A DNA stretch of 64,000 nt from Minisyncoccia bacterium. GTDB taxonomy: Bacteria; Patescibacteriota; Minisyncoccia; Phycocordibacterales; Phycocordibacteraceae. Below, piece after piece: positions 1 to 64,000 of the stretch (the first letter of the stretch is position 1; the number at the start of each line of letters is the position of its first letter). The position numbers and the translations under genes were made by a program. The stretch lies in the NCBI GenBank assembly GCA_041485695.1, contig JBGPJZ010000002.1, positions 1,499 through 65,498 of the forward strand, read 5' to 3'. The notes under the pieces are model-generated. The model worked only from the letters and a program-made list of their open reading frames with translations. It ran no database searches and was not told the origin of the DNA.

Positions 1-476
1 TTGGCGTAGACGACGGGGAAGTTTGACTGCTCATCAGTAGCACCAAGCTCCAAAAAGAGCTCGAGTACTTGCTCTTCGCAGAGTGCGGGGTTCGCCGCGG
101 GCTTATCTATCTTGTTGATGACAACGATGGGCTTGAGCCCCAGCTCAAGCGATTTCTTGAGTACGAAGCGCGTCTGCGGCATCGGCCCCTCTTGCGCGTC
201 GACGATGAGGAGTACGGAGTCGATCGAGCGGAGCACGCGCTCCACCTCGCTCCCGAAATCCGCATGCCCCGGTGTATCAACGATATTTATCTTAGTGCCC
301 TTATATTCAACTGCCGCATTCTTGGCATAAATGGTGATACCCCGCTCGAGTTCGAGCGTGTTTGAGTCCATCGAGACGCCCTCTTGCGCCGCACCTGTTT
401 GGCGCAAAATAGCATCAGTAAGCGTAGTCTTACCGTGGTCGACGTGAGCGATAATCGCAATATTCCTGATTTCCAT
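1..476 (-). CDS. typA: Translational GTPase TypA/BipA, N-terminal ~158 aa (partial, runs off window start)
   Basis: Minus-strand translation from 476 gives [19 protein letters not shown]...[15 protein letters not shown]...[12 protein letters not shown]1, G3 and G4 motifs and overall order match TypA/BipA rather than LepA, EF-G or RF3. There is no stop before position 1, so it is absent from the ORF track. Confidence 0.8.
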
Positions 477-616
477 AAGTAAGCTTTCTTTCTGCGCTCG
501 CTCGGAAAAATGAAGTACTAACTCCACTTTTCACTCATCCGCTTGTTAGTAAAAAATAAATGGCCCCGTGGCCAGTAGAGATACTCTAGCACACAATCTG
601 GCTTGAGGGAATCCGC

Positions 617-1003
617 TTACCCGCCGTAATGCTCGCCCTCATCCGCTTCGGCTTCAGCCTTCGTCTTGTGGATGGTGCCGTCTTTGTGATTCGGGGGCGC
701 GTACAAAGTGTAGAGCTTCATCGGCCGCTCGCTCGAAGTGTTGATGATGTTGTGCCGCGTACCTTGGGGGATGACGACCACCGAGCCGTCGCGGAGCTCG
801 TGCTCTTCGCCATCTAAGACTGACGTGCCCTCCCCTGCCTCGACGCGGATAAACTGGTCGAGCTCATGCACCTCCTCGCCGATATCCTCATTCGGCTTCA
901 AGCTCATGACGACGAGCTGGAGCCGCGCGTCGGTATAGAGGACTTTTCTAAAATACTCATTCTCAACCGATGCCTGCTCGATATTGGTGACGAATCCTTT
1001 CAT
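617..1003 (-). CDS. Cupin-domain protein
   Basis: 128 aa small acidic protein with cupin_2-like core (…VHELDQFIRVEAGEGT…GSVVVIPQGTRHN…). Confidence 0.5.
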   Translation of the reverse strand: MKGFVTNIEQASVENEYFRKVLYTDARLQLVVMSLKPNEDIGEEVHELDQFIRVEAGEGTSVLDGEEHELRDGSVVVIPQGTRHNIINTSSERPMKLYTLYAPPNHKDGTIHKTKAEAEADEGEHYGG

Positions 1004-1015
1004 ACCGCCATTGTA

Positions 1016-1612
1016 CTACAGGTCCTTGATGTCCCTCACGATCTCGGGGAATTTTTCAGTATGAAAATGCCCTTTATTTTTAAAGATTCGTACAAGAGCT
1101 TGCGGCAGCCCTTTTTGGTATTTCTTAACGTCTGAAATAGGCACTATTTTGTCATCTTTACTTTGGTAAAGAATTATCGTATCCGACTGCTCCGCAAACC
1201 GTTTGAGGGGTGCTATCAATACAAAATCTGCCTTTTTGTACTTTTTTCGAGTTAAAAAGGGCGCAGCGACAAGCAAGGTTGCCTTGATGGATTTCGGGTA
1301 GCGTTCCTCTGATAAGAATTTTGAAAGAAAAATTCCCCCAAGGGAATGCCCTACGAAAATGGTATCCGGCCGAAAGAAACGGAGATTGTTCTTGAACCAA
1401 ATCTTCCATTCAAGGTACTTTGCGTTCTGCGCGTTAGGCATAGGAAGCGGGACTACATCGAACTTTCGCCCGAGTTTCTTCGCAAGGCGTGACTTCCATC
1501 CTTTAAAGGCAAGCCGTTTCAAGTCAATCTTTTTCTTTTTAAGATCGCGCACATAGTCATCGTAGGAGTCAAAAATATTCCCGCCGTGTATCACCACCAC
1601 CTGTTGTTTCAT
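1016..1612 (-). CDS. Alpha/beta-hydrolase fold serine hydrolase (YdeN/RBBP9-like)
   Basis: 198 aa with VVIHGG start, nucleophile elbow GHSLGG and a C-terminal His (NKGHFH). Confidence 0.5.
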   Translation of the reverse strand: MKQQVVVIHGGNIFDSYDDYVRDLKKKKIDLKRLAFKGWKSRLAKKLGRKFDVVPLPMPNAQNAKYLEWKIWFKNNLRFFRPDTIFVGHSLGGIFLSKFLSEERYPKSIKATLLVAAPFLTRKKYKKADFVLIAPLKRFAEQSDTIILYQSKDDKIVPISDVKKYQKGLPQALVRIFKNKGHFHTEKFPEIVRDIKDL

Positions 1613-1647
1613 TAGGGCAAGTGTAGCGCATGAGGTAGCATACGGCG

Positions 1648-1872
1648 ATGGATATCAGGGTACGGGTCAAGACGGGCGCGAGAAGGGAGTCAGTCATTGA
1701 GCTTGATGCGAAGAGTCTCCAGATAGTCGTCAAAGAGAAGCCGCAAGATAATGCGGCGAACCGCCGCGTCCTCGAGCTCGTGGCGGAGCACTACCGATGC
1801 CCGCTCAAGAACGTGCGCATCACCCGCGGCCACTCTGCGCCGCTGAAACACCTCCACTTGCAGCGGAGCTGA
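1648..1872 (+). CDS. DUF167/YggU-family small protein
   Basis: 74 aa; …DNAANRRVLELVAEHYRCPLKNVRITRGHSAPLK resembles the UPF0235/DUF167 consensus. Confidence 0.45.
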   Translation: MDIRVRVKTGARRESVIELDAKSLQIVVKEKPQDNAANRRVLELVAEHYRCPLKNVRITRGHSAPLKHLHLQRS

Positions 1873-2469
1873 TTACTGCACTTTTATGTCGGCGCCGTTA
1901 TAGAACGGCACGGTAACGGGCGGCGCGAATTTTGCCGGGTCAGGAGTCCACGGCGAGCATTTGACGTTCACCTGGCTCCATGGGTCGACGCCCCCGTAGC
2001 TTGAGACAACGCTCCCGCCCGAGCTCACATTCGCGAGTACACGCAGGCCATTGCCTCCTGACGACTTCCAGGCGTACACATAGACCCCGTCGTCAATCAT
2101 ATCTACGGCGTTCGCGAGATTCGCGCGCGCCTTCGTGCCTGAAAGGTAGAGCGTACCGGAGTGATACGGGCTTGGCGAAACGGTTGTGAACGAACACGAA
2201 TAGTTATTATCCTTAAGCGTCAGGAGGTGGACGATGCTGTCGACACTGCTCAACTTGATGTTCGCGACAGGGACAGGAACGGTTGATTTAGTCGCCGCTT
2301 TCGTACCTGACGTGCTCTTCGCCGGCGCAGAGGGCGCCGTAGTCGTCGAGGCCAGGGGGAGAGTGAGGGTGAACTGGTCGGAGCCCATCCGGTTCAGATA
2401 CCAGACGCCGATGCTAGCTACCGCGATGAGCCCGACTATCACAATAAAGAGCGTCATTTCGTTCTTCAT
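1873..2469 (-). CDS. Hypothetical secreted/membrane-anchored protein
   Basis: N-terminal TM/signal anchor MTLFIVIVGLIAVASIGVW followed by a Thr/Ser/Pro-rich linker and a C-terminal Cys pair. Confidence 0.4.
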   Translation of the reverse strand: MKNEMTLFIVIVGLIAVASIGVWYLNRMGSDQFTLTLPLASTTTAPSAPAKSTSGTKAATKSTVPVPVANIKLSSVDSIVHLLTLKDNNYSCSFTTVSPSPYHSGTLYLSGTKARANLANAVDMIDDGVYVYAWKSSGGNGLRVLANVSSGGSVVSSYGGVDPWSQVNVKCSPWTPDPAKFAPPVTVPFYNGADIKVQ

Positions 2470-2491
2470 AGGAGTTATTACGATTGGTAAA

Positions 2492-3256
2492 TCATGCTGC
2501 GAGCCAGCCGCCGTCTACATAGAGCGTCGAGCCAGTGATATAGCTCGCTTCTTCAGACGCAAGGAACACGACTGCGGCCGATACCTCTTCGGGCCTCCCG
2601 ATGCGCTTAAGCGGGACCCGAAGATTAATCTCGTCGGCAGTTTCTGGCATCAGATCTTTACCCGGTTCACGCACCATCGGCGTATCAATCGCCCCCGGAG
2701 CTATCACATTGACCGTGATCCCGTACTGCGCCCATTCATCAGCAAGCGACTCTGTCATCCCGACGATACCGCCCTTTGATGCCGCGTAATGAGTGGCTCC
2801 CATAAATCCGATACCGAGCCCGCCCGAAGCAATCGAAGAGATGTTGATGATGCGACCCCACTTATTTTTTAACATCTCCTTCGCGGCACGTTGGGCGCAG
2901 AGGAATTGCCCTTTGAGATTGATATGGATGGTGCGCTCCCACTCCTCTTCAGTAAGTTCGAGTGCAGGTTTCGGTTCGTAAATGCCCGCGTTGTTAACCA
3001 AGATATCAAGCCGTTCGAAGTTCTCCACTGTTTCATCGAACATTGCTTTGATCTGCAATGCATCGGTGACATCCATAGCAAAGCCGATCGCCTCGCCGCC
3101 CGCGGCCTTGATTTCTGCAACAACCTCCGCGCAGTCGTTCGCTCTATTGGTCGCCACAACCTTCGCACCCTGTTTCGCGAGCGCGAGCGCGTGCGCCTTG
3201 CCCATCCCGCGGCGGGCGCCGGTGACGAGCGCTACTTTGCCAGTGAGGTCGAACAT
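2492..3256 (-). CDS. SDR-family NAD(P)-dependent oxidoreductase (FabG-like)
   Basis: Rossmann motif VTGARRGMGKA, NNAG, and catalytic YAASKGG (YxxxK). Confidence 0.85.
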   Translation of the reverse strand: MFDLTGKVALVTGARRGMGKAHALALAKQGAKVVATNRANDCAEVVAEIKAAGGEAIGFAMDVTDALQIKAMFDETVENFERLDILVNNAGIYEPKPALELTEEEWERTIHINLKGQFLCAQRAAKEMLKNKWGRIINISSIASGGLGIGFMGATHYAASKGGIVGMTESLADEWAQYGITVNVIAPGAIDTPMVREPGKDLMPETADEINLRVPLKRIGRPEEVSAAVVFLASEEASYITGSTLYVDGGWLAA

Positions 3257-3519
3257 CAGCGCTTGTGCACCCGATTCCAGATCATCGCAAAGGCGTAGCC
3301 CGCGATGTAGCCGACGATAGCGGTAACGATGATGAGTGAGACTGCTGTCCCGAAATCAAAGGGCCCCACCGTAAGTGAAAGGTGAATCATGTGGACGCGA
3401 AGGATGAAGGCGAGGAGCCCCTGCCCCCACCCGAGTAGAACTAAGACCGACCAAACGAGATGCCAAAGGCCAAGCAAAGCGCCGAGCGCTACGCCTGCCT
3501 TCATAGGATTAATGTGCAT
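3256..3519 (-). CDS. Small membrane protein (2-3 TM), hypothetical
   Basis: 87 aa hydrophobic ORF whose stop abuts the SDR start codon. Confidence 0.3.
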   Translation of the reverse strand: MHINPMKAGVALGALLGLWHLVWSVLVLLGWGQGLLAFILRVHMIHLSLTVGPFDFGTAVSLIIVTAIVGYIAGYAFAMIWNRVHKR

Positions 3520-3574
3520 GAGAATCAGCTAAGCGAGTAACCCCTTTAGTATACCTCCTCCGAGTACGGCCCTT

Positions 3575-4120
3575 TTAGATATCCTTGAATGACGGGTTGT
3601 TTATGTAGTCGGCCTTGCTTATCGGTATGCCGTTCTTACGGACAAGCGCGTAGGCGGTCACGAAATGAAAGAAGAAGTTCGGCACGCTGAACTCACGTAC
3701 GTATTCGAAGCCAGTGAAGACCCTATTCGGGAAGTAGGGCATCGTAATTTTTCGCTCGCTCGCACCCGCGAAACTTTCGAGGGTGACTGTCGAAAGAAAG
3801 GCGAGCGTCTTGTCGATGCGCGCCTGAAGCTCTGCAATCGTCTTTTCGGTGTCCTCGAACTTCGGCGCTTCAGTGCCCGAGAGGCGCGCCGCGGCGCCCT
3901 TAGCGTTGTCGCACGCGATCTGCACCTGCCTCGCAAGCGGATACATATCAGGCGCAAGGCGGTCATTGAGGAGCATCGACTCATCGATGCCGTGCTCGCT
4001 CGCCTTCTGGAGTACGTTCTTTAACCCTCCGAGACTTCTCGCGAAAATAGGGATGGTGAAATCATAGATGCTTTTATCCATAGATAAAATATTGCGTTGA
4101 TAGCCTGCGGAGTGTATCAC
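3575..4120 (-). CDS. DUF1993-family protein
   Basis: 181 aa helical protein with …LAPDMYPLARQVQIACDNAKGAAARL… pattern resembling DUF1993. Confidence 0.4.
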   Translation of the reverse strand: MIHSAGYQRNILSMDKSIYDFTIPIFARSLGGLKNVLQKASEHGIDESMLLNDRLAPDMYPLARQVQIACDNAKGAAARLSGTEAPKFEDTEKTIAELQARIDKTLAFLSTVTLESFAGASERKITMPYFPNRVFTGFEYVREFSVPNFFFHFVTAYALVRKNGIPISKADYINNPSFKDI

Positions 4121-4181
4121 GCGGGCTCTGAACGCAACTGGGGATAGCTTATATCTTTTCGACGACGATAGGTGCCTCGAG

Positions 4182-4252
4182 CTGCCAGACTTGGATTCGA
4201 ACCAAGATACCGAGATTCAGAGTCTCGGGTCCTACCATTAGACGATCTGGCA
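4182..4252 (-). tRNA. tRNA-Gln (anticodon CTG)
   Basis: Reverse complement TGCCAGATCGTCTAATGGTAGGACCCGAGACTCTGAATCTCGGTATCTTGGTTCGAATCCAAGTCTGGCAG folds as a cloverleaf. Acceptor stem is 7 bp, the D-loop contains GG, the anticodon loop is CTCTGAA and the T-loop is TTCGAAT. Confidence 0.75.
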
Positions 4253-4314
4253 ATAGTGGCGTGCAGGAGCACGCCACTACATTGACGATACGAGAAAAAC
4301 GCTAAAGAGACAAG

Positions 4315-5115
4315 TTACTGCGTTTGCGCGCTCGATGACGCGTTCTGGTTCGCGCGGACGCCTGCCGCGGCGCCCTTAAGGCCCGAGATGATGGCCGCGA
4401 TATCCTGGCGAGCCGCATTGAGGTCTTTGATGGCGAGCTTAATCTTCGACTGCGCATCCTTGAGCGCGGCGCGGTTACTTGCAGCGATCTTCGCGTCGCC
4501 ATTATCCGGCTGGAGCGCCGCGACGACTCCGACGGCGGCCGATGCCTGCGTGTTCGCGTCGGTCACCTTCGCCTTGAGGTCGGTATCGGCGGCGATAAGC
4601 GCCGTCGTGTCGCCGGTCGATGAGGCGATACGCATCGCAAGCTTCCCTTCCAGCACTGCCATCTGCTGCACGGTAGTGACCGAGCGGTCAGCGGCGGCGA
4701 TGACATGGATCTGCGGCAGGAGGAGCGCGTAGACGCGGTACGATTTCGTTATCGACTGTACGTCCGACTTAAGGTCAGCAAGGACGGAGTCGGCATCAAT
4801 CTTGGCCTTGAGCGCGGTCAAGGTCGTGATTTCGGCCGAAACGGTCGACTGGAGGTTTGCCTTATCAGTATCGTTCACTTTCTTCATTTCACCGATGCGC
4901 CCGAGTACCTCATTGAGGTTCGTGGTGCGGCGATCGATTTCTTGGTCTCCGCGTGCCTTCGCCTTTGTCTCGAAGGTTGCGCTGGCCTGACCAGAGACGG
5001 CGGTGCCACCCGGAGTCGTAACAGTAGTAGTTACGGCAGCGCCCGTGTCCTGCGCAAGCGCGAGCATGGGGAGAGCAAGGAGGCCGAACGTAAGCAGGAT
5101 GGTGGATGATTTCAT
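4315..5115 (-). CDS. Secreted alpha-helical protein (hypothetical)
   Basis: Signal peptide MKSSTILLTFGLLALPMLALAQ at an internal Met; Ala/Thr/Lys/Asp-rich helical segments. The ORF-track extension to 5232 is probably not translated. Confidence 0.45.
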   Translation of the reverse strand: MKSSTILLTFGLLALPMLALAQDTGAAVTTTVTTPGGTAVSGQASATFETKAKARGDQEIDRRTTNLNEVLGRIGEMKKVNDTDKANLQSTVSAEITTLTALKAKIDADSVLADLKSDVQSITKSYRVYALLLPQIHVIAAADRSVTTVQQMAVLEGKLAMRIASSTGDTTALIAADTDLKAKVTDANTQASAAVGVVAALQPDNGDAKIAASNRAALKDAQSKIKLAIKDLNAARQDIAAIISGLKGAAAGVRANQNASSSAQTQ

Positions 5116-5134
5116 AGCATCAATGGTGAGTGGA

Positions 5135-5398
5135 TTAATAAGTCTGCGAAACCGGCTGATCATTGAGGCTTGCATCCAAGCTTGCGCTGTCGGAGGTGAG
5201 TCCTGACATCTGTGCATCGATTGCTGCTGCATCTTGCGCTACTCCGGCGTCTGATGTATCGGGAGCCGCATTCGTATTCTGGCTCGTGGTCGGTGGCGCG
5301 CCCGCAGGTGCGGCTCCTTGATGGGTATACCAATAATATGCGCCGCCAAGGATGACGATGGCAGCGACGATCCACGTGATGATTGTGCTCTTTGACAT
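5135..5398 (-). CDS. Small membrane-anchored protein (hypothetical)
   Basis: 87 aa; N-terminal TM helix IITWIVAAIVILGGAYYWY followed by a low-complexity Ala/Ser/Asp tail. Confidence 0.35.
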   Translation of the reverse strand: MSKSTIITWIVAAIVILGGAYYWYTHQGAAPAGAPPTTSQNTNAAPDTSDAGVAQDAAAIDAQMSGLTSDSASLDASLNDQPVSQTY

Positions 5399-5457
5399 AA
5401 AAATGATGAGGTTAAATAATGGCGAGCTCTGGGGAGAGTATACTATGAGAGTAAAAT

Positions 5458-6201
5458 ATGCTCCACGGCTCCCACCAGATACGAAGCGGCCGCCATCCGG
5501 GTAGGGCTTGGCGCAGGCGGCTGACGCACTCGTGGGCCATTATGGCGGTCATTCTCGCACCGCTGGCCGTGCTCGGGGTCTCGGGCTCCTTGGTCGGCAT
5601 CGACTGGATGGTGCTTGGCAAGGCCCTTGCGCTCTCATTCTTCTGCCTTATAGCGGCCTATGCCATCTCTCTCGTCATTGGAGTGAGCGTTGCTCTCCTT
5701 ATCGGGTGGAGCCCTTACACGAACGCCTTCCTCCCTTTCTTAGACGTCCTTCAGAACGTGCCCTCGTTCGCCCTCATACCGGTGTTCATCCTTCTTATGG
5801 GCTACACCATCCCGATGATTATCGTCTTTACGGCGACCTCAATCGTCTGGCCAATCCTCTTTTATGTCCTTTCCGCGATTCGTGCCGCCCATGAAGATCT
5901 AAACGATGCAGCGACGGTCTTCGGCGCACTCGGGCTGAAACGACTCCTCTACTATCTCATCCCGCTCTCGATCCCCGCCATCCTCACGGGTTCGATCGTC
6001 GGCATCTCGATCGGCTGGGAGGCCATCATCGGCGTCGAGATCATCGGGCACACGGGGGGTATCGGCACCTTTTTAAACTCGGCGCATAACAACCTGACGC
6101 TTATGGTCGGCATCGTCGCCATCCTTACGCTCGTCTTTATCATCAACCGGCTGGTATGGACCCCTCTTATTTCAAGTAATGCGCGCCACTATGCAGAGTG
6201 A
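5458..6201 (+). CDS. ABC transporter permease (NitT/TauT-type inner-membrane component)
   Basis: Six predicted TM helices with an EAA-like loop region; directly precedes and overlaps the cognate ATPase gene. Confidence 0.7.
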   Translation: MLHGSHQIRSGRHPGRAWRRRLTHSWAIMAVILAPLAVLGVSGSLVGIDWMVLGKALALSFFCLIAAYAISLVIGVSVALLIGWSPYTNAFLPFLDVLQNVPSFALIPVFILLMGYTIPMIIVFTATSIVWPILFYVLSAIRAAHEDLNDAATVFGALGLKRLLYYLIPLSIPAILTGSIVGISIGWEAIIGVEIIGHTGGIGTFLNSAHNNLTLMVGIVAILTLVFIINRLVWTPLISSNARHYAE

Positions 6202-6973
6202 TCCCCTCGGCCGTAGCACTACGGGCGAGGCGACTGTCGCACTCGCGCTCTCGCGGGTCTCGGCGCGCTTCCCTGACGATCACGACCACCACGGCTTTGT
6301 CTTGCGTGATATTTCCATTTCGATTGAGCGAGGGTCGTTCGTCTCTGTGGCCGGCCCGTCGGGCTCGGGGAAATCGACACTCATGCGTGTCATTTTAGGC
6401 CTCATGCCCCACGCGAGCGGCGAGGTGGTGCGCGCGTTCAAGCGGCCAGCGATGATATTCCAAAATTACGCCCTCTTTCCCTGGCTCACCGCCCTTGAAA
6501 ACGTCGCGTTCGGCCCTAAGATGCGCGGGACTAGGAAGAATAACCGCCTCAAGCTCGCACGTGAGAAACTTAACGAAGTCGGTCTTGAACATCTTGAGAG
6601 CCGCTACCCGGCCGAGCTCTCGGGCGGCCAGCGCCAGAGGGTCTCCGTCGCTCGCGCCCTGGCCGAGAACCCAGACTTTCTCGTCATGGACGAACCCTTT
6701 TCAAATCTCGATACGATAACTGCAGAGGAATTAAAGAAAGATATCCTGCGGATTTGGCGGCAGTACGGCATGACCATCCTCATGGTGAATCACCTGATTC
6801 CCGACGCAATCGAGCTCTCAGACAAGATTGTAGTAATGTCGGCCTCTCCTGGAGAAATTAAGAAAACCATCGTCGTCGACCTATCGCGCCCGCGCGATCC
6901 GCGCGATCCGCGATTCTTTAAATACGTCGATCTCCTCACCGCAGAATTGCGCGACCTTATGCACACTGCTTGA
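6179..6973 (+). CDS. ABC transporter ATP-binding protein (NitT/TauT-type)
   Basis: Walker A GPSGSGKST, Q-loop, signature LSGGQRQRV, Walker B FLVMDEPFSNLD. Confidence 0.85.
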   Translation: MRATMQSDPLGRSTTGEATVALALSRVSARFPDDHDHHGFVLRDISISIERGSFVSVAGPSGSGKSTLMRVILGLMPHASGEVVRAFKRPAMIFQNYALFPWLTALENVAFGPKMRGTRKNNRLKLAREKLNEVGLEHLESRYPAELSGGQRQRVSVARALAENPDFLVMDEPFSNLDTITAEELKKDILRIWRQYGMTILMVNHLIPDAIELSDKIVVMSASPGEIKKTIVVDLSRPRDPRDPRFFKYVDLLTAELRDLMHTA

Positions 6974-7007
6974 TAGCGGCTGTTCTGCTATACTGCCCCA
7001 GACTTTT

Positions 7008-7781
7008 ATGGCGAATGCATTAACCATTACGAACCTTAGGAAGCGCTATGCGGCCCAGGGCGGCCAGGGTGGTACCGAAGCGCTAAAAGGCGTTTCTCTC
7101 ACTGTCCCGCAAGGCGACTTTTTCGCGCTCTTGGGGCCAAATGGAGCTGGCAAGACCACTCTTATCGGAGTCGTAACGGGCCTCGTCAATAAAACTGACG
7201 GTAAAGTGAAGGTATTCGACATAGACATCGACACAGAACCAGAGGAGGCCCGCACCATGATTGGTGTGTGCGGGCAGGAGATAAACTTCAACCCGTTCGA
7301 GAAGCCTATCGACATTCTCGTCAACCAGGCTGGGTACTATGGCATCCCGCGCAAGATTGCTCTCCCTCGTGCCGAAAAACTTCTCACGGATCTTGGTCTC
7401 GGCGAAAAAAGGAACCAGACCGGGCTTAAACTTTCAGGCGGGATGAAGCGCCGCCTCATGATTGCACGCGCTTTGATACATGAACCGAAGTTTCTCATTC
7501 TCGATGAGCCCACGGCTGGCGTTGACGTTGAGCTCCGCCGAAGCATGTGGGAGTACCTCACCACGCTTACGCGTGCGGGTATTACCATCCTCCTCACCAC
7601 CCACTACCTTGAGGAGGCGGAGCAGCTCGCGAAGCACGTCGCAATCATCAATAAGGGCGAAATCGTGGCAAACGGCACCATGGACGAAGTGCTGGCCCTC
7701 CATAGCGGCGCTCCCTCAAAAGACGGCTATCGCGGCGGCAAGCTTGAAGAAGTGTTCGTGCAGCTCACCAGCACTACCTGA
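7008..7781 (+). CDS. ABC transporter ATP-binding protein (ABC-2 exporter type)
   Basis: Walker A GPNGAGKTT, signature LSGGMKRRL, Walker B LILDEPTAGVD. Confidence 0.85.
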   Translation: MANALTITNLRKRYAAQGGQGGTEALKGVSLTVPQGDFFALLGPNGAGKTTLIGVVTGLVNKTDGKVKVFDIDIDTEPEEARTMIGVCGQEINFNPFEKPIDILVNQAGYYGIPRKIALPRAEKLLTDLGLGEKRNQTGLKLSGGMKRRLMIARALIHEPKFLILDEPTAGVDVELRRSMWEYLTTLTRAGITILLTTHYLEEAEQLAKHVAIINKGEIVANGTMDEVLALHSGAPSKDGYRGGKLEEVFVQLTSTT

Positions 7782-7782
7782 T

Positions 7783-8559
7783 ATGCCTTTTGATAAACAA
7801 TTCGTCTCGTACTACACCATTCTCCGCAAAGGTATCGTGCGCATATTCCGCATCTGGCCGCAGACGCTTTTGCCCTCACTCATGACCTCCGTCCTCTACT
7901 TTGCGGTGTTTGGTTCTATCTTAGGTTCTCGCATCGGGCTCATCGGCGGCGTCCCGTACATCCTCTTTGTGGTGCCTGGCCTTGTGATGCTCTCCGTCAT
8001 CACGAACGCTTACGCCGATGTAGCAACCACATTCTTCACGTCGAAATTCTTCTCACGCAACATCGACGAGATTCTCGTCTCCCCTACCCCGCCGTGGATC
8101 ATCATCGCGGGATTCGTCTCAAGCGGCGTGGTGCGCGGCGTTATTGTCGGTTGCCTCGTCCTCCTCGTCTCGCTCTTCTTTGCGCTCCCTTCGGTCGCGC
8201 ACCCTTTCATCGTCTTCCTTTTCTTGGTGCTCTCGAGCCTTGTTTTTGCGCTTGGCGGGCTCATCAACGGCATCTATGCAAAAGGCTTCGATGGTATCTC
8301 TATCGTCCCTACCTTCGTGCTTACCCCGCTCGTCTACCTGGGCGGCGTGTTCTACTCCATAAAATCGCTCCCGCCGATGTGGCAACAAGTGAGCGCCTTA
8401 AACCCCGTCTTCTACATCATCAACGGCTTTCGCTACGGATTCTTGGGCTTCGCCGACGTCTCGGTCATCACCTGTTTTCTCGTACTCTTCACGCTCGCGC
8501 TTATCCTCCTTGGCATCAACTGGTACTTCCTCCAAAAGGGCCTCGGCCTAAAGCAATAA
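7783..8559 (+). CDS. ABC-2 type transporter permease
   Basis: Start at MPFDKQFVSYYTIL… immediately after the ATPase stop; about 6 TM helices. The ORF-track 5' extension (7480-) is an out-of-frame overlap with the ATPase and is rejected. Confidence 0.7.
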   Translation: MPFDKQFVSYYTILRKGIVRIFRIWPQTLLPSLMTSVLYFAVFGSILGSRIGLIGGVPYILFVVPGLVMLSVITNAYADVATTFFTSKFFSRNIDEILVSPTPPWIIIAGFVSSGVVRGVIVGCLVLLVSLFFALPSVAHPFIVFLFLVLSSLVFALGGLINGIYAKGFDGISIVPTFVLTPLVYLGGVFYSIKSLPPMWQQVSALNPVFYIINGFRYGFLGFADVSVITCFLVLFTLALILLGINWYFLQKGLGLKQ

Positions 8560-8643
8560 AAAGAAAGGAGGCACCGCCGCTTATGCGACGAACCTCCCGA
8601 AACTTACCTAACCTGAATCGAACTATAGGTAAGAAATCAAACC

Positions 8644-8676
8644 CGCTAGCTTTCGGGCAGACTAGCGCTTTTTCTT
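8644..8676 (+). terminator. Putative intrinsic terminator for the plus-strand ABC operon
   Basis: CGCTAG-cTTTCGGGCAGa-CTAGCG hairpin followed by CTTTTTCTT; it overlaps the pyrG stop codon on the opposite strand. Confidence 0.35.
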
Positions 8677-10314
8677 GCGGGCGATGGCCGCACGGATGAA
8701 TTCAGTGAAAAGGGGGTGCGGGGAGAGCGGGCGCGCTTGGAGCTCGGGGTGAAATTGGGTGCCGAGCATAAACGGGTGCTTATTTTTAGGCAGCTCGGCT
8801 ATCTCCATGAGTACCGAGTCGGGCGACATACCCGAAAAGACAAGGCCTGCCTCTTCAAGTCGCGGCACGTAGGCCGGGTTTATCTCGTAGCGGTGGCGAT
8901 GGCGCTCTTCAACTAGCTCTTTTTTATACGCACCCCTGGCAATCGTCCCCTTCTTCAAGTAGCAGGGGTAGACCCCAAGACGCATGGTGCCGCCGTACTT
9001 ATTGTCGGCCAAATGTTTCTTTTGCTCCAACATCACATCTACCACCGGCTCCTTGGTATTTTTTGCAATCTCAGTCGTATGTGCATCTTTAAGCTTCAAT
9101 ACGTGCCGCGCGTACTCGATGACCATGAGCTGCATGCCGTAGCAGAGGCCGAAGTACGGGATCTTATTCTTACGCGCAAACTCTATCGCCTTGATCTTGC
9201 CCTCGATGCCCGTCTCGCCGAAGCCGCCCGGCACCAGGACGCCGTCGTACTTGCGCAAGGTCTCAACTGACTTGCCCTTCTCGAAATCTTTTGCATTCAC
9301 CCAAGTAATTCTCGGCCGGCGCTTAAGGGCTGCTGCCGAGAATTTAATCGCCTCGATGACCGAGAGGTACGCGTCTGAAAGGACGAAGTCTCCCGTATCG
9401 AAATACTTGCCGACGATAGCGATATGCACCTCGGGCGCCTTCTCGTTCATCGCCGCCGTTGCGAACCGTCTCCACGCCGAAAGGCTCGCCTTCTTTTTGT
9501 CGGGTAGCTTAAGGGCATCAATGAGCATATTGCCGAGATTGTCCTTTTCGAAATTGAGCGGCACTTCATAAATGCTCTTTACGTCTGGCGCGGAGACGAC
9601 ATGCTCTTTCCGTACGTTGCACCAGATGGCGAGCTTCTCTTTGCGTTTATCGTCCAAGGGCTCCTTTGAACGCGCAAGGATAAAGTCGGGCTGGACCCCG
9701 TAGCTGTTTAGATCGCGGACAGCGGTCTGGGTGGGCTTCGTTTTCATCTCTCCAAGGGAGCCAGGGACAGGTAGGTACGAAACCATCACAAAGAGGACGT
9801 CGTCGGGGTTCTCCATCTTCATGACGCGCGCCGCCTCGATAAAGAGCGCGTTCTGGAAGTCGCCCACGGTCCCACCGATCTCAATGACCGAAATGCGGCT
9901 GCCGTTGTAGTCGGCAGCCGCTTCGATGCGACGTAAAATCTCATCACGCACGTGCGGGATTGCCTCGACGCATTTACCGCCATATTTAAGTGCGCGCTCG
10001 CGTTCGATGACGCTCTGATACACCATGCCCGAGGTCATGTAATCCTCTGCGGTAAGGTCGCGGCCGAGAAAGCGTTCGTAATTGCCCATATCCTGATCGG
10101 TCTCGAGCCCGCTTTTGAGGACGAATACCTCGCCATGCTCGGTCGGGTTCATCGTCCCCGCGTCGACATTCAAGTAGGGGTCAATCTTCACTAAATTCAC
10201 CGGGTAACCCTTCTGCTGGAGCAAGAGACCCATTGATGAAGATGCGATGCCCTTACCGACACCCGACATCACCCCGCCTAAGACGAAAATGTATTTGTGT
10301 CCGGTACGAGCCAT
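8662..10314 (-). CDS. pyrG: CTP synthase
   Basis: 550 aa; N-terminal synthetase domain (YIFVLGGVMSGVGKGI…) and C-terminal glutamine amidotransferase domain (GLCYGMQ…, HPE). Confidence 0.95.
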   Translation of the reverse strand: MARTGHKYIFVLGGVMSGVGKGIASSSMGLLLQQKGYPVNLVKIDPYLNVDAGTMNPTEHGEVFVLKSGLETDQDMGNYERFLGRDLTAEDYMTSGMVYQSVIERERALKYGGKCVEAIPHVRDEILRRIEAAADYNGSRISVIEIGGTVGDFQNALFIEAARVMKMENPDDVLFVMVSYLPVPGSLGEMKTKPTQTAVRDLNSYGVQPDFILARSKEPLDDKRKEKLAIWCNVRKEHVVSAPDVKSIYEVPLNFEKDNLGNMLIDALKLPDKKKASLSAWRRFATAAMNEKAPEVHIAIVGKYFDTGDFVLSDAYLSVIEAIKFSAAALKRRPRITWVNAKDFEKGKSVETLRKYDGVLVPGGFGETGIEGKIKAIEFARKNKIPYFGLCYGMQLMVIEYARHVLKLKDAHTTEIAKNTKEPVVDVMLEQKKHLADNKYGGTMRLGVYPCYLKKGTIARGAYKKELVEERHRHRYEINPAYVPRLEEAGLVFSGMSPDSVLMEIAELPKNKHPFMLGTQFHPELQARPLSPHPLFTEFIRAAIARKKKR

Positions 10315-10316
10315 AG

Positions 10317-11243
10317 CTAGACTTTAAGATACCTCCGTATGGCGAGGATGCTCGCCAGCCCGCCCAAACAAACACCCGAGACAAGCAGGATGATAAGGAT
10401 AATGAAGAAATGGCTCGTGTAATACGAAAAGATGTTGAACCCGTTAAGCAATCCTGCAGTTTTTGTTCCGATGTACCACGCTATCGGGAAAAGTGCGATG
10501 AGCACAGCCAACGTTGCGAGAATGCCCGTAATGACCCCGGCAACGATGAAAGGCCCGCGGATATAAGCATTTGAAGCGCCGACGAGCCGCATGACGCCTA
10601 TCTCGTCCTTAGCAGTGTAGATTGCCAACTGGACGGTCGCTAAAGCAATCATCACCGATGCAAGCGCAAACAAGATGACGATAATGAGTCCTCCGCTCCG
10701 CGTTACTGCGATCGCCTTGCTTAAATTGTCGATAGTTATCTTATTTTGCTTGTAATTGATACGATCGATGATAGAGGCCCCGCCAGCTGAAAGCGCCGGC
10801 GTCGTCTCAAGTGTCGAAGAGATGCTCTCATATTGCGATGGATCTTTCGCCTTTATCCCTAGATACGCCCCGAAGGGATTGTCACCGAGCTGTTCGAGCC
10901 CTTGCAGTATCGTTTGGTCGGTGGCGTGAAAGGCGCGGAAATCGGCAAGCACCTGTTCACGCGTGGTGTAGGTGACGCTCTTCACTTGAGGTAAGAGCTC
11001 GATCTTGCTCTTCAAGGCCAAGATATCATGTTCGCTCGCGGTCGTGACAAAAGACACTGAAATGTCTACCTGGTCACGAACGAAATCGAGGGTAAAGCTA
11101 AGGAGAGCCGAGAGAAAAATAAGGGAACTGATGATGCCGAGCGTCACCGTCATGATGACGACGGTCGCGACTGAGACGGCGCCTCCGCGGGCGAAATTCT
11201 TCCACCCTGCTCCTATCATCCGCCGCATGCTCATCGTGTTCAT
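10317..11243 (-). CDS. ftsX: Cell-division ABC permease-like protein FtsX
   Basis: N-terminal TM helix, periplasmic domain, then three C-terminal TM helices; immediately downstream of ftsE. Start chosen at an internal Met after the ftsE stop. Confidence 0.75.
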   Translation of the reverse strand: MNTMSMRRMIGAGWKNFARGGAVSVATVVIMTVTLGIISSLIFLSALLSFTLDFVRDQVDISVSFVTTASEHDILALKSKIELLPQVKSVTYTTREQVLADFRAFHATDQTILQGLEQLGDNPFGAYLGIKAKDPSQYESISSTLETTPALSAGGASIIDRINYKQNKITIDNLSKAIAVTRSGGLIIVILFALASVMIALATVQLAIYTAKDEIGVMRLVGASNAYIRGPFIVAGVITGILATLAVLIALFPIAWYIGTKTAGLLNGFNIFSYYTSHFFIILIILLVSGVCLGGLASILAIRRYLKV

Positions 11244-11262
11244 ACCTATAGTATAGCGTCCC

Positions 11263-11940
11263 TCATAAGACGTACTTGCCCGAGATATCATCGCGCACAA
11301 CCTTGCCCCTATCCATGGTGACGACCCGCCGCCCTATAGCTTCTACGACGCCTTTATTGTGGGTCGTGATGATGACCGTGGTGCCGAGCTCGTTGATCTT
11401 CTTCAATATCTCGACCACCTCGAAGGTATTGATGGGGTCGAGATTGCCCGTCGGCTCGTCAGCGACCACCACCTCGGGCTGGTTGATGATGGCGCGTCCT
11501 ATCGCGATCCGCTGCTGTTCGCCCCCCGAAAGCTGATTGGGGAAATTGTGCGCCTTGTCAGCCAGGTTCACGAGCTCGAGGATGTAGGGCACGTCGGAGG
11601 CGATCTCCGCATCGGTGCGGCCAGCCGCCTCCATAGCAAAGGCGATGTTCTCATACGCCGTCTTATTAGGGATGAGCTTAAAATCCTGGAAGACGGTGCC
11701 TATCTTGCGGCGGTAGTGGTGCAGCGAAGAGAGCGGGAGATCGTTCACATTAATCGACTCGAAGAAAACCGACCCGCCGGTCGGTTTCTCTTCAGCGAGG
11801 AGGAGCCGGAGGAGGGTCGTCTTACCGGCGCCCGAGTGGCCGACGATTGAGACGAACTCCTTGGGAGCCACCGAAAGCGTCACCTCTTCGACTGCTTTCG
11901 TCTCTCCGTAGTGCTTGCTGACCTTGTCGAAATAAATCAT
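11263..11940 (-). CDS. ftsE: Cell-division ATP-binding protein FtsE
   Basis: 225 aa; Walker A GHSGAGKTT, signature LSGGEQQRIAIGRA, Walker B VVADEPTGNLD. Confidence 0.9.
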   Translation of the reverse strand: MIYFDKVSKHYGETKAVEEVTLSVAPKEFVSIVGHSGAGKTTLLRLLLAEEKPTGGSVFFESINVNDLPLSSLHHYRRKIGTVFQDFKLIPNKTAYENIAFAMEAAGRTDAEIASDVPYILELVNLADKAHNFPNQLSGGEQQRIAIGRAIINQPEVVVADEPTGNLDPINTFEVVEILKKINELGTTVIITTHNKGVVEAIGRRVVTMDRGKVVRDDISGKYVL

Positions 11941-11976
11941 GTAACCTGCCTATTCTAACCCACGCGCTTGCATCTC

Positions 11977-12897
11977 TCAACTTTTCCCATCTAGGGGGCG
12001 GGTTCCACGCGCGAGCACAGCTTCCTGCACAAGCTGCGGCCAATCAATCGTCTGTGTGCTTTTAATCTCTTCGACCTGCGTTACGCGTCCATCGCTTAAG
12101 TGCACGATGCGATCCGCCATGCGGGCATAAGAAGGCTCATGCGTGACGAGTATGATGGTCTTGCCGTAGCGCGCATTAACCTCGCGCAGGAGCAGCATCA
12201 CCTGCTCAGCGTTTTGAGTATCAAGATGCGCCGTCGGCTCGTCGGCAAACAGGAGCGGGACCTCTTTAGCGATTGCTCGCCCGATGGCAAGGCGCTGCTG
12301 CTGTCCGCCTGAAAGTTGCGAGGGATAATTATGCGCGCGATCTTTGAGCCCCAAGAAGTCAAGTACTTCAAGCGCCTTCTTCTTCGCCTTGAAGGGTCCG
12401 ACGCCGTTCAGCTTCAGTTGAAACGTGATATTTTCAAGCGCGGTGTAATTCTCAAGCAAGTTGAAAAACTGAAATATGTAACTCAAGGTTTGCAAGCGAT
12501 ATTTTGTCTTTTGCCGCTCGGTCATCTGCGACACTTCGATCCCATTAAGGTATATCTCGCCCCGCGAAGGCGAGTCGATGAAACCGAGGATATTCAAGAG
12601 CGTTGATTTACCCGAACCGGATTGCCCGGTAATCGCCAGGAATTCGCCCTCATAGATATTAAGTTCAGCGATGCCGTTAAGCGCCGCGATGACAAGGTCA
12701 TCGGAGATGCTGTACTCCTTGTACAGCCCTCGTATCGCCATAATGATATTTCTTTCCTGAAATTGAGAGAATGCCTGCTCGAGAATCCCTGCTTCCCAGC
12801 CGGCTGATAGGAGGTTGCGCGCAATATCCTGATCTTGGATATTAAGGGCGCGGCTCTCGCGAATGTAATTGCTGATGAGGGTGCGTTCGTTCTCCAT
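11977..12897 (-). CDS. ABC transporter ATP-binding protein (MacB/LolD-like)
   Basis: Walker A GQSGSGKST, signature LSGGQQQRLAIGRA, Walker B LFADEPTAHLD; about 50-aa N-terminal extension. Confidence 0.85.
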   Translation of the reverse strand: MENERTLISNYIRESRALNIQDQDIARNLLSAGWEAGILEQAFSQFQERNIIMAIRGLYKEYSISDDLVIAALNGIAELNIYEGEFLAITGQSGSGKSTLLNILGFIDSPSRGEIYLNGIEVSQMTERQKTKYRLQTLSYIFQFFNLLENYTALENITFQLKLNGVGPFKAKKKALEVLDFLGLKDRAHNYPSQLSGGQQQRLAIGRAIAKEVPLLFADEPTAHLDTQNAEQVMLLLREVNARYGKTIILVTHEPSYARMADRIVHLSDGRVTQVEEIKSTQTIDWPQLVQEAVLARGTRPLDGKS

Positions 12898-12901
12898 AGC
12901 G

Positions 12902-14086
12902 TTATTCGTGGAGGACGTTGATGATTTCGGTACGCGCGGCCATGTAGGCGGGCACGAAGCTGCCCATGCAGCTTGCGATAAGGAGCGTCAGCGATGTCTG
13001 CTCGATATTGGTGATGTCGAATACCAGCATAAAGTCGCCGATAAGCGTAGAAATCGGGTGCGCTATCGAAGAGAGGTAAATCGCGTAGAAGAGCGCGAAG
13101 CCGATACCATAGGCGAGTATCGAGTACACCAAGGTCTCAAACATATACACCGCGATGATGAAGAGCCTGCTTGCGCCCATTGACTTCATAATGCCTATTT
13201 GCCGGCGCTTTTGGAGAACGCTGATAAAGATGATGACGCAGATGATGACGAAAACGGCGACAATCAAGAGACGATTTATCGTATAGGTAATGAAGTGGAC
13301 GACGCTCACAATGTCAGTGACGTAACCGGCGTTGTCCTTCCACGTCAATACGCGAGCATCGGGAAACGCATCCTGAATTTCAGCCTTTGTTTTTTCAAGG
13401 AGGCTCGTGTCCTTGAGTGTGATGGAAATCTCGGCATCTTTGAGGAAGGGCGCGGCGATATCGAGCTGCTTTTTGTCTAGGTAAAGAATCCAGTTGGGCA
13501 CGAAGTTCTTCGCGTCGAAAATCCCCGCGACTCGATAGGATTCAGGATATGGTGCGCCTAGAAAGCTTGCGTCGATGGTTTCTCCTACCGTAATGCGCTT
13601 CGTATCGTACGACTGGCCGACAAGAGAATCGGCCAATTCGGTGCCGAGAATGATGTCATGCGGCTTGTCATCGCTTAGGTACGTGCCGCTTACGAGTTCT
13701 GATGAAAGGTGCGTGGTCTCGTCCTCTTTTTTCGGGTCTATACCGCGAATGGTAAGCGGATTAATGTATTTATTCTTGTAATGGATGCTCCCAAGAGCGT
13801 AGGTACGAATGCTCCACGAGGAAACGTTCGGCATCACGTCTAACTTGTCAGTGATTGCGGCGATGTTAGTGAGCGCCGTAGAGGTCCCTGCCGGCCCGAT
13901 GATGATGTCCCCGCTGTCATTAATCGCGCCTTGATCAAGGATGCTTTCAAACCCGTTCAGTATGCTCGCAGAGGCAAGCACGGCGGCAAACGAGATACCG
14001 AGGCTAATGACGACGAGGGCTAGCACCACGCGACTCCTTGAGGCATCGCGCACCGCATACGACATAATGAGCCATAATTTACCCAC
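12902..14086 (-). CDS. ABC transporter permease (FtsX-fold, MacB-like)
   Basis: 394 aa; N-terminal TM helix, large extracytoplasmic domain, three C-terminal TM helices; paired with the downstream ATPase. Confidence 0.75.
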   Translation of the reverse strand: MGKLWLIMSYAVRDASRSRVVLALVVISLGISFAAVLASASILNGFESILDQGAINDSGDIIIGPAGTSTALTNIAAITDKLDVMPNVSSWSIRTYALGSIHYKNKYINPLTIRGIDPKKEDETTHLSSELVSGTYLSDDKPHDIILGTELADSLVGQSYDTKRITVGETIDASFLGAPYPESYRVAGIFDAKNFVPNWILYLDKKQLDIAAPFLKDAEISITLKDTSLLEKTKAEIQDAFPDARVLTWKDNAGYVTDIVSVVHFITYTINRLLIVAVFVIICVIIFISVLQKRRQIGIMKSMGASRLFIIAVYMFETLVYSILAYGIGFALFYAIYLSSIAHPISTLIGDFMLVFDITNIEQTSLTLLIASCMGSFVPAYMAARTEIINVLHE

Positions 14087-14104
14087 TCTGCGAAGTATAG
14101 CAGG

Positions 14105-15004
14105 CTACGTGCCTAGAGAGCCGGAAGTTATCGTGGTGGCGTCTATAAAATCGTCGAGGTCGCCTGCAAGCACCTTGTCAGGATTTGAGGACTCATGATT
14201 CGTTCGGTGATCTTTGACCATTTTGTATGGGTGAAGGACGTAGGAGCGAATCTGGCTCCCCCACTCGTTCGCCGTGGTTTTCGCAATCGAGCGGCCCTCT
14301 TTCAACGTTTTCGCGTCGGCCTCTTGTTTGGCGAACAGCTTCGCTTTGATGAGTTCGAGTGCTTTTTCTTTATTGGCTGCCTGGCTTCTCTCGCTTGAAA
14401 CGTGTACTGAAATGTTAGTGGGGATGTGGAGTATGCGTACTGCCGTCTCGCGTTTGTTTACATTTTGCCCTCCTGCCCCGCCTGATTTTGCAAATTGTAT
14501 CTCAAGCTCGTCCTGCTTCAGCTCAATCTTGTCGGTCGGTGCGAGCCTGGGGAGCACTTCGACAAGCGCGAAGGAGGTCTGGCGCTTGGCCTGCGCATTA
14601 AAAGGCGACTGGCGCACGAGGCGGTGCACCCCCGCCTCGTGCTTTAAACGACCATAAGGGCCGTTTACCCCGAGTGAAGTCGAGGGGCCAACAATCTCGA
14701 TAAGCACGCTTCGATACCCGCCCTGGGGGTTCTCATTTTCATCCAAGATTTTCGCTGTCCAACCTTTCTTCGCGGCGTAGCCCAGGTACATCGCGAGGAG
14801 CATCGCGGCAAAATCTTCAGCATCGTCACCACCTGCGCCAGCGAGGATGGCGAGCGTTGCATCGCCGCCATCATGGCCCTCGCCGCCTTCTTTAAGCTGC
14901 TGGTACTCACGCACGAGAGCCTGCGCCTTATCTTTATCCGCCCAAAAATCAGGTGATGCCATCATCGCCTCTAACTCTTGAAGTCGTTTCTCGTTTCCTT
15001 TCAT
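14105..15004 (-). CDS. prfB: Peptide chain release factor 2, short form lacking the usual N-terminal extension and frameshift site
   Basis: 299 aa; SPF tripeptide (VRQSPFNAQ) identifies RF2; GGQ motif SGGAGGQNVN. The start codon lies 1 nt from tRNA-Thr, leaving no room for the programmed +1 frameshift leader. Confidence 0.85.
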   Translation of the reverse strand: MKGNEKRLQELEAMMASPDFWADKDKAQALVREYQQLKEGGEGHDGGDATLAILAGAGGDDAEDFAAMLLAMYLGYAAKKGWTAKILDENENPQGGYRSVLIEIVGPSTSLGVNGPYGRLKHEAGVHRLVRQSPFNAQAKRQTSFALVEVLPRLAPTDKIELKQDELEIQFAKSGGAGGQNVNKRETAVRILHIPTNISVHVSSERSQAANKEKALELIKAKLFAKQEADAKTLKEGRSIAKTTANEWGSQIRSYVLHPYKMVKDHRTNHESSNPDKVLAGDLDDFIDATTITSGSLGT

Positions 15005-15005
15005 G

Positions 15006-15078
15006 AGCCGGGGGTCGGGATTGAACCGACGACCTAGGGTTTACGATACCCTCGCTCTACCAACTGAGCTACCCCGGC
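15006..15078 (-). tRNA. tRNA-Thr (anticodon CGT)
   Basis: Reverse complement GCCGGGGTAGCTCAGTTGGTAGAGCGAGGGTATCGTAAACCCTAGGTCGTCGGTTCAATCCCGACCCCCGGCT; canonical cloverleaf with anticodon loop ATCGTAA. Confidence 0.8.
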
Positions 15079-15086
15079 AAGCGAGT

Positions 15087-15110
15087 GAACATAGCAAAAT
15101 TAACATATTT
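15087..15110. repeat. 24-nt exact repeat GAACATAGCAAAATTAACATATTT, copy 1 (between the two tRNA-Thr genes)
   Basis: Identical 24-mer recurs at 16042-16065; both copies lie just upstream (minus-strand sense) of tRNA or tRNA-like genes. Confidence 0.7.
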
Positions 15111-15123
15111 GGTCGAAAACTGG

Positions 15124-15196
15124 AGCCGACGTCCGGGATTGAACCGGAGACCTCGTCCTTACCAAGGACGTGCTCTACCAACTGAGCTACGTCGGC
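15124..15196 (-). tRNA. tRNA-Thr (anticodon GGT), 3' CCA encoded
   Basis: Reverse complement GCCGACGTAGCTCAGTTGGTAGAGCACGTCCTTGGTAAGGACGAGGTCTCCGGTTCAATCCCGGACGTCGGCT followed by CCA. Confidence 0.8.
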
Positions 15197-15296
15197 GAAG
15201 CGAGGAAATGTGACTGCACATCCTCGTGTAGGCAAATTCTCCGAGCGAGCCTGCGTATGCCTACATACGTCGGCGTACGTCTATTTCTAACCTAAT

Positions 15297-15551
15297 TCAG
15301 CTATATTTCAAAATCCCGAAGACAATGGCGAAGTCGAGCGTAGCTAAGAGAAAGTTGGCGATAATGATGGGCTTGTCCTTATGTGCGATGCCATACACGA
15401 CCCACAAACTGTTAATCGCTCCGAGCATGAACCACGTTGAGATTGCGAGCCCAGCCGTGTCGTGCTTAAGGAACACTTGCGATGCTTGCGGCAAAAGCGC
15501 AAGGGGGGAGATGAGCGCAACCGCATAGATGACCTTATCTAAGAGGCGCAT
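15297..15551 (-). CDS. SemiSWEET/PQ-loop family small sugar transporter (putative)
   Basis: About 84 aa, three TM helices, with a PQ motif (ISPLALLPQASQVF) in helix 1. Start chosen at the internal Met MRLLDKVIY; the 113-aa track ORF has a non-hydrophobic leader. Confidence 0.5.
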   Translation of the reverse strand: MRLLDKVIYAVALISPLALLPQASQVFLKHDTAGLAISTWFMLGAINSLWVVYGIAHKDKPIIIANFLLATLDFAIVFGILKYS

Positions 15552-15792
15552 CCATGGGGTCCGCGCCGGGAAAGGCTCACATTTGGGAGCCGACTGCCGC
15601 TTTCGCAGCGATAAGTGATGCAATCCTCCTCCGTTCATTCTCTCCTAGTATACCCGATGCGCGAGGTGGGCAGGACATTTTTCGCAGTTTTTGCTAGGAT
15701 GCCCATAAGCGCTTGCGGTAGTAAGCCTGCGGACAGGCTTTCTCCCAGCGTTCATTCGCAATATAGAGCTTTGCTTCATATTGCTCATTCAC

Positions 15793-15866
15793 GCGGGAGT
15801 AGCTCAATTGGTTAGAGCGCCGCCCTGTCACGGCGGAGGTTGCGGGTTCAAGTCCCGTCTCTCGCG
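15793..15866 (+). tRNA. tRNA-Asp (anticodon GTC)
   Basis: GCGGGAGTAGCTCAATTGGTTAGAGCGCCGCCCTGTCACGGCGGAGGTTGCGGGTTCAAGTCCCGTCTCTCGCG; cloverleaf with anticodon loop CTGTCAC. Confidence 0.8.
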
Positions 15867-15882
15867 CACTATATTATTTTGG

Positions 15883-15954
15883 TGCCGGCGGGTGGAGTCG
15901 CGCCACCGTCTAGGGTTTATGAGTCCCTCGTTCTGACTCTTGAACTACACCGGC
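15883..15954 (-). tRNA. Atypical tRNA-like gene, anticodon CAT (Met/Ile2), CCA encoded
   Basis: Reverse complement GCCGGTGTAGTTCAAGAGTCAGAACGAGGGACTCATAAACCCTAGACGGTGGCGCGACTCCACCCGCCGGCA. It has a 7-bp acceptor stem, a 4-bp D stem and an anticodon loop CTCATAA. The D-loop lacks G18G19 and the T-loop reads CGCGACT instead of TTCRANY, so it may be a degenerate or pseudo-tRNA. Confidence 0.4.
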
Positions 15955-15965
15955 AAGTGAGAGAA

Positions 15966-15994
15966 CAGGTAAAAACTATCATAGTTTTTACCTG
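15966..15994. other. Perfect AT-rich hairpin (CAGGTAAAAACTAT-c-ATAGTTTTTACCTG)
   Basis: 14-nt arms, perfectly complementary, 12 nt upstream (minus sense) of the tRNA-like 5' end; no U-tract on either side. Confidence 0.6.
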
Positions 15995-16041
15995 TGAACG
16001 AACGCAGTCGGTGCAAGCCTACTTACACCGGCCTGGTGGGC

Positions 16042-16065
16042 GAACATAGCAAAATTAACATATTT
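16042..16065. repeat. 24-nt exact repeat GAACATAGCAAAATTAACATATTT, copy 2
   Basis: Identical to 15087-15110. It lies in the divergent region between the tRNA-like gene and the plus-strand lipase gene. Confidence 0.7.
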
Positions 16066-16091
16066 TGCCGTTTTTGCGTTGCCAAACGTAA

Positions 16092-18488
16092 ATGGAGTCG
16101 TATAGTGGCGTTATGCGCGCTCGCACGCTCGTGTTCGCTGTTCTTCTCTTCACTGTAATGCCAGCGGTCGCTGAGGCCGCTCCGCATCTGTTCTGGGGTA
16201 ATCCGGAGTGGGACCCTAATACGGGAGCCTTAATCCAGGCGAGCGTAGCCAGCATTACCGACAACACAGATGCCGCCGTGCCCTTTAACGTAAGCAAGGG
16301 CGTATGGGTTGAGTATGCGCCGAACCATGCGGGAATCGGGCTTTTATATTTCGTGCCGCAAGGCGGTGGGCCGCGGGAGCTCGTCGCGACCATCGGCGGC
16401 ATTGCCGGCGTCTCCGAACTCGCCTGGACGCGAGGAGGCTCTTACGAACTCGACGTCTACAATCCCCTTGTCATCATCGAGGTGCGCTCGAATGCCGAGC
16501 GCTTCTTCACATGGCTCTTTGGGGAACATGCGTATGCCCAAAACATAGGCAAGTATGTCGGAACCATTCATTTCAACATTCACGAAAAATCCGCTGATGG
16601 AGCTCCGAGCGTCCTATTCATCCCCGGCATGAAAGGCAGCGTGCTCAAGGTCGGTAACGACACGGTTTGGCCGCCAGATATATGGAGCGACGACCTCCCA
16701 GAGTTGGCGCTAACCGCTGCGGGAGAAAGCGTGAACCCGGTCGTCGTCGACGGCCCGCTTGAGACATTCTACGGCACCCCGATTTACGGTGGGTTTAGCT
16801 CTTTCATGAATGAGCTTGTCGCAACCGGCACGGTTGCCGAGTGGGAGCCTCTCCCCTATGACTGGCGATTCTCCCCTGAACGAATCCTTGCTGACGGCAT
16901 CCAGACACCTACCGGCACGGTCGACCCGGTTCAAGAAGTCGAGATGCTCGCGGCGCACTCTAGCACCGGTAAGGTGGTCGTCGTTGCCCACTCAATGGGC
17001 GGATTGCTTGGCAAGGCACTTATCAAGAAACTTGATGAAAAAGGTGAAGCGAATTTGATTGATTCATTCATCATGGTAGGCGTACCACAGCTTGGCACGC
17101 CCCAAGCAATCGCCTCGCTCCTTCATGGGGACGGCGAGGGGATTTTGGCTGGATTTATCGTGAACCCGGCTATCGCGCGCCAAATCGCACAGAACTTTCA
17201 AAGCGCCTACGACTTGCTGCCCTCCCCTCGTTACTTTGATGAAGTTACCGATGCTCCTATCGTGTTCGATCCAATTGCCGCATTTACGCAGGCGTGGCGC
17301 GACTATTGGGGCCCGGCGATTGATAGCTACGCTGAATTCTTCTCGTTCGTAACCGGAGGCGGCGTAGCACGCATTAAGCCTGATTTCAGTGATTTGCATC
17401 GGCCCGAAATACTTCGTACCGACCTAACCGAAAACGCGAGAGACTTTCACGCTACATACGATACCTATGTATTCCCTCCTTCAATACGCGTAGTGCAAAT
17501 AGCAGGCTGGGGTATCCCGACAGTAAAAACCATTGACTACAAAATGGAGCACTTCGCGCAAAACTACGAACCGCTTTTCACGATCGAAGGTGACGATACT
17601 GTCGTATATCCGAGTGCGACTTCTTCTGTCGCTGATGAGACGTATTTCTTAAATCTTGAGAAATATAGAAAAGAGAAGGATAAAAGCGCACATCATCGAG
17701 ACTTGCTCAGCGCAACTCCAGTTCAAGATATTGTTAATGCAACGATAAAAAATGAAATCATTACAGAAACGAATTATCTAACGCAGTCAAAACCAAGCGC
17801 AAACAACCTTATTGATCAGCTTATTGTAAGCGCCCATTCACCCGTCATTCTTGGTGCCTATGACCAAGGCGGGCACTTCAGCGGTATCAACCAGAATCAA
17901 AACCTGGGAGCAGACGTCCTTTCTGTTACTGAAGACATCCCAGGGAGCACCTTCTTATCTTTTGCCGACAGCCAGTATCTATTCCTCCCCAAAACCGGCC
18001 CATACACGATGGGCTTTAAAGGATTGGGGGCTGGCCTCGCAACGGTAGCTATCGAAAATTTCGCAGGTGATACCGCGACCCCTATTGCTACGTATTCAGA
18101 CATCCTGATTACCGCGAGCACCAGCGCGACGTTTGTCGTGAATAGCTCCTCACCGCAAGATACCCATATACAGGTGGACTCTAACAACGACGGCCAGGTT
18201 GACATGTATGTCGCTCCTGATAACCAGCCGCTCACTTTCAACGAACTTTTGGTAAATTTGAAGACCGTAATCCGAAATCTCGCCGTTAAAGACAAATTGA
18301 AAACTAACCTCCTCAAGAAAGTCGCAAATATGGAGAAAAAGATCGCAAAACAAAAGAACAAAAAGGCTTCAAAAACGGTTATGAACCTAGAGAAACAAAT
18401 AACGAGGAAGGCAAATAAAGATAAAATATCTGACACTGAAGCACAAGATATTCTGAATTTGCTGAGTCAGATAGAAAACGCGCTATAA
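16092..18488 (+). CDS. Secreted LCAT-like (lecithin:cholesterol acyltransferase family) lipase/acyltransferase with a Lys-rich coiled-coil tail
   Basis: Signal peptide MRARTLVFAVLLFTVMPAVAEA (probable start at 16113); PLPYDWR motif characteristic of the LCAT/PDAT family; nucleophile elbow VVAHSMGGLLG; C-terminal about 70-aa K/E-rich helix. Confidence 0.55.
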   Translation: MESYSGVMRARTLVFAVLLFTVMPAVAEAAPHLFWGNPEWDPNTGALIQASVASITDNTDAAVPFNVSKGVWVEYAPNHAGIGLLYFVPQGGGPRELVATIGGIAGVSELAWTRGGSYELDVYNPLVIIEVRSNAERFFTWLFGEHAYAQNIGKYVGTIHFNIHEKSADGAPSVLFIPGMKGSVLKVGNDTVWPPDIWSDDLPELALTAAGESVNPVVVDGPLETFYGTPIYGGFSSFMNELVATGTVAEWEPLPYDWRFSPERILADGIQTPTGTVDPVQEVEMLAAHSSTGKVVVVAHSMGGLLGKALIKKLDEKGEANLIDSFIMVGVPQLGTPQAIASLLHGDGEGILAGFIVNPAIARQIAQNFQSAYDLLPSPRYFDEVTDAPIVFDPIAAFTQAWRDYWGPAIDSYAEFFSFVTGGGVARIKPDFSDLHRPEILRTDLTENARDFHATYDTYVFPPSIRVVQIAGWGIPTVKTIDYKMEHFAQNYEPLFTIEGDDTVVYPSATSSVADETYFLNLEKYRKEKDKSAHHRDLLSATPVQDIVNATIKNEIITETNYLTQSKPSANNLIDQLIVSAHSPVILGAYDQGGHFSGINQNQNLGADVLSVTEDIPGSTFLSFADSQYLFLPKTGPYTMGFKGLGAGLATVAIENFAGDTATPIATYSDILITASTSATFVVNSSSPQDTHIQVDSNNDGQVDMYVAPDNQPLTFNELLVNLKTVIRNLAVKDKLKTNLLKKVANMEKKIAKQKNKKASKTVMNLEKQITRKANKDKISDTEAQDILNLLSQIENAL

Positions 18489-18498
18489 TTTCTACAGC

Positions 18499-18900
18499 AT
18501 GAAAAACAAACTTATCTTGGTTTTCTTTATCTTCTCTCTCATTGGTTTCGCAGTTGGATACTATTTGCTTAAAATCTACGACTGCGAATATAGCGTATTT
18601 TGCTACAATCTTGCAACAAGGGCCTTCGCTCTCTACTACGGAATGCCTGCTCTTGCTCTAGTCTTTTCCATGCTGCTCTTCATCCCACGTGCGCTTGATG
18701 CATGGAAGAAGTTTGCAATATGGTTTGTACCGCTTGCGGCTTTACTCTTTATTTTCTATCCAGAACCCGGCTCTGGTGACTTATTCTCGCCTTATCCCGA
18801 GCAAATCTTTCAATGGGTCAGTGCTCTATATGTCGTGGTAAGCGTCGTCATTATTGCGATTGTATCGTTACGTACATCAGAGCCGTTAACTAATCGGTAA
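18499..18900 (+). CDS. Membrane protein (3-4 TM), hypothetical
   Basis: 133 aa, hydrophobic, with a Cys-containing loop. Confidence 0.35.
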   Translation: MKNKLILVFFIFSLIGFAVGYYLLKIYDCEYSVFCYNLATRAFALYYGMPALALVFSMLLFIPRALDAWKKFAIWFVPLAALLFIFYPEPGSGDLFSPYPEQIFQWVSALYVVVSVVIIAIVSLRTSEPLTNR

Positions 18901-20481
18901 CTCAACGATGAAGCGAGAGCCTTTGCCAGGGCCGTCGCTTTCGGCCCAGATTGTGCCCCCATGCCCTTCAACGAGCTGTTTCGCGACGTAGAGCCCCAAG
19001 CCCGTACCGGTAGTGTTCACTTTGTTCGCGCCCCTGGCGCGCGTGAACTTCTCAAAGAGGCCACCTATCTCCTCCTTCGGGATGCCTATGCCGGTATCTA
19101 AAATAGTGACGCGCGCCTTACCGTTTTCGCCTTTTACGGCAACCGTCACGCGCCCCTTTTCGGTGTATTTGATGGCGTTATCGACGAGGTTTGAAATGAC
19201 TTGTTTTATCTTGCCTACGTCTGCAGTCACCTTGAGCGCATCGGATGTTTCAAGCGTGAGGGCAAGGCCGCGCCGCTCGGCCACAGGATGCAATTCTTCA
19301 ACCGTTTTTTTAGTCACATCGGCAAGGTCGAAACTGCTCTTTTCATACTTCATCCGCCCCTGTTCGATGCGCGAGATATTCAAATAATCCTCAATCGAGT
19401 TGGCCATGTTGCGTGCCGAGTCGTTAATGCGCGACAAGGGCTCACGCATCTTTTCTGACGTTTCGCCATAATCCCCCTGCAAGATAAGCGAGGCGTAGCC
19501 TCGTATCGCCGTAATCGGCGCTCGCAGTTGGTGTGAGGCAATCGACAAAAACTCACTTTTCGCCTGATCAAGCTCCTTTAATTTCTCGTTCGCAATCTCG
19601 AGATTGAAAGTATCTTGGACAATCTTGATGCTCCCCAAAAGGATGATGATGAAGGCGGCGATATTAATAGCTACCGCACTGACGTTTGTCGAGTATACGA
19701 TATTCACAAAACTGAACACGGTCACCATAAAACCTAGGAACGCCGTGGCTGCGACTTTCAAGTTAAATAAATGGTGGCGATAAATCGCATATGAAATAAG
19801 TGCAACGAACGGGAGAATAAATAGTGCGGCAAGAGGAATGAAGCTCACATTGGCAAATACATTTGGCAAAATCACGTTGAAATTAAGAATGAGAATGGCC
19901 ATGACCGTCATTCCTATGGATACAGCCGTAATCTGCCTGCGTTCAGATAACTCCATTGTCTCGCTTCTCTTTTTAAACAAGAAAACGATGCTCGCAATCA
20001 ATAGCCCAAAGGCAAGAAGCATGAAAAGGAGGACCCCAGGAGCAGGATCCGCCCGTGTTACCTGGCCAATGGGAGCAAGCGACGCGATACCTGAAAAGAC
20101 GAATGGTGTGAGCGTTAGGATAGCGACAGCCCCCACCGCGGGAACGAGAACCCACTTATACCAATGTGGGAACACTACTTTTTCTTTAGGAAATACGTAG
20201 GCGAACTGGAAAAAGATGAAGGCATATAAAGTCGAGAAAAAGAGATGGAACCTGAGCGCCCACAAAATGCCATTGACAGTAGTAAACCTGTATTCAAGAT
20301 AGTTGGAGATGCTCCAAATAACGGTAATGACTGCGAAAGCAAAAAAAGTCTGGTTGGTTATGCTGGTGCGATTATTAAAAAGGATAACCGCGCCAAGTAG
20401 CGTTATGCCAGCGATAGCTACACCGACGCTCAAAAGATCAAGATTTATCTGAACGAGCTGACTAACGCCAGAGATGCCCAT
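18886..20481 (-). CDS. Sensor histidine kinase with polytopic N-terminal membrane domain
   Basis: About 8 TM helices, then a HisKA H-box (SHQLRAPITAIRGY) and an HATPase_c domain with N-box NLVDNAIKYT, DTGIGIP and GTGLGL. Confidence 0.85.
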   Translation of the reverse strand: MGISGVSQLVQINLDLLSVGVAIAGITLLGAVILFNNRTSITNQTFFAFAVITVIWSISNYLEYRFTTVNGILWALRFHLFFSTLYAFIFFQFAYVFPKEKVVFPHWYKWVLVPAVGAVAILTLTPFVFSGIASLAPIGQVTRADPAPGVLLFMLLAFGLLIASIVFLFKKRSETMELSERRQITAVSIGMTVMAILILNFNVILPNVFANVSFIPLAALFILPFVALISYAIYRHHLFNLKVAATAFLGFMVTVFSFVNIVYSTNVSAVAINIAAFIIILLGSIKIVQDTFNLEIANEKLKELDQAKSEFLSIASHQLRAPITAIRGYASLILQGDYGETSEKMREPLSRINDSARNMANSIEDYLNISRIEQGRMKYEKSSFDLADVTKKTVEELHPVAERRGLALTLETSDALKVTADVGKIKQVISNLVDNAIKYTEKGRVTVAVKGENGKARVTILDTGIGIPKEEIGGLFEKFTRARGANKVNTTGTGLGLYVAKQLVEGHGGTIWAESDGPGKGSRFIVELPIS

Positions 20482-20483
20482 GG

Positions 20484-21416
20484 TTATTTATAATACTTCA
20501 AAAGATAGAACCCTGTCGTCCCATAAAAACTAATAACTCCACGACCCTTAGTATACTGGACGACATCTTTCTTACCGCGAAAGCGCAGATTTGAAAATAC
20601 CTCTCCATTGAGAAAATGGGGGTAGTTCCATCCAACAATGGCTTGAGGAAGCATAACTGGCCAGCTTTTATAGCCATCCAGTTCAATGTGCTGTTTAGCT
20701 ATCGTTTCGCAAGCTTGATCAAGTTTCTCTTGCTCCGGCAAATTAAGATGGTGACGAAAGAGAGAGTGGTAAACGAGGTCGAAATGCTTTGGTGGGAACT
20801 TGTTTGCGAGTTCAAATATATCGTTCGTGCACATGACGACAAGAATCTTCTTTTGTGATTTCTCTCGCATTCGTTTTAAATCTTCCGCGGTAATTTCACC
20901 GACCTCCACAATCTCTGCCTTTTCGGCGAATTCTTTCAAATTCTTATCCGCAATTTTGCGCGTTATCGAGGATTTATCTACGGCAACGATAGTCAGCGCG
21001 TGAGGATGATTTGTTTTGAGGGCCCATTCGATGACTTGCCTATCCACCTCCATGCCTCCTGCGCCGAGATCAGCAATTATAAGGTCTCGATTTTCGCTCT
21101 GAATGTATTCAGTAATTGCATTAACTAGTGGGGTTATGAGACCCGGATTTTTGCGTCTCTGCATCTCAATAAGCCGACTATGCATTTCTACATCCCATTC
21201 TTCGACCGGAAAGTCGGTGAGCTCAAGAAGTCGAGAGCCGTCGAGCTTTGGTGCTACGAAAAAGAGCCACCAGATATAGCCCGGCAAAGACCGCGCCGCG
21301 TTCAAAAAAACAATATTCGCATCTATCGCGTACTGCTGGTTCGCATAGACAGGGTCCTTTCTAAAAGACTCAAGTTTCTGAAGCGCCTGCTGTATCTGTC
21401 CAGTTCTGGCCGACAT
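20484..21416 (-). CDS. Hypothetical protein, possible SAM-dependent methyltransferase fold
   Basis: 310 aa, AT-rich coding sequence; LIIADLGAGGMEV resembles methyltransferase motif I. Weak evidence. Confidence 0.3.
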   Translation of the reverse strand: MSARTGQIQQALQKLESFRKDPVYANQQYAIDANIVFLNAARSLPGYIWWLFFVAPKLDGSRLLELTDFPVEEWDVEMHSRLIEMQRRKNPGLITPLVNAITEYIQSENRDLIIADLGAGGMEVDRQVIEWALKTNHPHALTIVAVDKSSITRKIADKNLKEFAEKAEIVEVGEITAEDLKRMREKSQKKILVVMCTNDIFELANKFPPKHFDLVYHSLFRHHLNLPEQEKLDQACETIAKQHIELDGYKSWPVMLPQAIVGWNYPHFLNGEVFSNLRFRGKKDVVQYTKGRGVISFYGTTGFYLLKYYK

Positions 21417-21592
21417 TTAGTAATTGTACCTCGAAGACAACTCTTGAAGAAGAGCGCCGTACAAAAAACCACTCCGGCCGTACCAAAAAAGCAGGTGTCA
21501 AGCCGAGTTATCCCCAGTGGGAGTTTACTTCCCTCTTACAATTGCCGGGAGTTTCTTCTACTCGATAGTAAGTTGACACCATAGATAGAGTA

Positions 21593-21874
21593 ATGCTAGA
21601 GTTGAACTGGGCCTTAAGGAGGTGGCCTAAAATGCGAGCGAAAAAGTTTAGTTTCTCAGTGCGTAACGAAGACTTCAAGTTCCCAGAATGTTCGAATCCC
21701 CTCTGCCTGGGTGGTTGCGTGCTGATCGCGATCAAACCAGAGGGTGTCGCTCTCCGTGACTCGAAGGACACGAAGGGACGAGAGACCACCATGTTCTTCA
21801 CGAATCTCGAGTGGGACCACTTTCTCAAGGGCGTCAGGAATGGCGAGTTCGAAATCGCCGGCACCGTCGACTAG
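21593..21874 (+). CDS. DUF397-domain protein
   Basis: C-terminal …GGCVLIAIKPEGVALRDSKDTKGRETTMFFTNLEWDHFLKGVRNGEFE matches the DUF397 consensus (CVEVA…VAVRDSKDP…f…EW.aFl.gvk.GEFD). Confidence 0.5.
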   Translation: MLELNWALRRWPKMRAKKFSFSVRNEDFKFPECSNPLCLGGCVLIAIKPEGVALRDSKDTKGRETTMFFTNLEWDHFLKGVRNGEFEIAGTVD

Positions 21875-21919
21875 AAGTGATCCCACATGACGACATTCAT
21901 CGTCATGCTGTAGACTTAG

Positions 21920-21956
21920 GTGAGGGCGGACAGCAAATCCGCCCTCACTTTTTATA
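21920..21956 (+). terminator. Intrinsic terminator after the DUF397 gene
   Basis: GTGAGGGCGGA-cagcaaa-TCCGCCCTCAC (11-bp perfect stem) followed by TTTTTATAAT. A second 8-bp hairpin (CATGACGA…TCGTCATG) lies at 21886-21907. Confidence 0.7.
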
Positions 21957-22403
21957 ATGACAAAACCACTATTTATTCATGGGTTAGGCGAACAAGCGAG
22001 CAACTACCGAGCTCTCTCGCGTTCTTTTGATCTATACAATATCGACTGGAATCGACCGCTCACGAATCAAGTTGCAAAAATCCCTAAAAAATATGACACC
22101 ATTATTGGTTTTAGTTGGGGTGCAGTTGCCGCCTGTTTTTACGCGGGACAATTCCCAGTGAAATTCCTTATCTTGTGTTCTATGCCCTCAGGGGCGGACG
22201 CTGCTTACATGGCAAATTTGAAAGCTGAAAAAGTGATTTTTCTGTTTGGCCAGAAAGAGAAGTGGCCAGCGAAGGACAACCGCCGGATTACGAAGCAAAT
22301 GAAAAAGCAGTTCACTCGTCAGATTATTGTGGCGAACGAAGGGCATAGAATAACTAAGCCTTACCTTAAAACTATTTTAGAAACCATTAAGGATGTAGCT
22401 TGA
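21957..22403 (+). CDS. Small alpha/beta-hydrolase-fold protein
   Basis: 148 aa; LFIHGLG, nucleophile-elbow-like GFSWGA, C-terminal EGH. Confidence 0.45.
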   Translation: MTKPLFIHGLGEQASNYRALSRSFDLYNIDWNRPLTNQVAKIPKKYDTIIGFSWGAVAACFYAGQFPVKFLILCSMPSGADAAYMANLKAEKVIFLFGQKEKWPAKDNRRITKQMKKQFTRQIIVANEGHRITKPYLKTILETIKDVA

Positions 22404-22427
22404 TTCTAGCTAATCGACGCAAGTATT

Positions 22428-23810
22428 ATGAATCACGAAAGACCTACAACACCATCGCTACCCGCAGAGAAAGAAAGAGATACTATCATTGAAGAAGCGG
22501 GTGCCGCCGAGAGTAGAGTAAGCAGTGCTGCCGAACAGCAAGTCGAAAAATCGAGCGCGCAGCATTCTGAACACAACGATTATGGTCTTTTAGATCACGC
22601 GAAATATCGTGATCGAATGTTGCCTGAACTTATTGAGAATAAAGAGCTAGATCTGAACGGGAATGATTTAGAGATAGTCAGGGAGTACCTTACCAAGCAA
22701 GATCCCGCCTTTGTAGCCGATTTGAGATTAATGATAGGAGGTCAGAAAGCTATGAGTATGGGGGTTGAAACAGTCATTACAATTCCCTCTTATCAAGAAG
22801 GGAGAAATTTGGAAAAGACTCTGCGGAATTATGCAAAATTGAACAATAGAAATGGTTTTGAGATCGTAATTTTGGAGAATCATCCAGAAGGCGTTAAGCG
22901 AGATAATTCTGCTGATATTATCGACAGCGTTAGGAAAGAATTTCCGGATCTTAATATCGTTCATCTCTACAAAGTTTTCAAAGAGAAACCGGCCATTGGC
23001 GGAGTTCGTAAATATCTGGTTGACGCCGTGCTATTAAGAAAATCAGAAAGTAATATAGAGAAGTCGATTGTTATTGTAAGCAACGACGCAGATCTAGAAG
23101 ACATCAGCGAGGATTACGCAAATCAATTGAGCGCGGCGTTCCAGAAAAATAAGAATGTGGATGCAATTGAAGGAAAGCGGGATTACCCAGCCGAGACCTA
23201 TAGAAAGTACCCACTACTGCATGCGAGCCAACGCCTATGGAATTATCTTGATATTGCATTCAAAAAATACCATTTAAAGACAGAAGAATTGACCGGAACC
23301 AACAGTGCATTTCGCTCCGGTATCTATGCGGCGATTGGCGGATACAACGAGAAAGCGCAGCTCGCCGAAGACTGGGAACTCGGTCAATTAATCAAGGAGG
23401 CGCGAGGGGGTGACTCCGAGCGCATCAAGCATCTTAACTCAACATGGCTTATTTCGAATCCGCGACGGGCTGTTGTGACCATGCTTTCTGGTCGTAACTT
23501 GATTCAGCAACACGAGGATTTCCATGTAAATGAGGAGGTGCGCAAAACCTCAGTAGAAGACTTGTTACGAGAAAAGCGAGATCTAGATGAGAAGGAATTT
23601 ACTAATGAGGTTCAGGCCACGTATGAGCATTGTGCAAGATGGAAGAAATCAAAAGGAGGATCGGCTGACGATGAATACATCAACAAGTCTTTTGACCGTG
23701 CAATGCGATTCCTGGGCGTAAATTATGAGATTGTGAATGATAAAGTCATAATTTCGGATATAGCGCGTCTTAGAGAAGGGTTAAGGAAATATGAATTAAA
23801 GAATTCTTAG
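22428..23810 (+). CDS. Family-2 glycosyltransferase with ~100-aa disordered N-terminal region
   Basis: GT-A core VITIPSYQEGRNLEKTL…FEIVILENH and DxD-like SNDADLED; AT-rich codon usage. Confidence 0.55.
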   Translation: MNHERPTTPSLPAEKERDTIIEEAGAAESRVSSAAEQQVEKSSAQHSEHNDYGLLDHAKYRDRMLPELIENKELDLNGNDLEIVREYLTKQDPAFVADLRLMIGGQKAMSMGVETVITIPSYQEGRNLEKTLRNYAKLNNRNGFEIVILENHPEGVKRDNSADIIDSVRKEFPDLNIVHLYKVFKEKPAIGGVRKYLVDAVLLRKSESNIEKSIVIVSNDADLEDISEDYANQLSAAFQKNKNVDAIEGKRDYPAETYRKYPLLHASQRLWNYLDIAFKKYHLKTEELTGTNSAFRSGIYAAIGGYNEKAQLAEDWELGQLIKEARGGDSERIKHLNSTWLISNPRRAVVTMLSGRNLIQQHEDFHVNEEVRKTSVEDLLREKRDLDEKEFTNEVQATYEHCARWKKSKGGSADDEYINKSFDRAMRFLGVNYEIVNDKVIISDIARLREGLRKYELKNS

Positions 23811-23822
23811 GGGTAAAAGGTG

Positions 23823-24902
23823 TTAGGAATCTTTCTTGGGTCTAATCGTCACAGTGTCCACAAGCGGGAAGCGGACGGCCTGTGCTGAAGGCGGCTCGCC
23901 CTTGCCGACACGAAACATGAATGCGAGGTGACGATCTCCCGCTTTGAAGATATCTACGGCTACTTGGTACGCACTTAGAATCGTGTCTTTTTCTTTTGTT
24001 GAAAAGTCGCTACCCTCCCCTCCTTTAATTTTGAGCTTGAAAAAGAGTACACCCGTCATCGGTTGAAATGAGAGGCCAAGCGAGGTCGCGATGAGCCAGA
24101 GCCGCTCTACTGCGCGGCCTACTTTTACAAAATCGATTGGCTCTGTCCCGCTAACCGTGAGGCCGCCGATAGCACTCGCGGCCGCATTCGTCACCCCGTT
24201 TTGAATAGCCACGACTCGATTGAAACCGAGGACTAAGAACAGGCGCATGATGCCCCACTTCTTAAAAAGCCTAAACATTATCTGTGCGGGTGGCGGTAAC
24301 TCGAGCGTCTTGATATAAAAACCGATTTTCTTTTTGTCATCCTCTTCTTTTGTCCAATTTATATGACTAAAGAAAAAGCTGTGGAGCGACTGGTTCGCAA
24401 GCATGACCTCTTCGTTCGTCGAACCGACGCGCCCCAGGCACCTAATATCTTCAGGAGCCTCTACGAGCGTCAAAGCACCTTGCCCGGCGGCCATAAGTGC
24501 CTGTCGCGCTTCGCTCGAAAGAGGCTCCTTACCGTACGGCTTACGATTTGAGACGCGCTTAAAAATAAAGAATGTAAGTGGGTCGGGCTTTACGGTCGAA
24601 TCTTTTGTAAGAGTGAGCGTCGCAACATGGTACTTGTCAGTTGAGTTGGGGAAGTATGCGACATCTACTCGATACCCCTTGCCGCTTGCGGCAATAATCA
24701 TATTTTCTATTGCGGCACCATTAGCGAGATAGGAGCCCCTTTGACCCCAACCGTAGGCAGATTGATCTCGCTCTGGTAGTACATGAACTTCGACAGTGTT
24801 GGCCAACACGACAAAATGCCAGGGCTGACAATTCTCCCCCGAGGGGGCCTGACTCCCCGCCACCAGAATGCGTTCAAGCTCCTGGGAGAGGCCAGAGATC
24901 AT
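23823..24902 (-). CDS. Nitroreductase-fold (SagB/McbC-type dehydrogenase-like) protein, apparent tandem two-domain form
   Basis: N-terminal APSGENCQPWHFVV (canonical nitroreductase FMN-binding motif); a second RxSNRKPY-type start near residue 115; 359 aa is long for the fold. Confidence 0.65.
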   Translation of the reverse strand: MISGLSQELERILVAGSQAPSGENCQPWHFVVLANTVEVHVLPERDQSAYGWGQRGSYLANGAAIENMIIAASGKGYRVDVAYFPNSTDKYHVATLTLTKDSTVKPDPLTFFIFKRVSNRKPYGKEPLSSEARQALMAAGQGALTLVEAPEDIRCLGRVGSTNEEVMLANQSLHSFFFSHINWTKEEDDKKKIGFYIKTLELPPPAQIMFRLFKKWGIMRLFLVLGFNRVVAIQNGVTNAAASAIGGLTVSGTEPIDFVKVGRAVERLWLIATSLGLSFQPMTGVLFFKLKIKGGEGSDFSTKEKDTILSAYQVAVDIFKAGDRHLAFMFRVGKGEPPSAQAVRFPLVDTVTIRPKKDS

Positions 24903-26083
24903 AGGCCGAATATTTTGGCAAAGTCTGCAGCAACTTGCTTGCGATGCGCTACTGATTCTGGACTGTTGTAGTCGGGAACGAGTTTCTCGTCCATAGATAT
25001 GAGTGCGCGATTGGCTTCAAGTGGCTGGCCATTCAAAATTTTGCGTGCACAATAGGCGACCGCCACACCGTTAATCATGGCGGCACCACCTAGTTGAGGC
25101 CACGACACTATGGTCTTGCCCATTTCTTTAAGTGAGTTTTGCATTCGCTCGGTAACGTTCTCTGGGGCCACGTGCTTCGTGATCATCTTGCCGATGCCAA
25201 ATTTATCTAAATTCTTTAACATGTCGTACGAAACTTCACCCATGCGTCCGTGGAAAAACGGCATGTCTGGCTCAAGGTCGTAACGCTCGATGTCGACTAC
25301 TGCATTGTCGCCATTATCTGCCGCCATAAGAACGGGGATGTGGTGCTTTTTTGCCTGTTCACGAATCAAATATTTCACCGCGAGATTGTCGAGCTCGTCG
25401 ATAACAATGTCGAGGTCGCTACAAAATGCCTCTATGTTTTCTGGATTTAACCCTTCTGAGTGTAGTTCGACTTCTGCGTATGGGTTGAGCTCATAAATCG
25501 TACGTGCTGCAATCTCAACCTTAAGTACGCCGAGCCGATCTGCGCCAGCGAGGATACGGTTCGTATTCGTAAGCGCCAGCCTGTCCATATCGGCGAGTTT
25601 CAAGCGCTTCCCTCCCCCCTGCAAAACAATTGCAAACGCTACTGAAGAGCCGACCGAGAGGCCACCGATACCTATAGTCGCGTTATAAAATTTCTCTTGC
25701 TCCCCTTTCGTAATCAGGTTCTCATTACGTGCCGTACGCACAAGCTGAAACTCCTCTTCAGGCAGGATATGCGTCGCTAAATACCGCCAGGGGAAGTAGG
25801 CCCAGCGACCGTCTTGCCAAAGCGGCTTCTGCGCAGAAAGGGTCTTGAAGTATGTCGCAAATTCCTCTTTAAACGTCGGGGTGTAGACGTGCGAAGGGTT
25901 GCGAATGCCAAAAAGCTCGAGCTGTTGCTCTTCGTAATCGTCTGATATCTGCTTGATTGCACCCGAGGCAATGAGCTCCTCAAAGCGGGTGCGGTCTGCC
26001 TCTAGAGATAGATCAAGGATGACTGGGACGGAGGCGGTGGAGGCCTCCTTTAGCTTGTTTAATTTCCCTTCAAGAGAGTCCAT
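24899..26083 (-). CDS. ThiF/MoeB/HesA (E1-like) adenylyltransferase-family protein with ~130-aa N-terminal extension
   Basis: Nucleotide-binding GIGGLSVGSSVA and ADMDRLALTNTNR (E1 D-x-D…NR signature). Translationally coupled to the nitroreductase gene (4-nt overlap). Confidence 0.7.
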   Translation of the reverse strand: MDSLEGKLNKLKEASTASVPVILDLSLEADRTRFEELIASGAIKQISDDYEEQQLELFGIRNPSHVYTPTFKEEFATYFKTLSAQKPLWQDGRWAYFPWRYLATHILPEEEFQLVRTARNENLITKGEQEKFYNATIGIGGLSVGSSVAFAIVLQGGGKRLKLADMDRLALTNTNRILAGADRLGVLKVEIAARTIYELNPYAEVELHSEGLNPENIEAFCSDLDIVIDELDNLAVKYLIREQAKKHHIPVLMAADNGDNAVVDIERYDLEPDMPFFHGRMGEVSYDMLKNLDKFGIGKMITKHVAPENVTERMQNSLKEMGKTIVSWPQLGGAAMINGVAVAYCARKILNGQPLEANRALISMDEKLVPDYNSPESVAHRKQVAADFAKIFGL

Positions 26084-26111
26084 ACCCCCATATTACCACC
26101 ACCCCCTGTAG

Positions 26112-27683
26112 CTATTCTTTTGAGCGAATGACCCACTTTTGCTTAATGCCTGGGTGGAAATATTTCGGGTGCTCGTGGGGCCAAAACGTGATTTTCGGGA
26201 TAACCTTCTCACCCATTGCGCTCAAATTGTTCTGGTACTCGGCACTATTACGTGCAAGGCTTTCGACGACCGCAGCGACAACTGTTTTTTTCAAGTCATC
26301 GGTAGCCTCTTGCTTTGCTTGAAGCTCTATATTGAGTTCAAGATACTCGTTGTGCTTCGAGTCATGTTCGGTCGTCATCGTGAAGCGGCCAGTGATAGAG
26401 CGTTCGAGCTCTGACTTTTGGAGCCCGATTTTTACATGCTCAGGAAAAATGATGGCGCCGTAGAGCTTAACCGAGAGGTCCGAGCGTTCATACACATATA
26501 CAAAGGGGAGCTGGTGCACTGTCTCTGCGATACCGGCGCGTTTAATCTCTGCCCCAAGATTAATGCCGGCATCTTTAGCTGCCTCTTGTACCTCAGTAAA
26601 AGTAAACACCCCACCTTGATCCCCGATGTCGTAGCGAATAAAGGGCAACACGGTACCATCGGTCGCGTAGATGCGACCATCTTCGCTTTCTTCAAACGAA
26701 ACGAAGCTCGGGATGTATTGCGCAAGGGTCGGGAGCCGATGCGCCTCCTTAAAAATCTTGCGATAGAAGGTGTCGTTCTTGAGTGCGAGGCGGCGTACGA
26801 GTATCGAGAGCGGCGTCTCGGTCGCCATAGTACCGAGCTCCGCACTCCCGTAGATGTTCATGACACTGCGGTACGGATCCTTGGCCCCTGTCTTTTGCAT
26901 CAAATAATCACGGAAATGTTCTGAAAATGCCTCTGCAGCACAGACGATGCGGACATCCCACCGCTTCCATTCCACACCGAACAACGGGCCATCATCAATA
27001 AGATCCTTCATAAAGGGCGGGTAGCCGCAGAGTATGAGCTGATCGTACGAGGGCGCGATGTGCGTAAGAGCCTCGAAAATCTCCTTTTTATTAACGCCCG
27101 GGGTAATAACCGTGAGCGGGCGGCCGTCTTTAGAGATTCGGCGGAATGCCTCGTAGGTCAAAAGCCCCCCTATCCACACGCCCATGCCAAAACAAACGAC
27201 CACCAAGGTCGACTTTTTTGGGTCAAGACCGCTCCGCTCTACGAACAGGCGGTGGTAGAGCATTGACTGCTCATGTACGTCATCAGTGCGCGGGATGTAG
27301 AACGGCTGACCAGTTGAACCAGAGGTGGAGGTCATCACGAGAGGTTCATGAGTGAGAGCTCCCGCTACACAAAGCTTATCCCACGGATGCACGCGCAAAT
27401 AATTTGTTTTAGAAGTGGGTGGAATCTTCTGTAAATCTTTAACGGTACGTATCTCCGTGCCATCGACGCCCATCTGCCCCAAGAATTTCCGATAGCCTGG
27501 TACGTTTTTGAAAGCGTTTTTGAAATGCTTGATTATTGCTGCGTTTTGAACGCGTACCCAATCAGCACTGTCGTTCATGGTCAATTCTGCAAGAAAAGCT
27601 GCAGGGGTTGACACTTCCCGCTTCGCTACCTTGGTTTTATGCGCCACCGGGCGAGTTTTCATTGAAAACGAACTATACCACAC
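26112..27683 (-). CDS. Adenylate-forming enzyme of the PaaK / coenzyme F390 synthetase / LuxE-like family
   Basis: TSGSTGQPFYIPR (ANL P-loop-like motif), overall PaaK-like length and order. True start possibly at internal Met MNDSADW. Confidence 0.6.
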   Translation of the reverse strand: MWYSSFSMKTRPVAHKTKVAKREVSTPAAFLAELTMNDSADWVRVQNAAIIKHFKNAFKNVPGYRKFLGQMGVDGTEIRTVKDLQKIPPTSKTNYLRVHPWDKLCVAGALTHEPLVMTSTSGSTGQPFYIPRTDDVHEQSMLYHRLFVERSGLDPKKSTLVVVCFGMGVWIGGLLTYEAFRRISKDGRPLTVITPGVNKKEIFEALTHIAPSYDQLILCGYPPFMKDLIDDGPLFGVEWKRWDVRIVCAAEAFSEHFRDYLMQKTGAKDPYRSVMNIYGSAELGTMATETPLSILVRRLALKNDTFYRKIFKEAHRLPTLAQYIPSFVSFEESEDGRIYATDGTVLPFIRYDIGDQGGVFTFTEVQEAAKDAGINLGAEIKRAGIAETVHQLPFVYVYERSDLSVKLYGAIIFPEHVKIGLQKSELERSITGRFTMTTEHDSKHNEYLELNIELQAKQEATDDLKKTVVAAVVESLARNSAEYQNNLSAMGEKVIPKITFWPHEHPKYFHPGIKQKWVIRSKE

Positions 27684-27741
27684 GCCTCTATATTAAGCAA
27701 GCACCACAAAAAGGTTATCCCCACCCCCTTGTAAAGAAAAA

Positions 27742-27765
27742 CGGAGGCCCAATTATGGGCCTCCG
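27742..27765 (-). promoter_or_regulatory. Leader hairpin with U-tract (terminator-like) upstream of the PaaK-like gene
   Basis: CGGAGGCCCA-atta-TGGGCCTCCG (10-bp perfect stem). On the minus strand it is followed by TTTTTCTTT and lies about 60 nt 5' of the start codon. Confidence 0.4.
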
Positions 27766-27925
27766 CCAGAGATGAGACCAAAATCAAGGGTTTTGACTAT
27801 CGACGAGACTACTATAAGGCATGTAAAAAAGCAAGTTTGGATAATCGGAACAAAATGCTATGCTCGCGGGAAGTGTCCTTTGACGAAATTTTTCGTCTGT
27901 CGCTCAAACAAAGAGGATCTAAGAA

Positions 27926-28474
27926 ATGATGTGCGTACAAGAAGACGCTCACGACCTGTTCAAACTGCTTGAAGAGGCCTACCCGTTCAGCGAGACGCTG
28001 TATGCCGGATGGACCGCATTGAGCCCCGAGCAAAGACGTGCTTTTGCTCTCACAACCATCGTGCGGAGGATGCATCGCGCTATCGACGATGCACGCAACA
28101 GCCCACGCCGGTACAGCGTCCGAGCATTTGCTCTTGCCGCGAGAGCAGCGACCATCGTTGAGCTCCCTCTTGCGCGATTCTCGGATGCGCTTGAAAACGC
28201 CGAGCTGGCCGCCAAACTCATTCGCGTTGCTGATGGCAGAGGGCTCGAAATGACCGACGCGCTTACTTGGTCGGTCATCGAGCTTTTCTTACGCTGCGAG
28301 TCGTTCGTACGGCATAATCGTGGAGGAGAGTCCTTGCATACTGCCGTCACGAATGTATGCGTTCTCGCGGCGGCGTTCGCCTCATATAACGGCGCAACCT
28401 TCAACGAGGTTCTCGTTGAAGTTCGTCGAAAAGCGCGAAAAGCTGCACCTGCGAACCTTATGACGATAGATTGA
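27926..28474 (+). CDS. Hypothetical protein
   Basis: 182 aa, preceded by AAGAGGA RBS; no recognisable motif. Confidence 0.45.
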   Translation: MMCVQEDAHDLFKLLEEAYPFSETLYAGWTALSPEQRRAFALTTIVRRMHRAIDDARNSPRRYSVRAFALAARAATIVELPLARFSDALENAELAAKLIRVADGRGLEMTDALTWSVIELFLRCESFVRHNRGGESLHTAVTNVCVLAAAFASYNGATFNEVLVEVRRKARKAAPANLMTID

Positions 28475-28494
28475 CTCGCTGTCGGTAGCTAGCA

Positions 28495-28526
28495 ACGGCG
28501 CTCTCGAGTGAGGGCGCCGTTTTTGT
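28495..28526 (+). terminator. Intrinsic terminator
   Basis: ACGGCGC-tctcgagtgag-GGCGCCGT followed by TTTTGT immediately before the next ATG. Confidence 0.55.
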
Positions 28527-29585
28527 ATGAAAACGCTCTATACTGAGCAGATGGCTGTCCCACAAAGAATCTTCGTAGCAATCGCCTTGGCGGGGCTCCT
28601 TGCCCTGCCCTTTTCGGCCATGGCGGCAACGAAAACATCAGCCTACCACCCTGTACGCTTGTTTTATTATACCGACGGCAAGGTAGCGAAAAAAGATTTC
28701 TTCGCGCACGCAAGCTCAATCGACATCTTCGCGCCGCAGATATACCAGATCGAGCCTGACGGCACCCTAAGCGGCACCCTAAACCAAGACCTCATCGACT
28801 TCGCTAAAAAACACAAGATTAAGATCATGCCGCTCGTAACGAATGACGGTTTTAGCTCAAAGGGCCATGAAGCGCTCCTTGAAAGCACCTCGACACAAGC
28901 GCTTGCCTTAAATGCTCTCGTCACTGAAGCCAGAAATAAAGGCTATGCCGGGTGGCAGTTCGACTTTGAGCAGATGGATGCGAGCTACCGCGACAAATTC
29001 TCGACGTTTATTACGCGTGCGGCCGAAGCTTTTAAGCAAGCGGGACTTACCTTAAGTGTCGCGGTTGTGGCCAAGACCTCTGATAACCCGAGCGATTACC
29101 CGAACGACCTCTGGCAAAAGCTCATCGGCGCGTACGACTATGATGCCCTCGCGAAGAGCGCCGATTTCATAAGCGTGATGAGCTACGACGACCCGACCTC
29201 GCACGGCCCCTCCGTACAGTTTGCTTGGTTACAAAAAGTCCTTACCTACTCGCTTGCGCATATACCAAAAGAGAAGTTGTCTCTCGGTCTCGCCCTCTAC
29301 TACTGGGCGCGAGATACGGCGACCGGCAAGCTTATCGGCATCGGCGGTAATGAGACCATCGATAGGATTTTCGCCAAACGGAAGGTCGTCGTTACCTATG
29401 ACACCGTCAACAGGATGCCGGTCTTGCATTACCAGGCCGACGGTACGCTCTACTCGCTCTGGTATGAGAACGCGCGAAGCATCAAAGAAAAACTCGCGCT
29501 TGTTAAAACGAACAAGCTCTATGGCTTTTCAGCATGGTCGCTTGGTCTCGGAGTACCAAGCGTCTACAGTACGCTACGCAATTAA
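28527..29585 (+). CDS. Secreted glycoside hydrolase family 18-like protein (chitinase/YaaH-like)
   Basis: Signal-like hydrophobic segment; GH18 catalytic-motif variant GWQFDFEQ (DxxDxDxE); overall (beta/alpha)8 length. Confidence 0.6.
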   Translation: MKTLYTEQMAVPQRIFVAIALAGLLALPFSAMAATKTSAYHPVRLFYYTDGKVAKKDFFAHASSIDIFAPQIYQIEPDGTLSGTLNQDLIDFAKKHKIKIMPLVTNDGFSSKGHEALLESTSTQALALNALVTEARNKGYAGWQFDFEQMDASYRDKFSTFITRAAEAFKQAGLTLSVAVVAKTSDNPSDYPNDLWQKLIGAYDYDALAKSADFISVMSYDDPTSHGPSVQFAWLQKVLTYSLAHIPKEKLSLGLALYYWARDTATGKLIGIGGNETIDRIFAKRKVVVTYDTVNRMPVLHYQADGTLYSLWYENARSIKEKLALVKTNKLYGFSAWSLGLGVPSVYSTLRN

Positions 29586-31108
29586 ACAAAACCCGGGAAA
29601 AAGTCTGTTTTGATGTGGCGCTTCGGAATATCCATGTCGGCGAGGATTTCCTCAAATGCGGTAACCATGCCGTGGGGGCCGGAGAGGTAGAAGGTGCACT
29701 CTGCAAAATCAGGCACTTCCCTCTTAATGACGCCAGCCGTAATCGCCGGCACTGCGCTCGGAAGTTCTTGCGGCACGGCGCCCGGGTCAGTAAACGCGTA
29801 CACTGTCTTTATGCCGAGCTTCTCCTTGGCAAGAGCCAGCATCTGGTGATACGCGACGTCAGCGGGCGTCTTATTCGCATAAAAAAGCGTAATGGGACGA
29901 ACTTCTTGGGTATCTAAGAGATATTGTATTTGGCTCCGAAAGGGAGTAATGCCGATGCCGCCTGCGATAAAGACGAGCTTCTTCTTTATATCTTTGGGCA
30001 GGACGAAGTTTCCGCCTAGTTGAGAGGCGATGATGGTGTCGCCCGGCTTCATGGTGAGCAGACGTTTTTTAAAGGTGCTCCCGTTTTGGTAAAACTTTAC
30101 GCCGAGCCGTAATTCGTGCTCGGTGGGAGACGACGCTATCGTAAAGAAACGCCGGATGCCGCGCGTGTCGGGCCACGCATGAGCTAGTGTCCATTCGAGA
30201 TACTGCCCTGGTTTAAATAAGAGCGGTTTTTCGCTTGTGAATACTAAGTCGAACGTGTCTCGGGTAAGACGTGCCCGCCCTTTCAAGGTCAAAATGAGTT
30301 TGCGCTTAGGGCTTACGAGGTACGAAAAGGCGTTGCCGACCAGGAGCGCAAGCTCGGGGGTTGAGTAGATCGACCCGAGGTGCACAAACGGCGCGAAGAG
30401 GAAGCCAACCAACCCGCCATAGGTTATGCGGAGCAACTTTGAGGGCGGCGTGGTAAAGGGCTCGGTAAGCATCACCGATGCAAAGAAAATTAAGGGCGCA
30501 GTGACAAGGCCGCTGTTGAGGGAGGCGAGAACATTCCCGCCGACGCTTACCGCGCGAGCCATGATACTGATAAGCGCGACGATGAAGAATGCCCAAAAGA
30601 GATCGAGCCGTCGCATCTTATGGATAACGAGGAAGCCGCCGACGATGACGAACGGCAGCATGACCCCTGTGCCGACCCACCAGCTCGCTCCGAGGCCGAG
30701 CGCGAGCGAGGTTGCCGCAACACCGAATGCCGCCGGATTAAAGAGGTGTTTTTTGCCGATGGCAAGGATATATTTCGACCCCGTCGAGAGAGCCGCCGCC
30801 CATCCGGCAAGAATCAAAAATCGAGCATCGACGTACGAAGAGGGCGGCGCAATGATGAGCGCCAAAATGAGAGCGGTGATATAGAGAGATTCTGGGTTCG
30901 AAGGTGCTCTAAATGCCCACGCGAAGGCTTTGTTAACTACCCACGAGACAGCAAGCAGGTAGACGATCGAAAGCGCGAGGAACTGCGGTAAGAAAGGGAG
31001 CTGACCGAAATACGAGAGGGACTCGGCAACGATAAGTAAAAAGATCAGCTCGTATAAGGCGAGCCGATACATCGTGATTCTATCGACGACGGAATCAATC
31101 CATTTCAT
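29582..31108 (-). CDS. Membrane-bound oxidoreductase: polytopic N-terminal domain fused to ferredoxin-NADP+ reductase-like FAD/NAD(P)-binding domain
   Basis: About 8 TM helices (residues 1-260) then the FNR signatures RRFFTIASS (RxYS-type FAD site), GGNFVLP and GGIGITP (NAD(P) site). Confidence 0.6.
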   Translation of the reverse strand: MKWIDSVVDRITMYRLALYELIFLLIVAESLSYFGQLPFLPQFLALSIVYLLAVSWVVNKAFAWAFRAPSNPESLYITALILALIIAPPSSYVDARFLILAGWAAALSTGSKYILAIGKKHLFNPAAFGVAATSLALGLGASWWVGTGVMLPFVIVGGFLVIHKMRRLDLFWAFFIVALISIMARAVSVGGNVLASLNSGLVTAPLIFFASVMLTEPFTTPPSKLLRITYGGLVGFLFAPFVHLGSIYSTPELALLVGNAFSYLVSPKRKLILTLKGRARLTRDTFDLVFTSEKPLLFKPGQYLEWTLAHAWPDTRGIRRFFTIASSPTEHELRLGVKFYQNGSTFKKRLLTMKPGDTIIASQLGGNFVLPKDIKKKLVFIAGGIGITPFRSQIQYLLDTQEVRPITLFYANKTPADVAYHQMLALAKEKLGIKTVYAFTDPGAVPQELPSAVPAITAGVIKREVPDFAECTFYLSGPHGMVTAFEEILADMDIPKRHIKTDFFPGFV

Positions 31109-31854
31109 GCTGTGCGGGTATACGCATCAAAACCGCTCGTCATGGTAGCAATCCCTTGTGGGTCGATAGCGTACGCTTCAAAGCCAGGAAGCCGTTCGAG
31201 AAACTCGAGCCCTTTCATCCCCATGGCAAACGCGGCGGTTGCAAATCGGTCCGCCTCAAGCACATCAGGGCCGATGACCGTAAGGCTCACGATGTCGTCT
31301 ATAACAGCGTTGGGGGCATGCGGGTCGTAGATATGCTGGCCGCGAATATAGGTGCCCGAGGTGGCTACCCCTGAACCTCGCGGATAGATGACTTTCACGA
31401 TTTGATCTCGATTGAACGGGTTCCGAATGCCGACGTTCCACTCCTCACCCTCGGCATTCTTGCCATTTGAAGCGATGTCGCCGCCCGCATCGACATAAAA
31501 ATCTTCAAACCCCCGTAAACGCAACATCTCGGCGGCGTTCAGTATCGCCCAACCCTTCACCACGCCCGAGGGGTCGAGCGTGCCATCAGATTTTTTGATA
31601 TCAAAGTAACCACCGGTTTCTTTTTTTGTCTTCTCTGCTAGTTTGAAAATCTCTCGCATGTCGTCACTGCACTCCTCCTTCACAAGCTCGCCCCGGTTAA
31701 TTCGCATGATTTCGCTCTCGGGTTTGTAGGTGCTGAACCGCTTATCAACTGCGATAAAATATGAAAAGACTTCTTCTAGGCCCTCTTCGGTCGCCAACGC
31801 ATCCGCAATGTCGACCGTGATGGGCATGCCCATGATGTCTTTCGTGGCGCGCAT
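31105..31854 (-). CDS. apbE: FAD:protein FMN transferase (ApbE family)
   Basis: ApbE signatures VKGWAI, YVDAGGDIASNG and ATSGTYIRGQHIYDP; overlaps the downstream oxidoreductase gene by 4 nt. Confidence 0.8.
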   Translation of the reverse strand: MRATKDIMGMPITVDIADALATEEGLEEVFSYFIAVDKRFSTYKPESEIMRINRGELVKEECSDDMREIFKLAEKTKKETGGYFDIKKSDGTLDPSGVVKGWAILNAAEMLRLRGFEDFYVDAGGDIASNGKNAEGEEWNVGIRNPFNRDQIVKVIYPRGSGVATSGTYIRGQHIYDPHAPNAVIDDIVSLTVIGPDVLEADRFATAAFAMGMKGLEFLERLPGFEAYAIDPQGIATMTSGFDAYTRTA

Positions 31855-31857
31855 GCG

Positions 31858-32460
31858 TTATACCTTTGCCTTCGCGAGCGCCGAGGCGAGCGACTCGCGA
31901 AAGGCGATGCTCGAATCGGTCGCACCCGAGATAATATTGACAGAGGCGTTTTGGGCTGTAATCGCCTCCTGCTTCAAGTACGGCATAGCTTGGCTGTTAA
32001 TCTCGCGCGAAGTACTGCGATCGTTCGGGTATTGCAAAAATCGTACGTCCACGATTTTCCCTCCCGAAATGATGGTCTCGACTTGAATGAGCCCGTAATA
32101 CGCGTCGGCTACGGTGCCTACAAAAGTGCCGTCAGCATATTGGCCTACTGGTTTAGGTGCAGGCGTTGGCGCAGGTGCCGGAGCAGGAATAGCGACTGGA
32201 GCGGGAGCGCTTACAGAACCTCCTTCATTTTCCGAGTCGCTAGACCCCTCCCCCCGCCCTTCGTCGCTGCCCCCCGTGATTACGGGCGAAGGAGGAGCGG
32301 CAGTGGGAAGCGTGGCATTTGTCACCCCAGTATTTGAGATTGCTCCGCTTGGTGCTGGCGTCAGGCCCGTCGCAGAGGCAACGGGCCCGTAGAGGTGCTG
32401 GTAGAGGGCTTGGGCCGCGAAAGCGGACACGAAAACAAACGAGAATAGAGCCTTCCTCAT
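31858..32460 (-). CDS. Secreted FMN-binding domain protein with an ApbE flavinylation motif
   Basis: Signal peptide; Pro/Ala-rich linker; FMN_bind-like domain DGTFVGTVADAYYGLIQVETIISGGKIVDV…; IISGATDSS contains the [S/T]GA[T/S] Thr-flavinylation motif used by ApbE. Confidence 0.65.
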   Translation of the reverse strand: MRKALFSFVFVSAFAAQALYQHLYGPVASATGLTPAPSGAISNTGVTNATLPTAAPPSPVITGGSDEGRGEGSSDSENEGGSVSAPAPVAIPAPAPAPTPAPKPVGQYADGTFVGTVADAYYGLIQVETIISGGKIVDVRFLQYPNDRSTSREINSQAMPYLKQEAITAQNASVNIISGATDSSIAFRESLASALAKAKV

Positions 32461-32496
32461 TGCCTCTATAGTACGCTTAAATGGCCTAATAGTTGC

Positions 32497-32524
32497 AAAA
32501 ACCGCCCTCTCTGGCGGTTTTTGC
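32497..32524. terminator. Bidirectional intrinsic terminator
   Basis: AAAAACCGCC-ctctct-GGCGGTTTTTGC: GC stem flanked by an A-tract and a T-tract. Confidence 0.7.
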
Positions 32525-32642
32525 TAACTTGTTGCGGGGGGCCGACTTGCACGGCCATCTCGAGGTTATGAGCCTCGCGAATTACTATTACTCTACCCCG
32601 CTATCAGCCGCAGTATAGTGGCGAAAAATACAAATTGCAAGA

Positions 32643-33212
32643 TTAGATAAATCCGAATTCGCGAAAGACGAGCTCATAGCGCGCCATGGTGCGGCGTGCG
32701 AGCGTCTCAGAGAGGTCGAAGGCCGAGCCATTGTGGGCAATTTGATTACGCACTTTGTGCGCCTCCCACGCATCTTGAAGCGTATCGAAGTCGGAGGGCT
32801 CGACTTGCTTCAGCTTCTCCCCCACCCCGTCGCCCGAGTAGCCCTGCCGCGTGAGCATCTCATCAAGGATGATGTCGGCTTCGATGATGGCCTGGCGCCA
32901 ATCAGAAGGCTCCTTGCTCGCCATCAAGGTCTCGATGTGTTCCCAGCGGGCATTCGGTCCCGAAGTCTCTTCGGAGACGTGGATTTCGCCGAGCTGCTCT
33001 TCTTCGCGCTTTCGCAAATCATAGATCTTCACCATCGCGTACGTGATGAAGAGGAGGCCGAGGACGATAACGATGTAGCCTATCCACGTAATCCACAGCC
33101 AGATCGATGCAAGAAGCGTTCCCCAATTGCCACCGACGGCGCAACTGCCAGTGAAGCATTCGTAAATGACACGGAACCAGTATTCGAGATTGATGCCGGT
33201 CTCATTGCCCAT
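32643..33212 (-). CDS. Membrane-anchored hypothetical protein with C-terminal Rx4H motif
   Basis: Two N-terminal TM helices, then a soluble helical domain ending …WEAHKVRNQIAHNGSAF. Confidence 0.4.
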   Translation of the reverse strand: MGNETGINLEYWFRVIYECFTGSCAVGGNWGTLLASIWLWITWIGYIVIVLGLLFITYAMVKIYDLRKREEEQLGEIHVSEETSGPNARWEHIETLMASKEPSDWRQAIIEADIILDEMLTRQGYSGDGVGEKLKQVEPSDFDTLQDAWEAHKVRNQIAHNGSAFDLSETLARRTMARYELVFREFGFI

Positions 33213-33220
33213 GCTTCAAA

Positions 33221-34720
33221 TTATACGGCACTGGCGATTGAAAAAAGGCGTTCTTCAGCCTGGTGAGGCGCAGTGAAGTGGATGCCAACCGGAAGGCCAT
33301 TTACGTCTCCCATCGGCACCGAGATGGCGGGCATGCCGGTGAGGTTCGCGGTGACGGTGAAGATGTCTTCGAGATACATTGCAACCGGGTCCGACTTCTC
33401 GCCGATTTTGAACGCCGATGCGGCGGTCGTCGGGAATGCGATGACATCGCATTTTTTGAAAGCCTCATTGTACTCGCGACGCAAAAGCTCTCTCGATGCG
33501 TCGGCCTTGCGATAGTAGGCATCGATATAACCCGAGGAGAGGACGAAGGTGCCGAGCAAGATGCGGCGGCGCGTTTCGGGGCCGAAACCTTCGGTACGCG
33601 ACTTTATGTAATCCTCAAGCAAGGTCGCACCGCCCCTCGTCAGGGACTTCGCTGCGTCGCGTGCGGCGTGACCATAGCGCATACCATCAAGCCGCGCGAG
33701 GTTGGTCGAGACTTCAGCCGGCATCACGACGTAGTAGGACGCGAGCGCATACTCGCTCGTGGGGAGTTTAATATCCACTATGTCATACCCCTCTGCTTTC
33801 AGCTTTCCGATTGTTTTTTCAAATGCCGAGAGTACTTCTGCATCAATGCCCTTCTTGAGTAGATGTCGCGGGACTCCGATTCGCATGACCCGTATCGTTC
33901 CAGAGCCAGCGCCTGCGAAAAAGTCCTCGGGTCTCCCGTCTGGGTCGGGCCAGACTGTTTTCTCGGCATCTGTCTCCTTCACTACATGCGCGCCGAGTGT
34001 TTGCGAATCCATCGCGTCTCGGCCAGCGATTGCGTCGTATAAAATCTTCGCGTCCTCGACTGTTTTTGCCAGTGGGCCGATCTGGTCGAGCGAGGAGCCC
34101 ATCGCGATGAGGCCGTAGCGAGAGACGGCGCCATAGGTGGGCTTCAGGCCGACGATGCCGCAGTGCGCCGCAGGCTGGCGAATAGAGCCGCCCGTATCGC
34201 TCCCTAAGGCCGCGATGCAGAGATGTGCGGCGACTGCGGCGGAGGAGCCGCCGGAGGAGCCGCCGGGCACGCGCGAGGTATCATGCGGATTCTTCGTCAC
34301 GCCGAAGGCCGAGTGCTCGGTCGAAGAGCCCATCGCGAACTCGTCCATGTTGGTGCGGCCGAGGAAAAGTGCGTTTTGAGTTTTGAGTCTCGAGATGACG
34401 GTCGCGCTGTAAGGGGCACGATAGTTCGCGAGCATTTTAGAAGCGGCACTCGCGATTTTCCCTTCAATCAAGATGTTGTCTTTGATTGCGAGCGGGATGC
34501 CGCAGAGAAGTGGCGCAGCATCCCCTTCCCTCTCGATGCGTTCTTGCGCCGCTTTTATCGCCGCATCATCAGCATTAAAAATCTCGAGGTACGCATTCAA
34601 TTCAGGATTCTTCGCGTGCGCGACCTCTGCGCACGCGTCCCACAGTTCTTGCACGCTAAATTCTTTTGCCCGCAATCCTCGAGCAGCATCAACAATCGTC
34701 AGTTGATTCAGCTTACTCAT
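33221..34720 (-). CDS. gatA: Glu-tRNA(Gln)/Asp-tRNA(Asn) amidotransferase subunit A
   Basis: Amidase signature GGSSGGSAAAVA…SDTGGSIRQPA, full length (499 aa). Confidence 0.95.
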   Translation of the reverse strand: MSKLNQLTIVDAARGLRAKEFSVQELWDACAEVAHAKNPELNAYLEIFNADDAAIKAAQERIEREGDAAPLLCGIPLAIKDNILIEGKIASAASKMLANYRAPYSATVISRLKTQNALFLGRTNMDEFAMGSSTEHSAFGVTKNPHDTSRVPGGSSGGSSAAVAAHLCIAALGSDTGGSIRQPAAHCGIVGLKPTYGAVSRYGLIAMGSSLDQIGPLAKTVEDAKILYDAIAGRDAMDSQTLGAHVVKETDAEKTVWPDPDGRPEDFFAGAGSGTIRVMRIGVPRHLLKKGIDAEVLSAFEKTIGKLKAEGYDIVDIKLPTSEYALASYYVVMPAEVSTNLARLDGMRYGHAARDAAKSLTRGGATLLEDYIKSRTEGFGPETRRRILLGTFVLSSGYIDAYYRKADASRELLRREYNEAFKKCDVIAFPTTAASAFKIGEKSDPVAMYLEDIFTVTANLTGMPAISVPMGDVNGLPVGIHFTAPHQAEERLFSIASAV

Positions 34721-35003
34721 GGCTGATGACCTGCTTCACCACAAGCGCATTGCCCTCTTTCTCCGGAAATGCTTCCACGAGCTTTTCCGTCCACGTCCCT
34801 GCAGATGTGGGGTTCTCATCCGCACGGAACACGTTCCGTAACGCTGGCATGCTTTTTAAATCTTTAGGCAAATCTAATTTCTCTAACTGCCCCACATACG
34901 CCAAAATTGCCTCAAATTCTTTCGTGAATTTCGGCAATTCCTCCTCGCTCACTTCTATCCGCACCAAGCTCGCAAGTTTTTTTACCTCTTCAGCCGTTGC
35001 CAT
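34713..35003 (-). CDS. gatC: Glu-tRNA(Gln)/Asp-tRNA(Asn) amidotransferase subunit C
   Basis: 96 aa; typical GatC start MATAEEVKKLASLVRIEVSEEE; overlaps gatA by 8 nt. Confidence 0.85.
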   Translation of the reverse strand: MATAEEVKKLASLVRIEVSEEELPKFTKEFEAILAYVGQLEKLDLPKDLKSMPALRNVFRADENPTSAGTWTEKLVEAFPEKEGNALVVKQVISHE

Positions 35004-35015
35004 ACGCCTACTCTA

Positions 35016-37605
<2,590 letters not shown>

Positions 37606-37615
<10 letters not shown>

Positions 37616-38247
37616 GGCGAAAGGTAATCAGTAAGAACGATCGAATTCGTTACCCCATGGTAGGTCCATGACACGGTCGATACCACTTCGACCTCTGGAC
37701 CGAAGCTATAGAACCGGAGCGATCGAGTAAATAAAGGGGCGCCTGAAGCCGTAAGCGTGTACTGCCCGCCCGAGAGGTAGAGGGTTGGACACGAGTTCAC
37801 CGATGGACAGACCTGGAGTGCCTTGCCAGACCCGATACCAATCGCGAATGAAGGGTCAAGCGCACAGGCAACCGTACCGTCACCTCCCGGAGAACCCCCA
37901 GGATTACTGATTGCATTATAGGGATTGCCTTCGCATCCATAAATCGAAGTATCCACCCCGCTCACGCCGTTGGTAAAGTCATCATAGAACGCGGTCGACG
38001 AGAGATCGGCGACGTTGTTCTGGTAATCGGCGAGATAGGTATTATCGCGGAGCATTCGGACATATTCGATGCCCTCTTGAGCCAGATACGAGGCCATCAG
38101 GCGGTTCTTAGAATCGACCGCGGCGAGGTATGAGCGTACTGAAGACGAGAACGGCCCCGCTATCGCAACCGTAACGAGAGCAGTCGCAACCAAGGCCTCA
38201 ATCAAGGTGAATCCCGTCCTTTTGCATGTAGACAAGGCTGGGATCAT
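37606..38247 (-). CDS. Type IV minor pilin-like protein
   Basis: Prepilin motif RTGFTLIEALVATALVTVAI. Confidence 0.65.
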
Positions 38248-38807
38248 ATATCGATGCCGCGCGTCGTCGCTGCCGACTCGATCGAGAACGAAAACGTCTG
38301 TCCTTTCCCTGCGACGGCAGTCCCTGTTATGGTCATGCGCACAAAAGGCTGCGTATAGTTCCCTGCGCCAGTCCCAGCCGAGCCGGTAAGGTAAAACGCG
38401 AGCGACGTGATGTTGACTCTCGTGTCGGTGAGCGAGAACGAGCTGCCTGCAACTGTTTCCCGGATGTAGCCATTCACCCCGCCCGCGGCCGGCACAAAGG
38501 TGTAGGTGATATTCTGACCGCCCGCATCGACGAACGAAAAGGCGGTGCCGCCCACACAGTCAGTGCCAGCAGCAAGGCATCCGTACCCCGAACCGGTACG
38601 AATCGAGCGGGTCATATTTTCAAACACGAAAGAAATATTATCGGCAGCGAGCGCTGTCGCTTGGGCATGCGCATTGAGGTCGATTATCACCAGGTACGCG
38701 CCGGCGGAAAGTGTCATAATAACTGCAAAGATGCCCACCGACACGAGAAGCTCGACGAGCGTAAAGCCCTGAGAGAGGTGGCGCTGGCGGGGGGAGGTCA
38801 TGGGCAA
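38244..38807 (-). CDS. Type IV minor pilin-like protein
   Basis: Prepilin motif SQGFTLVELLVSVGIFAVIM. Confidence 0.65.
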   Translation of the reverse strand: MPMTSPRQRHLSQGFTLVELLVSVGIFAVIMTLSAGAYLVIIDLNAHAQATALAADNISFVFENMTRSIRTGSGYGCLAAGTDCVGGTAFSFVDAGGQNITYTFVPAAGGVNGYIRETVAGSSFSLTDTRVNITSLAFYLTGSAGTGAGNYTQPFVRMTITGTAVAGKGQTFSFSIESAATTRGIDI

Positions 38808-39484
38808 GTTGAGGTGGCAGAGATTTCGCCCACCTGATTAACGAATAGGGAGCGAGTAGCGCCCTCGGGGCTCGAGACCTTGACGCATGCCACGGTAAAG
38901 GGGACTCCGCCAGTCGTCGTCGCACCCGCCCCTACATTCCCCACTCCAAAGACCGCCGTCGTGTTGGGGCGCGTGAAGACGATTGAAAGATGCTGGGTCG
39001 AGTTCGCTCCACCGGTCTTGCAGTACGATGTGGCGGGCATAAGAGTGAAAGCGCAGAAATTGCTTATTTCCATTCTGTTATTCAGCGTGAATGTTTGCAC
39101 GAGGGAGTCAGCGCCAGAAATAAAATAGCCGTTGCCGGGGGTGCAATTGGGCCTGACGCACGCCGCCGCCGGATCGGTGTCCGCAAAAAAGACGAACGAG
39201 CCCGGGGCGGCACTGTCGAAGTCGAGGCCATACCCGGCATTGCTCACGACCCCGATCGTACGGCTCCCGATGCCGTAGATCTGGGCATTGCGAAGAGTCA
39301 GGGCGATGTCTGCGGCTGTGGTCGAAAGGAGGATCGTACGGCTAAACGAGCTCTGGCCTAGGATGACGACGATGCTTAAGACGGCGATGATGGCAGCAAC
39401 GACCACTAGTTCGACAATGGTGAACCCAGCACTCACGCGCCGAAAGCGCGAAAGAGAGAAGCGACGAGTGCGAAAGCGTCCCAT
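38798..39484 (-). CDS. Type IV minor pilin-like protein
   Basis: Start at internal Met MGRFRTRRFSLSRFRRVSAGFTIVELVVVAAIIAVL. The 116-aa upstream ORF extension is Arg/Cys-rich junk overlapping pilD and is rejected. Confidence 0.6.
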   Translation of the reverse strand: MGRFRTRRFSLSRFRRVSAGFTIVELVVVAAIIAVLSIVVILGQSSFSRTILLSTTAADIALTLRNAQIYGIGSRTIGVVSNAGYGLDFDSAAPGSFVFFADTDPAAACVRPNCTPGNGYFISGADSLVQTFTLNNRMEISNFCAFTLMPATSYCKTGGANSTQHLSIVFTRPNTTAVFGVGNVGAGATTTGGVPFTVACVKVSSPEGATRSLFVNQVGEISATSTCP

Positions 39485-40215
39485 GAGGTGAAGTGTGCGA
39501 GAAGGAAGCCGGCCGCCAGATATGGGGCGAACGGCACCTCGCTCTCTATGGTAGCGCCGAGTGCCCTTCGCGCCAATAGGATTATCCCGATAACCCCGCC
39601 GATCCAAAACGAGAAGATGAGGCCAGAGAGCGCAAGCGGCGAACCAGCAAGGAGAGCGAGCCCGAATGCTAAGGGAGCGTCGGCAAGCCCCATCGCGCGC
39701 CCGGAGGAGGCAAGGTGCACTGTCGCCAACAAGGAACCGAAAAGAAGCGCTGTACAGACAGTGAGTGCGAGTGCAATCACGGAGGGAGCTGCGGCTACCG
39801 CCACGTAGGCCGCGCAAGCTACAAATAGCCACAGGAGAGTGGGCGGCAAGATGGAATGGGCTAGGTCATAGAGTACGAGCCCGGTGAGGAGGACAAGCGC
39901 GAGCAAGAGGCCGGGGAGTACGGGCGAGAGACCGACCTTGAGGTAACTAAGTGCGAAGAGCGTCCCGAGCATCACCTCAGCGAGAGTTGATGTAGGAGAG
40001 ACTCGCACCAAGCAGGTACGGCAACGCCCGAGGGAGATGAGCCACGAGAGTATCGGGATGAGCGCTAAGGGAGAGAGCGTTACACCGCAGGCATCGCAAT
40101 GCGAGCGCCCTCGCACGAGCGGCGCGCTGGTATACAAGCGCGCCGCTATGAGCCCGATAAAGCTCGCGGAGATGGCGCCAAGTACGAAAAACAACCCCGC
40201 GGTAAGCGCAGCCAT
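39433..40215 (-). CDS. pilD: Prepilin peptidase (A24 family)
   Basis: Polytopic membrane protein with an N-terminal tetra-Cys motif CDACGV…CRTC and aspartate-containing loops. Start placed at Met after the upstream pilin stop. Confidence 0.75.
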   Translation of the reverse strand: MAALTAGLFFVLGAISASFIGLIAARLYTSAPLVRGRSHCDACGVTLSPLALIPILSWLISLGRCRTCLVRVSPTSTLAEVMLGTLFALSYLKVGLSPVLPGLLLALVLLTGLVLYDLAHSILPPTLLWLFVACAAYVAVAAAPSVIALALTVCTALLFGSLLATVHLASSGRAMGLADAPLAFGLALLAGSPLALSGLIFSFWIGGVIGIILLARRALGATIESEVPFAPYLAAGFLLAHFTSWDAFALVASLFRAFGA

Positions 40216-40217
40216 CC

Positions 40218-40709
40218 CTAGCGCACCGTACACGGAACGCACGCGTTCCCGACAATAGGTGTCGCCAAATCTCCCGCGTTGCCATCGTTCCCACACTTGA
40301 GACCAGTCGAATCAGCGCACCAGAACTTTGAGCTTGCACCCCCTGGCCGGGTCACTGCAACGGCATATTCGGGAGCGGCCGAGATACAGAACGTGGACCC
40401 GCCTGCCGAGGCCTGGAGCGCTGCTGCAATTGCGGCCTCTACGTTCGGGTCATGAAAGACCGAGTTACCGGAGACATCACCCGGCAAGGGGCACGGAGCT
40501 GGGCTACCGCCCGCGTCGAAAGCGTCGTAGGTCTGGCCGTTGTCATAGAAGAGGGTCGCTTGGGTTGCAACCGTACTCACGTTTGCTTTTATAGCGGCGT
40601 CATCCCCCTTCCCGCGCGCGGTGTTGAGGGAGGCGAGCACAACCGCCGCAAGAATACCGATGATGGCAATCACGACGAGGAGCTCGATTAGGGTAAATCC
40701 CTTTCTCAT
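40218..40709 (-). CDS. Type IV major pilin paralogue 3
   Basis: MRKGFTLIELLVVIAIIGILAAVVLASLNTARGKG; C-terminal Cys pairs. Confidence 0.8.
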   Translation of the reverse strand: MRKGFTLIELLVVIAIIGILAAVVLASLNTARGKGDDAAIKANVSTVATQATLFYDNGQTYDAFDAGGSPAPCPLPGDVSGNSVFHDPNVEAAIAAALQASAGGSTFCISAAPEYAVAVTRPGGASSKFWCADSTGLKCGNDGNAGDLATPIVGNACVPCTVR

Positions 40710-40722
40710 AGGTGAGATAAAA

Positions 40723-41208
40723 TTAAGGACAAGCGGTGGCATTCGCTCCTAAATAGGTAGCCGCGGGGGACGCTTTCGAGACCCCGGCGCTGTCTACGCA
40801 CCACATATTTGCGGGATTAGATTTGAGAGGAGCCTCTGCCGCCCAGGCATTGGCAGTGGAGTGGCAGGTAACCTTCCCCGAAGCACCAGGTGTAGCGATA
40901 GCGATAACCACCGCGCCAGCATTCGTTATGCTTGCGGCGGCGCTCAGCATGTCACCAAGCGGCTTTGTCGAGCCTATGGCAGTGGTACCGCACACATCGT
41001 GCGTCGCATCAATAAAGTACTTATTGCCATTCGCGTCATAAAAGAGCTCCGCCTGCGGGCGGGTGGCTGCCATTTGGCTTTTAACTGTCGCATCGGCGCC
41101 TTTGCCGCGCGACGTATTCAAGCTCGCCAGCACTATCGCTGAAAGGACGCCGAGAATGGCAACGACGACCAGGAGTTCGATAAGGGTAAAGCCGCGTGGA
41201 AGAATCAT
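40723..41208 (-). CDS. Type IV major pilin paralogue 2
   Basis: MILPRGFTLIELLVVVAILGVLSAIVLASLNTSRGKG; C-terminal Cys pairs. Confidence 0.8.
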   Translation of the reverse strand: MILPRGFTLIELLVVVAILGVLSAIVLASLNTSRGKGADATVKSQMAATRPQAELFYDANGNKYFIDATHDVCGTTAIGSTKPLGDMLSAAASITNAGAVVIAIATPGASGKVTCHSTANAWAAEAPLKSNPANMWCVDSAGVSKASPAATYLGANATACP

Positions 41209-41310
41209 GTAGCTATCGTACCAGACCATTCCTGACAACGGCAAGAGAGAGCCTGGGGAGAACAAAAAGACCCCTTTTGGGGTCTTTTTGCTCCAAAAGA
41301 AAGACGGACT

Positions 41311-41778
41311 TTAGATACAAGCGGTGGCAGCCGCAAGCATATACGTACCTTCAGCCTTTGAAGCTCCGGTGCTATCAACGCACCACATACCGCCGGCCTT
41401 AATTGGAGCATCTACTACCCACGCCGATACAGGAGCGGCGGCCGTGTCGTGACAGGTAACCTGCGTCAGAGTACCTACTTGGGAAGGCGGGTTAGCTGAA
41501 GACAGCAAGTTTGTAGTAGCACCTGACGACGAGGCGGCTGCAGTGCGCATGTTTGAGAAACTGGCTGATGCGCAAAGACCGTTATATGTTGTGCCGTTAT
41601 CGTAGAAGATTTCAGCCGCCGCACGCATACTTGCCAACTGGCTCTTGGTCGCGGCGTCAGCACCCTTGTTACGGGCGGTGTTCAAGGAGGCCAAGACGAC
41701 GGAAGAAAGAATCCCAATAATGGCAATGACGACGAGAAGTTCAATAAGCGTGAAGCCGCGTGAGCGAATGTGTTGCAT
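41311..41778 (-). CDS. Type IV major pilin paralogue 1
   Basis: MQHIRSRGFTLIELLVVIAIIGILSSVVLASLNTARNKG; C-terminal Cys pairs. Confidence 0.85.
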   Translation of the reverse strand: MQHIRSRGFTLIELLVVIAIIGILSSVVLASLNTARNKGADAATKSQLASMRAAAEIFYDNGTTYNGLCASASFSNMRTAAASSSGATTNLLSSANPPSQVGTLTQVTCHDTAAAPVSAWVVDAPIKAGGMWCVDSTGASKAEGTYMLAAATACI

Positions 41779-41872
41779 AGTAAATCTATTGGTTAATGGA
41801 CGTAGTATACGCTACCTAGAGGGAGAGCAATACTGGGGTGTGGATATCCCTCTGCCTAGGGGGACAGGCCGC

Positions 41873-43078
41873 TTAGATAGCGCCTGCCATGTTGTAAATT
41901 GGCATAAGGATGGCAGCGAGGAGTGTACCGACCCCGAGGCCGAGGAGGACGATCATGAGGGGCTCGATAAGCCCAATCAGGGTATCGACCGCGTTGCTTA
42001 CTTCGCGATTGTAAAACTTGGCGAGGGTGATGAGTATTTTGCCGAGCTCGCCCGTCTCCTCCCCCACGCGCACCATGGCGACCATGATGCCCGGGATCTC
42101 TCCGTGGCGCGAGAGTGCGTCAGAAATGGCTGCCCCGCCCTTCACCGCCTCGGCAACCTCTTTGAGGATTTTGCTGTAGACAGAGTTCCCCACCACTGAA
42201 GCCGTGATGTCGAGCGCCTCTACGACAGGGACCCCGGAGATAAGCATAGTGGAGAAGTTGTCGGCGATGCGCGCGAGGAACAGCTTGTGGTAGAGGTCAC
42301 CCACGTACGGCACCCCGAGCTCTAAGGAGTCGAGGATGTACTTCCCGCCTGGGGTGCGTGAAAGCTGGAAGCCATAGGCGACGACCGCAAGAATCGCTAT
42401 CAAAACGAAAACGCCATAATGGAGGAAGAAATCCGAGAGCGCAATCACAATCCTGGTATAGATGGGCAGCTCTTGGCCAGAATCGAGCAATATCGTGGAG
42501 ATCTGCGGTACGACGTAGGTAAGCATGAGTATCATCACTGCGATAAAGACGCAGATGACGAAGGCTGGGTAGATGAGCGCGTTCTTAGCCTTCGTGACGA
42601 CCTCGTAGGTACGGTCGAGATAATCGGCAAGGTACCCGAAGGTTTCAGAGAGCTTGCCCGACTCTTCGCCGGCACGCACCATATTGACGTAAAAGGCGCT
42701 AAAGGCCGCCGGGTGCTTTGAGAGCGCCTTGCTGATGGGGCTCCCGCCCTGGAGATCGTCGGCAACTGAGGAAAGGATGCTCGCGAGGCGCTTATTCCCT
42801 ACCTCGCTTGCGAGGAGGCGAAAAACGCGTAGCGCCGAGACCTGCGCCTCGAAAAGGGTGGCTATTTGGCGTGAAAGGATGACGACGTCTTTGTTCTTGA
42901 TATGGGTGAAGATGTTTATCTCAAACGAGAGTCCGGCCTTCTTTTCGGGGGTGCTGATCGCAGAGATGACGAGGCCGCGACGCTGGAGCGCCGTCACCGC
43001 AACCTCTTGCGAGAGGGCCTCGATAGTGCCCTGCCGCTCGTGGCCGTCTTGGTCGATGGCTCGATACGTAAACAGCAT
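41873..43078 (-). CDS. pilC: Type IV pilus inner-membrane platform protein PilC (GspF family)
   Basis: 401 aa with two T2SSF repeats and three TM segments. Confidence 0.9.
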   Translation of the reverse strand: MLFTYRAIDQDGHERQGTIEALSQEVAVTALQRRGLVISAISTPEKKAGLSFEINIFTHIKNKDVVILSRQIATLFEAQVSALRVFRLLASEVGNKRLASILSSVADDLQGGSPISKALSKHPAAFSAFYVNMVRAGEESGKLSETFGYLADYLDRTYEVVTKAKNALIYPAFVICVFIAVMILMLTYVVPQISTILLDSGQELPIYTRIVIALSDFFLHYGVFVLIAILAVVAYGFQLSRTPGGKYILDSLELGVPYVGDLYHKLFLARIADNFSTMLISGVPVVEALDITASVVGNSVYSKILKEVAEAVKGGAAISDALSRHGEIPGIMVAMVRVGEETGELGKILITLAKFYNREVSNAVDTLIGLIEPLMIVLLGLGVGTLLAAILMPIYNMAGAI

Positions 43079-43080
43079 AG

Positions 43081-44139
43081 CTAGAGATAGCGCTCGAAGG
43101 TCTTGGGGTCGAGCGCGTGAAGCACGGCTTCTTCAGCCGCAACCTCTCCGCGGCGCACGAGCTCTGCAAGCGAGCGGTCCATATCGATCATCCCCTCTTG
43201 CGAGGAGGTCTGGATGACGGCTGTAATCTCGTGCGTCCTGGCCTCGCGGATGAGGTTGGAGACCGCATTGTTGTTGATGAGGAGCTCGTAGGCCGGGATA
43301 AGCCCGCCCGAGATGCGCTGCACCAACCGCTGGGAGAAGATGCCCGCCATGGAGCCAGCGAGCTGGACCCGTACTTGTGCCTGCTGCTCGGCCGGGAACA
43401 TGTCGATGATGCGGTCGATGGTCTGCGCTGCGTTATTGGTGTGCAGGGTGGAGAAGACGAGATGCCCTGTCTCTGCGGCGGTCACCGCCGCAGAGATAGT
43501 CTCATAATCGCGCATCTCACCGACCATGAGCACGTCAACGTCTTCGCGAAATGCCACTTGGAGCGCCGCATGGAAATCTTCCGCATCGATATGCACCTCG
43601 CGCTGGTGAATAAGCGATTTCTTGGGCGTGAAGAGGTACTCAATCGGGTCTTCAATCGTGAGGATGTGCTCCCCGCGACTCTCATTGATACGTTCGATCA
43701 TCGCGGCCAAGGTCGTCGACTTGCCCTGCCCTACCGGCCCCACGACGAGAAAGAACCCCTGCGGTCTGCCAGCAAATGTCTCAAGGATGGGCGGAAGGTT
43801 GAGTTCGGTAAGCGTACGTATCTTAGCCGGGATAAGGCGCATGGCTATCACCGTTACTCCTTGAGCCCTATACCCATTCACTCGAAAGCGTCCATCCTCT
43901 TTGTGGGCATATGAGAAATCGACGCTCTGGTTCTTCTCGAACACTTCCCATCTGCTCGATGGGACGATGTTTTTCAAGATTTGCTCGGTTTGCAAGGGTG
44001 TTAAGACTTCGTGAGTCGAGAGCGGGATGAGCTTCCCCGATACGCGAATGACGGGCGGGGATCCGGGCGAGAGATGGAGATCGGAGCCGTCCTGCGAGAT
44101 GACAGCGTCTAGAAGGTCGGCGAGGCGGATATCGGCCAT
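43081..44139 (-). CDS. pilT: Type IV pilus retraction ATPase PilT
   Basis: Start at MADIRLADLL…; Walker A GPVGQGKST, Asp box and His box (HLVFSTLHTN). The 106-aa Arg/Ser-rich 5' ORF extension is rejected. Confidence 0.85.
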   Translation of the reverse strand: MADIRLADLLDAVISQDGSDLHLSPGSPPVIRVSGKLIPLSTHEVLTPLQTEQILKNIVPSSRWEVFEKNQSVDFSYAHKEDGRFRVNGYRAQGVTVIAMRLIPAKIRTLTELNLPPILETFAGRPQGFFLVVGPVGQGKSTTLAAMIERINESRGEHILTIEDPIEYLFTPKKSLIHQREVHIDAEDFHAALQVAFREDVDVLMVGEMRDYETISAAVTAAETGHLVFSTLHTNNAAQTIDRIIDMFPAEQQAQVRVQLAGSMAGIFSQRLVQRISGGLIPAYELLINNNAVSNLIREARTHEITAVIQTSSQEGMIDMDRSLAELVRRGEVAAEEAVLHALDPKTFERYL

Positions 44140-44140
44140 A

Positions 44141-44527
44141 CTAGGAGCGAGTCTTTTCGATGGTCGCGACCGTCTCTGCAAGCACCTCGGACGGGATTGC
44201 GGACGCTTTAACGATGTAACCAACGGCTCCGAGCGCCTTTGCCTTCTCGAGGTCAGACTCCTGCCCCTGGTTCGAGAGGATGATGATGCGCGCCTTCTCG
44301 GCGAGGTGCTCTTTGCGTATCGTTTCAAGGACTGCGAAGCCATCGATGCCCGGCATGATGAGATCGAGGAGTATGGCATCCGGTTCAGCCTCCTTTTTGC
44401 GAAGTACGGCGAGGAGTTCATCGCCTCCGGAGAACGTGAGCACCTCGTGGCCCGCATTCTTGAATTTCACTGCGTAGAGGTCGAGAAGGAATCGGTCATC
44501 GTCTGTGAGGTAGATGCGATAGGCCAT
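44141..44527 (-). CDS. Single-domain response regulator (CheY-like receiver)
   Basis: 128 aa; acidic pocket DDD, phospho-acceptor LLDLIMPGIDG, conserved Thr/Lys (ILSNQ…GYIVK). Confidence 0.8.
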   Translation of the reverse strand: MAYRIYLTDDDRFLLDLYAVKFKNAGHEVLTFSGGDELLAVLRKKEAEPDAILLDLIMPGIDGFAVLETIRKEHLAEKARIIILSNQGQESDLEKAKALGAVGYIVKASAIPSEVLAETVATIEKTRS

Positions 44528-44549
44528 AGTAAGGGTACGTAAATAGTGG

Positions 44550-46340
44550 TCAATACTCGTCTTCCGGGAAGAGTTCGCCGCCTAAGGTATTCACCTCCTC
44601 AAACGGAATCTCGCCAGCGAGTGCTCTCATGATAGCATCCTCGCGCATGGTGAGCATGCCGTCTTCGCGCGCCGCCGCGTAGACCCGCTCCTCAATCGGT
44701 TCCTTGAGGAGTATCTGCTCGAGCTTCTTGTTCATCCGCAGTATTTCATACACGGCGGTGCGGCCGCGCACCCCAAGAGGACAATCCTCGGTGGGCATCG
44801 CGTGATAAAACTCCTTCAAGGGCGGGAGCCCCCGGCGATACTGTTCAGGCAGATCGGCGAACTCTTTCTCGATAAGCATGCGGATGCTGTCTTTGATGGC
44901 AAACGGCTTCCCGGCTCCGTCGCACAATTTCTTCACGAGACGCTGGCCAATAACCGCAATTAAGGTCGGTGCAATCAGGTAGGGGTCGACTCCCATGTCG
45001 ACCAAGCGCGGGATGGCGCCTGCGGCGGTATTGGTGTGGATAGTTGAGAAGACGAGGTGGCCGGTAAGCGCAGCTTGCACCGCAAGCTGCGCTGTCTCCT
45101 TATCGCGTATCTCACCCACCATGATGACGTCCGGGTCTTGGCGGAGGATGGAACGAAGACCCGAAGCGAAGGTGTATCCTATTTCTGGACGCGTTTGCGA
45201 TTGCGAGACGCCGGGGATCTGGTACTCAACAGGGTCTTCAAGCGAAACGACGTTCATACGCTCGCGGTCGATCTCCGAGAGCATGGCGAACAAGGTCGTC
45301 GACTTGCCCGACCCAGTAGGGCCTGCAATGAGCACGATGCCGTACGCACTTTTAAGCATCTCGCGTATGCTTGCGAGCTTGTCACCCCGAAGCCCTACCG
45401 TCTCTAGGGTTGTGGTCGCCGCGGTCTGATCGAGGATGCGCATCTCTACTTTTTCTCCGTACTCGGTCGGGAAGGTGGAGACACGGAAGTCGATGCGGCG
45501 CCGCTTCTCTACCATCGCCGAAAAGCGGCCGTCTTGCGGTTTTCTCCTCTCGTCAAGCCGGAGCTGCGAAAGGATCTTGATGCGGGCGACGACGGCCTCA
45601 TGCACCTTTGCCGGCAGCTCAAGCGAGGTATGGAGCTCTCCGTCCATGCGGAAACGCACGCGCGTCTTCTCCGGAGTGGGCTCAATATGGATATCGCTCG
45701 CCTTGCCCTCAATGGCGTATCGCAAGATGGTTGAGACGATCTTGGTCACCGGCGCATCCTCCTTGAGCTTCCCCATAGTCGCGCTGCCCGAGAGATCGAG
45801 CGTCGCTTCGCTTTCTGCAACTGCCGCCGCTACGGCTTTTTTCTCCTCCTTCGCATCGGTCGATGAAGCACGGCTCACGGTCTCGAATTCAGAGAGCGCG
45901 GCGCCTACCTCGCCCGAAAGGTTCTTATACGCATCGATGACACGGTCGAAATCCGAAGGCGATATGAGGAAGAGCTTGTAGGGCATCCCGACTTTGGTCG
46001 AGATGAACTGCAAGGCATCCAATGCCTCGATATTATCTGGATCGACGATGCCTACCTCGAGAGCTCCGTTGTCTATCCGAAGCGGAGCGAACTCGTAGTG
46101 GCGTGCCGATTCCTCGGGAATATAGCCAAGCGCATCCTGGTCGACGGGCGGTTCACCGAGTACGCGACCCGGGATGCCGTATTCTTCACCGGCAATCCGG
46201 AGCGCATCGGCGAGCGCAACCCCATGCTCGTTCAAGACGTCTTCGAGCGAACGCTTCTGCTTAGAAATCGCAGCCTCCATGCTCGCACGATCTTTGGCTG
46301 AGATGAGACCCTTTTCTTCGATGAGGGCGAGGAGGTTCAT
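44550..46340 (-). CDS. pilB: Type IV pilus assembly ATPase PilB (GspE family)
   Basis: 596 aa; N-terminal GSPII_N-like region; Walker A GPTGSGKST, Asp/His boxes, tetra-Cys-like CxxC region. Confidence 0.9.
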   Translation of the reverse strand: MNLLALIEEKGLISAKDRASMEAAISKQKRSLEDVLNEHGVALADALRIAGEEYGIPGRVLGEPPVDQDALGYIPEESARHYEFAPLRIDNGALEVGIVDPDNIEALDALQFISTKVGMPYKLFLISPSDFDRVIDAYKNLSGEVGAALSEFETVSRASSTDAKEEKKAVAAAVAESEATLDLSGSATMGKLKEDAPVTKIVSTILRYAIEGKASDIHIEPTPEKTRVRFRMDGELHTSLELPAKVHEAVVARIKILSQLRLDERRKPQDGRFSAMVEKRRRIDFRVSTFPTEYGEKVEMRILDQTAATTTLETVGLRGDKLASIREMLKSAYGIVLIAGPTGSGKSTTLFAMLSEIDRERMNVVSLEDPVEYQIPGVSQSQTRPEIGYTFASGLRSILRQDPDVIMVGEIRDKETAQLAVQAALTGHLVFSTIHTNTAAGAIPRLVDMGVDPYLIAPTLIAVIGQRLVKKLCDGAGKPFAIKDSIRMLIEKEFADLPEQYRRGLPPLKEFYHAMPTEDCPLGVRGRTAVYEILRMNKKLEQILLKEPIEERVYAAAREDGMLTMREDAIMRALAGEIPFEEVNTLGGELFPEDEY

Positions 46341-46358
46341 GACGGTCCTCGATCTGGA

Positions 46359-46640
46359 TTAGTGGCCAATCGGTGCAAACGGGTCTTTGCGCCCCTTATT
46401 CTCAGGAGCAATCGGGGTCGCCGGATTCGTCAGAGACAGGAGGCGGGGATCGGAAAAGATGCTCGTGTCAAAAGAGATGGAGCTTAATTTCCCCGAAAGG
46501 TCAATGAACTGCTGCTCAGCGGGGCTCACAGGTTCCGAAGCGGTCAAGGGCTCGCTCGGAGGCGTACCTGTGAAAAAATACCAATAGCCGCCGATAAGGA
46601 GTAGCACCGCCGCGAGAAAGAAAAGGGGAGTTCTGGTCAT
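46359..46640 (-). CDS. Small membrane-anchored protein in pilus operon (PilP-like position)
   Basis: 93 aa; N-terminal TM then Pro/Ser-rich region. Confidence 0.35.
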   Translation of the reverse strand: MTRTPLFFLAAVLLLIGGYWYFFTGTPPSEPLTASEPVSPAEQQFIDLSGKLSSISFDTSIFSDPRLLSLTNPATPIAPENKGRKDPFAPIGH

Positions 46641-46650
46641 AATGTAGTCA

Positions 46651-47190
46651 TTAGCGGAGCCAATAGAGGCGCACCGTCATGTCGTAGCCGTACACGCCGG
46701 TATCGGAGCCTTTCACAGTGAGGTTCGTGACATCGAGCAGACGCGTGCTGTGTTCGATGCCTGTTATGAAGGTCCGGAATGCTTGATAGCTCCCGGTCGC
46801 TGAAAACGTCATATCGATCGAACCCACCTCGGTGGGTGGGGTTGTGACGTCACCCGCGCCTTGCGTCGGCTGGGGGACGCTTATGCTTGAAATCTGCACG
46901 CCTGAACGCGCGGCGAGAGCGGTGAGGCTAAGAATGGCACTTACGTTGTCGACCGAGCTTGGGAGCAAGGTCTCGAGACGCGCAATGTCTTCCGGCGTTA
47001 TGCGGTTCTTTTCCTCGGCAAGCGTTTTTTGCTTATCCCCGAAACTGGCGGCGGCATTAAGCGCTAACTGCTCGCGCGCGATGGTCGCTTGAATCGTGGT
47101 AACAGGGCCGGAGTAGGTAGGACTTATGTAGATGAAAAAAACTACGAAGGCTAGCACCAGTCCGGCAGCGGGTAGCATCCGGTTCATCAT
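46651..47190 (-). CDS. pilO: Type IV pilus biogenesis protein PilO-like
   Basis: 179 aa, N-terminal TM, coiled-coil, C-terminal alpha/beta domain; gene order after pilN. Confidence 0.6.
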   Translation of the reverse strand: MMNRMLPAAGLVLAFVVFFIYISPTYSGPVTTIQATIAREQLALNAAASFGDKQKTLAEEKNRITPEDIARLETLLPSSVDNVSAILSLTALAARSGVQISSISVPQPTQGAGDVTTPPTEVGSIDMTFSATGSYQAFRTFITGIEHSTRLLDVTNLTVKGSDTGVYGYDMTVRLYWLR

Positions 47191-47840
47191 GGCGTTTGGG
47201 ATGCTGAAGTCGTGGCGGTGGCTCCTGCGGACGGCAGCGACCCGGACGCGTCAGCAGCGCTACTTACCGAAAACGTGGTCAGGCTCTGGTCGAGATTGGC
47301 AGTAAGTGAAAACGAGACTTCCCCGTTCTTACCGATGCCGAGACCTGAAAATACGGCGTTCTTAATCTGGCTCTCTCTGCCTAGTGCGTCTGAAAATACG
47401 GCAAGGGCGTTGAAACTTGCTGCCGAACCTGTCGAGGACAGAACCGCGGTGTGGGCGTCGCTCGTCAAGATAGAAATCGAAGTAAGACGTACGGTCGTTG
47501 GCGCAAGGGACGCGATGAGGTCGAAGGCCTTCGAAAATATGAGGTGCCCGCTCAGAAGCCGCTTGCCCTCAGAGAGGTGGGTGTTAAGGCGGATAAAACT
47601 CTCCACCGTAGACGTATCGATCGACGTCTCGGCTTTTTGAAGATCGGCTTGCTTCGCTGCCTCTACGGTGCCGAGATACCAGTTGTAGGCGAATAGACCG
47701 CCTGCCGCGAGTAGCGCGAGGACAAAAGCCCCGTAGCCCAAGAATGCAAACGCGCCGCCAAAGTCAAAAGCGCTGTTCTTAAATGATAAAGACCCCGAGC
47801 GAGGCACGAACGAGGTCGGCACCGTAGGAGGAACTGCCAT
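47187..47840 (-). CDS. pilN: Type IV pilus biogenesis protein PilN-like
   Basis: N-terminal TM (FAFLGYGAFVLALLAAGGLFAYNWY) then periplasmic domain; overlaps pilO start by 4 nt. Confidence 0.6.
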   Translation of the reverse strand: MAVPPTVPTSFVPRSGSLSFKNSAFDFGGAFAFLGYGAFVLALLAAGGLFAYNWYLGTVEAAKQADLQKAETSIDTSTVESFIRLNTHLSEGKRLLSGHLIFSKAFDLIASLAPTTVRLTSISILTSDAHTAVLSSTGSAASFNALAVFSDALGRESQIKNAVFSGLGIGKNGEVSFSLTANLDQSLTTFSVSSAADASGSLPSAGATATTSASQTP

Positions 47841-47899
47841 AGTCAAAGTATACGGCACACACGCCACGCTTGGGCGGAGTGCGTGTGCATAAAGATGCG

Positions 47900-48982
47900 C
47901 TATCGGTGCTCCTCGAGTTTGCGGAGCGCAATGCCTACGGCGACGGCGAACTCCGGGCCGATTTCTTTCAAGACCGGGCGGATAAATGCGGGCGCCTCGG
48001 TCTTTGCAAAAGGGTCGGCGACCCGCACCTCTACCGAGAATGCCGACTGCGCATAGGTACCGAGGCCCTTGGTGACACCGCCCCCGCCTGTGAGTATCAC
48101 AGTAGCGATTGCCTTCCCGTGCACCGATTCATACTGCGCGAGGGCTCGGCGCGCTTCGCCGAAGATGCGGGAGTATACGAGTTCAATCGAGGAGTGTACG
48201 TCGAGGACGCCGTCCGCGGCTCCTGTGAGACCCTGCTCTTTTTTAAGAGCCTCGGCGGCGGCAATCGAAAGATTATTGCCTACGGCAATCGCCCGCGTCG
48301 CGTCTTGGCCGCCTGAAGTAATCGTATGCGAGAGCGCCACGACGCCGTGTTCGACAACGTAGGCTTTCGTCGTCGATGCGCCGATATCAAGAACCATGAC
48401 TGGCTTCACAGGCTCGTCGACAACCGCACGTATGGTGCTGAATATCTCTATTTCATAAAAACTCGCCGCGAGGTCTGCGCTCCGCACCACGTTTTGGAGC
48501 AGCGAGAGCTCATCGTTATGCACCGCGACGAGGAGGACGCGTACCCTTTCTTTGGCAGTACCCGCTAAGCTATCGTCAGGCACGACAAACCAATCGAGCT
48601 GCACTTCGTTAATGGGCACCGGGATATATTTACGCGCTTCAAGCTCGATAATCGTCTTCTGCTCCTCTTTGTTCTGTCGGCGCGGCAGCTCGATCAAGGT
48701 CAAGAGCGAACGGGCGAACGGGATACCGACCCCGCACTCTTTGGTCGTCACTTTCGCCTCGCGTATGAGGTCGCGCAAGGTCTCGGCGATTTTTTCAGCC
48801 GAGAGATTCGTCGCCTGCCCTATCTCGAGGTTCGCATAGGGGCCGAGCGCGAGCTCGCCATAGGTCTCAAGGACGGCTTTGCCGCCTTGTTTCTTGAGTT
48901 GCACGACTTTCAAGGACGATGAGCCGATGTCAACGCCGAGTACGCTAGTGCTTTTGCCGCCGAAAAGCCCGAAGAACGCCAT
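47900..48982 (-). CDS. pilM: Type IV pilus assembly protein PilM (actin-like ATPase fold)
   Basis: 360 aa; LGVDIGSSSLKVV phosphate-1 motif and VLDIGASTTK phosphate-2 motif. Confidence 0.9.
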   Translation of the reverse strand: MAFFGLFGGKSTSVLGVDIGSSSLKVVQLKKQGGKAVLETYGELALGPYANLEIGQATNLSAEKIAETLRDLIREAKVTTKECGVGIPFARSLLTLIELPRRQNKEEQKTIIELEARKYIPVPINEVQLDWFVVPDDSLAGTAKERVRVLLVAVHNDELSLLQNVVRSADLAASFYEIEIFSTIRAVVDEPVKPVMVLDIGASTTKAYVVEHGVVALSHTITSGGQDATRAIAVGNNLSIAAAEALKKEQGLTGAADGVLDVHSSIELVYSRIFGEARRALAQYESVHGKAIATVILTGGGGVTKGLGTYAQSAFSVEVRVADPFAKTEAPAFIRPVLKEIGPEFAVAVGIALRKLEEHR

Positions 48983-48996
48983 GTCAAAATAGTACC

Positions 48997-49614
48997 ATGT
49001 GGCAACGATTGCTAGATTTCATTTTTCCCATCCGTACCGACGAGGAGATTGTCCGAGCACTTACACTCGAGCAATTTCTTTCCCGCCTTGAACCGCAACT
49101 TGAGGAGCGTACCAATCCGGCAACAGTGGCTCTCTTCCCTTTTACCGACCGGCGGGTACGCGCCGTCATCCATGAAGCCAAATATCACGGCAATACGAAA
49201 GCCTTTGATTTCTTAGCTGCAGCGCTCGCGGAATATCTACGTGATGATGACCGCTTTGACGGCTTAACTGATTGTGTGCTTGTGCCGCTCCCGCTTGGGG
49301 CAAAGCGCCGCCAAGAGCGCGGATTTAACCAAGCCGAAGAGATTGCGCGGCGAGTGGCACAGGAGCTCGGCCTCCCGCTTGTAACCGACCTCCTTATTCG
49401 CACTCGCGAAACAGTTTCGCAAGTATCCCTGCCGCGCGAAGCGCGAGCTAAGAATATGCGCGGCGCTTTCAGCGCCGCGCATCCTGCCAATCCAAAACTC
49501 ACTTATATATTGATTGACGACGTCACGACCACCGGAGCTACCCTCTCGGCCGCCATCTCTGCCCTTAAGGCAGCTGGCTCTACCCAAATCCTCCCCATCG
49601 CCCTTGCTCATTAA
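48997..49614 (+). CDS. comFC: ComF-family phosphoribosyltransferase-domain competence protein
   Basis: PRTase motif YILIDDVTTTGATL at the C-terminus; divergently transcribed from pilM. Confidence 0.75.
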   Translation: MWQRLLDFIFPIRTDEEIVRALTLEQFLSRLEPQLEERTNPATVALFPFTDRRVRAVIHEAKYHGNTKAFDFLAAALAEYLRDDDRFDGLTDCVLVPLPLGAKRRQERGFNQAEEIARRVAQELGLPLVTDLLIRTRETVSQVSLPREARAKNMRGAFSAAHPANPKLTYILIDDVTTTGATLSAAISALKAAGSTQILPIALAH

Positions 49615-49700
49615 GCCCCTACCTACGGGCTCGTTTAACTTGACAGCGAGCCCTCTCTGTGCTAATATGGATGGCGAACCATTAGACCCAGGAGGGGTGA

Positions 49701-50144
49701 ATGAGGAAGGTTCTTTTCGTCTGCTTTGGCAACACCTGCCGGAGCCCCATGGAGGAGGCGATTTTCCGTGAGATGCTTGAAAAGCTCGGCATCGAAGATC
49801 TCAGCGTCGAAAGCGCTGGCGTCAATCAAGCTTCTGCCGGCCAACCGATTGCTCCCTTCTCGGCGCAAGAGCTCCGGAATCGCGGCATCAACCACGATCG
49901 TCACACGAGCCGGTATGTCGGCGACATTGGCCCACTTGACGACTTCATCCGCATCATCTGCGTTGGAGACAAGGAGGCAGCGACTCTCACCGCCCTCTTC
50001 CCTGATGTCGTGAATCGAACATCAGTCATGCCGATCGACAACCCGTGGGAGAAGGGTGAAGAAGCCTATCGCCTCTGCGCGATTCAAATCGAGGAGCTCA
50101 TGGGCGCACTCGTCGACAGTGTCGTCGCCGAAATCAGGCGCTAA
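49701..50144 (+). CDS. Low-molecular-weight protein-tyrosine phosphatase / ArsC-like
   Basis: P-loop CFGNTCRSPMEEA (C-x5-R-S) at the N-terminus and a DP-like motif region. Confidence 0.8.
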   Translation: MRKVLFVCFGNTCRSPMEEAIFREMLEKLGIEDLSVESAGVNQASAGQPIAPFSAQELRNRGINHDRHTSRYVGDIGPLDDFIRIICVGDKEAATLTALFPDVVNRTSVMPIDNPWEKGEEAYRLCAIQIEELMGALVDSVVAEIRR

Positions 50145-50169
50145 CCCTCAATAATCAGTTCAACCAACC

Positions 50170-50206
50170 GGACCTGTAGCTCACGCTACGGGTCCGCTCT
50201 TTTTTA
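50170..50206. terminator. Bidirectional intrinsic terminator
   Basis: GGACC-t-GTAGC-tcac-GCTAC-g-GGTCC compound hairpin followed by GCTCTTTTTTATAAT; it overlaps the stop codon of the minus-strand gene. Confidence 0.5.
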
Positions 50207-51722
50207 TAATCGTTACAATTCCCTTTTCGGCGTCTATCTCAATCTCATCGCCGTCTTTCAAGACTTTAGTCGCGATTTTTGTTGCGATGACACAGGGCTT
50301 ATTAAATTCACGCGACATGATGGCAGCGTGAGAAAGGAGCCCTCCCTCGTCGGTCACTATGGCTGATGAGCGTTTCATCGCTGGGACGTAATCAGGGTTC
50401 GTCATCGGACACACAAGTATTTCACCCTCAAGGAGCGTATGCGCCTGGGTTGGGTCGAGCGCCACTCTCACTTTCCCTCGTACAAATCCTTTACAGGCGA
50501 CCTGGCCGCGTAGTTCAGTAATTGTGGTGTCAACTTTATTGAGCTCCGTATCAATCCAGGTGCTTATCGCGTGCCCCTCCTCTCCTACCGCCAAGCGTTG
50601 TTCGCCACCGATAATAGCCATCGCAAATCCTTTCCTTCGTTCCTCTATCACTTTCGCCAAGACGGTTTTATCTGTCATGAGAGCTTCAAAGATTTCTCTC
50701 GAGAGAAGAAATTTCATGTCGACAAACGCGACGCCGATTCTTTTTGCAACTAACTGCATAAAGTCGAGATAGCGCGATGATGAAATATACGCCTCTTCAA
50801 TCCCCGCAGTTAACCCATAACCGAGTTCTCGAGCATTTTCAATATGAAGAACCAGTTGCGAATCCGTTTTAATCTCTTCAATGATTCTTTGCGCGATGTG
50901 CTCATTCTTCTCTGCGGCCTTCTTTTGTATCTCGAGGTTCTCTTTGAAATTCTCTTTTTGAGCCTTGTGTACCCTCTCGACGAGTTGGGCATATGACATC
51001 GGGAGGAGTGGGCTTAAAATAAATGTTGTGAGCCAATCATACTTTTCTAAGTACTCCTTTGCTTCTGCCTTAAACCGGGGGTCATTTGCAAAGTCATCAT
51101 TTTTATCAGCAAGCGAGACAAGCTTGCACATGTCCTCTTGTTCAAGCTGAAAGGCTGTTTTCTTTATAGGGAACACCAGCGTAAGTAAAGCTTCATCAAT
51201 AGCAACAATCGCCTCTATTTCTTTTCGATGCTTCTCGAGTCCCTCTTTAACTCGGTCAGTTAAGATGTTCTCCTTAGAGACGTACCAAGGGTAGTAGAAC
51301 CAGGGCACGAGTTTGATAAAACTCGCATCCATCTTTTGCCAATATGATGCAAGCTCTTCATTGGTGATGCCCTCATTTTGTATTGCTCTGTTCACTATGT
51401 CAGCTTCTGCATTAAATGTTCTGGGGAACTCTACGGTAGATTTTAGAAAGTGCTGCAGAGCCTCTGGATTATCTAGCTTCTCCCTCAATCCTTTAAATAA
51501 GATTTGTTTTTGTGTTGGGATATCGTACCCCTTGCTTGAATCGGTGAAAAGATAGTCGAGCGTATCTGTGGTACCCGTTATCCATGGGATGAGGTATTGC
51601 GAAAGGGCGCGGCAAAAGAAATCGCAGAGGGAGATTGGCTGTTCTCCGCGCTGTTGAAACTCATACTCCCATTGTGTTAGGTCGATATCCTCCCGTTTGA
51701 GCGTTTTGACTTCGTAATCCAT
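50181..51722 (-). CDS. Protein with unknown ~380-aa N-terminal domain plus C-terminal PEP-utilising-enzyme mobile (phosphohistidine) domain
   Basis: C-terminus …CPMTNPDYVPAMKRSSAIVTDEGGLLSHAAIMSREFNKPCVIAT… has the GGxxxHAAIxxRE phosphohistidine swivel-domain signature. Its start overlaps the stop of the upstream gene. Confidence 0.7.
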   Translation of the reverse strand: MDYEVKTLKREDIDLTQWEYEFQQRGEQPISLCDFFCRALSQYLIPWITGTTDTLDYLFTDSSKGYDIPTQKQILFKGLREKLDNPEALQHFLKSTVEFPRTFNAEADIVNRAIQNEGITNEELASYWQKMDASFIKLVPWFYYPWYVSKENILTDRVKEGLEKHRKEIEAIVAIDEALLTLVFPIKKTAFQLEQEDMCKLVSLADKNDDFANDPRFKAEAKEYLEKYDWLTTFILSPLLPMSYAQLVERVHKAQKENFKENLEIQKKAAEKNEHIAQRIIEEIKTDSQLVLHIENARELGYGLTAGIEEAYISSSRYLDFMQLVAKRIGVAFVDMKFLLSREIFEALMTDKTVLAKVIEERRKGFAMAIIGGEQRLAVGEEGHAISTWIDTELNKVDTTITELRGQVACKGFVRGKVRVALDPTQAHTLLEGEILVCPMTNPDYVPAMKRSSAIVTDEGGLLSHAAIMSREFNKPCVIATKIATKVLKDGDEIEIDAEKGIVTIIKKSGPVA

Positions 51723-51723
51723 G

Positions 51724-54700
51724 TTACTTAAGAATCGTCACGATTCCCGTGTTGGCGTCCATTTCGATTTCATCGCCATCTTTTATTACCTCGCTTGCGT
51801 TACCAGTGCCGACGATGCAGGGAATATTTAACTCGCGGCTCACGATTGCTGCATGCGAGAGCATGCCGCCCTGGTCGGTGATGATGCCTCCTGCTTTTTT
51901 GCACGCTGGCATTAATTCGGGCGAGGTCGTCTCTGCAATCAAGATATCGCCCTTCTGCATAGCATCCATCAGGTGATGCAGTGTATCAAAGTTGTCGTAG
52001 CCCGAAACGATGATTCGCGCCCTGCCCCGCGCAATACCCGGGTGAGCTGTGGTGCCTGTTACCGTCTCGCCATGGCTAGCGTTGCCTACGAAGCTCTCAA
52101 TCGCGTGCCGAGCCGAGGGGCCTGTTTTACGCACCGTGCTACCTTCGACACCTATGATGTAAAAAGCATTCTCGCGATGCGCGATCTCCTCTTCGGGCAC
52201 TTTCGCGGCGTCAAAAAGGTTGAGGATCTCTTGGCGCGAATATTGCTGCAGGGTGCGCTCGGATATGTTGAAACGCTCCCCAAGACTCTTTAACAGTTTC
52301 GGCAAAACAGCGTCAGCGCCAAAAAAGATTGAATTCAAGAACTCTCGACCCTCGTTCTTCAGTTCGCCCATGAGCGAGAGTCTCTCTTCAATCCCTTTGT
52401 CTTTCGTCTCTTTTGATTTTTTGTACGCGCCGTCCATATAAAAGAACTCCGTCTTCGAATAGTAGAAAAAGAGCCGGGCGATATCGTTGAGCAAACGCTC
52501 TACTTCCTCTTTTGAGAGCTTGCTGTAGGCGAGGCTTTCCGCAATCATTCGTATCTCTTTCATGTAGGCGCGGAATGCGTTTTGAAAGTGGGTGAAGTCC
52601 GCAGCATCTGAAATGAGTCTGGCTCCTTCGGCAAGAGTTTTCTGTACAGTCGTATGCGAAAGATAGCTGGTGTAAAAATCATCAATAACCGTGGTCAGGG
52701 CACCGAGCGTTTGGTAATGCTCCATCCAAATGTCGTCGATAAAGTAGCGCAGGCCCTGCACGCGAAAGAGCCGTTGCCACTCATCTTTGCTTCCAAATGG
52801 ATGACTCCGTTTGAGAATTGCTACTGTCCCCTTCTTTGTATCAACTTCGATCTCATCTCCATTATTGAGGATTTTCGTAGCGAAGCCCGTCTCGACTATA
52901 CAGGGTATCCCCATTTCGCGGGCGGTGATAGCGGCATGCGAAAGCATGCCGCCGGCGTCAGTAACAACTGCAGCCGCTTTCTTAAACGCTTCTATAAGCT
53001 CTGGGTCTGTACTATCTGAGACCAAAATTTCTCCCTTTTGCATTTCGTGCATCTGCCCTTGCAAGATTTCCCGGTTGCTATAATCACGAATAATTTTACG
53101 CACCTTCCCGCGGACAGTCGGCCCTGTATGCGCTGTCTTACCGGTAAGCACTTCTATAATTGAGTCCCCAACATTCTCAACTTTGGCGATAAACCTCTGG
53201 GCGGCATCCCCTACAAGAAACTCCACACCACCTTTCGTCTTATGGAGTACCCAGGCCTGCGTGCGCGCCTCGAGCGCTTGCTCGCTAACATGGGTACCAC
53301 CAAACAACGCGAGTACTTCGGCTCCTCGATACCAGTTCACAGTTTCGGTGGTAAGCGAGCGTTGTTTGGCGACTTTTGCTACTAACGTTTGCAGGTATGA
53401 ATCCGCGCCGAAAAAGATTTTCTCCATGCGCTCGCGTATCTCGTTTTTAAAACTCTCAACCAGAGCGACGTTCTCTTTCGCCGCCGGGTCGGTAGCGCTT
53501 CTCTCGAACACTTTATCCCAATACATATAGTCGAAGTAGGCATACTGCCCGCAAATCTTACTGATGAGCGTAAATACATGCTCCGCATCTTTGCGCGCAA
53601 TCTCCTTCTTTTGCCTTAGCATCTTGATTTCTCCCAGCCCTTGCTCAACGAGCGCCGTAAGCGACGCGATGACCTCCTTAGTATCGGCAGGAGTGCGTCT
53701 AAGCCCGATGTCTCGAGCTTCTTCTGTGGTTTTCTTCTCCCAGTAAGAGAGCTCTTTGCCGCCATGGCCTAACACGGCTGATTCAACAGGCATGTAACCC
53801 TCATTGACCACATCCTCGAAAAGAAATGGTGTCCCTTGAGCGCTGAATGCAAAAACAAACTCCGGCTCGGCTCTGGCATTTAAAATGCGTACGATGCCGT
53901 TATCAGCATCGACTTCAACTAAGTCCCCATCTTTTAAGACTTCAGTCGCGATTTTGGTGCCTACGATACACGGCTTCTTCATTTCGCGTGAGACGATTGC
54001 TGCGTGGCAAGTTAAACCGCCTTCGTCGGTAATAAACGCGGCTGCTTTTTGCATATAGGGCACGTACTCTGGGTTTGTCATCGGAGCAACAAGGACATCG
54101 CCCACGCCGATTTTGGCAATCTCTTTTTTATTCATCACCAAGCGCACCGTACCAGCAACCTTCCCCGGGTACGCTGTCTGACCTTTAATCTCTTTTGCGC
54201 CGTCTGCATCAATCTGCTCGAGCTTCAGGTTCTTTTCTTTAAGAATCTGCTCAAGCTTTGAAAGCGGCCAGATATCACCCTTAATCAAGAAGCACCCCTC
54301 TTGATACCTCTGCTCAAGTGTTGCGATAAGCTCTTTGTCTGCATGTTTTGCAAGCTTTACGGCCTCCTCTGGAGTGATGACGTACGAGAACTTTGCATAC
54401 TCGGGGAACTCTGTCTCCCAGAATTCGACAAAATTTGAGCTCATCTTGTCTGTGTACTGCTCGGTCTCCTCACGAATCTTCAAGATACTTTCTCTAAAAT
54501 CAGGCTGCAAGTCGGGATTATTCGGAAGTTCGAAAAAGACTGTGTTCATCGCAGACCAAAAATCAACGATGTGGCGGTAGTATGAGTACATCTCGTCAAC
54601 GCTCTTAAGTTTCTGCGAGCCTGACAGATACTGTGCTGCTTTAGCCCATGACTTCTCCATCTTTTCTACAACGCGAAGCCGAAGGTTCGCATCATCGTGC

Positions 54701-56541
54701 AATTTTTGAATTGAGATCTTTGAAAGTCTCCCCAGTTCTTTTTGTGAATACCAAACGTCGCCCTGCTTCTCCTTGCCTCGTTCGATGAAAAGGTTTGCAT
54801 TAATTTCTTCACCCAAAAACTCCTTTATCCCTTCCCTATCGCACAGATCCCACAACGAAAAATAGAAGAGAGCCTTCTCTCTCGAATAGACTTTTGAAAG
54901 TGTCGTTTGCCCAAGTTGCCAATTCTTTTCTTGAAGTTCTTTTGGTAAGTTTTTGAGGAGCCCGAACGAATCGTTCGTGAGGTACCAGCCTTTCAGGCGT
55001 TCTTGGAGCTCGGCGGTTGGAGGAAAGTTACCACTCGTCGCTTCTTCAGGCGTGAGTACGTACGCGTATTCAGCCATGTGCGGATAGAGGTGTTTGACTG
55101 TCTTCAGATAGAGTTCGTCCGACTTGTCAGAGTATTCTTGCGTTTCTGCCCGTAGAGCCAGAGCTTCATCACGAATTTTTTGTGGCAACGCCGAGATATC
55201 TGGGGTAATAAACATAACCACCATAGGTGCCCACCATTCGAAAAAGTGTTGGGTGTAATCGCGAAACTCCTCGCGAGTGAGCGGTTCTTTTTTCGTAAGA
55301 TAATGGAGCATCACCTTCCAATGGACGTTGAAAGTTTTGGTGACTTGAGGGAACCATTGTGGGTCTGACGCTTTCTTAACTACATTTTCTTCATAGATAT
55401 CGAACTCGTATTGCGAGTAGTAAACGTAAAGCAAATCTCGAGTATCCGGCCGTATAAAAAGTGCCTCCTCGGTATTGCGTCCTGCCCATGCCGCCTCCGT
55501 TTTACAGTTCCCATCACGCCAAGCTACTGCTTCGTATAAAGAAAGCTCCCTCGTAAAATACTTCTCGAGCACTGCAGGTATCACCGCCTTAGATTTCTGC
55601 GAGAGGGTGGTGATCGGGCGGCTTTGGACAATATAAAACGTGCTGCCTTCAAACGCCCACTCGATATCGCAGGGGAAGCCGTAGTGATTCTCGATTTTAA
55701 GGATGAGTTCGGAGAGTTCGAGAACTTGTTTTTCGGTGAGTACTTGCGACGAGGCTCGCGGCTCGGGGATATCCTTCCACTCATTCCCCCCACCACTTGC
55801 TCGATACAAGGCACGGGTTTGCGAACTTACGTTGGTATCAATGATCCGCCGCGGAGCTTTCTCTACCACGTAACTATCGGGCGTTACTTGCCCCGAAACT
55901 ATTGCCTCGCCAAGCCCAAACCCTGCTTCAATGATGAGTTGATTATAATCTTCAGTGACAGGGTGCACCGAAAAGGCGATGCCCGACACTTCGCTCGCGA
56001 CCATTTTTTGTACGACGACCGCTACTGAAATCTTTTGTGTGTGGAGATTCTTTTCAAACCGGTAAAAGATTGCGCGGGGGGTAAAAAGCGATGTCCAGCA
56101 TCGCTGCACATTCGTAAGCAAGGTCTCTTTCGTCGTATTCAAATAACTATCAAGCTGCCCAGCCCACGCCGCCGAAGCAGAGTCTTCAGCAGTTGCGCTT
56201 GAGCGCACTGCCACATATTCGGCGCCCAATTCTTTAAAATTCTTTTCAATATCTCGTGCAATATCGTCGGGCATTTTCGCCCCAAGAATCATCTGCTGAA
56301 TCTTTTGCGAAGCTTGCTCAACCGTATGCATCTCTTCGCGATTCACGGTGTGAAGCGCCGTATCTATTTCAGCCAGCAAATCTGTCTCTTCAAGGAATCG
56401 GTCGAAGCTGCTCGAAAGTACGACAAACCCGGGCGGTACCTGTATCCCAGCTTGGGTCATTTCTCCTAAGGACGCACCTTTCCCTCCCGCTATCGCGGCA
56501 TCGTTTTTACTTATCTCCCCAAATGGTTTTATGAGGGTCAT
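51724..56541 (-). CDS. Giant (1605 aa) PPDK/PEP-synthase-like protein: N-terminal ATP-grasp (PPDK_N-type) domain followed by three repeats of [unknown domain + PEP-utilising phosphohistidine domain]
   Basis: N-terminus GGKGASLGEM…VAVRSSATAEDS…EAIVSG…WAFEG…IVQSRPIT matches PEP-synthase/PPDK/rifampin-phosphotransferase nucleotide-binding domains. Three swivel His domains: [48 protein letters not shown] and [24 protein letters not shown]. Confidence 0.75.
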   Translation of the reverse strand: MTLIKPFGEISKNDAAIAGGKGASLGEMTQAGIQVPPGFVVLSSSFDRFLEETDLLAEIDTALHTVNREEMHTVEQASQKIQQMILGAKMPDDIARDIEKNFKELGAEYVAVRSSATAEDSASAAWAGQLDSYLNTTKETLLTNVQRCWTSLFTPRAIFYRFEKNLHTQKISVAVVVQKMVASEVSGIAFSVHPVTEDYNQLIIEAGFGLGEAIVSGQVTPDSYVVEKAPRRIIDTNVSSQTRALYRASGGGNEWKDIPEPRASSQVLTEKQVLELSELILKIENHYGFPCDIEWAFEGSTFYIVQSRPITTLSQKSKAVIPAVLEKYFTRELSLYEAVAWRDGNCKTEAAWAGRNTEEALFIRPDTRDLLYVYYSQYEFDIYEENVVKKASDPQWFPQVTKTFNVHWKVMLHYLTKKEPLTREEFRDYTQHFFEWWAPMVVMFITPDISALPQKIRDEALALRAETQEYSDKSDELYLKTVKHLYPHMAEYAYVLTPEEATSGNFPPTAELQERLKGWYLTNDSFGLLKNLPKELQEKNWQLGQTTLSKVYSREKALFYFSLWDLCDREGIKEFLGEEINANLFIERGKEKQGDVWYSQKELGRLSKISIQKLHDDANLRLRVVEKMEKSWAKAAQYLSGSQKLKSVDEMYSYYRHIVDFWSAMNTVFFELPNNPDLQPDFRESILKIREETEQYTDKMSSNFVEFWETEFPEYAKFSYVITPEEAVKLAKHADKELIATLEQRYQEGCFLIKGDIWPLSKLEQILKEKNLKLEQIDADGAKEIKGQTAYPGKVAGTVRLVMNKKEIAKIGVGDVLVAPMTNPEYVPYMQKAAAFITDEGGLTCHAAIVSREMKKPCIVGTKIATEVLKDGDLVEVDADNGIVRILNARAEPEFVFAFSAQGTPFLFEDVVNEGYMPVESAVLGHGGKELSYWEKKTTEEARDIGLRRTPADTKEVIASLTALVEQGLGEIKMLRQKKEIARKDAEHVFTLISKICGQYAYFDYMYWDKVFERSATDPAAKENVALVESFKNEIRERMEKIFFGADSYLQTLVAKVAKQRSLTTETVNWYRGAEVLALFGGTHVSEQALEARTQAWVLHKTKGGVEFLVGDAAQRFIAKVENVGDSIIEVLTGKTAHTGPTVRGKVRKIIRDYSNREILQGQMHEMQKGEILVSDSTDPELIEAFKKAAAVVTDAGGMLSHAAITAREMGIPCIVETGFATKILNNGDEIEVDTKKGTVAILKRSHPFGSKDEWQRLFRVQGLRYFIDDIWMEHYQTLGALTTVIDDFYTSYLSHTTVQKTLAEGARLISDAADFTHFQNAFRAYMKEIRMIAESLAYSKLSKEEVERLLNDIARLFFYYSKTEFFYMDGAYKKSKETKDKGIEERLSLMGELKNEGREFLNSIFFGADAVLPKLLKSLGERFNISERTLQQYSRQEILNLFDAAKVPEEEIAHRENAFYIIGVEGSTVRKTGPSARHAIESFVGNASHGETVTGTTAHPGIARGRARIIVSGYDNFDTLHHLMDAMQKGDILIAETTSPELMPACKKAGGIITDQGGMLSHAAIVSRELNIPCIVGTGNASEVIKDGDEIEMDANTGIVTILK

Positions 56542-56565
56542 GTCTCGCTAATATAGCGCTTTTCA

Positions 56566-58254
56566 TTAGAGAATTCGAACGGTGCCGTGGTTGGCGCGGA
56601 CTTCAACTAGGTCGCCAGTTTTGATGACTTGGGTCGCATTTTTAGTGCCAATCACACAGGGCTTACCAAGCTCGCGAGAGACGATGGCGGCATGGCATGT
56701 AATGCCGCCTTCATTTGTGACAATCGCCGCCGCTTTCTTCATAAGCGGTACGAACTCTGGTCGCGTCATGCCGGTGACGAGAATCTCCCCTTCTTTGAAT
56801 TGATCGAATTCTTTTTGAGAGAGGATTATACGCGCGATACCTTTCGCAAAACCCTGCGAAGCAGTCTGCCCCGTTAAGGTCTTGCTCACTCCGCCAGCGA
56901 GAATCGCTTCAAAACCGGTTCGGATAGACACAGCCTCTTTACCCTCATACATTTTGTAATGACCGTCCTCCACGGCCACCATCACCCCTTCGGTCGCACG
57001 ACGCTCAAGTACTGAAGGCGGGATGAGCCCTTTCTGCACATTCTCGACTTCGTCGAAACTTAGGTACTGCAAGTGGTTGCGCGGGATACCGGTGTGGAGT
57101 GCGATTGATTGGAGCACGGCCTCGAGGATATGAAAGCCCATGAGGTTCACCTTTTTACGATGCTCACGCCAGTATGTAAGGCGCTGAAAAAAGAAGAGCG
57201 GGTTCGTCGTGAGCTTGTGGGCATGTAATACCGCATTTACCGCACGCGTCTTCTTCACCGCATAGGTATCGAGTTGATCAAACTCTTCTGCAAAGAGTTT
57301 CTTGTCACGAGTGTAGTGCAGGATTTCCTCCTTCACATCAGCCACGCTTATGTGATTGATGTACGCGTAATTAGATCGGTAGTAGTCGAACGCGGCGCGA
57401 TACTGGTCAATCTTAGCCGCGTTTTTATGGACGAATTCATCCACGCTCTTCTCGGCAATTGTGGTACGACTCGACATAAGCTTCTTGATAAGAGAGAGGA
57501 GCGCGTATTTACGCTCGTCGGCAAAAGTTGGCTCGGTCGGAGTGGTGAGGATTTGAATTTCTTCTTTAGTGAACGAGTGTTGCTTTGCGATCTCTTCAAT
57601 CTTTTCGTGATCTACGCCGATATCGAACGCATCGATAAAAAGACTCGTGCTCCAAAACGCGTCGTAGAGCGCACGAACTTTTTCGAAAAGCGCGTTAAAT
57701 TTTGCAGCGTCAAGTGAGGCTGGCGTTATTTGCTGTGTCTCGAGATAGAGCTGTTCTATGTCAGAAGCATGGCCAAGATATTTGTGATAGAGATTTTCGT
57801 ATGCGGGAGAATTTGCGTACTCTGCATAAAACGCAGTTGCGAGCGAGCGCAGCGACTCGGTATTCCAATAGATCTCCCCATAATCGCCCTTATAGAAGGC
57901 GTTTAAGATGCCGTAACCATATTCGGCTCCCTGATGGAGAAGTCGATAGGTCCCAGCACTCAAGGACCACGGCCAGGCGGTATAGGGGACGATATTCCCC
58001 TCCTGCTTATAGACCTGCTTGGGGTACACAATGGACGCTTCTTTTTTGGGCTCTGGAATGTCGAGCTCCACGAGCTCGGAAAGGGGTACGCGGTAGGCAT
58101 GAGAGATGCTTTCGAGGGTGCTAAGACGTATGCCATCGGCTTCCCCCCGTAGGAGCGCCCCTATGGTATTGCGGTTGAGCCCGGTATCCGCAGCCATTTC
58201 TAGCCCGGTTTTACGTAGCTTTTTAGCCAATTCAGCTATTTTGAGTTTTGCCAT
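56566..58254 (-). CDS. XRE-type HTH fused to unknown domain and C-terminal PEP-utilising phosphohistidine domain
   Basis: N-terminus [37 protein letters not shown] is a Cro/C1-type HTH; C-terminus [24 protein letters not shown] is a swivel His domain. Start placed at MAKLK (58254), downstream of the predicted promoter, rather than the 58284 track start. Confidence 0.65.
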
Positions 58255-58269
58255 ATGCCTAGTTAGATA

Positions 58270-58303
58270 GGCAATATATAGCATATTGCCACTTTTTATG
58301 CAA
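58270..58303 (-). promoter_or_regulatory. Putative sigma70-like promoter with overlapping palindromic operator for the phosphohistidine-array operon
   Basis: Minus-strand TTGCAT (58298-58303), 17-bp spacer, TATATA (58275-58280). The perfect inverted repeat GGCAATAT-atagc-ATATTGCC (58270-58290) overlaps the -10 element. Confidence 0.35.
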
Positions 58304-58318
58304 GTAAAATAGATGTGT

Positions 58319-58334
58319 GACTGTTTTAACAGTC
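58319..58334. promoter_or_regulatory. Second perfect palindrome GACTGTT-TT-AACAGTC in the divergent control region
   Basis: 7-bp perfect inverted repeat with 2-nt spacer, between the divergently transcribed SixA-like and HTH genes. Confidence 0.35.
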
Positions 58335-58441
58335 TTTTGATACTGAAAAGCTATTGACTTTAAAGTCCGTTATGCTAAGCTATATCCAGGTTAAAAGTTC
58401 GCCTAAAAATCTCTCAACCGCCAAACCCATAGGGGGACCAA

Positions 58442-59026
58442 ATGGCAGATACGAGAATAACGATTCTTCGTCACGGAAACGCCGTGCCGCCTACGGATGA
58501 TTCACATCAAGCCGATATGGCTCGAGCACTCTCCGGCAAAGGCCAGGGGCAAGCCGAGTTGCGTAGGAAGATTCTTGGCAACCCGAAGTTCGACCTCATC
58601 CTTTCGTCGCCAGCGGCCAGGGCGGTCCAAACTGCCCTCATCGTCAGCGATCAGCCCGAAAGTACGGTGCAAAAGATGCATCAGTTGTGTTGGACAGAAG
58701 GATCCGACTTCGCGAAAGCGATTGACGCGATGTTCCGTGAGCTCGGCTACAAGCCGCTCGCGGATTATCGGAAACATCCGCAAGGCCATCTGCTCGACGA
58801 GCAGGCCGGCGAGACGTGGACGTTGTTCCAAGCGTTTCCGTTCAGCGGAAAGTCCGCCCTCATCACCGGACACGCCGTCATGAGCAATGCTCTCGCCTGC
58901 CAAGCCATCGGCGGATACGATCCTTCCGAATGGCGCTACCTGTCGGAAACGTCATTCGGCGAGTGCGAGGGCGTGACTCTCGAGTTCCGTACTGGCGAGT
59001 TCGTCGGGATGGACGTGCACGTGTAA
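58442..59026 (+). CDS. Histidine-phosphatase superfamily protein, SixA-like (putative phosphohistidine phosphatase)
   Basis: ITILRHGNAV (catalytic RHG), …DLILSSPAARAVQTA… matches the SixA/PGAM branch 1 pattern; 194 aa. Confidence 0.6.
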   Translation: MADTRITILRHGNAVPPTDDSHQADMARALSGKGQGQAELRRKILGNPKFDLILSSPAARAVQTALIVSDQPESTVQKMHQLCWTEGSDFAKAIDAMFRELGYKPLADYRKHPQGHLLDEQAGETWTLFQAFPFSGKSALITGHAVMSNALACQAIGGYDPSEWRYLSETSFGECEGVTLEFRTGEFVGMDVHV

Positions 59027-59082
59027 GTCGGCAACGACACAGATTAAAAGAGGGCTGCCCTAACCGGTGGCCCTTTTGTTTT

Positions 59083-59126
59083 ACAAAATAAAAAGAACGC
59101 CCCTGCCGGCAAGACCGGCAGGGGCG
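59083..59126 (-). terminator. Intrinsic terminator for purQ
   Basis: CGCCCCTGCCGG-caaga-CCGGCAGGGGCG (12-bp perfect stem) followed on the minus strand by TTCTTTTTATTTTG. Confidence 0.75.
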
Positions 59127-59139
59127 AAACAGCAACCAT

Positions 59140-59928
59140 CTAGAATCGAGAAGCGAACTGAATCGCGTTTTCAAATATCAAAAGCCCGTGAGGTCTCTCG
59201 ATATTTGCCCGGCGCCAATTTGATTGTTGGACTTGATCCACATGCCGTTCTGGGTGCGGCATGATGCCGAGGATATTGCCGGCGGGGTTACAAAGAGCGG
59301 CGATTCCGTGAATAGAACCGTTAGGATTCGCCGGGTACTCGCTTGATTTTGCCCACTTCCCGTCAGCTCGCGCATAACGATACACGACGAGTTTCTCCGC
59401 CTCCACTTGATTGAGCACCATTTTGGTCGCTGCGATCCTCCCCTCGCCGTGGGCAACAGGAACAATGATAAGAGGCGGGGTTCCCTTCGTGTAGACGCAA
59501 GGGCTTTCCTCGCAGACAAGCCACACATCCCGATGCTCGAAGTGAGCTCCGGAATTTATTGCGAGCGTTAGCTCCATCTGCCCAAAGACGAAGCCGGGCA
59601 AAAGCCCTGCCCGGACAAGGACTTGGAACCCATTGCAAATCCCGATGATACCCCTGCCGCTTTCAACAAAGCGCAGTAGTTGATCAACAAGACAGACCAT
59701 GAGCTCATTCGCCAGGATCCTCCCCGACTTCACGTCATCTCCGTAGGAGAACCCGCCGGGGATAATGAGAAGATCGTAGTCCAACAGAGACACCGCACTC
59801 GTCCGTAGTGCATTGATGTGGACGATGTGCGGGTCTCCACCGGCACGTCGGCAGGCATATGCGGTTTCTTCTTCGCAATTGATGCCGTCCGTTTTAAGGA
59901 TACATATTTTAGGCGGCCTCTTTTGCAT
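59140..59928 (-). CDS. purQ: Phosphoribosylformylglycinamidine synthase I (glutaminase subunit)
   Basis: Start at MQKRPPKICILKTDGINCE; class I GATase triad region GICNGFQ…HPE. Confidence 0.8.
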   Translation of the reverse strand: MQKRPPKICILKTDGINCEEETAYACRRAGGDPHIVHINALRTSAVSLLDYDLLIIPGGFSYGDDVKSGRILANELMVCLVDQLLRFVESGRGIIGICNGFQVLVRAGLLPGFVFGQMELTLAINSGAHFEHRDVWLVCEESPCVYTKGTPPLIIVPVAHGEGRIAATKMVLNQVEAEKLVVYRYARADGKWAKSSEYPANPNGSIHGIAALCNPAGNILGIMPHPERHVDQVQQSNWRRANIERPHGLLIFENAIQFASRF

Positions 59929-62773
59929 GACCGAATACCTCCAACATGGGTTGCTTCCAAATACACCGTAACCGATCTGTCTCAATCGAAAACAGCGTGG
60001 GCGCACTCTCCGAGAGATTTTGCCGACCAATGATTGCGCGACGAGGAGATGTTTTCCCAATCACGCGCACAAGACCCGGCAACTCTTGAACCATACCAAG
60101 ATGCTCGCCCTTTACTTCAAGCAACAAACATCCTGATGTTTCGTTGAAGAATGCGTGACGTGGGTCAGCGTGTAGATGAGACGACACGCCGATTTCTGCC
60201 CCGACATCGCCGCCAAAACACATTTTGGCGAGCGCAGCAGCAAGACCTCCTTCACCGATGCTTTTGGCTGCGAGGATTTTGCCCTCGTTTACCCACCGAT
60301 GCATCGTGTCGAAAACCCTTGGTGCATTTTCGAGATCAGGTTTTGGGAGTCGGTTACCCACATACCCGAGAGTGTCGTAGTACACCGAACCGCCGAGAGC
60401 CCCGATACGTTGGCGACCCAAGAGCAGCAGGTGCGAATCCGAACGTTTGAAATCGGCCGAAACCGTTTTCATCACGTTCGGGATACGACCAAACATAGAA
60501 ACGCAAAGCACGGGAGGGATTTTTATAACCATCCCATGTCCACGATACGTGCTCGATAAGCTGTCTTTCCCAGAAATGAATGGCAGCTTAAAGACGTGCA
60601 TGAGCTTCACGCACGCATCTACGGCCTCGTCTAAGGCCGCAAGCGACTCTTCGTCAGGAAACGGCCAGATGAAGTTGTCGATAAGAAACGCTTCACCCTG
60701 TGCAATCCTGCCGCCTGCCGCTACATAGTTCGACATCGCTTTGACACCTGCCCAAAGGGACCCCCAGTACGGATCGATCCGATTTAAGATCGGATTTAAC
60801 CCTTGACTAAGGACAAGCCCGTAGGGCTTGCCGAGAAGTGGTCGCAAAACCACCGCATCGTTTGGGCAATCATTGAAGACGCCGGTGAAGGGCGCCAAGG
60901 CACTCGTACCCTGAACGCTTTGGTCATAGAGGCGAGCCACCGGTTCGCGTGACGCAACATTGAGGTGCCCCACGACCGCTTCAAAAGAGGCAACGAAATC
61001 TTCCTCTCTATATAGCGGAATCTGCGGTTCAGGGAAGCTTTCGTTTTTGAGTTCTGCTTTCATAACCCGCCGCGGGAGACCGTGATGCACGAATTCCATC
61101 GACAAATCGCACACGATCTCATCGCCATAGCTGACGACGAGTTGGTGGTCGTTCGTGATGACTCCGATTACGGCGGCCTCGACGTTGTAGAGCTTGTATG
61201 TTTCGAGAACCGTAGGGAGGTCTTCGGGTCGAATGATGATCACGTCTCGTTCTTGAGATTCGGATATCCAGATTTCACTTGGTGAAAGCCCGGCGTATTT
61301 GACCGGAACTTTTTTAAGGTCAACCCTGACGCCCGTTTGACTGCCAAGTTCGCTCACGGCACAGCAAAGACCTCCAGCGCCACAGTCGGTCTTTGCTCGG
61401 ATGCAATTCTTGTCACGAATAACCAGATTTGCATCGAACAAACGCTTTTCTTCAATAGCATTGCCGATTTGCACCGCTCCGCTATTGACCAAGCTTGTCC
61501 GATCAGTCGTTTCGCCAGAAGAAAACGTTGCGCCATGAATGCCGTCGCGACCAGTCCTACCGCCAGCAACAATAATGAGATCGCCAGGTTGTGGGACCCC
61601 TTTCTTTGCTCTTGCTGTCGGGAGAATGCCAAACGATCCGACGATTACCACCGCATTTGCGCGGAAGTCATCGTGAAAGTGGGTCGACCCGAGAACGGTG
61701 GGTATACCCATTCGGTTACCGTATCCACCGACGCCAACAACGACGCCTCGATAGACGCTTTCCGGCAATAACACACCGGGTGGCAATCTCTCTGAAGGCG
61801 TCTTAGGTGATGCGAGGCAATACGTCTCCGAAGAAGCGACAACTTTCGCTCCTTCGCCAAGGCATTCATCGTCACGGAGGACTCCCCCTGTCCCGGTAGC
61901 AGCACCACCAACGGGGTCAATGTTGCTCGGCTTGTTGTGCGTTTCTACCTTGCCGCACAGTGACCAGCCTTCGTAGAACTCGCCGGCTCCCGCATTGTCG
62001 ACAAACGCAGACACTACGCCACGGCTGTAGCGTGCAGAGGTTTGTTTGAGTCGCGTCATGAAAGGCGTTTTTCTTTGGCCGTTTCTCATGATTTCAGCAT
62101 TGAAGGTTTTGTGGCAACAATGTTCGCTCCACATCACCCCCGGTGTCTCTAGTTCGATGTCCCTCGGATCACGCCGCAAGACATCGCGGAAGTGCCCTTG
62201 GATCGTGCGCATCTCGTCCAAAGTAAGGAAGAGGGTGTCTTTCGAAAGTGCCCTCAGTGCCTCGTCGTCGAGGTCGCGGATGGGAACGATTGCAGCAGGC
62301 GGAGTCGTCGCGGTTATGATGAGCGTTTTGGGCTCTTCGGTAACCACGTGTTGAACCGCCGCGTTCATCAAGAGCCTGTCCACAACGACCACAACATTTT
62401 TGTTTTCGATGTCACCGAAGAAGTGGTACTCCATGCTTGAGTCTGCGGCGAGCAGAGTACGGAACCCCAAATCACTGCCCATTTTCATGAGCGATGCTGA
62501 TTCAGGGTTCATAATGCCTGGCCGATACGCGACCTCGACAACCGTGGTCGCGCCATTTCTTATGGGCTCGTTCACCATGTAGAATTCGTCCACATCCGCC
62601 AAGCGGCTTGCAAACATCTCTGCATCCGCTTCTGCAAGCCCTTCAAAGCGATAGACTTTTACGGTCTTAACGTCGCTGAAGTTTCCGAGATTGAGGCGTC
62701 GTATATCACGAAGCACCTCTTCACCGCGCGGGTCTTCATGTCCGCGACTTGCGATTCGTATCTTGTGAATCAT
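59909..62773 (-). CDS. purL: Phosphoribosylformylglycinamidine synthase II with N-terminal PurS-like domain (PurS-PurL fusion)
   Basis: 954 aa; about 90-aa PurS-like N-terminus, then the duplicated PurM-like AIRS/AIRS_C domains of FGAM synthetase; overlaps the purQ start. Confidence 0.85.
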   Translation of the reverse strand: MIHKIRIASRGHEDPRGEEVLRDIRRLNLGNFSDVKTVKVYRFEGLAEADAEMFASRLADVDEFYMVNEPIRNGATTVVEVAYRPGIMNPESASLMKMGSDLGFRTLLAADSSMEYHFFGDIENKNVVVVVDRLLMNAAVQHVVTEEPKTLIITATTPPAAIVPIRDLDDEALRALSKDTLFLTLDEMRTIQGHFRDVLRRDPRDIELETPGVMWSEHCCHKTFNAEIMRNGQRKTPFMTRLKQTSARYSRGVVSAFVDNAGAGEFYEGWSLCGKVETHNKPSNIDPVGGAATGTGGVLRDDECLGEGAKVVASSETYCLASPKTPSERLPPGVLLPESVYRGVVVGVGGYGNRMGIPTVLGSTHFHDDFRANAVVIVGSFGILPTARAKKGVPQPGDLIIVAGGRTGRDGIHGATFSSGETTDRTSLVNSGAVQIGNAIEEKRLFDANLVIRDKNCIRAKTDCGAGGLCCAVSELGSQTGVRVDLKKVPVKYAGLSPSEIWISESQERDVIIIRPEDLPTVLETYKLYNVEAAVIGVITNDHQLVVSYGDEIVCDLSMEFVHHGLPRRVMKAELKNESFPEPQIPLYREEDFVASFEAVVGHLNVASREPVARLYDQSVQGTSALAPFTGVFNDCPNDAVVLRPLLGKPYGLVLSQGLNPILNRIDPYWGSLWAGVKAMSNYVAAGGRIAQGEAFLIDNFIWPFPDEESLAALDEAVDACVKLMHVFKLPFISGKDSLSSTYRGHGMVIKIPPVLCVSMFGRIPNVMKTVSADFKRSDSHLLLLGRQRIGALGGSVYYDTLGYVGNRLPKPDLENAPRVFDTMHRWVNEGKILAAKSIGEGGLAAALAKMCFGGDVGAEIGVSSHLHADPRHAFFNETSGCLLLEVKGEHLGMVQELPGLVRVIGKTSPRRAIIGRQNLSESAPTLFSIETDRLRCIWKQPMLEVFGHAKEAA

Positions 62774-62902
62774 GTGCTTCCCTTCTCTCTAGAATGGATT
62801 GCCAAAAAACGAATACGCACCCTGAGGTGCGTTCCGTCACAAACCTTACACCTTTTCGAGGTGGTGCGAAAGTGAGCGCTAGGTGCTACTTTGTACGGAC
62901 AC

Positions 62903-62991
62903 GGAGAGGTGGCTGAGCGGCTGAAAGCGGCAGGTTGCTAACTTGCTAAACGGGTAAAACCGTTTCGAGGGTTCGAATCCCTCCCTCTCCG
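62903..62991 (+). tRNA. tRNA-Ser (anticodon GCT), long variable arm
   Basis: GGAGAGGTGGCTGAGCGGCTGAAAGCGGCAGGTTGCTAACTTGCTAAACGGGTAAAACCGTTTCGAGGGTTCGAATCCCTCCCTCTCCG; class II tRNA with anticodon loop TTGCTAA. Confidence 0.8.
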
Positions 62992-62996
62992 CACAG

Positions 62997-63509
62997 ATGG
63001 AAATTATCCCTGAAAAAGACGTTCATCTTGCGTTTCGCTTAAGCCTTTTCGCGAAGGGCGCGTTCGCTATCGCCGAGATCGTGGGCGGCGTCCTCGCCTA
63101 CTTCGTTTCTCAAGACTTTCTCTACTACCTCGCGTCGACCGTCACGCAAAACGAGCTTACCGAAGACCCGAACGATATCTTGGGGAATTTTCTCTTGCAT
63201 CTCGCGCAAGGTTTCTCGATCGGCGCCCAGCACTTCACGGCGTACTACCTCGTGAGCCACGGGGTCGTGAAGCTCTTTCTCATCGCCGGTCTTTTGAAGC
63301 GAGTCATGTGGGCCTACCCTGCCGCGCTCATCGTCTTCACGCTGTTCATCATCTACCAGCTCTTTCGCTATAGCGTCACGCACTCGCCGTGGCTCATCGT
63401 CATCTCGCTACTCGACCTCATCGTCATCGCCCTCACCTGGCATGAATATCGTTATATGAAAAAGATTGGAAGCGCCCCGGTTACTGATTCGCAAGCCACA
63501 CGCCGATAG
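62997..63509 (+). CDS. DUF2127-family membrane protein
   Basis: 170 aa, four TM helices, conserved DUF2127-like N-terminus (…LFAKGAFAIAEIVGGVLAY…). Confidence 0.5.
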   Translation: MEIIPEKDVHLAFRLSLFAKGAFAIAEIVGGVLAYFVSQDFLYYLASTVTQNELTEDPNDILGNFLLHLAQGFSIGAQHFTAYYLVSHGVVKLFLIAGLLKRVMWAYPAALIVFTLFIIYQLFRYSVTHSPWLIVISLLDLIVIALTWHEYRYMKKIGSAPVTDSQATRR

Positions 63510-64000
63510 CGACGAGAATTGCGGCGGCGGCCTTTTGTACGAGATTCGGGAGCGAGAGATCCTCGCGGCCGAGGCGCGGGATGAACGTGGTAAGCAAGAT
63601 GCCGAAGAAGAAGACGAATAAGGTCGTCGTCGAAGAGATGGCGGAGATGAGCGCGACAGGGACGAAGAGCGACGCGTAGCGGACGCCGAGCCCGCCGCCG
63701 AGGTTGATGAGCTCATTTGCCGCATTGACGCCGATGACCGGCCCCGGATGCTGTTGGAAGAGTGCGGTGAACTCGCGGAAGTAGGCCGGTACGAGGAGGA
63801 TGCCTACGCCGAAAACCGCTTCGCCGACGAAGGTCCAAAAGATGGTCGCCCAGAAGCTATCTTCGAGCGCGAAGAACTTGAAAAGGACGGCGGCGAGGGC
63901 GAGGATGAAGGTGCACCAGAGCATCCGCATAAGGAGCGGCATCTTGCACCTAAAACAGTCGATAAACGAATCAGCCGATATCGTGAGCGCACCGACGATG
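63481..64000 (-). CDS. Polytopic membrane protein, C-terminal part (possibly EamA/DMT-type transporter); open to window end
   Basis: Five or more TM helices. The frame stays open upstream of the first Met to position 64000, so the N-terminus probably lies outside the window. Confidence 0.35.
   Translation of the reverse strand, partial: IVGALTISADSFIDCFRCKMPLLMRMLWCTFILALAAVLFKFFALEDSFWATIFWTFVGEAVFGVGILLVPAYFREFTALFQQHPGPVIGVNAANELINLGGGLGVRYASLFVPVALISAISSTTTLFVFFFGILLTTFIPRLGREDLSLPNLVQKAAAAILVAIGVWLANQ

Follow-up and report, generated by a model that had tools for sequence, protein, structure and literature searches.

The locus raises the question of what an exported LCAT/LPLA2-family enzyme and an adjacent membrane protein do for a patescibacterial cell. 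Much of bacterial diversity falls within the Patescibacteria, most of which are apparently unable to make their own membrane lipids. Members of the LCAT/LPLA2 family make lysolipids and can move acyl chains without activated carriers. An exported enzyme of this family fits the gap in the lipid supply of Patescibacteria, for which the mechanisms of lipid uptake and breakdown have not been identified (PMC11665869). CPR-rich cell fractions are enriched in lysolipids, and lipidomics points to lysolipids obtained from neighbours (PMC7242380). The idea that a secreted phospholipase feeds a CPR cell is not new and was proposed earlier for Vampirococcus (PMC8080830).

The enzyme gene lies at 16092..18488 on the + strand of the window, the whole 64,000-nucleotide stretch of DNA analyzed here. 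It runs from an ATG to a TAA in the ORF listing, encodes 798 amino acids, and has the same bounds as in the initial annotation. The ORF is not a chance one, since hundreds of homologues match it at E = 0. The Pfam LCAT match and several hundred homologues identify the product as an exported serine hydrolase of the LCAT/LPLA2 family. Because the alignments of several homologues begin at query residue 8, the alternative ATG at 16113 (M8) is probably the true start. The family is almost confined to Patescibacteria of the Paceibacteria type; judged by where the homologues occur, the patescibacterial origin proposed earlier is supported.

A predicted Sec-type signal peptide spans residues 1-29 (16092..16178, +). 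The N terminus, MESYSGVMRARTLVFAVLLFTVMPAVAEA, contains basic residues, a hydrophobic core with an 11-residue hydropathy peak of 2.96, and AxA sites. Cleavage is predicted after AVA (residue 27) or AEA (residue 29), and the AlphaFold model places a helix at residues 6-22. The signal peptide is the sole hydrophobic segment in the hydropathy profile of the enzyme. A comparable N terminus is found in 108 of 120 homologues, and no second membrane segment was detected in any of the 120. The hydropathy profile and the similar N termini of the homologues bear out export by a signal peptide.

The catalytic region is predicted to be an LCAT/LPLA2-like α/β-hydrolase with cap-like insertions and covers residues ~170-556 (16599..17759, +). 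Pfam LCAT (PF02450) matches the enzyme with 60.6 bits (E 2e-16), well above the gathering threshold of 21 bits, over residues 232-387 only. Precomputed PF02450 matches exist for essentially all homologues. In a sequence search of the PDB, the only significant matches were LPLA2 and LCAT, with ~17-19% identity to LPLA2. The AlphaFold model has a pLDDT of 88.3 and a pTM of 0.77, and the pLDDT of the catalytic region is mostly above 90. The top 11 Foldseek matches to the model are all LPLA2 or LCAT (E 6e-13 to 3e-09 over ~440 columns; target TM 0.57-0.67), including LPLA2 4x92 (E 6e-13, target TM 0.66) and LCAT 5bv7 (E 6e-11). The cap and membrane-binding insertions of the LCAT family appear to have counterparts in the enzyme, as judged from the overall fold match. 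The comparison of a predicted structure with LCAT and LPLA2, proposed in the initial annotation, thus returned these enzymes as best matches (E ~1e-12).

The PYDWR motif, a signature of the LCAT family, is located at residues 255-259 (16854..16868, +) and aligns residue for residue with LPLA2 and LCAT. Y256, D257, W258, and R259 are invariant in 72 sequences. The AHSMGG nucleophile elbow is located at residues 299-304 (16986..17003, +) and aligns with LPLA2; H300, S301, G303, and G304 are invariant in the same set. Both motifs had been noted earlier, and their key residues are conserved throughout. Ser301 (16992-16994) is the predicted catalytic nucleophile. It pairs with Ser165 of LPLA2, and the S165A mutant chain of 4x92 deviates from the wild type exactly at this position.

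The predicted catalytic acid, Asp501 (17592..17594, +), is situated in an EGDDTV motif in which E499, G500, and D501 are invariant in the 72 sequences. It pairs with the catalytic Asp of LPLA2, the second Asp of the DGDGTV motif (Asp327, counted along the alignment), in a segment that is not significant alone. The predicted catalytic base, His535 (17694..17696, +) in an AHHRDLL motif, is likewise invariant in 72 sequences. His535 is assigned as the base because its position after the Asp fits the Ser-Asp-His order of α/β-hydrolases. By invariance and residue order, it would be equivalent to His359 of LPLA2.

Other family profiles match less well. PGAP1 (PF07819), the second profile suggested for checking, scores 20.5 bits against a cutoff of 24.3 and covers only residues 288-334 around the nucleophile elbow. 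DUF676 is also below its cutoff and covers ~50 residues in the same place, and an NCBIfam search gave no match. The initial annotation would have fallen if neither LCAT nor PGAP1 matched and the motifs lay outside a hydrolase core. PF02450 exceeds its threshold and both motifs map inside the α/β-hydrolase core of the model, which supports the LCAT-family assignment on sequence and predicted structure.

LCAT (lecithin:cholesterol acyltransferase) and LPLA2 (lysosomal phospholipase A2, PLA2G15) are secreted enzymes that work at the surface of lipids and are able either to hydrolyse acyl chains or to transfer them. They share with the enzyme of the window the PF02450 family, which also includes PDAT, an α/β-hydrolase core, PYDWR, an (A/G)HS(M/L)G elbow, and the Ser-Asp-His order. 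The enzymes also display notable differences. LCAT and LPLA2 possess a conserved disulfide in the lid or membrane-binding region. Such a disulfide is impossible in the enzyme of the window, which contains no cysteine among its 798 residues; the disulfide is a trait of the animal enzymes and is outside the Pfam definition. In addition, the enzyme of the window is bacterial, has three extra domains (an N-terminal β domain, a β-sandwich, and a FIMAH-like helical domain), and is accompanied by a gene for a membrane protein. Family membership fixes neither the substrate nor the choice between hydrolysis and acyl transfer.

The catalytic region is preceded by a β-rich N-terminal domain of residues 30-166 (16179..16589, +), with model strands at 32-124 and 154-165. 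Mapping of the homologues shows that the N terminus is the variable part of the enzyme family and that the C terminus is conserved. The N termini of the closest relatives (70-73% identity) are unrelated and longer, and some contain β-helix domains. The type of N-terminal domain seen in the window occurs only on these enzymes, at 14 of 79 loci. A C-terminal swap, which the ~79% coverage by the closest homologues suggested and which would have accounted for the GC drop as well, was discarded, as the mapping places the difference in the N-terminal ~170 residues.

The catalytic region is followed by a conserved β-sandwich domain of residues ~570-712 (17799..18227, +), with model strands at 576-707 and a pLDDT above 90. 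Many of its residues are invariant in 72 sequences. Neither the N-terminal domain nor the β-sandwich has a Pfam match even at E <= 10. For the β-sandwich and the helical module together, no PDB fold match was found at E <= 0.001; matches to the Hsp70 substrate-binding domain and to Ig-like domains were weak and not significant.

The enzyme ends with a lysine-rich helical-bundle module of residues 716-798 (18237..18485, +). The model contains four helices at residues 716-728, 734-752, 756-775, and 781-797. The module of 83 residues has a net charge of +10, and 17 lysines are found in the last 80 residues of the enzyme. The module is conserved and is present in one to four tandem copies across the family, with an exact second 82-residue copy in 23 of 72 homologues. 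The tail was described initially as a lysine-rich helical coiled coil. Its lysine content and helicity stand, but it is a discrete four-helix bundle of ~82 residues rather than a generic coiled coil. The additional proposal that it binds anionic membranes fits the conserved positive charge of the sequence.

The module weakly resembles the FIMAH domain (PF22888), which is also all-helical and has a profile of 81 positions, close to the 82 residues of the module. FIMAH matches 9 of 43 copies of the module in the family at E <= 0.01, with a best value of 6.3e-07. However, the copy in the window itself scores below the cutoff (19.9-20.2 bits versus 24.8 bits). No paper on the FIMAH domain was found in the literature, and a FIMAH match would therefore assign no function to the module.

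The arrangement of an α/β-hydrolase lipase followed by a C-terminal β-sandwich is also seen in BlEst2 from Bacillus licheniformis (6wpx) and EstA3 from Thermoanaerobacter. Neither is known to contain a PYDWR motif. The two enzymes provide a precedent for a β-sandwich behind a lipase core that affects the use of long-chain substrates, and in EstA3 the β-sandwich is required for such substrates (PMC10816834). However, BlEst2 and EstA3 have no detectable sequence relationship with the enzyme of the window and lack both the helical tail module and a known membrane partner, and the superposition with 6wpx is poor (TM 0.34-0.37).

A second gene, encoding a protein of 133 residues with four predicted membrane helices, is located at 18499..18900 (+) and starts 10 nt past the stop codon of the enzyme gene. 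This partner gene is absent from the initial annotation. It lies directly 3' of the enzyme gene on the same strand at 62 of 79 loci by profile search and at 63 of 79 by clustering; the profile search found no partner at the other 17. The adjacency persists at ~30% enzyme identity. The partner is the sole other gene family conserved around the enzyme, with 63 loci versus at most 11 for any other family. Its own conservation (55-76% identity) is above that of the enzyme. The JGI dataset 3300053057 also contains both genes.

The partner has four hydrophobic segments connected by loops of 9-16 residues. Both termini are predicted to lie inside (N-in/C-in), and the loops facing outward are acidic. 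The outward loops include a CxxxxxC motif and the acidic stretch PEPGSGDLFSPYPEQ, which is very strongly conserved. The partner has no Pfam match even at E <= 10, and none of 226 close homologues carries an informative Pfam family or name. An exhaustive search yielded 517 sequence clusters. The partner thus represents a new unannotated membrane-protein family, and the enzyme offers a way into its function.

The enzyme and partner genes are probably co-transcribed. No terminator-like site is present between them, and promoter and terminator scans gave nothing above chance. Gene order by itself suggests a physical interaction between the two products. No natural fusion supporting an interaction was identified. 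The sole candidate, P0253, joins the first ~50 residues of the core to partner helices 2-4 and was rejected, as it looks like a deletion or assembly chimera. Partner adjacency was also compared with the presence of the tail (36/8 versus 20/9, Fisher p = 0.26), a weak test because divergent tails escape the tail profile. Adjacency is independent of a detectable tail, and there is therefore no support for simple docking of the basic tail onto the acidic loop.

A secreted lipase gene followed by the gene of a membrane-anchored helper is known from the LipA-Lif systems of Pseudomonas and Burkholderia. Lif has a single membrane helix, and its large helical domain in the periplasm is wrapped around the lipase. 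The partner, in contrast, has four membrane helices with only short loops between them, and no sequence similarity to Lif was detected.

The best explanation, which we hold with moderate confidence, is a two-gene module composed of an extracellular phospholipase A/acyltransferase and a membrane partner. The first product is a Sec-exported, cysteine-free, multi-domain serine hydrolase with a predicted triad of Ser301, Asp501, and His535 plus the PYDWR motif. Its most likely activity would be that of a phospholipase A, which cuts an acyl ester bond in a membrane glycerolipid, with the substrate suggested by analogy. The acyl chain may go to an acceptor rather than to water, as in LCAT and LPLA2. 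The reaction would take place outside the cell and need no ATP, CoA, or ACP. The β-sandwich and the positively charged helical module may serve to target the enzyme to a surface or to regulate its activity, and the N-terminal domain fills a slot that varies among lineages. The second product would interact physically with the enzyme at the membrane of the producing cell, where it may hold the enzyme, control it, or receive its lipid product.

Lipid acquisition or remodelling from neighbouring or host cells is a plausible role for this module. A more specific and tentative possibility is that the enzyme and its partner form a lipid-acquisition device of Paceibacteria-type Patescibacteria that has not been identified so far. 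The enzyme would remove acyl chains from host membrane lipids or pass them on, without ATP, CoA, or ACP. The partner would serve as its anchor and as the route by which the resulting lysolipid or fatty acid is taken up or flipped into the membrane of the symbiont. Such a device, if real, would explain both the building of membranes without fatty-acid synthesis and the enrichment of lysolipids. The pair is a concrete candidate for the processing of outside membrane lipids by ultra-small, lipid-dependent Patescibacteria, and its conservation across many Paceibacteria lineages makes it a specific candidate for cloning and testing. If the pair is an ordinary surface esterase, the finding shrinks to a known enzyme family with an arrangement of domains specific to this lineage.

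Three other readings were weighed against the evidence. The enzyme may be an offensive phospholipase acting on host or competitor membranes, with the partner shielding the membrane of the producer by the logic of Tle/Tli toxin-immunity pairs. Tle4 in the Tle4-Tli4 complex (4r1d) is the best structural match beyond LPLA2 and LCAT (E 5.5e-09, with a target TM of only 0.45) and a weak sequence match as well. Like the pair in the window, Tle4 (PA1510) and Tli4 combine a bacterial lipase of related fold with a small adjacent cognate gene, and the partner gene follows the enzyme gene tightly, 10 nt away here and adjacent at 62 of 79 loci. In addition, a role in breaching the envelopes of host cells has been proposed for the phospholipases of CPR predators (PMC8080830, PMC11665869). 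Several features make this reading unlikely, however. The enzyme carries a Sec signal peptide. Neither a secretion-system gene, type VI or other, nor a contact-dependent delivery domain was seen next to the enzyme. Of the other large ORFs that were scanned, only one, located 26 kb away, gave a secretion-type match (a T2SSE/PilB-type ATPase). Immunity proteins are usually fast-evolving, whereas the partner occurs in a single copy and its conservation exceeds that of the enzyme. Known Tli proteins are either soluble or lipoproteins; the partner is a conserved four-helix integral membrane protein, embedded almost wholly in the membrane. An offensive role is itself compatible with a phospholipase and a membrane partner.

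Alternatively, the enzyme may serve the housekeeping of the envelope, for example by deacylating or transacylating lipoproteins, lipoglycans, or lysolipids of the producing cell, with the substrate presented by the partner and no host involved. The module is widespread, conserved, apparently single-copy, and placed amid housekeeping genes, and the conservation of the partner resembles that of a core gene. The sub-threshold similarity to PGAP1 and DUF676 deacylases at the nucleophile elbow points in the same direction but extends over only ~50 residues. The lineage-varying N termini, some with β-helix domains, would suit the recognition of diverse targets outside the cell more than that of one constant substrate of the cell itself, and the partner is missing at 17 of 79 loci, so that we consider a housekeeping role quite improbable. 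We are just as doubtful that the β-sandwich and helical module lie over the active site as an auto-inhibitory pro-region until they are removed or displaced, an arrangement described for the propeptide of BlEst2 by the depositors of 6wpx. The propeptide form of BlEst2 matches with a Foldseek E of 2.6e-06 in an alignment that exceeds the length of its catalytic domain, and the β-sandwich is highly conserved. However, the TM to 6wpx is low, the rmsd is 14-15 Å, and 6wpx is not among the top matches of a separate C-terminal model. A helical module in one to four tandem copies also looks more like a binding or spacer repeat than like a pro-peptide, and no processing site is evident. Auto-inhibition concerns the function of the tail only and is compatible with any role of the enzyme.

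As stated initially, the enzyme gene is at the edge of a tRNA cluster: four tRNAs occupy 15005-15954, with the start of the gene 138 nt past the last one. The ten neighbour genes encode ABC/FtsX, RF2, SemiSWEET, a histidine kinase, a methyltransferase, and similar proteins. The reported drop in GC content over the 3' half of the gene is real. The GC content is 0.58-0.61 in codons 1-300, 0.41-0.46 in codons 451-600, 0.52 in codons 601-700, and 0.34-0.42 in codons 701-798. Recombination has no support as the cause: no sharp break in identity to the closest relatives occurs along the gene, and the low GC runs on. The drop is not peculiar to the enzyme gene but marks the onset of a regional lower-GC block of 6-7 kb (~17.4-24 kb), which starts within the gene and spans the next five genes.

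The open reading frame at 16092..18488 (+) runs from ATG to TAA and encodes a protein of 798 residues, precisely as placed by the initial annotation. The product is an exported serine hydrolase of the LCAT/LPLA2 family with an intact catalytic triad, and its gene is paired with that of a conserved membrane protein. This partner gene, absent from the initial annotation, is the main new result.

The partner ORF (18499..18900, +) encodes 133 residues and starts 10 nt past the stop codon of the enzyme gene. A terminator scan revealed no terminator-like site in the 10-nt gap. Partner homologues were identified by tblastn in 42 of the 72 related loci with enough downstream sequence, and by profile search in 62 of 79 loci. 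In nearly all of these 62 the two ORFs are immediate neighbours and share a strand, even at an enzyme identity of ~30%. Unsupervised clustering of all neighbouring ORFs recovered the enzyme (79 loci) and the partner (63 loci) as the only conserved families; the third-ranked neighbour family was present in 11 loci. Conservation of the partner exceeds that of the enzyme.

The partner contains four hydrophobic segments, and the positive-inside rule predicts an N-in/C-in topology. Both predicted outward loops are acidic. A pair of cysteines is near-invariant in one of them; the other consists of PEPGSGDLFSPYPEQ, likewise near-invariant and preceded by AWKKFAIWFVPLA. The family includes 226 close homologues of 55–76% identity; among the matches listed, none has an informative Pfam family and the only name given is "hypothetical protein". 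An exhaustive profile search returned 517 clusters (50% identity), almost all of them stand-alone proteins of 125–150 residues. One match to the family, P0253, joins the start of the enzyme core directly to helices 2–4 of the partner and looks like a deletion or assembly chimera across the pair. In another, P0387, the partner is duplicated in tandem. Two partner copies occur in one related locus (L054), and two enzyme loci (L066 and L071) in genome bin KR_bin-0332.

A HisKA_7TM histidine kinase gene (18886–20481, −) converges with the partner gene, and the two share 15 nt at the partner's 3′ end. About 9–10 other loci also have a related kinase near the pair, a recurrence that may merely reflect the close relatedness of those genomes. 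Three short metagenome contigs, L080 (JGI 3300053057), L081, and L082, encode a partner identical to that of the window, with the same genes on either side: the 3′ end of the enzyme gene precedes it and the histidine kinase gene follows. At least three public datasets thus contain this organism or one very closely related to it.

The assignment of the enzyme to the LCAT family is supported by sequence profiles and by the predicted structure. PF02450 (LCAT) scores 60.6 bits against a curated Pfam cutoff of 21. PGAP1, the other profile that had been suggested, did not hold up: like DUF676 and other hydrolase models, it remained below its Pfam cutoff and covered the nucleophile elbow alone. An NCBIfam search gave zero matches. 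When all PDB sequences were searched with the single sequence, LPLA2 and LCAT were the only matches; a 72-sequence profile matched LPLA2 and, weakly, Tle4. An AlphaFold2 model built from the 72-sequence alignment is confident, with a mean pLDDT of 88.3 and a pTM of 0.77. Foldseek comparison of the model with the PDB ranks LPLA2 first (E 6e-13, target TM 0.66) and LCAT second (E 6e-11, TM 0.60); next are Tle4, a phospholipase of type VI secretion (E 5.5e-09), and BlEst2, a lipase from Bacillus (E 2.6e-06). The two motifs on which the family had originally been proposed, PYDWR (residues 255–259) and AHSMGG (residues 299–304), are both present and fall within the hydrolase core. With this placement and the LCAT profile match, the assignment stands.

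S301, D501, H535, and the Y256-D257-W258-R259 stretch are invariant in the 72-sequence alignment. The LPLA2 S165A mutant chain (4x92) and the wild type differ precisely at the column aligned to S301, identifying S301, by alignment, as the counterpart of the LPLA2 nucleophile. D501, in EGDDTV, lies opposite the catalytic Asp of LPLA2 in DGDGTV, in an aligned segment that is low-scoring by itself. H535 is the putative triad His, as judged from its invariance and its place in the residue order. The enzyme contains no cysteine, so the lid disulfide present in animal LCAT and LPLA2 is impossible.

In the model, the protein is sequentially composed of a signal peptide (residues 1–29), a β-rich N-terminal domain (~30–166), the LCAT-like core (~170–556), a β-sandwich (~570–712), and four short helices (716–797). 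The N terminus, MESYSGVMRARTLVFAVLLFTVMPAVAEA, combines basic residues, a strongly hydrophobic core, and AxA cleavage-type sites, and is the single hydrophobic segment found in a scan of the whole protein. A like N terminus is present in 108 of 120 homologues and a second membrane segment in none of the 120, in agreement with the signal peptide originally noted. In several homologues the sequence starts only at residue 8 of the query, and ATG 16113 may therefore be the true start, which leaves the conclusion unaffected. A promoter-like site at 16079–16115, with a −10 hexamer TATAGT (16101–16106) six bases 5′ of ATG 16113, would fit a leaderless transcript from this codon. In a promoter scan of the enzyme region, such sites were no more frequent than expected by chance.

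The nearest relatives (70–73% identity) align to residues ~170–798 and carry different, longer N termini, some with β-helix domains, whereas relatives at ~50% identity share the full length. This mapping rules out a swapped C terminus, as it is the N terminus that differs and the C-terminal part that matches. The window-type N-terminal domain occurs on these enzymes only. Since some of them share just ~30% identity, the domain probably dates back to the ancestral enzyme, other lineages having since replaced it. The β-sandwich is highly conserved in the 72-sequence alignment and has no Pfam relative and no significant PDB relative. A C-terminal β-sandwich is common to the enzyme and the bacterial lipases EstA3 and BlEst2; it is required for long-chain substrates in EstA3 and is inhibitory in BlEst2 according to the depositors (PMC10816834).

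The protein ends in ~83 helical residues rich in Lys (17 in the last 80), which together carry a net charge of +10. These features had been read as a Lys-rich coiled-coil tail, of which the helical and Lys-rich character is borne out but the coiled coil is not. The tail is a discrete module of ~82 residues. It is modelled as four helices of 13–20 residues each with a pLDDT of ~90, which indicates a folded bundle rather than a long coiled coil. Its net positive charge is retained in nearly all homologues. An exact second copy is present in 23 of 72 sequences, and copy number ranges from 1 to 4 across related loci; the window holds one copy each of enzyme, partner, and tail module. Within ~0.9 Mb of sequence examined, the module is confined to these enzymes. 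The Pfam family FIMAH scores just under its cutoff on the window's tail copy and matches 9 of 43 tail copies individually (best E 6.3e-07). A literature search on FIMAH found no publication, so the match lends the tail a probable name without implying a function. The data give no support to a simple model in which the basic tail docks on an acidic loop of the partner: whether the two genes are adjacent does not depend on whether a tail is detectable (p = 0.26).

The chemistry of the LCAT and LPLA2 families is well established and is the basis for the activity proposed here. The enzyme would cleave acyl esters of membrane glycerolipids at the interface, and the acyl chain may pass to an acceptor; ATP, CoA, or ACP would not be required. 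Judged solely from gene order, the partner may cooperate with the enzyme at the membrane of the producer cell, anchoring it, regulating it, or accepting its product. A plausible role is the acquisition or remodelling of lipids from neighbouring cells. Such a role fits the stated gap in knowledge of lipid acquisition in Patescibacteria (PMC11665869) and the enrichment of lysolipids in CPR fractions (PMC7242380). That a CPR cell might feed by secreting a phospholipase has already been proposed, for Vampirococcus (PMC8080830). Within the limits of our literature search, no earlier description of this enzyme family or of the partner was found.

The fold similarity to Tle4 and the tight adjacency of the two genes would also suit a toxin and its immunity protein, but the Sec signal on the enzyme, the lack of a delivery system among the neighbouring genes, and the stronger conservation of the partner make this unlikely. 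A housekeeping role in the envelope, with lipids of the producer itself as substrate, appears distinctly improbable. Auto-inhibition by the C-terminal region, as proposed for BlEst2, would be compatible with any of these roles and is itself quite doubtful. The enzyme belongs to a known family, has a lineage-specific architecture, and is accompanied by a conserved, uncharacterised membrane protein; the pair would gain in interest if these bacteria proved to acquire their lipids through it.

Almost all enzyme homologues come from Paceibacteria-type Patescibacteria (Kaiserbacteria, Nomurabacteria, Taylorbacteria, Zambryskiibacteria, Lloydbacteria, and Minisyncoccia). Two more records are probably mis-binned contigs. 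Many records are nominally "uncultured Candidatus Saccharibacteria" and derive from third-party bulk assemblies ("TPA_asm").

GC content falls along the enzyme gene. The drop over its 3′ half, pointed out in the initial annotation, is real but not gene-specific; it marks the start of a regional block (~17400–24000, GC 0.43–0.48) comprising the enzyme 3′ half, the partner, the 7TM histidine kinase, a methyltransferase-like gene, a 148-residue ORF, and a GT2 glycosyltransferase. GC3 in the six genes of the block is 0.42–0.57 in five and 0.58 in the sixth, against 0.61–0.71 in upstream housekeeping genes. Within the tail, GC2 is low (0.20–0.24) because of Lys and Asn codons. Along the enzyme gene, identity to the nearest relatives has no break indicative of recombination, and recombination as the cause of the drop is not supported. 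The 148-residue ORF (21957–22403, +) has no Pfam match and contains a GFSWG motif reminiscent of an α/β-hydrolase nucleophile elbow.

The surrounding genes are ordinary (ABC/FtsX, RF2, SemiSWEET, 7TM histidine kinase, CTP synthase, LigA, PilB, and GatA). Four tRNA genes (15005–15954) lie immediately 5′ of the enzyme gene, which does sit at the edge of a tRNA cluster as described. Within the cluster is a gene for a small SemiSWEET-type (MtN3_slv) sugar transporter (15297–15638, −). The RF2-like ORF (14105–15004, −) encodes 299 residues only, with a PCRF profile match from position 97 on. Its start codon adjoins tRNA-Thr (15005–15078), so that neither the customary N-terminal portion nor an upstream segment read by frameshifting would fit. 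A further lower-GC block at 50–57 kb contains an unusual cluster of PEP-utilizers proteins (50181–58284, −). Its 1605-residue member (51724–56541, −) combines a PPDK_N ATP-binding domain with three PEP-utilizers mobile domains, and the two flanking proteins each end in a PEP-utilizers domain, one of them with an HTH domain.

Follow-up and report, generated by a model that had tools for sequence, protein, structure and literature searches.

The closest described counterparts of the present locus are the systems TrzS, OxzB and TyzBC, whose substrates are free N-acyl amino acids and whose products are oxazolones (PMC12856293, PMC10404671). In TrzAS of Mycobacterium tuberculosis and M. smegmatis (Rv1356c/Rv1355c), which makes N-acyl tryptazolones, TrzS (Rv1355c) converts N-acyl-Trp to tryptazolone by an ATP-dependent cyclisation and an O2-dependent desaturation (PMC12856293). 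The corresponding steps on N-acyl-Tyr are carried out by TyzB/TyzC and by OxzB (PMC10404671; bioRxiv 10.1101/2020.06.11.147165). The TyzACB operon of M. tuberculosis (Rv2336-Rv2338c; N-acyl tyrazolones) encodes the cyclase TyzB and the flavin-dependent oxidase (FDO) TyzC as split proteins, together with TyzA, an acyltransferase of AHL-synthase fold that uses lauroyl-CoA, and no ANL enzyme (PMC10404671). OxzAB of Pseudoalteromonas rubra applies a pair of ThiF and nitroreductase-fold proteins to N-acyl aromatic amino acids (de Rond et al., bioRxiv 10.1101/2020.06.11.147165), and a matching pair occurs in the NasY/ThiF/nitroreductase clusters of the stieleriacines, thalassotalic acids and kyonggic acids, sometimes with a methyltransferase alongside, as in Stieleria (PMC12479983). 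Both OxzAB and the NasY clusters use fatty acyl donors, through an N-acyl amino acid synthase, and contain neither an ANL enzyme nor an upstream deaminase or sensor kinase. Every described oxazolone cluster has an adjacent acyltransferase (PMC12856293).

The three-gene cassette described here is probably the oxazolone (azlactone) pathway of OxzAB, TyzACB and TrzAS in a split form of CPR type, a reading that rests on the homology, motifs, synteny and fusions presented below. Its new element is an adenylate-forming enzyme of the ANL superfamily in the place that an N-acyltransferase takes in all oxazolone clusters described; TrzAS, for example, has a TrzA-type acyl-CoA:amino acid N-acyltransferase there. 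The hosts also differ, TrzAS being mycobacterial whereas the present module belongs to a CPR bacterium and is linked to a 7TM kinase.

Organization of the locus and of related loci

The window, i.e. the whole 64-kb stretch of DNA analysed, carries the three co-directional genes on its minus strand. A PaaK-like ANL adenylate-forming enzyme (26112-27662, 516 aa) is followed by a ThiF/E1-like protein (24899-26083, 394 aa) and a tandem nitroreductase-fold FDO (23823-24902, 359 aa). The ANL reading frame can also start at a GTG at 27683 (26112-27683, minus strand, 523 aa) or at an ATG at 27577; an identical database protein begins at the ATG at 27662 (516 aa). ORF calling and domain searches bear out the reading frames and coordinates of the first-pass annotation, and Pfam and NCBIfam agree with its nitroreductase, ThiF and adenylating-enzyme identities. 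The translational coupling that it proposed is seen in the sequence itself, the ThiF stop codon TGA overlapping the FDO start codon ATG in a 4-nt ATGA (in ...CCTATGATC...), and the ANL and ThiF genes are spaced by 28 nt with a GGGGG ribosome-binding site. Its placement of the trio within an AT-richer block holds in part: an AT-rich region at 17-24 kb (GC 0.46) adjoins, but the trio itself has a GC content of 0.50-0.51 against 0.53 for the window.

The ANL enzyme is carried by at least 586 species genomes, and synteny was compared among the best 80 ANL loci, each from a different species and all from Patescibacteria, with flanks of +/-8 kb (some counts are over 78 loci). ThiF is adjacent to ANL in 79 of the 80 loci, a link tighter than that of any other pair; the FDO is present in 61/78 and all three genes in about 60/78. 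This arrangement is far beyond chance, and the first-pass annotation, which would have fallen had the trio not co-occurred elsewhere, stands in this respect. Gene orders are permuted among the loci while the gene set is kept, and the operon occurs in hundreds of ultrasmall (CPR/Patescibacteria) genomes, usually beside a membrane sensor kinase. In 46/78 loci an amino-acid-deaminating enzyme lies just upstream of ANL, a slot in which three unrelated types alternate: a ScyB-like amino-acid dehydrogenase, a HisC-like or branched-chain aminotransferase, and an MIO aromatic ammonia-lyase. The 64-kb window holds no such upstream deaminase, which counts against the reading. Single-protein fusions of ANL with ThiF (P0347) and of ThiF with MIO lyase (P0277) also exist. 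Because the FDO is absent from the examined flank in about a fifth of the loci, two of which (L003 and L060) have the kinase directly after ThiF, ANL and ThiF may have a function independent of desaturation. Five ThiF-FDO fusions sampled outside CPR showed no ANL neighbour (0/5), and four of the five adjoin a protein without a Pfam match.

A HisKA_7TM sensor histidine kinase with Pfam HisKA_7TM, HisKA and HATPase_c matches (18886-20481, minus strand) and, directly upstream of it, a 310-aa methyltransferase-like protein (20484-21416, minus strand; weak Methyltransf_11 match, 21.4 bits) are also encoded in the window. Between this pair and the FDO lies a low-GC (about 0.43) interruption with opposite-strand genes (21417-23822, plus strand), including a 148-aa FSH1-like fragment (21957-22403, plus strand) and a GT2 glycosyltransferase (22428-23810, plus strand). 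The 7TM kinase is present in 51 of the 78 related loci, with its family on the same strand and directly after the FDO in 51/78; in L087 it shows 38% identity over 545 aa and follows a fused ThiF-FDO protein. The methyltransferase-like family stands between FDO and kinase in 6-7 loci and is thus a conserved optional member, and in L088 a different, UbiE-type methyltransferase takes this position. Since the relatives show the order ANL, ThiF, FDO, optional methyltransferase and kinase without the segment at 21417-23822, the latter lies outside the module; it splits the FDO from the methyltransferase-kinase pair. The kinase is part of a module conserved in relatives, and is here parted from the trio by insertion. 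A single-domain response regulator is sometimes included in the operon.

Relatedness of the three enzymes

The ThiF domain recognised by Pfam occupies residues 122-255 of the ThiF-like protein, and its Rossmann core, from about residue 122, is preceded by a family-specific N-terminal domain (residues 1-120; 25724-26083, minus strand). The N-terminal extension noticed earlier is hence present, with a length of ~120 rather than ~130 aa. In NCBIfam the protein matches the 'Rv1355c family protein' model (NF005901) over positions 4-347 with 327 bits (E 2e-97), the next-best family reaching only 74 bits. The FDO, in which Pfam finds Nitroreductase in two stretches, matches positions 375-719 of NF005901 with 178 bits. 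The two halves of TrzS are full-length homologues of ThiF and FDO, with the N-terminal extension shared, the ATP motifs kept and the FMN motifs apparently kept; TrzS is fused, whereas two translationally coupled genes are found here, split as in the TyzACB operon. TyzB has 318 aa and therefore no room for a ~120-aa N-terminal domain. By these alignments the extension belongs to the Rv1355c/TrzS family and is common to enzymes acting on small molecules.

ThiF-FDO fusions make up 58 of the best 150 representatives at 50% identity, aligned from about query residue 15; ThiF is 36-50% identical to such fusions, some of which lie above the family cut-off, and the concatenated ThiF and FDO of the window are collinear, end to end, with fusions that pass it. 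The glycine loop, DxD..SNxNR, the (D/E)ExD(N/D) adenylation motif and the RxSNR of the FDO are kept across this alignment. Homologues of ThiF show no variation in GIGGLSVGS, ADMDRLALTNTNR and IDELDN, which also align with the fusions, and the Asp of the adenylation motif is probably equivalent to D217 of TrzS, as judged from the alignment region. The FDO shares its RxSNR motif (R116-R120) and Q280 with the fusions, Q280 probably standing in the column of TrzS Q651; R540 and Q651 of TrzS are needed for FMN and activity (PMC12856293). These likenesses suggest that ThiF may act as an ATP-dependent cyclase, equivalent to the N-terminal half of TrzS/OxzB and to TyzB, and the FDO as a C-alpha/C-beta desaturase, equivalent to the C-terminal half of TrzS/OxzB and to TyzC.

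Some features of the flavoenzyme count against the oxazolone reading. The uncharacterised family PRK14851 (203 bits) outscores Rv1355c for the FDO, and an Asn replaces the Arg that most fusions have in a conserved (L/I)RW motif; the known FDOs, moreover, are O2-dependent. In keeping with the FDO subgroup of the nitroreductase superfamily, the Acg family scores 130 bits, and Acg (2YMV) is the best PDB match. A housekeeping enzyme of NfsA/NfsB type, with which the first-pass annotation would have failed, is not indicated, as models of this type match over ~30 residues only (E>=6e-4).

The ANL enzyme gives a weak AMP-binding match in Pfam, and in NCBIfam 51 bits to PaaK (cut-off 646) and 36 bits to FlxY. 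Its catalytic motifs are intact, as evident from the P-loop TSTSGSTGxPFYxPR, YGSAELG, RYxIGD and the C-terminal Lys in GIKQKWV, all invariant in 25 homologues. The best structural matches of its AF2 model (pLDDT 82) are PaaK1/2, BT_0428 and ClxA, with HCL also included. By fold and motifs the enzyme falls into the PaaK-like clade of ANL enzymes, yet it is not PaaK itself: an assignment as phenylacetate-CoA ligase (TIGR02155) was rejected on the score below cut-off and on the neighbouring ThiF and FDO, with no paa genes. ClxA and NatL2 form an ester or amide from an acyl-adenylate without CoA in benzoxazole biosynthesis, the substrates of ClxA being aminohydroxybenzoates, with a different downstream enzyme. 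The fold is common to the present enzyme and ClxA (PDB 9S45/9S3L), at a sequence identity of about 17-18%. In flexirubin biosynthesis, FlxA/FlxY (NF053541/NF053551) combine a tyrosine ammonia-lyase with a PaaK-like ligase activating the deaminated acid, which mirrors the lyase and ANL of relatives; the lyase of L087/L088 matches FlxA with 583 bits, and the ANL enzymes are weak FlxY matches. FlxY, however, feeds a polyketide pathway without ThiF or FDO and has low identity to ANL. The trio as a whole, an ANL enzyme with ThiF and FDO of oxazolone type, lies outside the described cluster types, as originally supposed.

Alternative explanations

The first-pass annotation had leaned towards azoline/azole RiPP or MccB-like chemistry, in which the N-terminal domain of the E1-like protein would bind a leader and, with FDO and ANL, modify a ribosomal peptide or protein C-terminus. 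This is very improbable, since ThiF, including its extension, and the FDO match the two halves of the Rv1355c/TrzS model; a SagB/SagC-type pairing finds no TIGR03605 or ocin-ThiF-like match in NCBIfam at E<=0.1. For the ThiF N-terminus as a candidate RRE, the Pfam scan gave no PqqD/RRE match, a profile of this domain found nothing in PDB, and its predicted order (alpha-beta-alpha-beta-alpha-alpha-beta-beta-alpha) differs from the beta3-alpha3 of PqqD-type RREs. Neither a free-standing small ORF nor a YcaO-like family is conserved in the 80 loci, in line with the absence of precursor peptide and YcaO noted before. Another early suggestion, a cofactor or thiocarboxylate pathway, would have the E1-like protein adenylate a ThiS/MoaD-like protein, as ThiF/MoeB do, with ANL and FDO acting on a cofactor precursor. 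Rv1355c was historically annotated 'MoeY', and the Rossmann core has a generic ThiF/MoeB similarity of 60-74 bits, but both cut-offs are missed by far (MoeB 74 vs 449; ThiF 67 vs 275), the protein has two Cys only and lacks both a CxxC zinc motif and a rhodanese domain, and ORFs with a terminal GG and a length of 55-110 aa, as expected of a Ubl gene, occur in only 11/80 loci, which is the chance level; this reading is scarcely credible. Among PDB entries, the tRNA t6A dehydratase TcdA/CsdL is closest in sequence to the ThiF core (E 2e-11); this enzyme, itself ThiF-like, cyclises its N-carbamoyl amino acid substrate via an adenylate (PMC12596934). TcdA acts on tRNA, without an N-terminal domain or FDO partner, and with the NCBIfam TcdA model the present protein reaches a score of 48, the cut-off being 304. 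An anti-phage E1-E2/Cap2 system was also rejected, PADLOC giving a 44-bit match to the E1 core only and none for the partners.

The remaining alternatives concern the ANL enzyme. It is rather unlikely, though worth weighing, that it is a true acyl-CoA ligase (for an aryl-acetate, aryl-acrylate or 2-oxo-acid) that supplies an unlinked OxzA/TyzA-like N-acyltransferase; the oxazolone class would then be unchanged, but ANL would be no substitute for the acyltransferase. Its closest structures PaaK1/2, BT_0428 and HCL are indeed CoA ligases, and FlxY is thought, by its NCBIfam name, to make coumaroyl-CoA. On the other hand, PaaK-like enzymes such as ClxA transfer acyl groups without CoA, the small genomes of CPR bacteria often encode no CoA-dependent lipid metabolism, and the tight ANL-ThiF pairing with its fusion protein also disfavours such a ligase. 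Among the 80 CPR loci, no conserved acyltransferase family turned up within +/-8 kb, none adjoins the trio in the window, and described clusters keep one adjacent (PMC12856293). A different heterocycle is highly unlikely: ANL would join two amino-acid-derived units and ThiF would cyclise them using not the amide oxygen but another nucleophile, e.g. an amine, to a diketopiperazine- or pyrazinone-like ring that the nitroreductase-fold oxidase would desaturate as cyclic dipeptide oxidases do. Two ATP-dependent carboxylate activations and a nitroreductase-fold dehydrogenase fit this on paper, and both building blocks seem amino-acid-derived; however, the lyase, dehydrogenase and transaminase strip the amine that such a ring needs, and the homology is specific to the oxazolone-forming family.

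Proposed pathway and signalling

In the oxazolone pathway, the ANL enzyme is proposed as an ATP-dependent N-acyl-amino-acid ligase in place of the OxzA/TyzA/TrzA acyltransferase; we infer amide rather than CoA-thioester formation, as well as the substrates and every chemical step, from sequence comparison. The enzyme would adenylate a carboxylic acid and use it to acylate a free amino acid at the alpha-amino group; the resulting N-acyl amino acid would require neither acyl-CoA nor a GNAT-type N-acyl amino acid synthase. In relatives the acid would probably come from the deaminating enzyme encoded just upstream of ANL, which would yield an arylpyruvate, some other 2-oxo acid or a coumarate-like compound. 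The ThiF-like protein would then adenylate this N-acyl amino acid at its carboxylate, attack by the amide oxygen yielding a 5(4H)-oxazolone and AMP, and the FMN-dependent tandem-nitroreductase oxidase would desaturate C-alpha/C-beta to a conjugated 4-ylidene-oxazolone, which could hydrolyse to an N-acyl-dehydroamino acid. The methyltransferase-like protein may tailor the product, and the co-transcribed 7TM histidine kinase would tie the pathway to signalling.

A more speculative view, to which we give only a small chance, is that the operon forms a self-contained CPR/Patescibacteria signalling circuit of deaminase, ANL, ThiF, FDO, 7TM kinase and sometimes a response regulator. If this is true, an oxazolone or N-acyl-dehydroamino acid would be built wholly from scavenged amino acids by a CoA-independent route, and the 7TM kinase would sense the product, an autoinducer or else a cue passing between episymbiont and host.

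Gene layout and family identity of the ThiF and FDO proteins

The three minus-strand genes of the first-pass annotation were found at the places claimed for them. They encode a tandem nitroreductase-fold protein (FDO; 23823-24902, 359 aa), an E1-like ThiF protein (24899-26083, 394 aa) and a PaaK-like ANL enzyme (26112-27683, 523 aa, GTG start), for which an identical database protein begins at the ATG at 27662 (516 aa). Pfam and NCBIfam gave the same domain identities, namely a two-lobed nitroreductase fold, a ThiF domain and a weak PaaK-like ANL match, and the 4-nt ThiF/FDO overlap was also confirmed, as the stop of the former and the start of the latter share ATGA. ANL and ThiF are spaced by 28 nt, with a GGGGG Shine-Dalgarno sequence. 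The placement of the cassette inside an AT-richer block held only in part: the GC content of the three genes is 0.50-0.51 as compared to 0.53 for the window, but a strongly AT-rich region (0.46; 17-24 kb) does adjoin them. A strong terminator-like hairpin occupies 27740-27767 (minus strand) in the 263-nt AT-rich intergenic region, 78 nt ahead of the ANL gene. Its 12-bp stem includes 8 GC pairs and is followed by a T-run, and Rfam gave no match to it; the hairpin could terminate a small or antisense transcript coming from upstream, or serve as an operon leader or attenuator. In the window as a whole, Rfam recognized tRNAs alone, and the surroundings of the cassette matched no known riboswitch.

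NCBIfam analysis revealed that ThiF matches NF005901 ('Rv1355c family protein', a 722-position equivalog model) over positions 4-347 with 327 bits (E 2e-97), as compared to 74 bits for the second-best family, MoeB. FDO covers the C-terminal half of NF005901 (positions 375-719) with 178 bits, and it matches PRK14851, a related uncharacterised fusion family, with 203 bits and the Acg family with 130 bits. Rv1355c is the enzyme named TrzS. TrzS acts on N-acyl-tryptophan, which it first cyclises in an ATP-dependent step and then desaturates with O2 to give an N-acyl tryptazolone (PMC12856293). The split TyzB/TyzC and the fused OxzB carry out the same conversion on N-acyl-tyrosine (PMC10404671; bioRxiv 10.1101/2020.06.11.147165; review PMC12596934). 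When 1.84 billion representatives were searched exhaustively with HMMER, 923 clusters were recovered at E<1e-30; ThiF-FDO fusions of 700-790 aa account for 58 of the 150 best representatives, and four of the scanned fusions pass the Rv1355c-family cut-off. The concatenated ThiF and FDO of the window align collinearly with these fusions, and the glycine loop, the DxD...SNxNR and (D/E)ExD(N/D) adenylation motifs and the FDO motifs APSxxNxQPW and RxSNR are kept in both. For the M. smegmatis TrzS residues D217, R540 and Q651, numbering carried over from family representatives proved unreliable, and the correspondence is given here at the level of motifs. The family similarity suggests that ThiF and FDO are likely an oxazolone-type cyclase and desaturase acting on a small molecule.

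The first-pass annotation had considered peptide-modifying (azoline/azole) machinery, in which the N-terminal extension of the E1-like protein would recognize a leader peptide. The extension is indeed present at about 120 aa (the ThiF domain begins at residue 122 in Pfam/NCBIfam), but it is a trait of the family of small-molecule oxazolone synthetases rather than a locus-specific addition, because the window proteins align with the ThiF-FDO fusions from about residue 15 of ThiF. Pfam and NCBIfam gave no PqqD/RRE match in ThiF or FDO, a profile of the N-terminal domain matched nothing in the PDB, and the domain cannot be used as evidence of a peptide substrate. The SagB-type and ocin-ThiF-like models of NCBIfam matched neither protein. 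Across 80 related loci, each recurrent small ORF proved to be the antisense shadow of a large gene, and GG-ending ORFs of 55-110 aa occurred at chance level (11 of 80 loci). Cysteine occurs twice in ThiF, and CxxC pairs are absent. Other assignments were also rejected: models of the housekeeping nitroreductases NfsA/NfsB cover only a stretch of about 30 residues of FDO, ThiF scores 48 bits against the TcdA cut-off of 304, and PADLOC returned only weak E1-core similarity for a defence system.

Conserved gene neighbourhood and the proposed role of ANL

Scanning one genome per GTDB species revealed ANL relatives in at least 586 species genomes. The best 80 of these are all Patescibacteria (CPR), among them Kaiserbacteria, Paceibacterota, Nomurabacteria, Uhrbacteria, Doudnabacteria, Magasanikbacteria, Gracilibacteria and others; the window proteins are 67-83% identical to the best database sequences (Kaiserbacteria, Parcubacteria, Minisyncoccota), which makes a CPR origin of the window almost certain. 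ThiF adjoins ANL in 79 of the 80 loci by tblastn, the lone exception being at a contig end. When all ORFs of the related loci were clustered and 78 loci scored, ThiF was recorded in 72, FDO in 61, a HisKA_7TM histidine kinase in 51 and a receiver-only response regulator in 21. An amino-acid-deaminating enzyme lies immediately 5' of ANL in 46 of these 78 loci: an ELFV dehydrogenase (30 loci; best match the tryptophan dehydrogenase ScyB, 280 bits), a HisC-like aminotransferase (13) or a class-IV aminotransferase (4). The most frequent order (25 loci) is deaminase, ANL, ThiF, FDO, kinase, and the permuted orders F-D-A-T-H, D-A-F-T-H and F-T-D-A-H (genes by their initials, H for histidine kinase) retain the identical gene set.

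In two CPR loci with fused ThiF-FDO (L087, L088), the upstream slot is occupied by an FlxA-like aromatic ammonia-lyase of the MIO type (583 bits), followed by an ANL homologue (31-33% identity), the fusion, and then a 7TM kinase of the same family or a methyltransferase. Two representatives of 50%-identity protein clusters are Rosetta-stone fusions: P0347 joins ANL (24-500, with 39% identity to that of the window) to ThiF (513-861), and P0277 joins a ThiF cyclase (7-375) to an MIO ammonia-lyase/aminomutase (397-918) that passes the Tyr 2,3-aminomutase and HAL-subfamily cut-offs. In locus L015, a 90-aa ORF immediately 5' of ANL (7713-7985; MKNLNQIRKKIDGIDGNIVKLIAKRF...) resembles, as judged by eye, a type II chorismate mutase, which would again point to aromatic 2-oxo-acid supply.

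The simplest reading is that ANL acts on a deaminated acid, since three unrelated deaminase types alternate in one slot with ANL after each, and since an ammonia-lyase can supply nothing else. ANL would adenylate the acid left after deamination, either an aryl-acrylate or a 2-oxo acid, and acylate a second, intact amino acid with it; ThiF would adenylate the carboxylate of the resulting N-acyl amino acid and close the oxazolone, and FDO would add the exocyclic double bond. An ATP-dependent ligase would thus stand in place of the acyl-CoA-dependent N-acyltransferase of described oxazolone clusters. Drawn entirely from homology, motifs, synteny and fusions, this scheme of ligation, cyclisation and desaturation appears fairly probable as a whole. 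CPR organisms often have scant lipid or CoA metabolism, and a CoA-independent ligase route would suit them.

ANL keeps the P-loop TSTSGSTGxPFYxPR, YGSA(E/D)LG, the RYxIGD hinge and the invariant C-terminal Lys in GIKQKWV, as do 25 homologues. The structures nearest to its AlphaFold model (pLDDT 82) are PaaK1/PaaK2, BT_0428, ClxA and 2-hydroxyisobutyryl-CoA ligase, and McbA is also among the matches; against the PaaK equivalog, ANL scores 51 bits with a cut-off of 646. The main rival explanation, that ANL is a CoA ligase supplying an unlinked acyltransferase, is considered unlikely. Certain ANL-fold enzymes, namely ClxA/NatL2, GH3 and McbA, are able to halt at the adenylate and acylate a non-CoA nucleophile, and on balance we lean towards direct amide formation by ANL. 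In a neighbour-joining tree, lyase-linked ANLs form a deep separate clade and the window ANL falls within a mostly aminotransferase-linked one; this fits a specificity of ANL that tracks the deaminase, with shared ancestry as an alternative account. In L003/L004/L060 and L036, the 7TM kinase immediately follows ThiF and the fetched flank has no flavoenzyme gene, so ANL and ThiF may be functional without the desaturase, or FDO may be encoded elsewhere.

The window locus and the kinase linkage

In the window, a low-GC segment (about 0.43, 2.4 kb; 21417-23822) follows FDO, carrying opposite-strand genes for a 148-aa FSH1-like hydrolase fragment and a 460-aa GT2 glycosyltransferase. After it come a methyltransferase-like gene (20484-21416) and a 7TM kinase (18886-20481), both on the minus strand. 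Five relatives (L016, L018, L020, L047, L078) show the uninterrupted order ANL, ThiF, FDO, methyltransferase, kinase, and because they keep the last three contiguous, the segment looks like an insertion splitting the module. No homologue of the deaminases (dehydrogenase, aminotransferase, lyase) was found within the 64-kb window, the sole match of that search being an unlinked response regulator (44147-44527).

At 21573-21950 (plus strand), a good sigma-70-like promoter (TTGACA-18-TAGAGT, with TG upstream) and a strong terminator with a stem of 13 bp lie about 350 nt apart; the only ORF there (93 aa, 21593-21874) begins ahead of the expected transcription start, and the stretch is a candidate small gene or small RNA. 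Four tRNA genes (15006-15954) lie just ahead of the region where the window is richest in AT (17000-24000, 0.46 GC); this region starts in an LCAT-like lipase gene (16092-18488) or past its end. GC is also low at 50-58 kb (0.49), and these blocks may be foreign-DNA islands. At 29582-31854 (minus strand), an ApbE flavin transferase adjoins an NQR2/RnfD-like membrane domain fused to FAD/NAD-binding (FNR-like) domains; ApbE is also found a few genes 5' of the ANL operon in L003/L004 and L005.

Rv1355c-family fusions outside CPR (Algoriphagus, Myxococcota, Chloroflexota, others) are accompanied by ANL in none of five loci, and in four of the five the immediate neighbour is a protein of 228-570 aa without Pfam match, probably the usual acyltransferase. 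Kinase linkage was observed in one of the five, that of Algoriphagus sp. (Bacteroidota; L089, 6001-12142), where the genes after the fusion encode a 228-aa protein without family match, a 7TMR-DISM kinase and a hybrid response regulator/kinase, and an additional response regulator lies upstream of the fusion. Here, outside CPR, a homologue of the oxazolone synthetases is linked to 7TM sensing. The kinase could serve in product sensing or in operon control. In L027-L029, L031 and L062, the kinase or kinase/regulator pair occurs in tandem copies after the operon (HK-RR-HK-RR or three kinases).

Significance

To our knowledge, every described oxazolone pathway has an acyl-CoA-dependent N-acyltransferase. 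Our literature search returned no description of an ANL-ThiF-nitroreductase cluster and no paper linking CPR bacteria to oxazolones or ThiF/nitroreductase pairs. The kind of the ThiF/FDO pair is already known; what is new is that an ANL gene is present instead of an acyltransferase gene, that a deaminase gene leads the operon, that a kinase is linked to it and that it is spread across CPR. The locus suggests a second, ATP-driven, CoA-independent route to N-acyl amino acids, and since the acyl donors are probably amino-acid-derived, the products are likely to be new.

Patescibacteria have genomes of about 1 Mb, and specialised metabolism is thought to be nearly absent from them; the operon is kept in at least several hundred of their species. 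Oxazolone natural products were discovered only in 2021, and what they do physiologically is still an open question (PMC12856293). A 7TM sensor kinase that gene order predicts to be often co-transcribed with the operon would offer a concrete handle on this function. Thousands of MAGs contain genes that now carry the labels 'phenylacetate-CoA ligase', 'ThiF family adenylyltransferase' or 'nitroreductase', and these could be re-annotated.

Follow-up and report, generated by a model that had tools for sequence, protein, structure and literature searches.

A three-gene NQR/RNF-like flavinylation operon with a fused RnfD/NqrB-FNR membrane protein in a Minisyncoccia bacterium

A three-gene flavinylation operon of an already described kind was found in the window, the 64,000-nt stretch of Minisyncoccia DNA that we analyzed. 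From 29582 to 32460, the minus strand holds exactly three co-directional, tightly packed ORFs, which encode an FMN_bind protein, an ApbE and a fusion of a membrane domain with an FNR module. The locus belongs to the flavinylation-associated 'NQR/RNF-like system', defined in eLife (Meheust et al. 2021, PMC8238504) and modelled by AF-multimer in mSystems (Huang et al. 2024, PMC11334425), and it probably encodes a two-subunit transmembrane electron exporter with a dedicated flavin transferase. An earlier sequence-only reading had called it an electron-transfer module; that functional reading largely holds, its label 'NQR/RNF-like' is literally the published name, and the interpretation as a whole was partly supported. 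Only 3 nt separate the FMN_bind stop codon from the ApbE start, and the ApbE and fusion genes share a 4-nt overlap. Full-length homologues of each protein number in the thousands, and the gene order is found again in different phyla, so the locus is far beyond chance.

In the upstream intergenic region (32461..32530, minus strand), we read from the sequence a putative hairpin with a T-run behind tRNA-Met and, 4 nt ahead of the ATG of the FMN_bind gene, a putative GAGG ribosome-binding site. A consensus scan found no sigma-70-like site there, the sole site being upstream of the tRNA; a promoter may lie within this region. The operon's neighbours in the window are a GH18 gene, a tRNA and gatCA, and no acceptor or partner oxidoreductase gene adjoins it there, a point against the electron-export mechanism proposed below.

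The NqrC/RnfG-like partner subunit (200 aa; 31858..32460, minus strand, with its stop codon at 31858..31860) matches PF04205 FMN_bind with 27.2 bits (cut-off 22). It consists of a signal-anchor or signal peptide (residues 1-24; 32389..32460), a linker whose composition is rich in Pro, Ala, Gly and Ser (residues 25-104; 32149..32388) and the FMN_bind domain (residues ~105-200; 31861..32148). The domain aligns over residues 112-198 with SaFMN3-D2 (PDB 8P2A, E 2e-12), in whose crystal structure FMN is bound covalently to a threonine (PMC10339131). The ApbE target threonine claimed from the letters is present in this alignment, in which the partner SGAT (residues 178-181, within '...NIISGATDSS...') falls on that of SaFMN3-D2; the flavin-stacking Tyr14 of SaFMN3-D2 corresponds to partner Tyr122. 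The last residue of the motif, Thr181 (codon 31918..31920, minus strand), is the predicted FMN phosphoester site. Homologous partners from 54 loci have a common MKKxxLS-hydrophobic N-terminus, and all but one (53/54) carry [ST]GA[ST] some 22 aa before the C-terminus. The N-terminus, in which MRK/MKK and a hydrophobic helix are followed by a flank that is neutral or acidic and by an extended Pro/Ala/Ser/Thr linker, favours a predicted N-in/C-out topology with the FMN_bind domain outside. The protein had been described as secreted; an N-terminal signal is indeed there, but membrane anchoring is more likely than free secretion.

The middle gene (31105..31854, minus strand) encodes a leaderless 'mini' ApbE of 249 aa, an FAD:protein FMN transferase. 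Its naming as ApbE is supported by a PF02424 match of 142.6 bits (E 2e-41) and by matches with solved ApbEs in the PDB (E down to 7e-21). By alignment, the catalytic residues are intact: Tyr60 of E. coli ApbE is Tyr43, and the V. cholerae triad Ser241/His257/Asp285 is Ser166/His174/Asp202. Compared with solved ApbEs, about 55 residues are absent (E. coli 105-158, the helical insertion domain). There is no signal peptide on this ORF, and a TAA 3 nt before its ATG blocks upstream extension. The hydrophobic N-terminal extension is likewise absent from 52/52 closely related and 16/16 divergent cassette ApbEs, and 37 of the former 52 ORFs allow an upstream extension of two residues at most. Because it is leaderless in every cassette examined, the cassette ApbE is predicted to be cytoplasmic, though its substrate is exported. 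Extracytoplasmic flavinylation had been proposed at first; in its ordinary form, with an ApbE that is secreted or a lipoprotein, it is not predicted by a leaderless sequence. A leaderless ApbE beside an FMN_bind domain predicted to lie outside also sits awkwardly with the mechanism that we propose below. The model of Huang et al. (2024, PMC11334425) gives no account of how the partner threonine becomes flavinylated, and we found no discussion in the literature of this pairing of a leaderless ApbE with an exported substrate.

One explanation would place the FMN_bind domain and its flavinylation in the cytoplasm, with electrons passing into the membrane (for example, to quinone) or with the cytoplasmic flavoprotein merely being anchored. 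Quinone synthesis is not known in Patescibacteria, a point against this explanation. The uniformly leaderless ApbEs and their mostly blocked upstream extensions would suit a cytoplasmic location, and cytoplasmic ApbEs with cytoplasmic targets exist, as in the maturation of fumarate reductase in Klebsiella pneumoniae (PMC12052999). The Klebsiella enzyme also has no signal peptide, but it modifies a soluble enzyme of the cytoplasm, whereas the target in the window has an N-terminal export or anchor signal. A cytoplasmic location is unlikely, given the N-in/C-out features of the partner, the position of the vacated flavin pocket of the RnfD-like domain in the outer leaflet, and the AF-multimer model, in which the docked partner sits at the extracytosolic face (Huang et al. 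2024, PMC11334425).

The third gene (29582..31108, minus strand) encodes the 508-aa fusion protein. Its FNR-type FAD/NAD(P)H domain (residues 269-508 and the stop codon; 29582..30304) scored 42.9 bits with PF00175 and 19 bits, slightly below cut-off, with PF00970. The motifs RRFFTIAS (319), GGIGITP (383) and YLSGP (474) and a C-terminal DFFPGFV were present. The best PDB profile matches were NqrF FAD/NADH domains (E 1.7e-16), and Foldseek matched the module to FNR-family structures with prob 1.0. These results bear out the description of a polytopic membrane protein with a cytoplasmic C-terminal FNR module.

The membrane domain (residues 1-268; 30305..31108, minus strand) has about ten predicted helices within residues 1-265. 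In the window's fusion protein, its PF03116 score is sub-threshold (21.1 bits vs 27.7), and 27 of 32 relatives match this family (best E 4.5e-10). A PDB profile search returned only the RnfD chain 8ahx_D (E 2.7e-4), hhalign against E. coli RsxD gave E 9e-6, and for the AF2 model (pLDDT 82) each of the 15 best fold matches in the PDB was an RnfD or NqrB chain. The domain is thus a remote but genuine RnfD/NqrB homologue, as had been guessed, and it keeps the two inverted five-helix repeats. The Pfam scan that had been suggested as a check matched PF04205, PF02424 and PF00175; PF00970 and PF03116 fell short of their cut-offs in the window's fusion, and the two low scores count against the proposed mechanism. 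Alternating K/R-rich loops predict that loop 138-150 is outside and that a segment with six K/R (266-280) and the FNR domain are inside.

In E. coli RsxD, 93 residues, including the flavinylated SQAT187, lie between FNPA (121) and GWQW (218); in the window's fusion only 14 lie between FNPA (123) and SWWVG (142), and its membrane domain contains no [ST]xA[ST] motif. The RnfD/NqrB outer loop that bears the flavinylated threonine, the 'five-helix linker' of roughly 80 residues, is therefore absent from this sequence. In RNF, the FMN of RnfD lies in the outer leaflet and is capped by this linker, a riboflavin is placed 7.7 A from that FMN, towards the cytoplasm, and RnfC occupies the cytoplasmic face (Vitt et al. 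2022, PMC9588780). Two residues proposed in that study to bind riboflavin/Na+ are invariant in the fusion family (Ct Asn124 as window N124, Ct Asp248 as window E216), as mapped by motif through two pairwise alignments rather than on a cofactor-bound structure of the fusion.

From these features, we infer which cofactors are bound, which way electrons flow, what accepts them and where flavinylation occurs. FAD in the cytoplasmic FNR domain would be reduced by NAD(P)H and would pass electrons to a non-covalent flavin, held by the RnfD/NqrB-like domain in a riboflavin-type site that faces the cytoplasm. From there, they would reach the FMN phosphoester-linked to Thr181 of the membrane-anchored partner. 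Since the five-helix linker, which bears the covalent FMN of RnfD and caps its pocket, is deleted, the outward-facing pocket would be free to receive the partner's FMN by docking. The partner flavin would then reduce an extracytosolic acceptor, with Fe(III) or another metal, or O2 or another oxidant, as candidates. The system would amount to the NADH-side half of RNF (RnfC-RnfD-RnfG) cut to two polypeptides, with the FNR domain replacing RnfC. This proposal agrees with the published definition and AF-multimer model (Meheust et al. 2021; Huang et al. 2024).

Electron transfer through the RnfD/NqrB-like domain could instead be coupled to the pumping of Na+ or H+, as it is in RNF and NQR, which would make the complex a minimal redox-driven ion pump for a fermentative Patescibacteria-type cell. 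RnfD/NqrB is held to be the Na+-translocating subunit (PMC9588780), and the inverted-repeat fold is in keeping with this, as are the two invariant residues, for which a role in the cytoplasmic Na+ site has been proposed. We give ion pumping little probability, since conservation in the fusion family does not extend to Ct Asn90 and Glu185, the remaining two residues proposed for the Na+ path, and since the operon has no RnfA/E (NqrD/E) genes. In the published model, the channel is gated by semiquinone and conformational changes of the linker and the covalent RnfD FMN, both of which are missing here. Asp248 is also a riboflavin ligand, so its conservation may reflect the flavin site alone.

The sub-threshold Pfam scores and the residues lost from ApbE could also mean that the locus is a remnant whose membrane domain and mini-ApbE have decayed and lost any redox function. 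This is hardly credible and is already contradicted by conservation: the ORFs are intact, 32 homologues at 53-62% identity share 86 invariant columns, catalytic and cofactor motifs are kept, the same shortened forms are conserved across phyla, and the AF2 models are confident.

The preferred reading, an electron exporter, can be set beside known systems. RNF (RnfABCDEG) shares the RnfD fold, the mapped riboflavin-site residues, an RnfG-like covalent-FMN subunit predicted outside and, facing the cytoplasm, a module that binds NAD(H). The window operon differs in having neither RnfA/E/B subunits nor Fe-S clusters, in its fused FNR domain in place of RnfC, in the deletion of the RnfD covalent FMN with its linker, and in a presumably one-way outward electron flow, with ion pumping at most putative. 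Na+-NQR (NqrA-F) has a similar NqrB-like membrane domain, NqrC-like partner and dependence on ApbE, and NqrF is nearest to the FNR module; in contrast, the window system has no NqrF 2Fe-2S ferredoxin domain, NqrA, NqrD or NqrE and no evident quinone site, and in NQR itself the docking site of NqrF is close to NqrD/E and not on NqrB. The match first drawn to Listeria flavin-based extracellular electron transfer (Ndh2, EetA/B, FmnA/B, PplA, DmkA/B) survives as an analogy only: in both, a single-membrane cell would move electrons from cytoplasmic NADH to an ApbE-flavinylated extracytosolic FMN_bind protein. The Listeria membrane step uses a type II NADH dehydrogenase and demethylmenaquinone, PplA and FmnB are lipoproteins, and no Listeria component is homologous to the fusion; our locus lacks an NDH-2, a PplA/FmnB lipoprotein and an ApbE leader, and it gives no sign of a quinone.

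With the NQR/RNF-like system itself (PMC8238504, PMC11334425), there is no difference of kind. Both have an N-terminal NqrB/RnfD-like membrane domain without the flavinylated threonine, a C-terminal PF00175 NAD-binding domain, and an ApbE and a membrane-anchored NqrC/RnfG-like FMN_bind partner in the same cluster, and both papers give its occurrence in the candidate phyla radiation. The fusion had been called novel; it was defined in 2021 (PMC8238504) and modelled in 2024 (PMC11334425), and its family comprises 323 clusters at 50% identity (E<=1e-30), far more than the 127 initially reported. The text of these two papers does not include the uniformly leaderless and shortened cassette ApbE, the identification of the 'missing site' as an ~80-residue deletion of the entire five-helix linker, the larger family size, or the presence in Mesorhizobium/Kaistia and Spirochaetota.

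Among 82 distinct related loci of Patescibacteria, Chloroflexota, Alphaproteobacteria and Spirochaetota, 50 showed the order FMN_bind, ApbE, fusion, with gaps of 1-7 nt or overlaps (52/84 less two duplicate contigs). Their neighbours bear on whether the same architecture serves Fe(III) or Mn reduction for divalent-metal uptake, rather than general reductant disposal or oxidant defence. Related cassettes adjoin VIT1 (3 loci), Nramp (3 loci, in two of which the gene begins ~20 nt after the fusion gene) and heavy-metal P-type ATPases (4 loci), with ECF sigma factors beside the cassette in 5 loci and two-component systems in 20/80; six clusters with VIT1 were reported previously (Meheust et al. 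2021, PMC8238504). A metal-uptake role is possible but doubtful, since such associations occur in a minority of loci and none is seen in the window, and since MsrA/MsrB and thiol-redox neighbours at other loci point to different roles.

The sequence-only reading had proposed an FMN_bind protein, an ApbE flavin transferase and a membrane-bound ferredoxin-NADP+ reductase (FNR) protein acting as one electron-transfer module. The module is real, since the stretch in question holds exactly three co-directional minus-strand ORFs that match PF04205, PF02424 and PF00175. The first gene (31858..32460) encodes a 200-aa FMN_bind partner (PF04205), the second (31105..31854) a 249-aa ApbE (PF02424) and the third (29582..31108) a 508-aa fusion of a membrane domain to an FNR module. 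The ApbE gene starts 3 nt past the FMN_bind stop codon and has its last 4 nt in common with the fusion gene. Promoter and terminator scans inside the operon gave nothing that exceeded the shuffled expectation. On one side of the operon is a GH18 gene in convergent orientation, on the other a tRNA-Met. The 3' end of the GH18 (chitinase-like) gene (28527..29585, plus strand) shares 4 nt with that of the fusion gene (29582..29585), which leaves no space for an intergenic terminator. The tRNA-Met (32531..32602, minus strand) lies 70 nt upstream of the operon and comes with a promoter-like site of its own and a hairpin with a T-run; beyond it lies a gene for a 189-aa predicted membrane protein without a Pfam or NCBIfam match (32643..33212, minus strand). 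When four flanking ORFs (those at 28527, 27926, 26112 and 32643) were scanned against Pfam, each gave GH18 or no match. The remaining flanks hold the tRNA and gatA/gatC, the latter two identified from their translations only.

The fusion protein consists of about ten membrane helices (residues 1-265) followed by an FNR-type FAD/NAD(P)H module (residues 269-508). The FNR module matches PF00175 with 42.9 bits and contains RRFFTIAS at 319, GGIGITP at 383 and a C-terminal DFFPGFV; its top PDB profile match is NqrF (E 1.7e-16). Its FYANKTPADVAY strand may resemble that of NADH-specific b5 reductases and nitrate reductases, which would bear on the preference for NADH or NADPH.

An RnfD-type domain was among those that had been suggested for the membrane part, and profile, hhalign and fold evidence agree with it. 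Its own score against PF03116 (NQR2_RnfD_RnfE) is 21.1 bits, below the threshold of 27.7, and 27 of 32 close relatives match this family (best E 4.5e-10). A single-sequence PDB search with the fusion returned FNR-family chains only and no RnfD/NqrB; detecting the kinship required a profile built from the membrane domain alone, for which RnfD was the sole match in the whole PDB (8ahx_D, E 2.7e-4). Residues 141-260 align to E. coli RsxD (the E. coli RnfD) by hhalign with an E of 9e-6. Since a Foldseek search with the full-length model was swamped by the FNR domain, the membrane domain was modelled separately with AlphaFold2 (pLDDT 82). The top 15 PDB fold matches to this model are all RnfD/NqrB chains (probability 1.0, TM 0.52-0.68), and the next matches, with much weaker scores, are urea and ammonium transporters, known relatives of the RnfD/NqrB fold. 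Because of the Pfam, profile, hhalign and fold evidence, the membrane domain is a genuine, divergent RnfD/NqrB.

The fusion differs from RsxD in the region that carries the covalent flavin. RsxD has 93 residues from FNPA (121) to GWQW (218), with the flavinylated SQAT187 inside, whereas the fusion has 14 residues from FNPA (123) to SWWVG (142). The loop bearing RsxD T187 (T153 in Clostridium tetanomorphum) is thus deleted, leaving the RnfD-like domain without a covalent FMN site, and no [ST]xA[ST] motif occurs in fusion residues 1-268. In the C. tetanomorphum Rnf complex, this "five-helix linker" bears the covalent FMN and caps an outer-leaflet pocket, and a riboflavin lies on the cytoplasmic side, 7.7 A from the FMN (PMC9588780). 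Asn124 and Asp248 of that protein are proposed riboflavin/Na+ binders (PMC9588780). Mapped through RsxD, they correspond to N124 and E216 of the fusion, both invariant in the family; Asn90 and Glu185 of the C. tetanomorphum protein show no conservation there. Alternating K/R-rich loops place the loop at 138-150 outside the cell and the segment at 266-280, with six K/R residues, inside together with the FNR domain.

The partner begins with MRK, 17 hydrophobic residues and then AQA followed by L, continues with an 80-residue linker rich in Pro, Ala, Gly and Ser, and ends in the FMN_bind domain. This domain matches PF04205 with 27.2 bits and holds NIISGATDSS. SGAT occupies residues 178-181 and aligns SGAT-on-SGAT with SaFMN3-D2 (8P2A, E 2e-12), a structure in which FMN is covalently bound to a threonine (PMC10339131). 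Tyr122 aligns with the flavin-stacking Tyr14 of 8P2A. The sequence-only reading had identified an ApbE target threonine here, and the alignment bears this out, with Thr181 as the predicted flavinylation site. Of 54 partners, 53 carry an [ST]GA[ST] motif that lies about 22 residues before the C-terminal end, and the N-terminus is conserved as MKKxxLS followed by a hydrophobic stretch. By hydropathy and inspection, the window partner has a signal or anchor at its N-terminus, and the sequence conserved among partners resembles the uncleaved anchor of NqrC/RnfG more than a signal peptide that is cleaved off. A BLASTP comparison with E. coli RsxG gave no significant match for the partner, and its kinship to RnfG/NqrC is based on the Pfam FMN_bind assignment and the literature. 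A scan of the window for further [ST]GA[ST] flavinylation targets gave none that was credible.

In divergent relatives (Saccharibacteria, Uhrbacteria, Microbacteriaceae), a small membrane-anchored partner without a Pfam match lies upstream of ApbE. Such ORFs include L080:4678-5157 and 13 similar ones, e.g. L043:4464-5093, L070:4339-4947 and L078:4561-5154 (L-numbers denote related loci from other genomes, in their own coordinates). They end in ...[VI]SGSSLT.xGFNDA...IK..A in place of SGAT, and appear to represent an FMN_bind-like variant that has gone unrecognised and has another putative acceptor motif.

Three known systems were compared with this locus. Meheust et al. 2021 defined the NQR/RNF-like system as an N-terminal NqrB/RnfD-like membrane domain fused to a PF00175 domain in a flavinylation gene cluster (PMC8238504), requiring ApbE and/or FMN_bind within five genes of the key protein. 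Both genes lie directly upstream of the fusion gene in one operon, within this distance, and the locus fits every element of the published definition. In the Ktedonobacter complex modelled by Huang et al. 2024, the membrane subunit lacks its flavinylation site, and the authors proposed that the covalent flavin of the partner reaches the flavin site of that subunit (PMC11334425). The locus is therefore another example of a described and widespread system, and the fusion of a membrane domain to FNR, which had been called novel, was already known from these two papers. In the literature searched they hold the only descriptions of the system, both from the Light laboratory; no paper came up on ApbE in combination with Patescibacteria.

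RNF/NQR proper differs from this locus in having RnfA/E/B/C and a covalent FMN on the RnfD/NqrB subunit, whose site is deleted here. No genes for RnfA/RnfE (NqrD/NqrE) or RnfB/RnfC (NqrA/NqrF) occur in the three-gene operon or the scanned flanks within the window. Since these subunits and the covalent FMN of the RnfD domain are missing, the locus is not a canonical RNF/NQR. In Listeria-type extracellular electron transfer (EET), electrons enter through a membrane-anchored type II NADH dehydrogenase (Ndh2), whereas here a PF00175/PF00970 FNR module is fused to an RnfD-like domain. The Listeria-type system uses the lipoproteins FmnB (ApbE) and PplA; the locus instead has a leaderless ApbE and an FMN_bind partner without a lipobox Cys at its N-terminus. 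Demethylmenaquinone is the membrane electron carrier of the Listeria-type system, and no quinone-biosynthesis genes were found among the ORFs scanned in the 64-kb window. Because NDH-2, a lipoprotein FmnB and PplA are absent, the locus is not Listeria-type EET. The functional reading made from the sequence alone was largely correct.

In the electron path that we propose, NAD(P)H would give its electrons to FAD in the FNR domain, and a non-covalent flavin in the conserved riboflavin-type site would take them up from there. Next would come the partner's FMN on Thr181, sitting in the outer pocket that the linker deletion opens, and finally an acceptor outside the cell. Such a scheme would amount to the NADH-side half of RNF, with the FNR domain substituting for RnfC. 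To our knowledge, the usual description of Patescibacteria (candidate phyla radiation) is of cells without electron-transport chains. A widespread, compact device moving electrons from NAD(P)H to the exterior would let them oxidise NAD(P)H again, take up metals after reducing them, or withstand oxidants, and would be the simplest known RNF/NQR derivative. It offers testable specifics: the predicted Thr181 site, the deleted five-helix linker with its open outer pocket, N124/E216 at the presumed riboflavin site and the shortened ApbE. The significance of the locus rests on the prevalence of the system in minimal bacteria and on the puzzle posed by this ApbE.

The window ApbE is predicted to be an FAD-binding transferase that keeps its catalytic residues. 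It matches PF02424 with 142.6 bits (cut-off 25.6, E 2e-41) and aligns to solved ApbEs with a best E of 7e-21. By alignment to E. coli ApbE, S166/H174/D202 form the triad (D285/S241/H257 in V. cholerae), and the 28-residue spacing from His to Asp is that of E. coli ApbE. Y43 aligns with the FAD-stacking Y60 of E. coli ApbE, a residue that marks the FAD-binding transferase class (PMC4767422). Compared with solved ApbEs, the window protein is about 55 residues short in the helical insertion domain. It begins with MRATKDIMGMPITV and has no lipoprotein or secretion signal; an in-frame TAA 3 nt before the start codon rules out a longer ORF. Such N-terminal signals are typical of the ApbE family, though not universal.

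The lack of a leader is not peculiar to this locus. All 52 closely related ApbEs of the cassette (the set of FMN_bind, ApbE and fusion genes) begin with M[KR]xT[RK]xxMGMP, and none has an upstream hydrophobic extension. Together with the window ApbE, they form a conserved, leaderless mini form of about 247 aa, about 55 residues short in the helical insertion. The ApbEs of the divergent subgroup, about 290 aa long, are likewise leaderless. A leaderless ApbE beside a partner that is predicted to leave the cytoplasm genuinely conflicts with maturation in the periplasm, the usual route. Text searches of Meheust et al. 2021 and Huang et al. 2024 turned up no mention of this mismatch. The uniformly leaderless mini-ApbE challenges the assumption of extracytosolic maturation.

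A read-through or split fusion of FMN_bind with ApbE, which would carry ApbE outside, was considered and rejected. The two genes are in the same frame in the window, with TAA-CGC between them, and the stop is a standard TAA. They share a frame in only 10 of 51 loci, and no fused FMN_bind-ApbE homologue occurs among the ApbE matches. Cytoplasmic ApbEs are documented, for cytoplasmic targets (PMC12052999). Since ApbE can modify tags of 7 residues, it is conceivable that the C-terminal segment of the partner is flavinylated before export; with the acceptor Thr about 20 residues from the C-terminus, flavinylation in the cytoplasm becomes plausible. A fuller version of this idea, which we regard as improbable, is that a cytoplasmic mini-ApbE, conserved in every phylum with the system, flavinylates the partner before or during translocation, and that the two-subunit complex could serve Patescibacteria as their main outlet for reducing equivalents, perhaps with ion coupling at the RnfD-like domain. 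If flavinylation were cytoplasmic, FAD export would no longer be needed. If the complex were the main outlet, working without a quinone or cytochrome, it would be a minimal respiratory-like device in organisms supposed to be purely fermentative.

Full-length homologues of the fusion number in the thousands at 53-62% identity, and the named ones are mostly from Parcubacteria, Kaiserbacteria and Paceibacterota. The membrane domain alone gave 323 clusters (50% identity, E<=1e-30), mostly of proteins with a length of about 500 aa. Among the species-representative genomes scanned, the fusion occurs in many Patescibacteria classes, and also in Ktedonobacteria and other Chloroflexota, Mesorhizobium, Kaistia, Spirochaetota and Microbacteriaceae. 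The order FMN_bind, ApbE, fusion is seen in 52 of 84 loci, or 50 of 82 distinct ones, L002 and L004 being duplicate contigs of L001 and L003. The cassette genes typically lie 1-7 nt apart or overlap.

The neighbours of the cassette in related loci give weak hints of a physiological role. Two-component systems lie near it in 20 of 80 related loci, ECF sigma factors in 5, heavy-metal P-type ATPases in 4, and VIT1, Nramp and MsrA with MsrB in 3 each; thiol-redox genes are also seen. Nramp starts about 20 nt past the fusion gene in L067:7509-8795 and L070:7509-8795 and about 135 nt past it in L015:7654-8901, and VIT1 or an MsrA-MsrB pair is adjacent at L042:3501-4250 and L005:8987-9932. At the operon in the window, there are no metal-transport, Msr, thiol-redox, ECF or two-component neighbours.

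Several other features of the window were recorded. A low-GC island on the minus strand (50181..58284, 0.47-0.50 compared with about 0.56 in the flanks) contains a 1605-aa ORF (51724..56541) whose product combines a PPDK_N ATP-binding domain (E 6e-98) with three mobile domains of the PEP-utilizers type. Its neighbours on the two sides are ORFs of 513 and 572 aa, each ending in one PEP-utilizers domain, the latter with an N-terminal HTH; by its predicted domains, the island is an unusual multi-swivel-domain kinase cluster. Three consecutive minus-strand genes of lower GC at 23823..27683 encode proteins of 359 aa (its nitroreductase match is short and confined to the N-terminus), 394 aa (ThiF/E1-like) and 523 aa (no Pfam match), and may together serve as a cassette for peptide modification or adenylation. 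A type IV pilus block, typical of Patescibacteria, spans 37052..48982 on the minus strand, with PilM (47900..48982), a PilB-like ATPase (44550..46340), a PilT-like ATPase (43081..44457), PilC (41873..43078), all on that strand, and several ORFs with pilin-type N-methylation motifs. Finally, a stretch of about 0.46 GC holds a histidine kinase with a 7TM sensor domain (HisKA_7TM; 18886..20481, minus strand) and a 798-aa LCAT/alpha-beta-hydrolase protein (16092..18488, plus strand).
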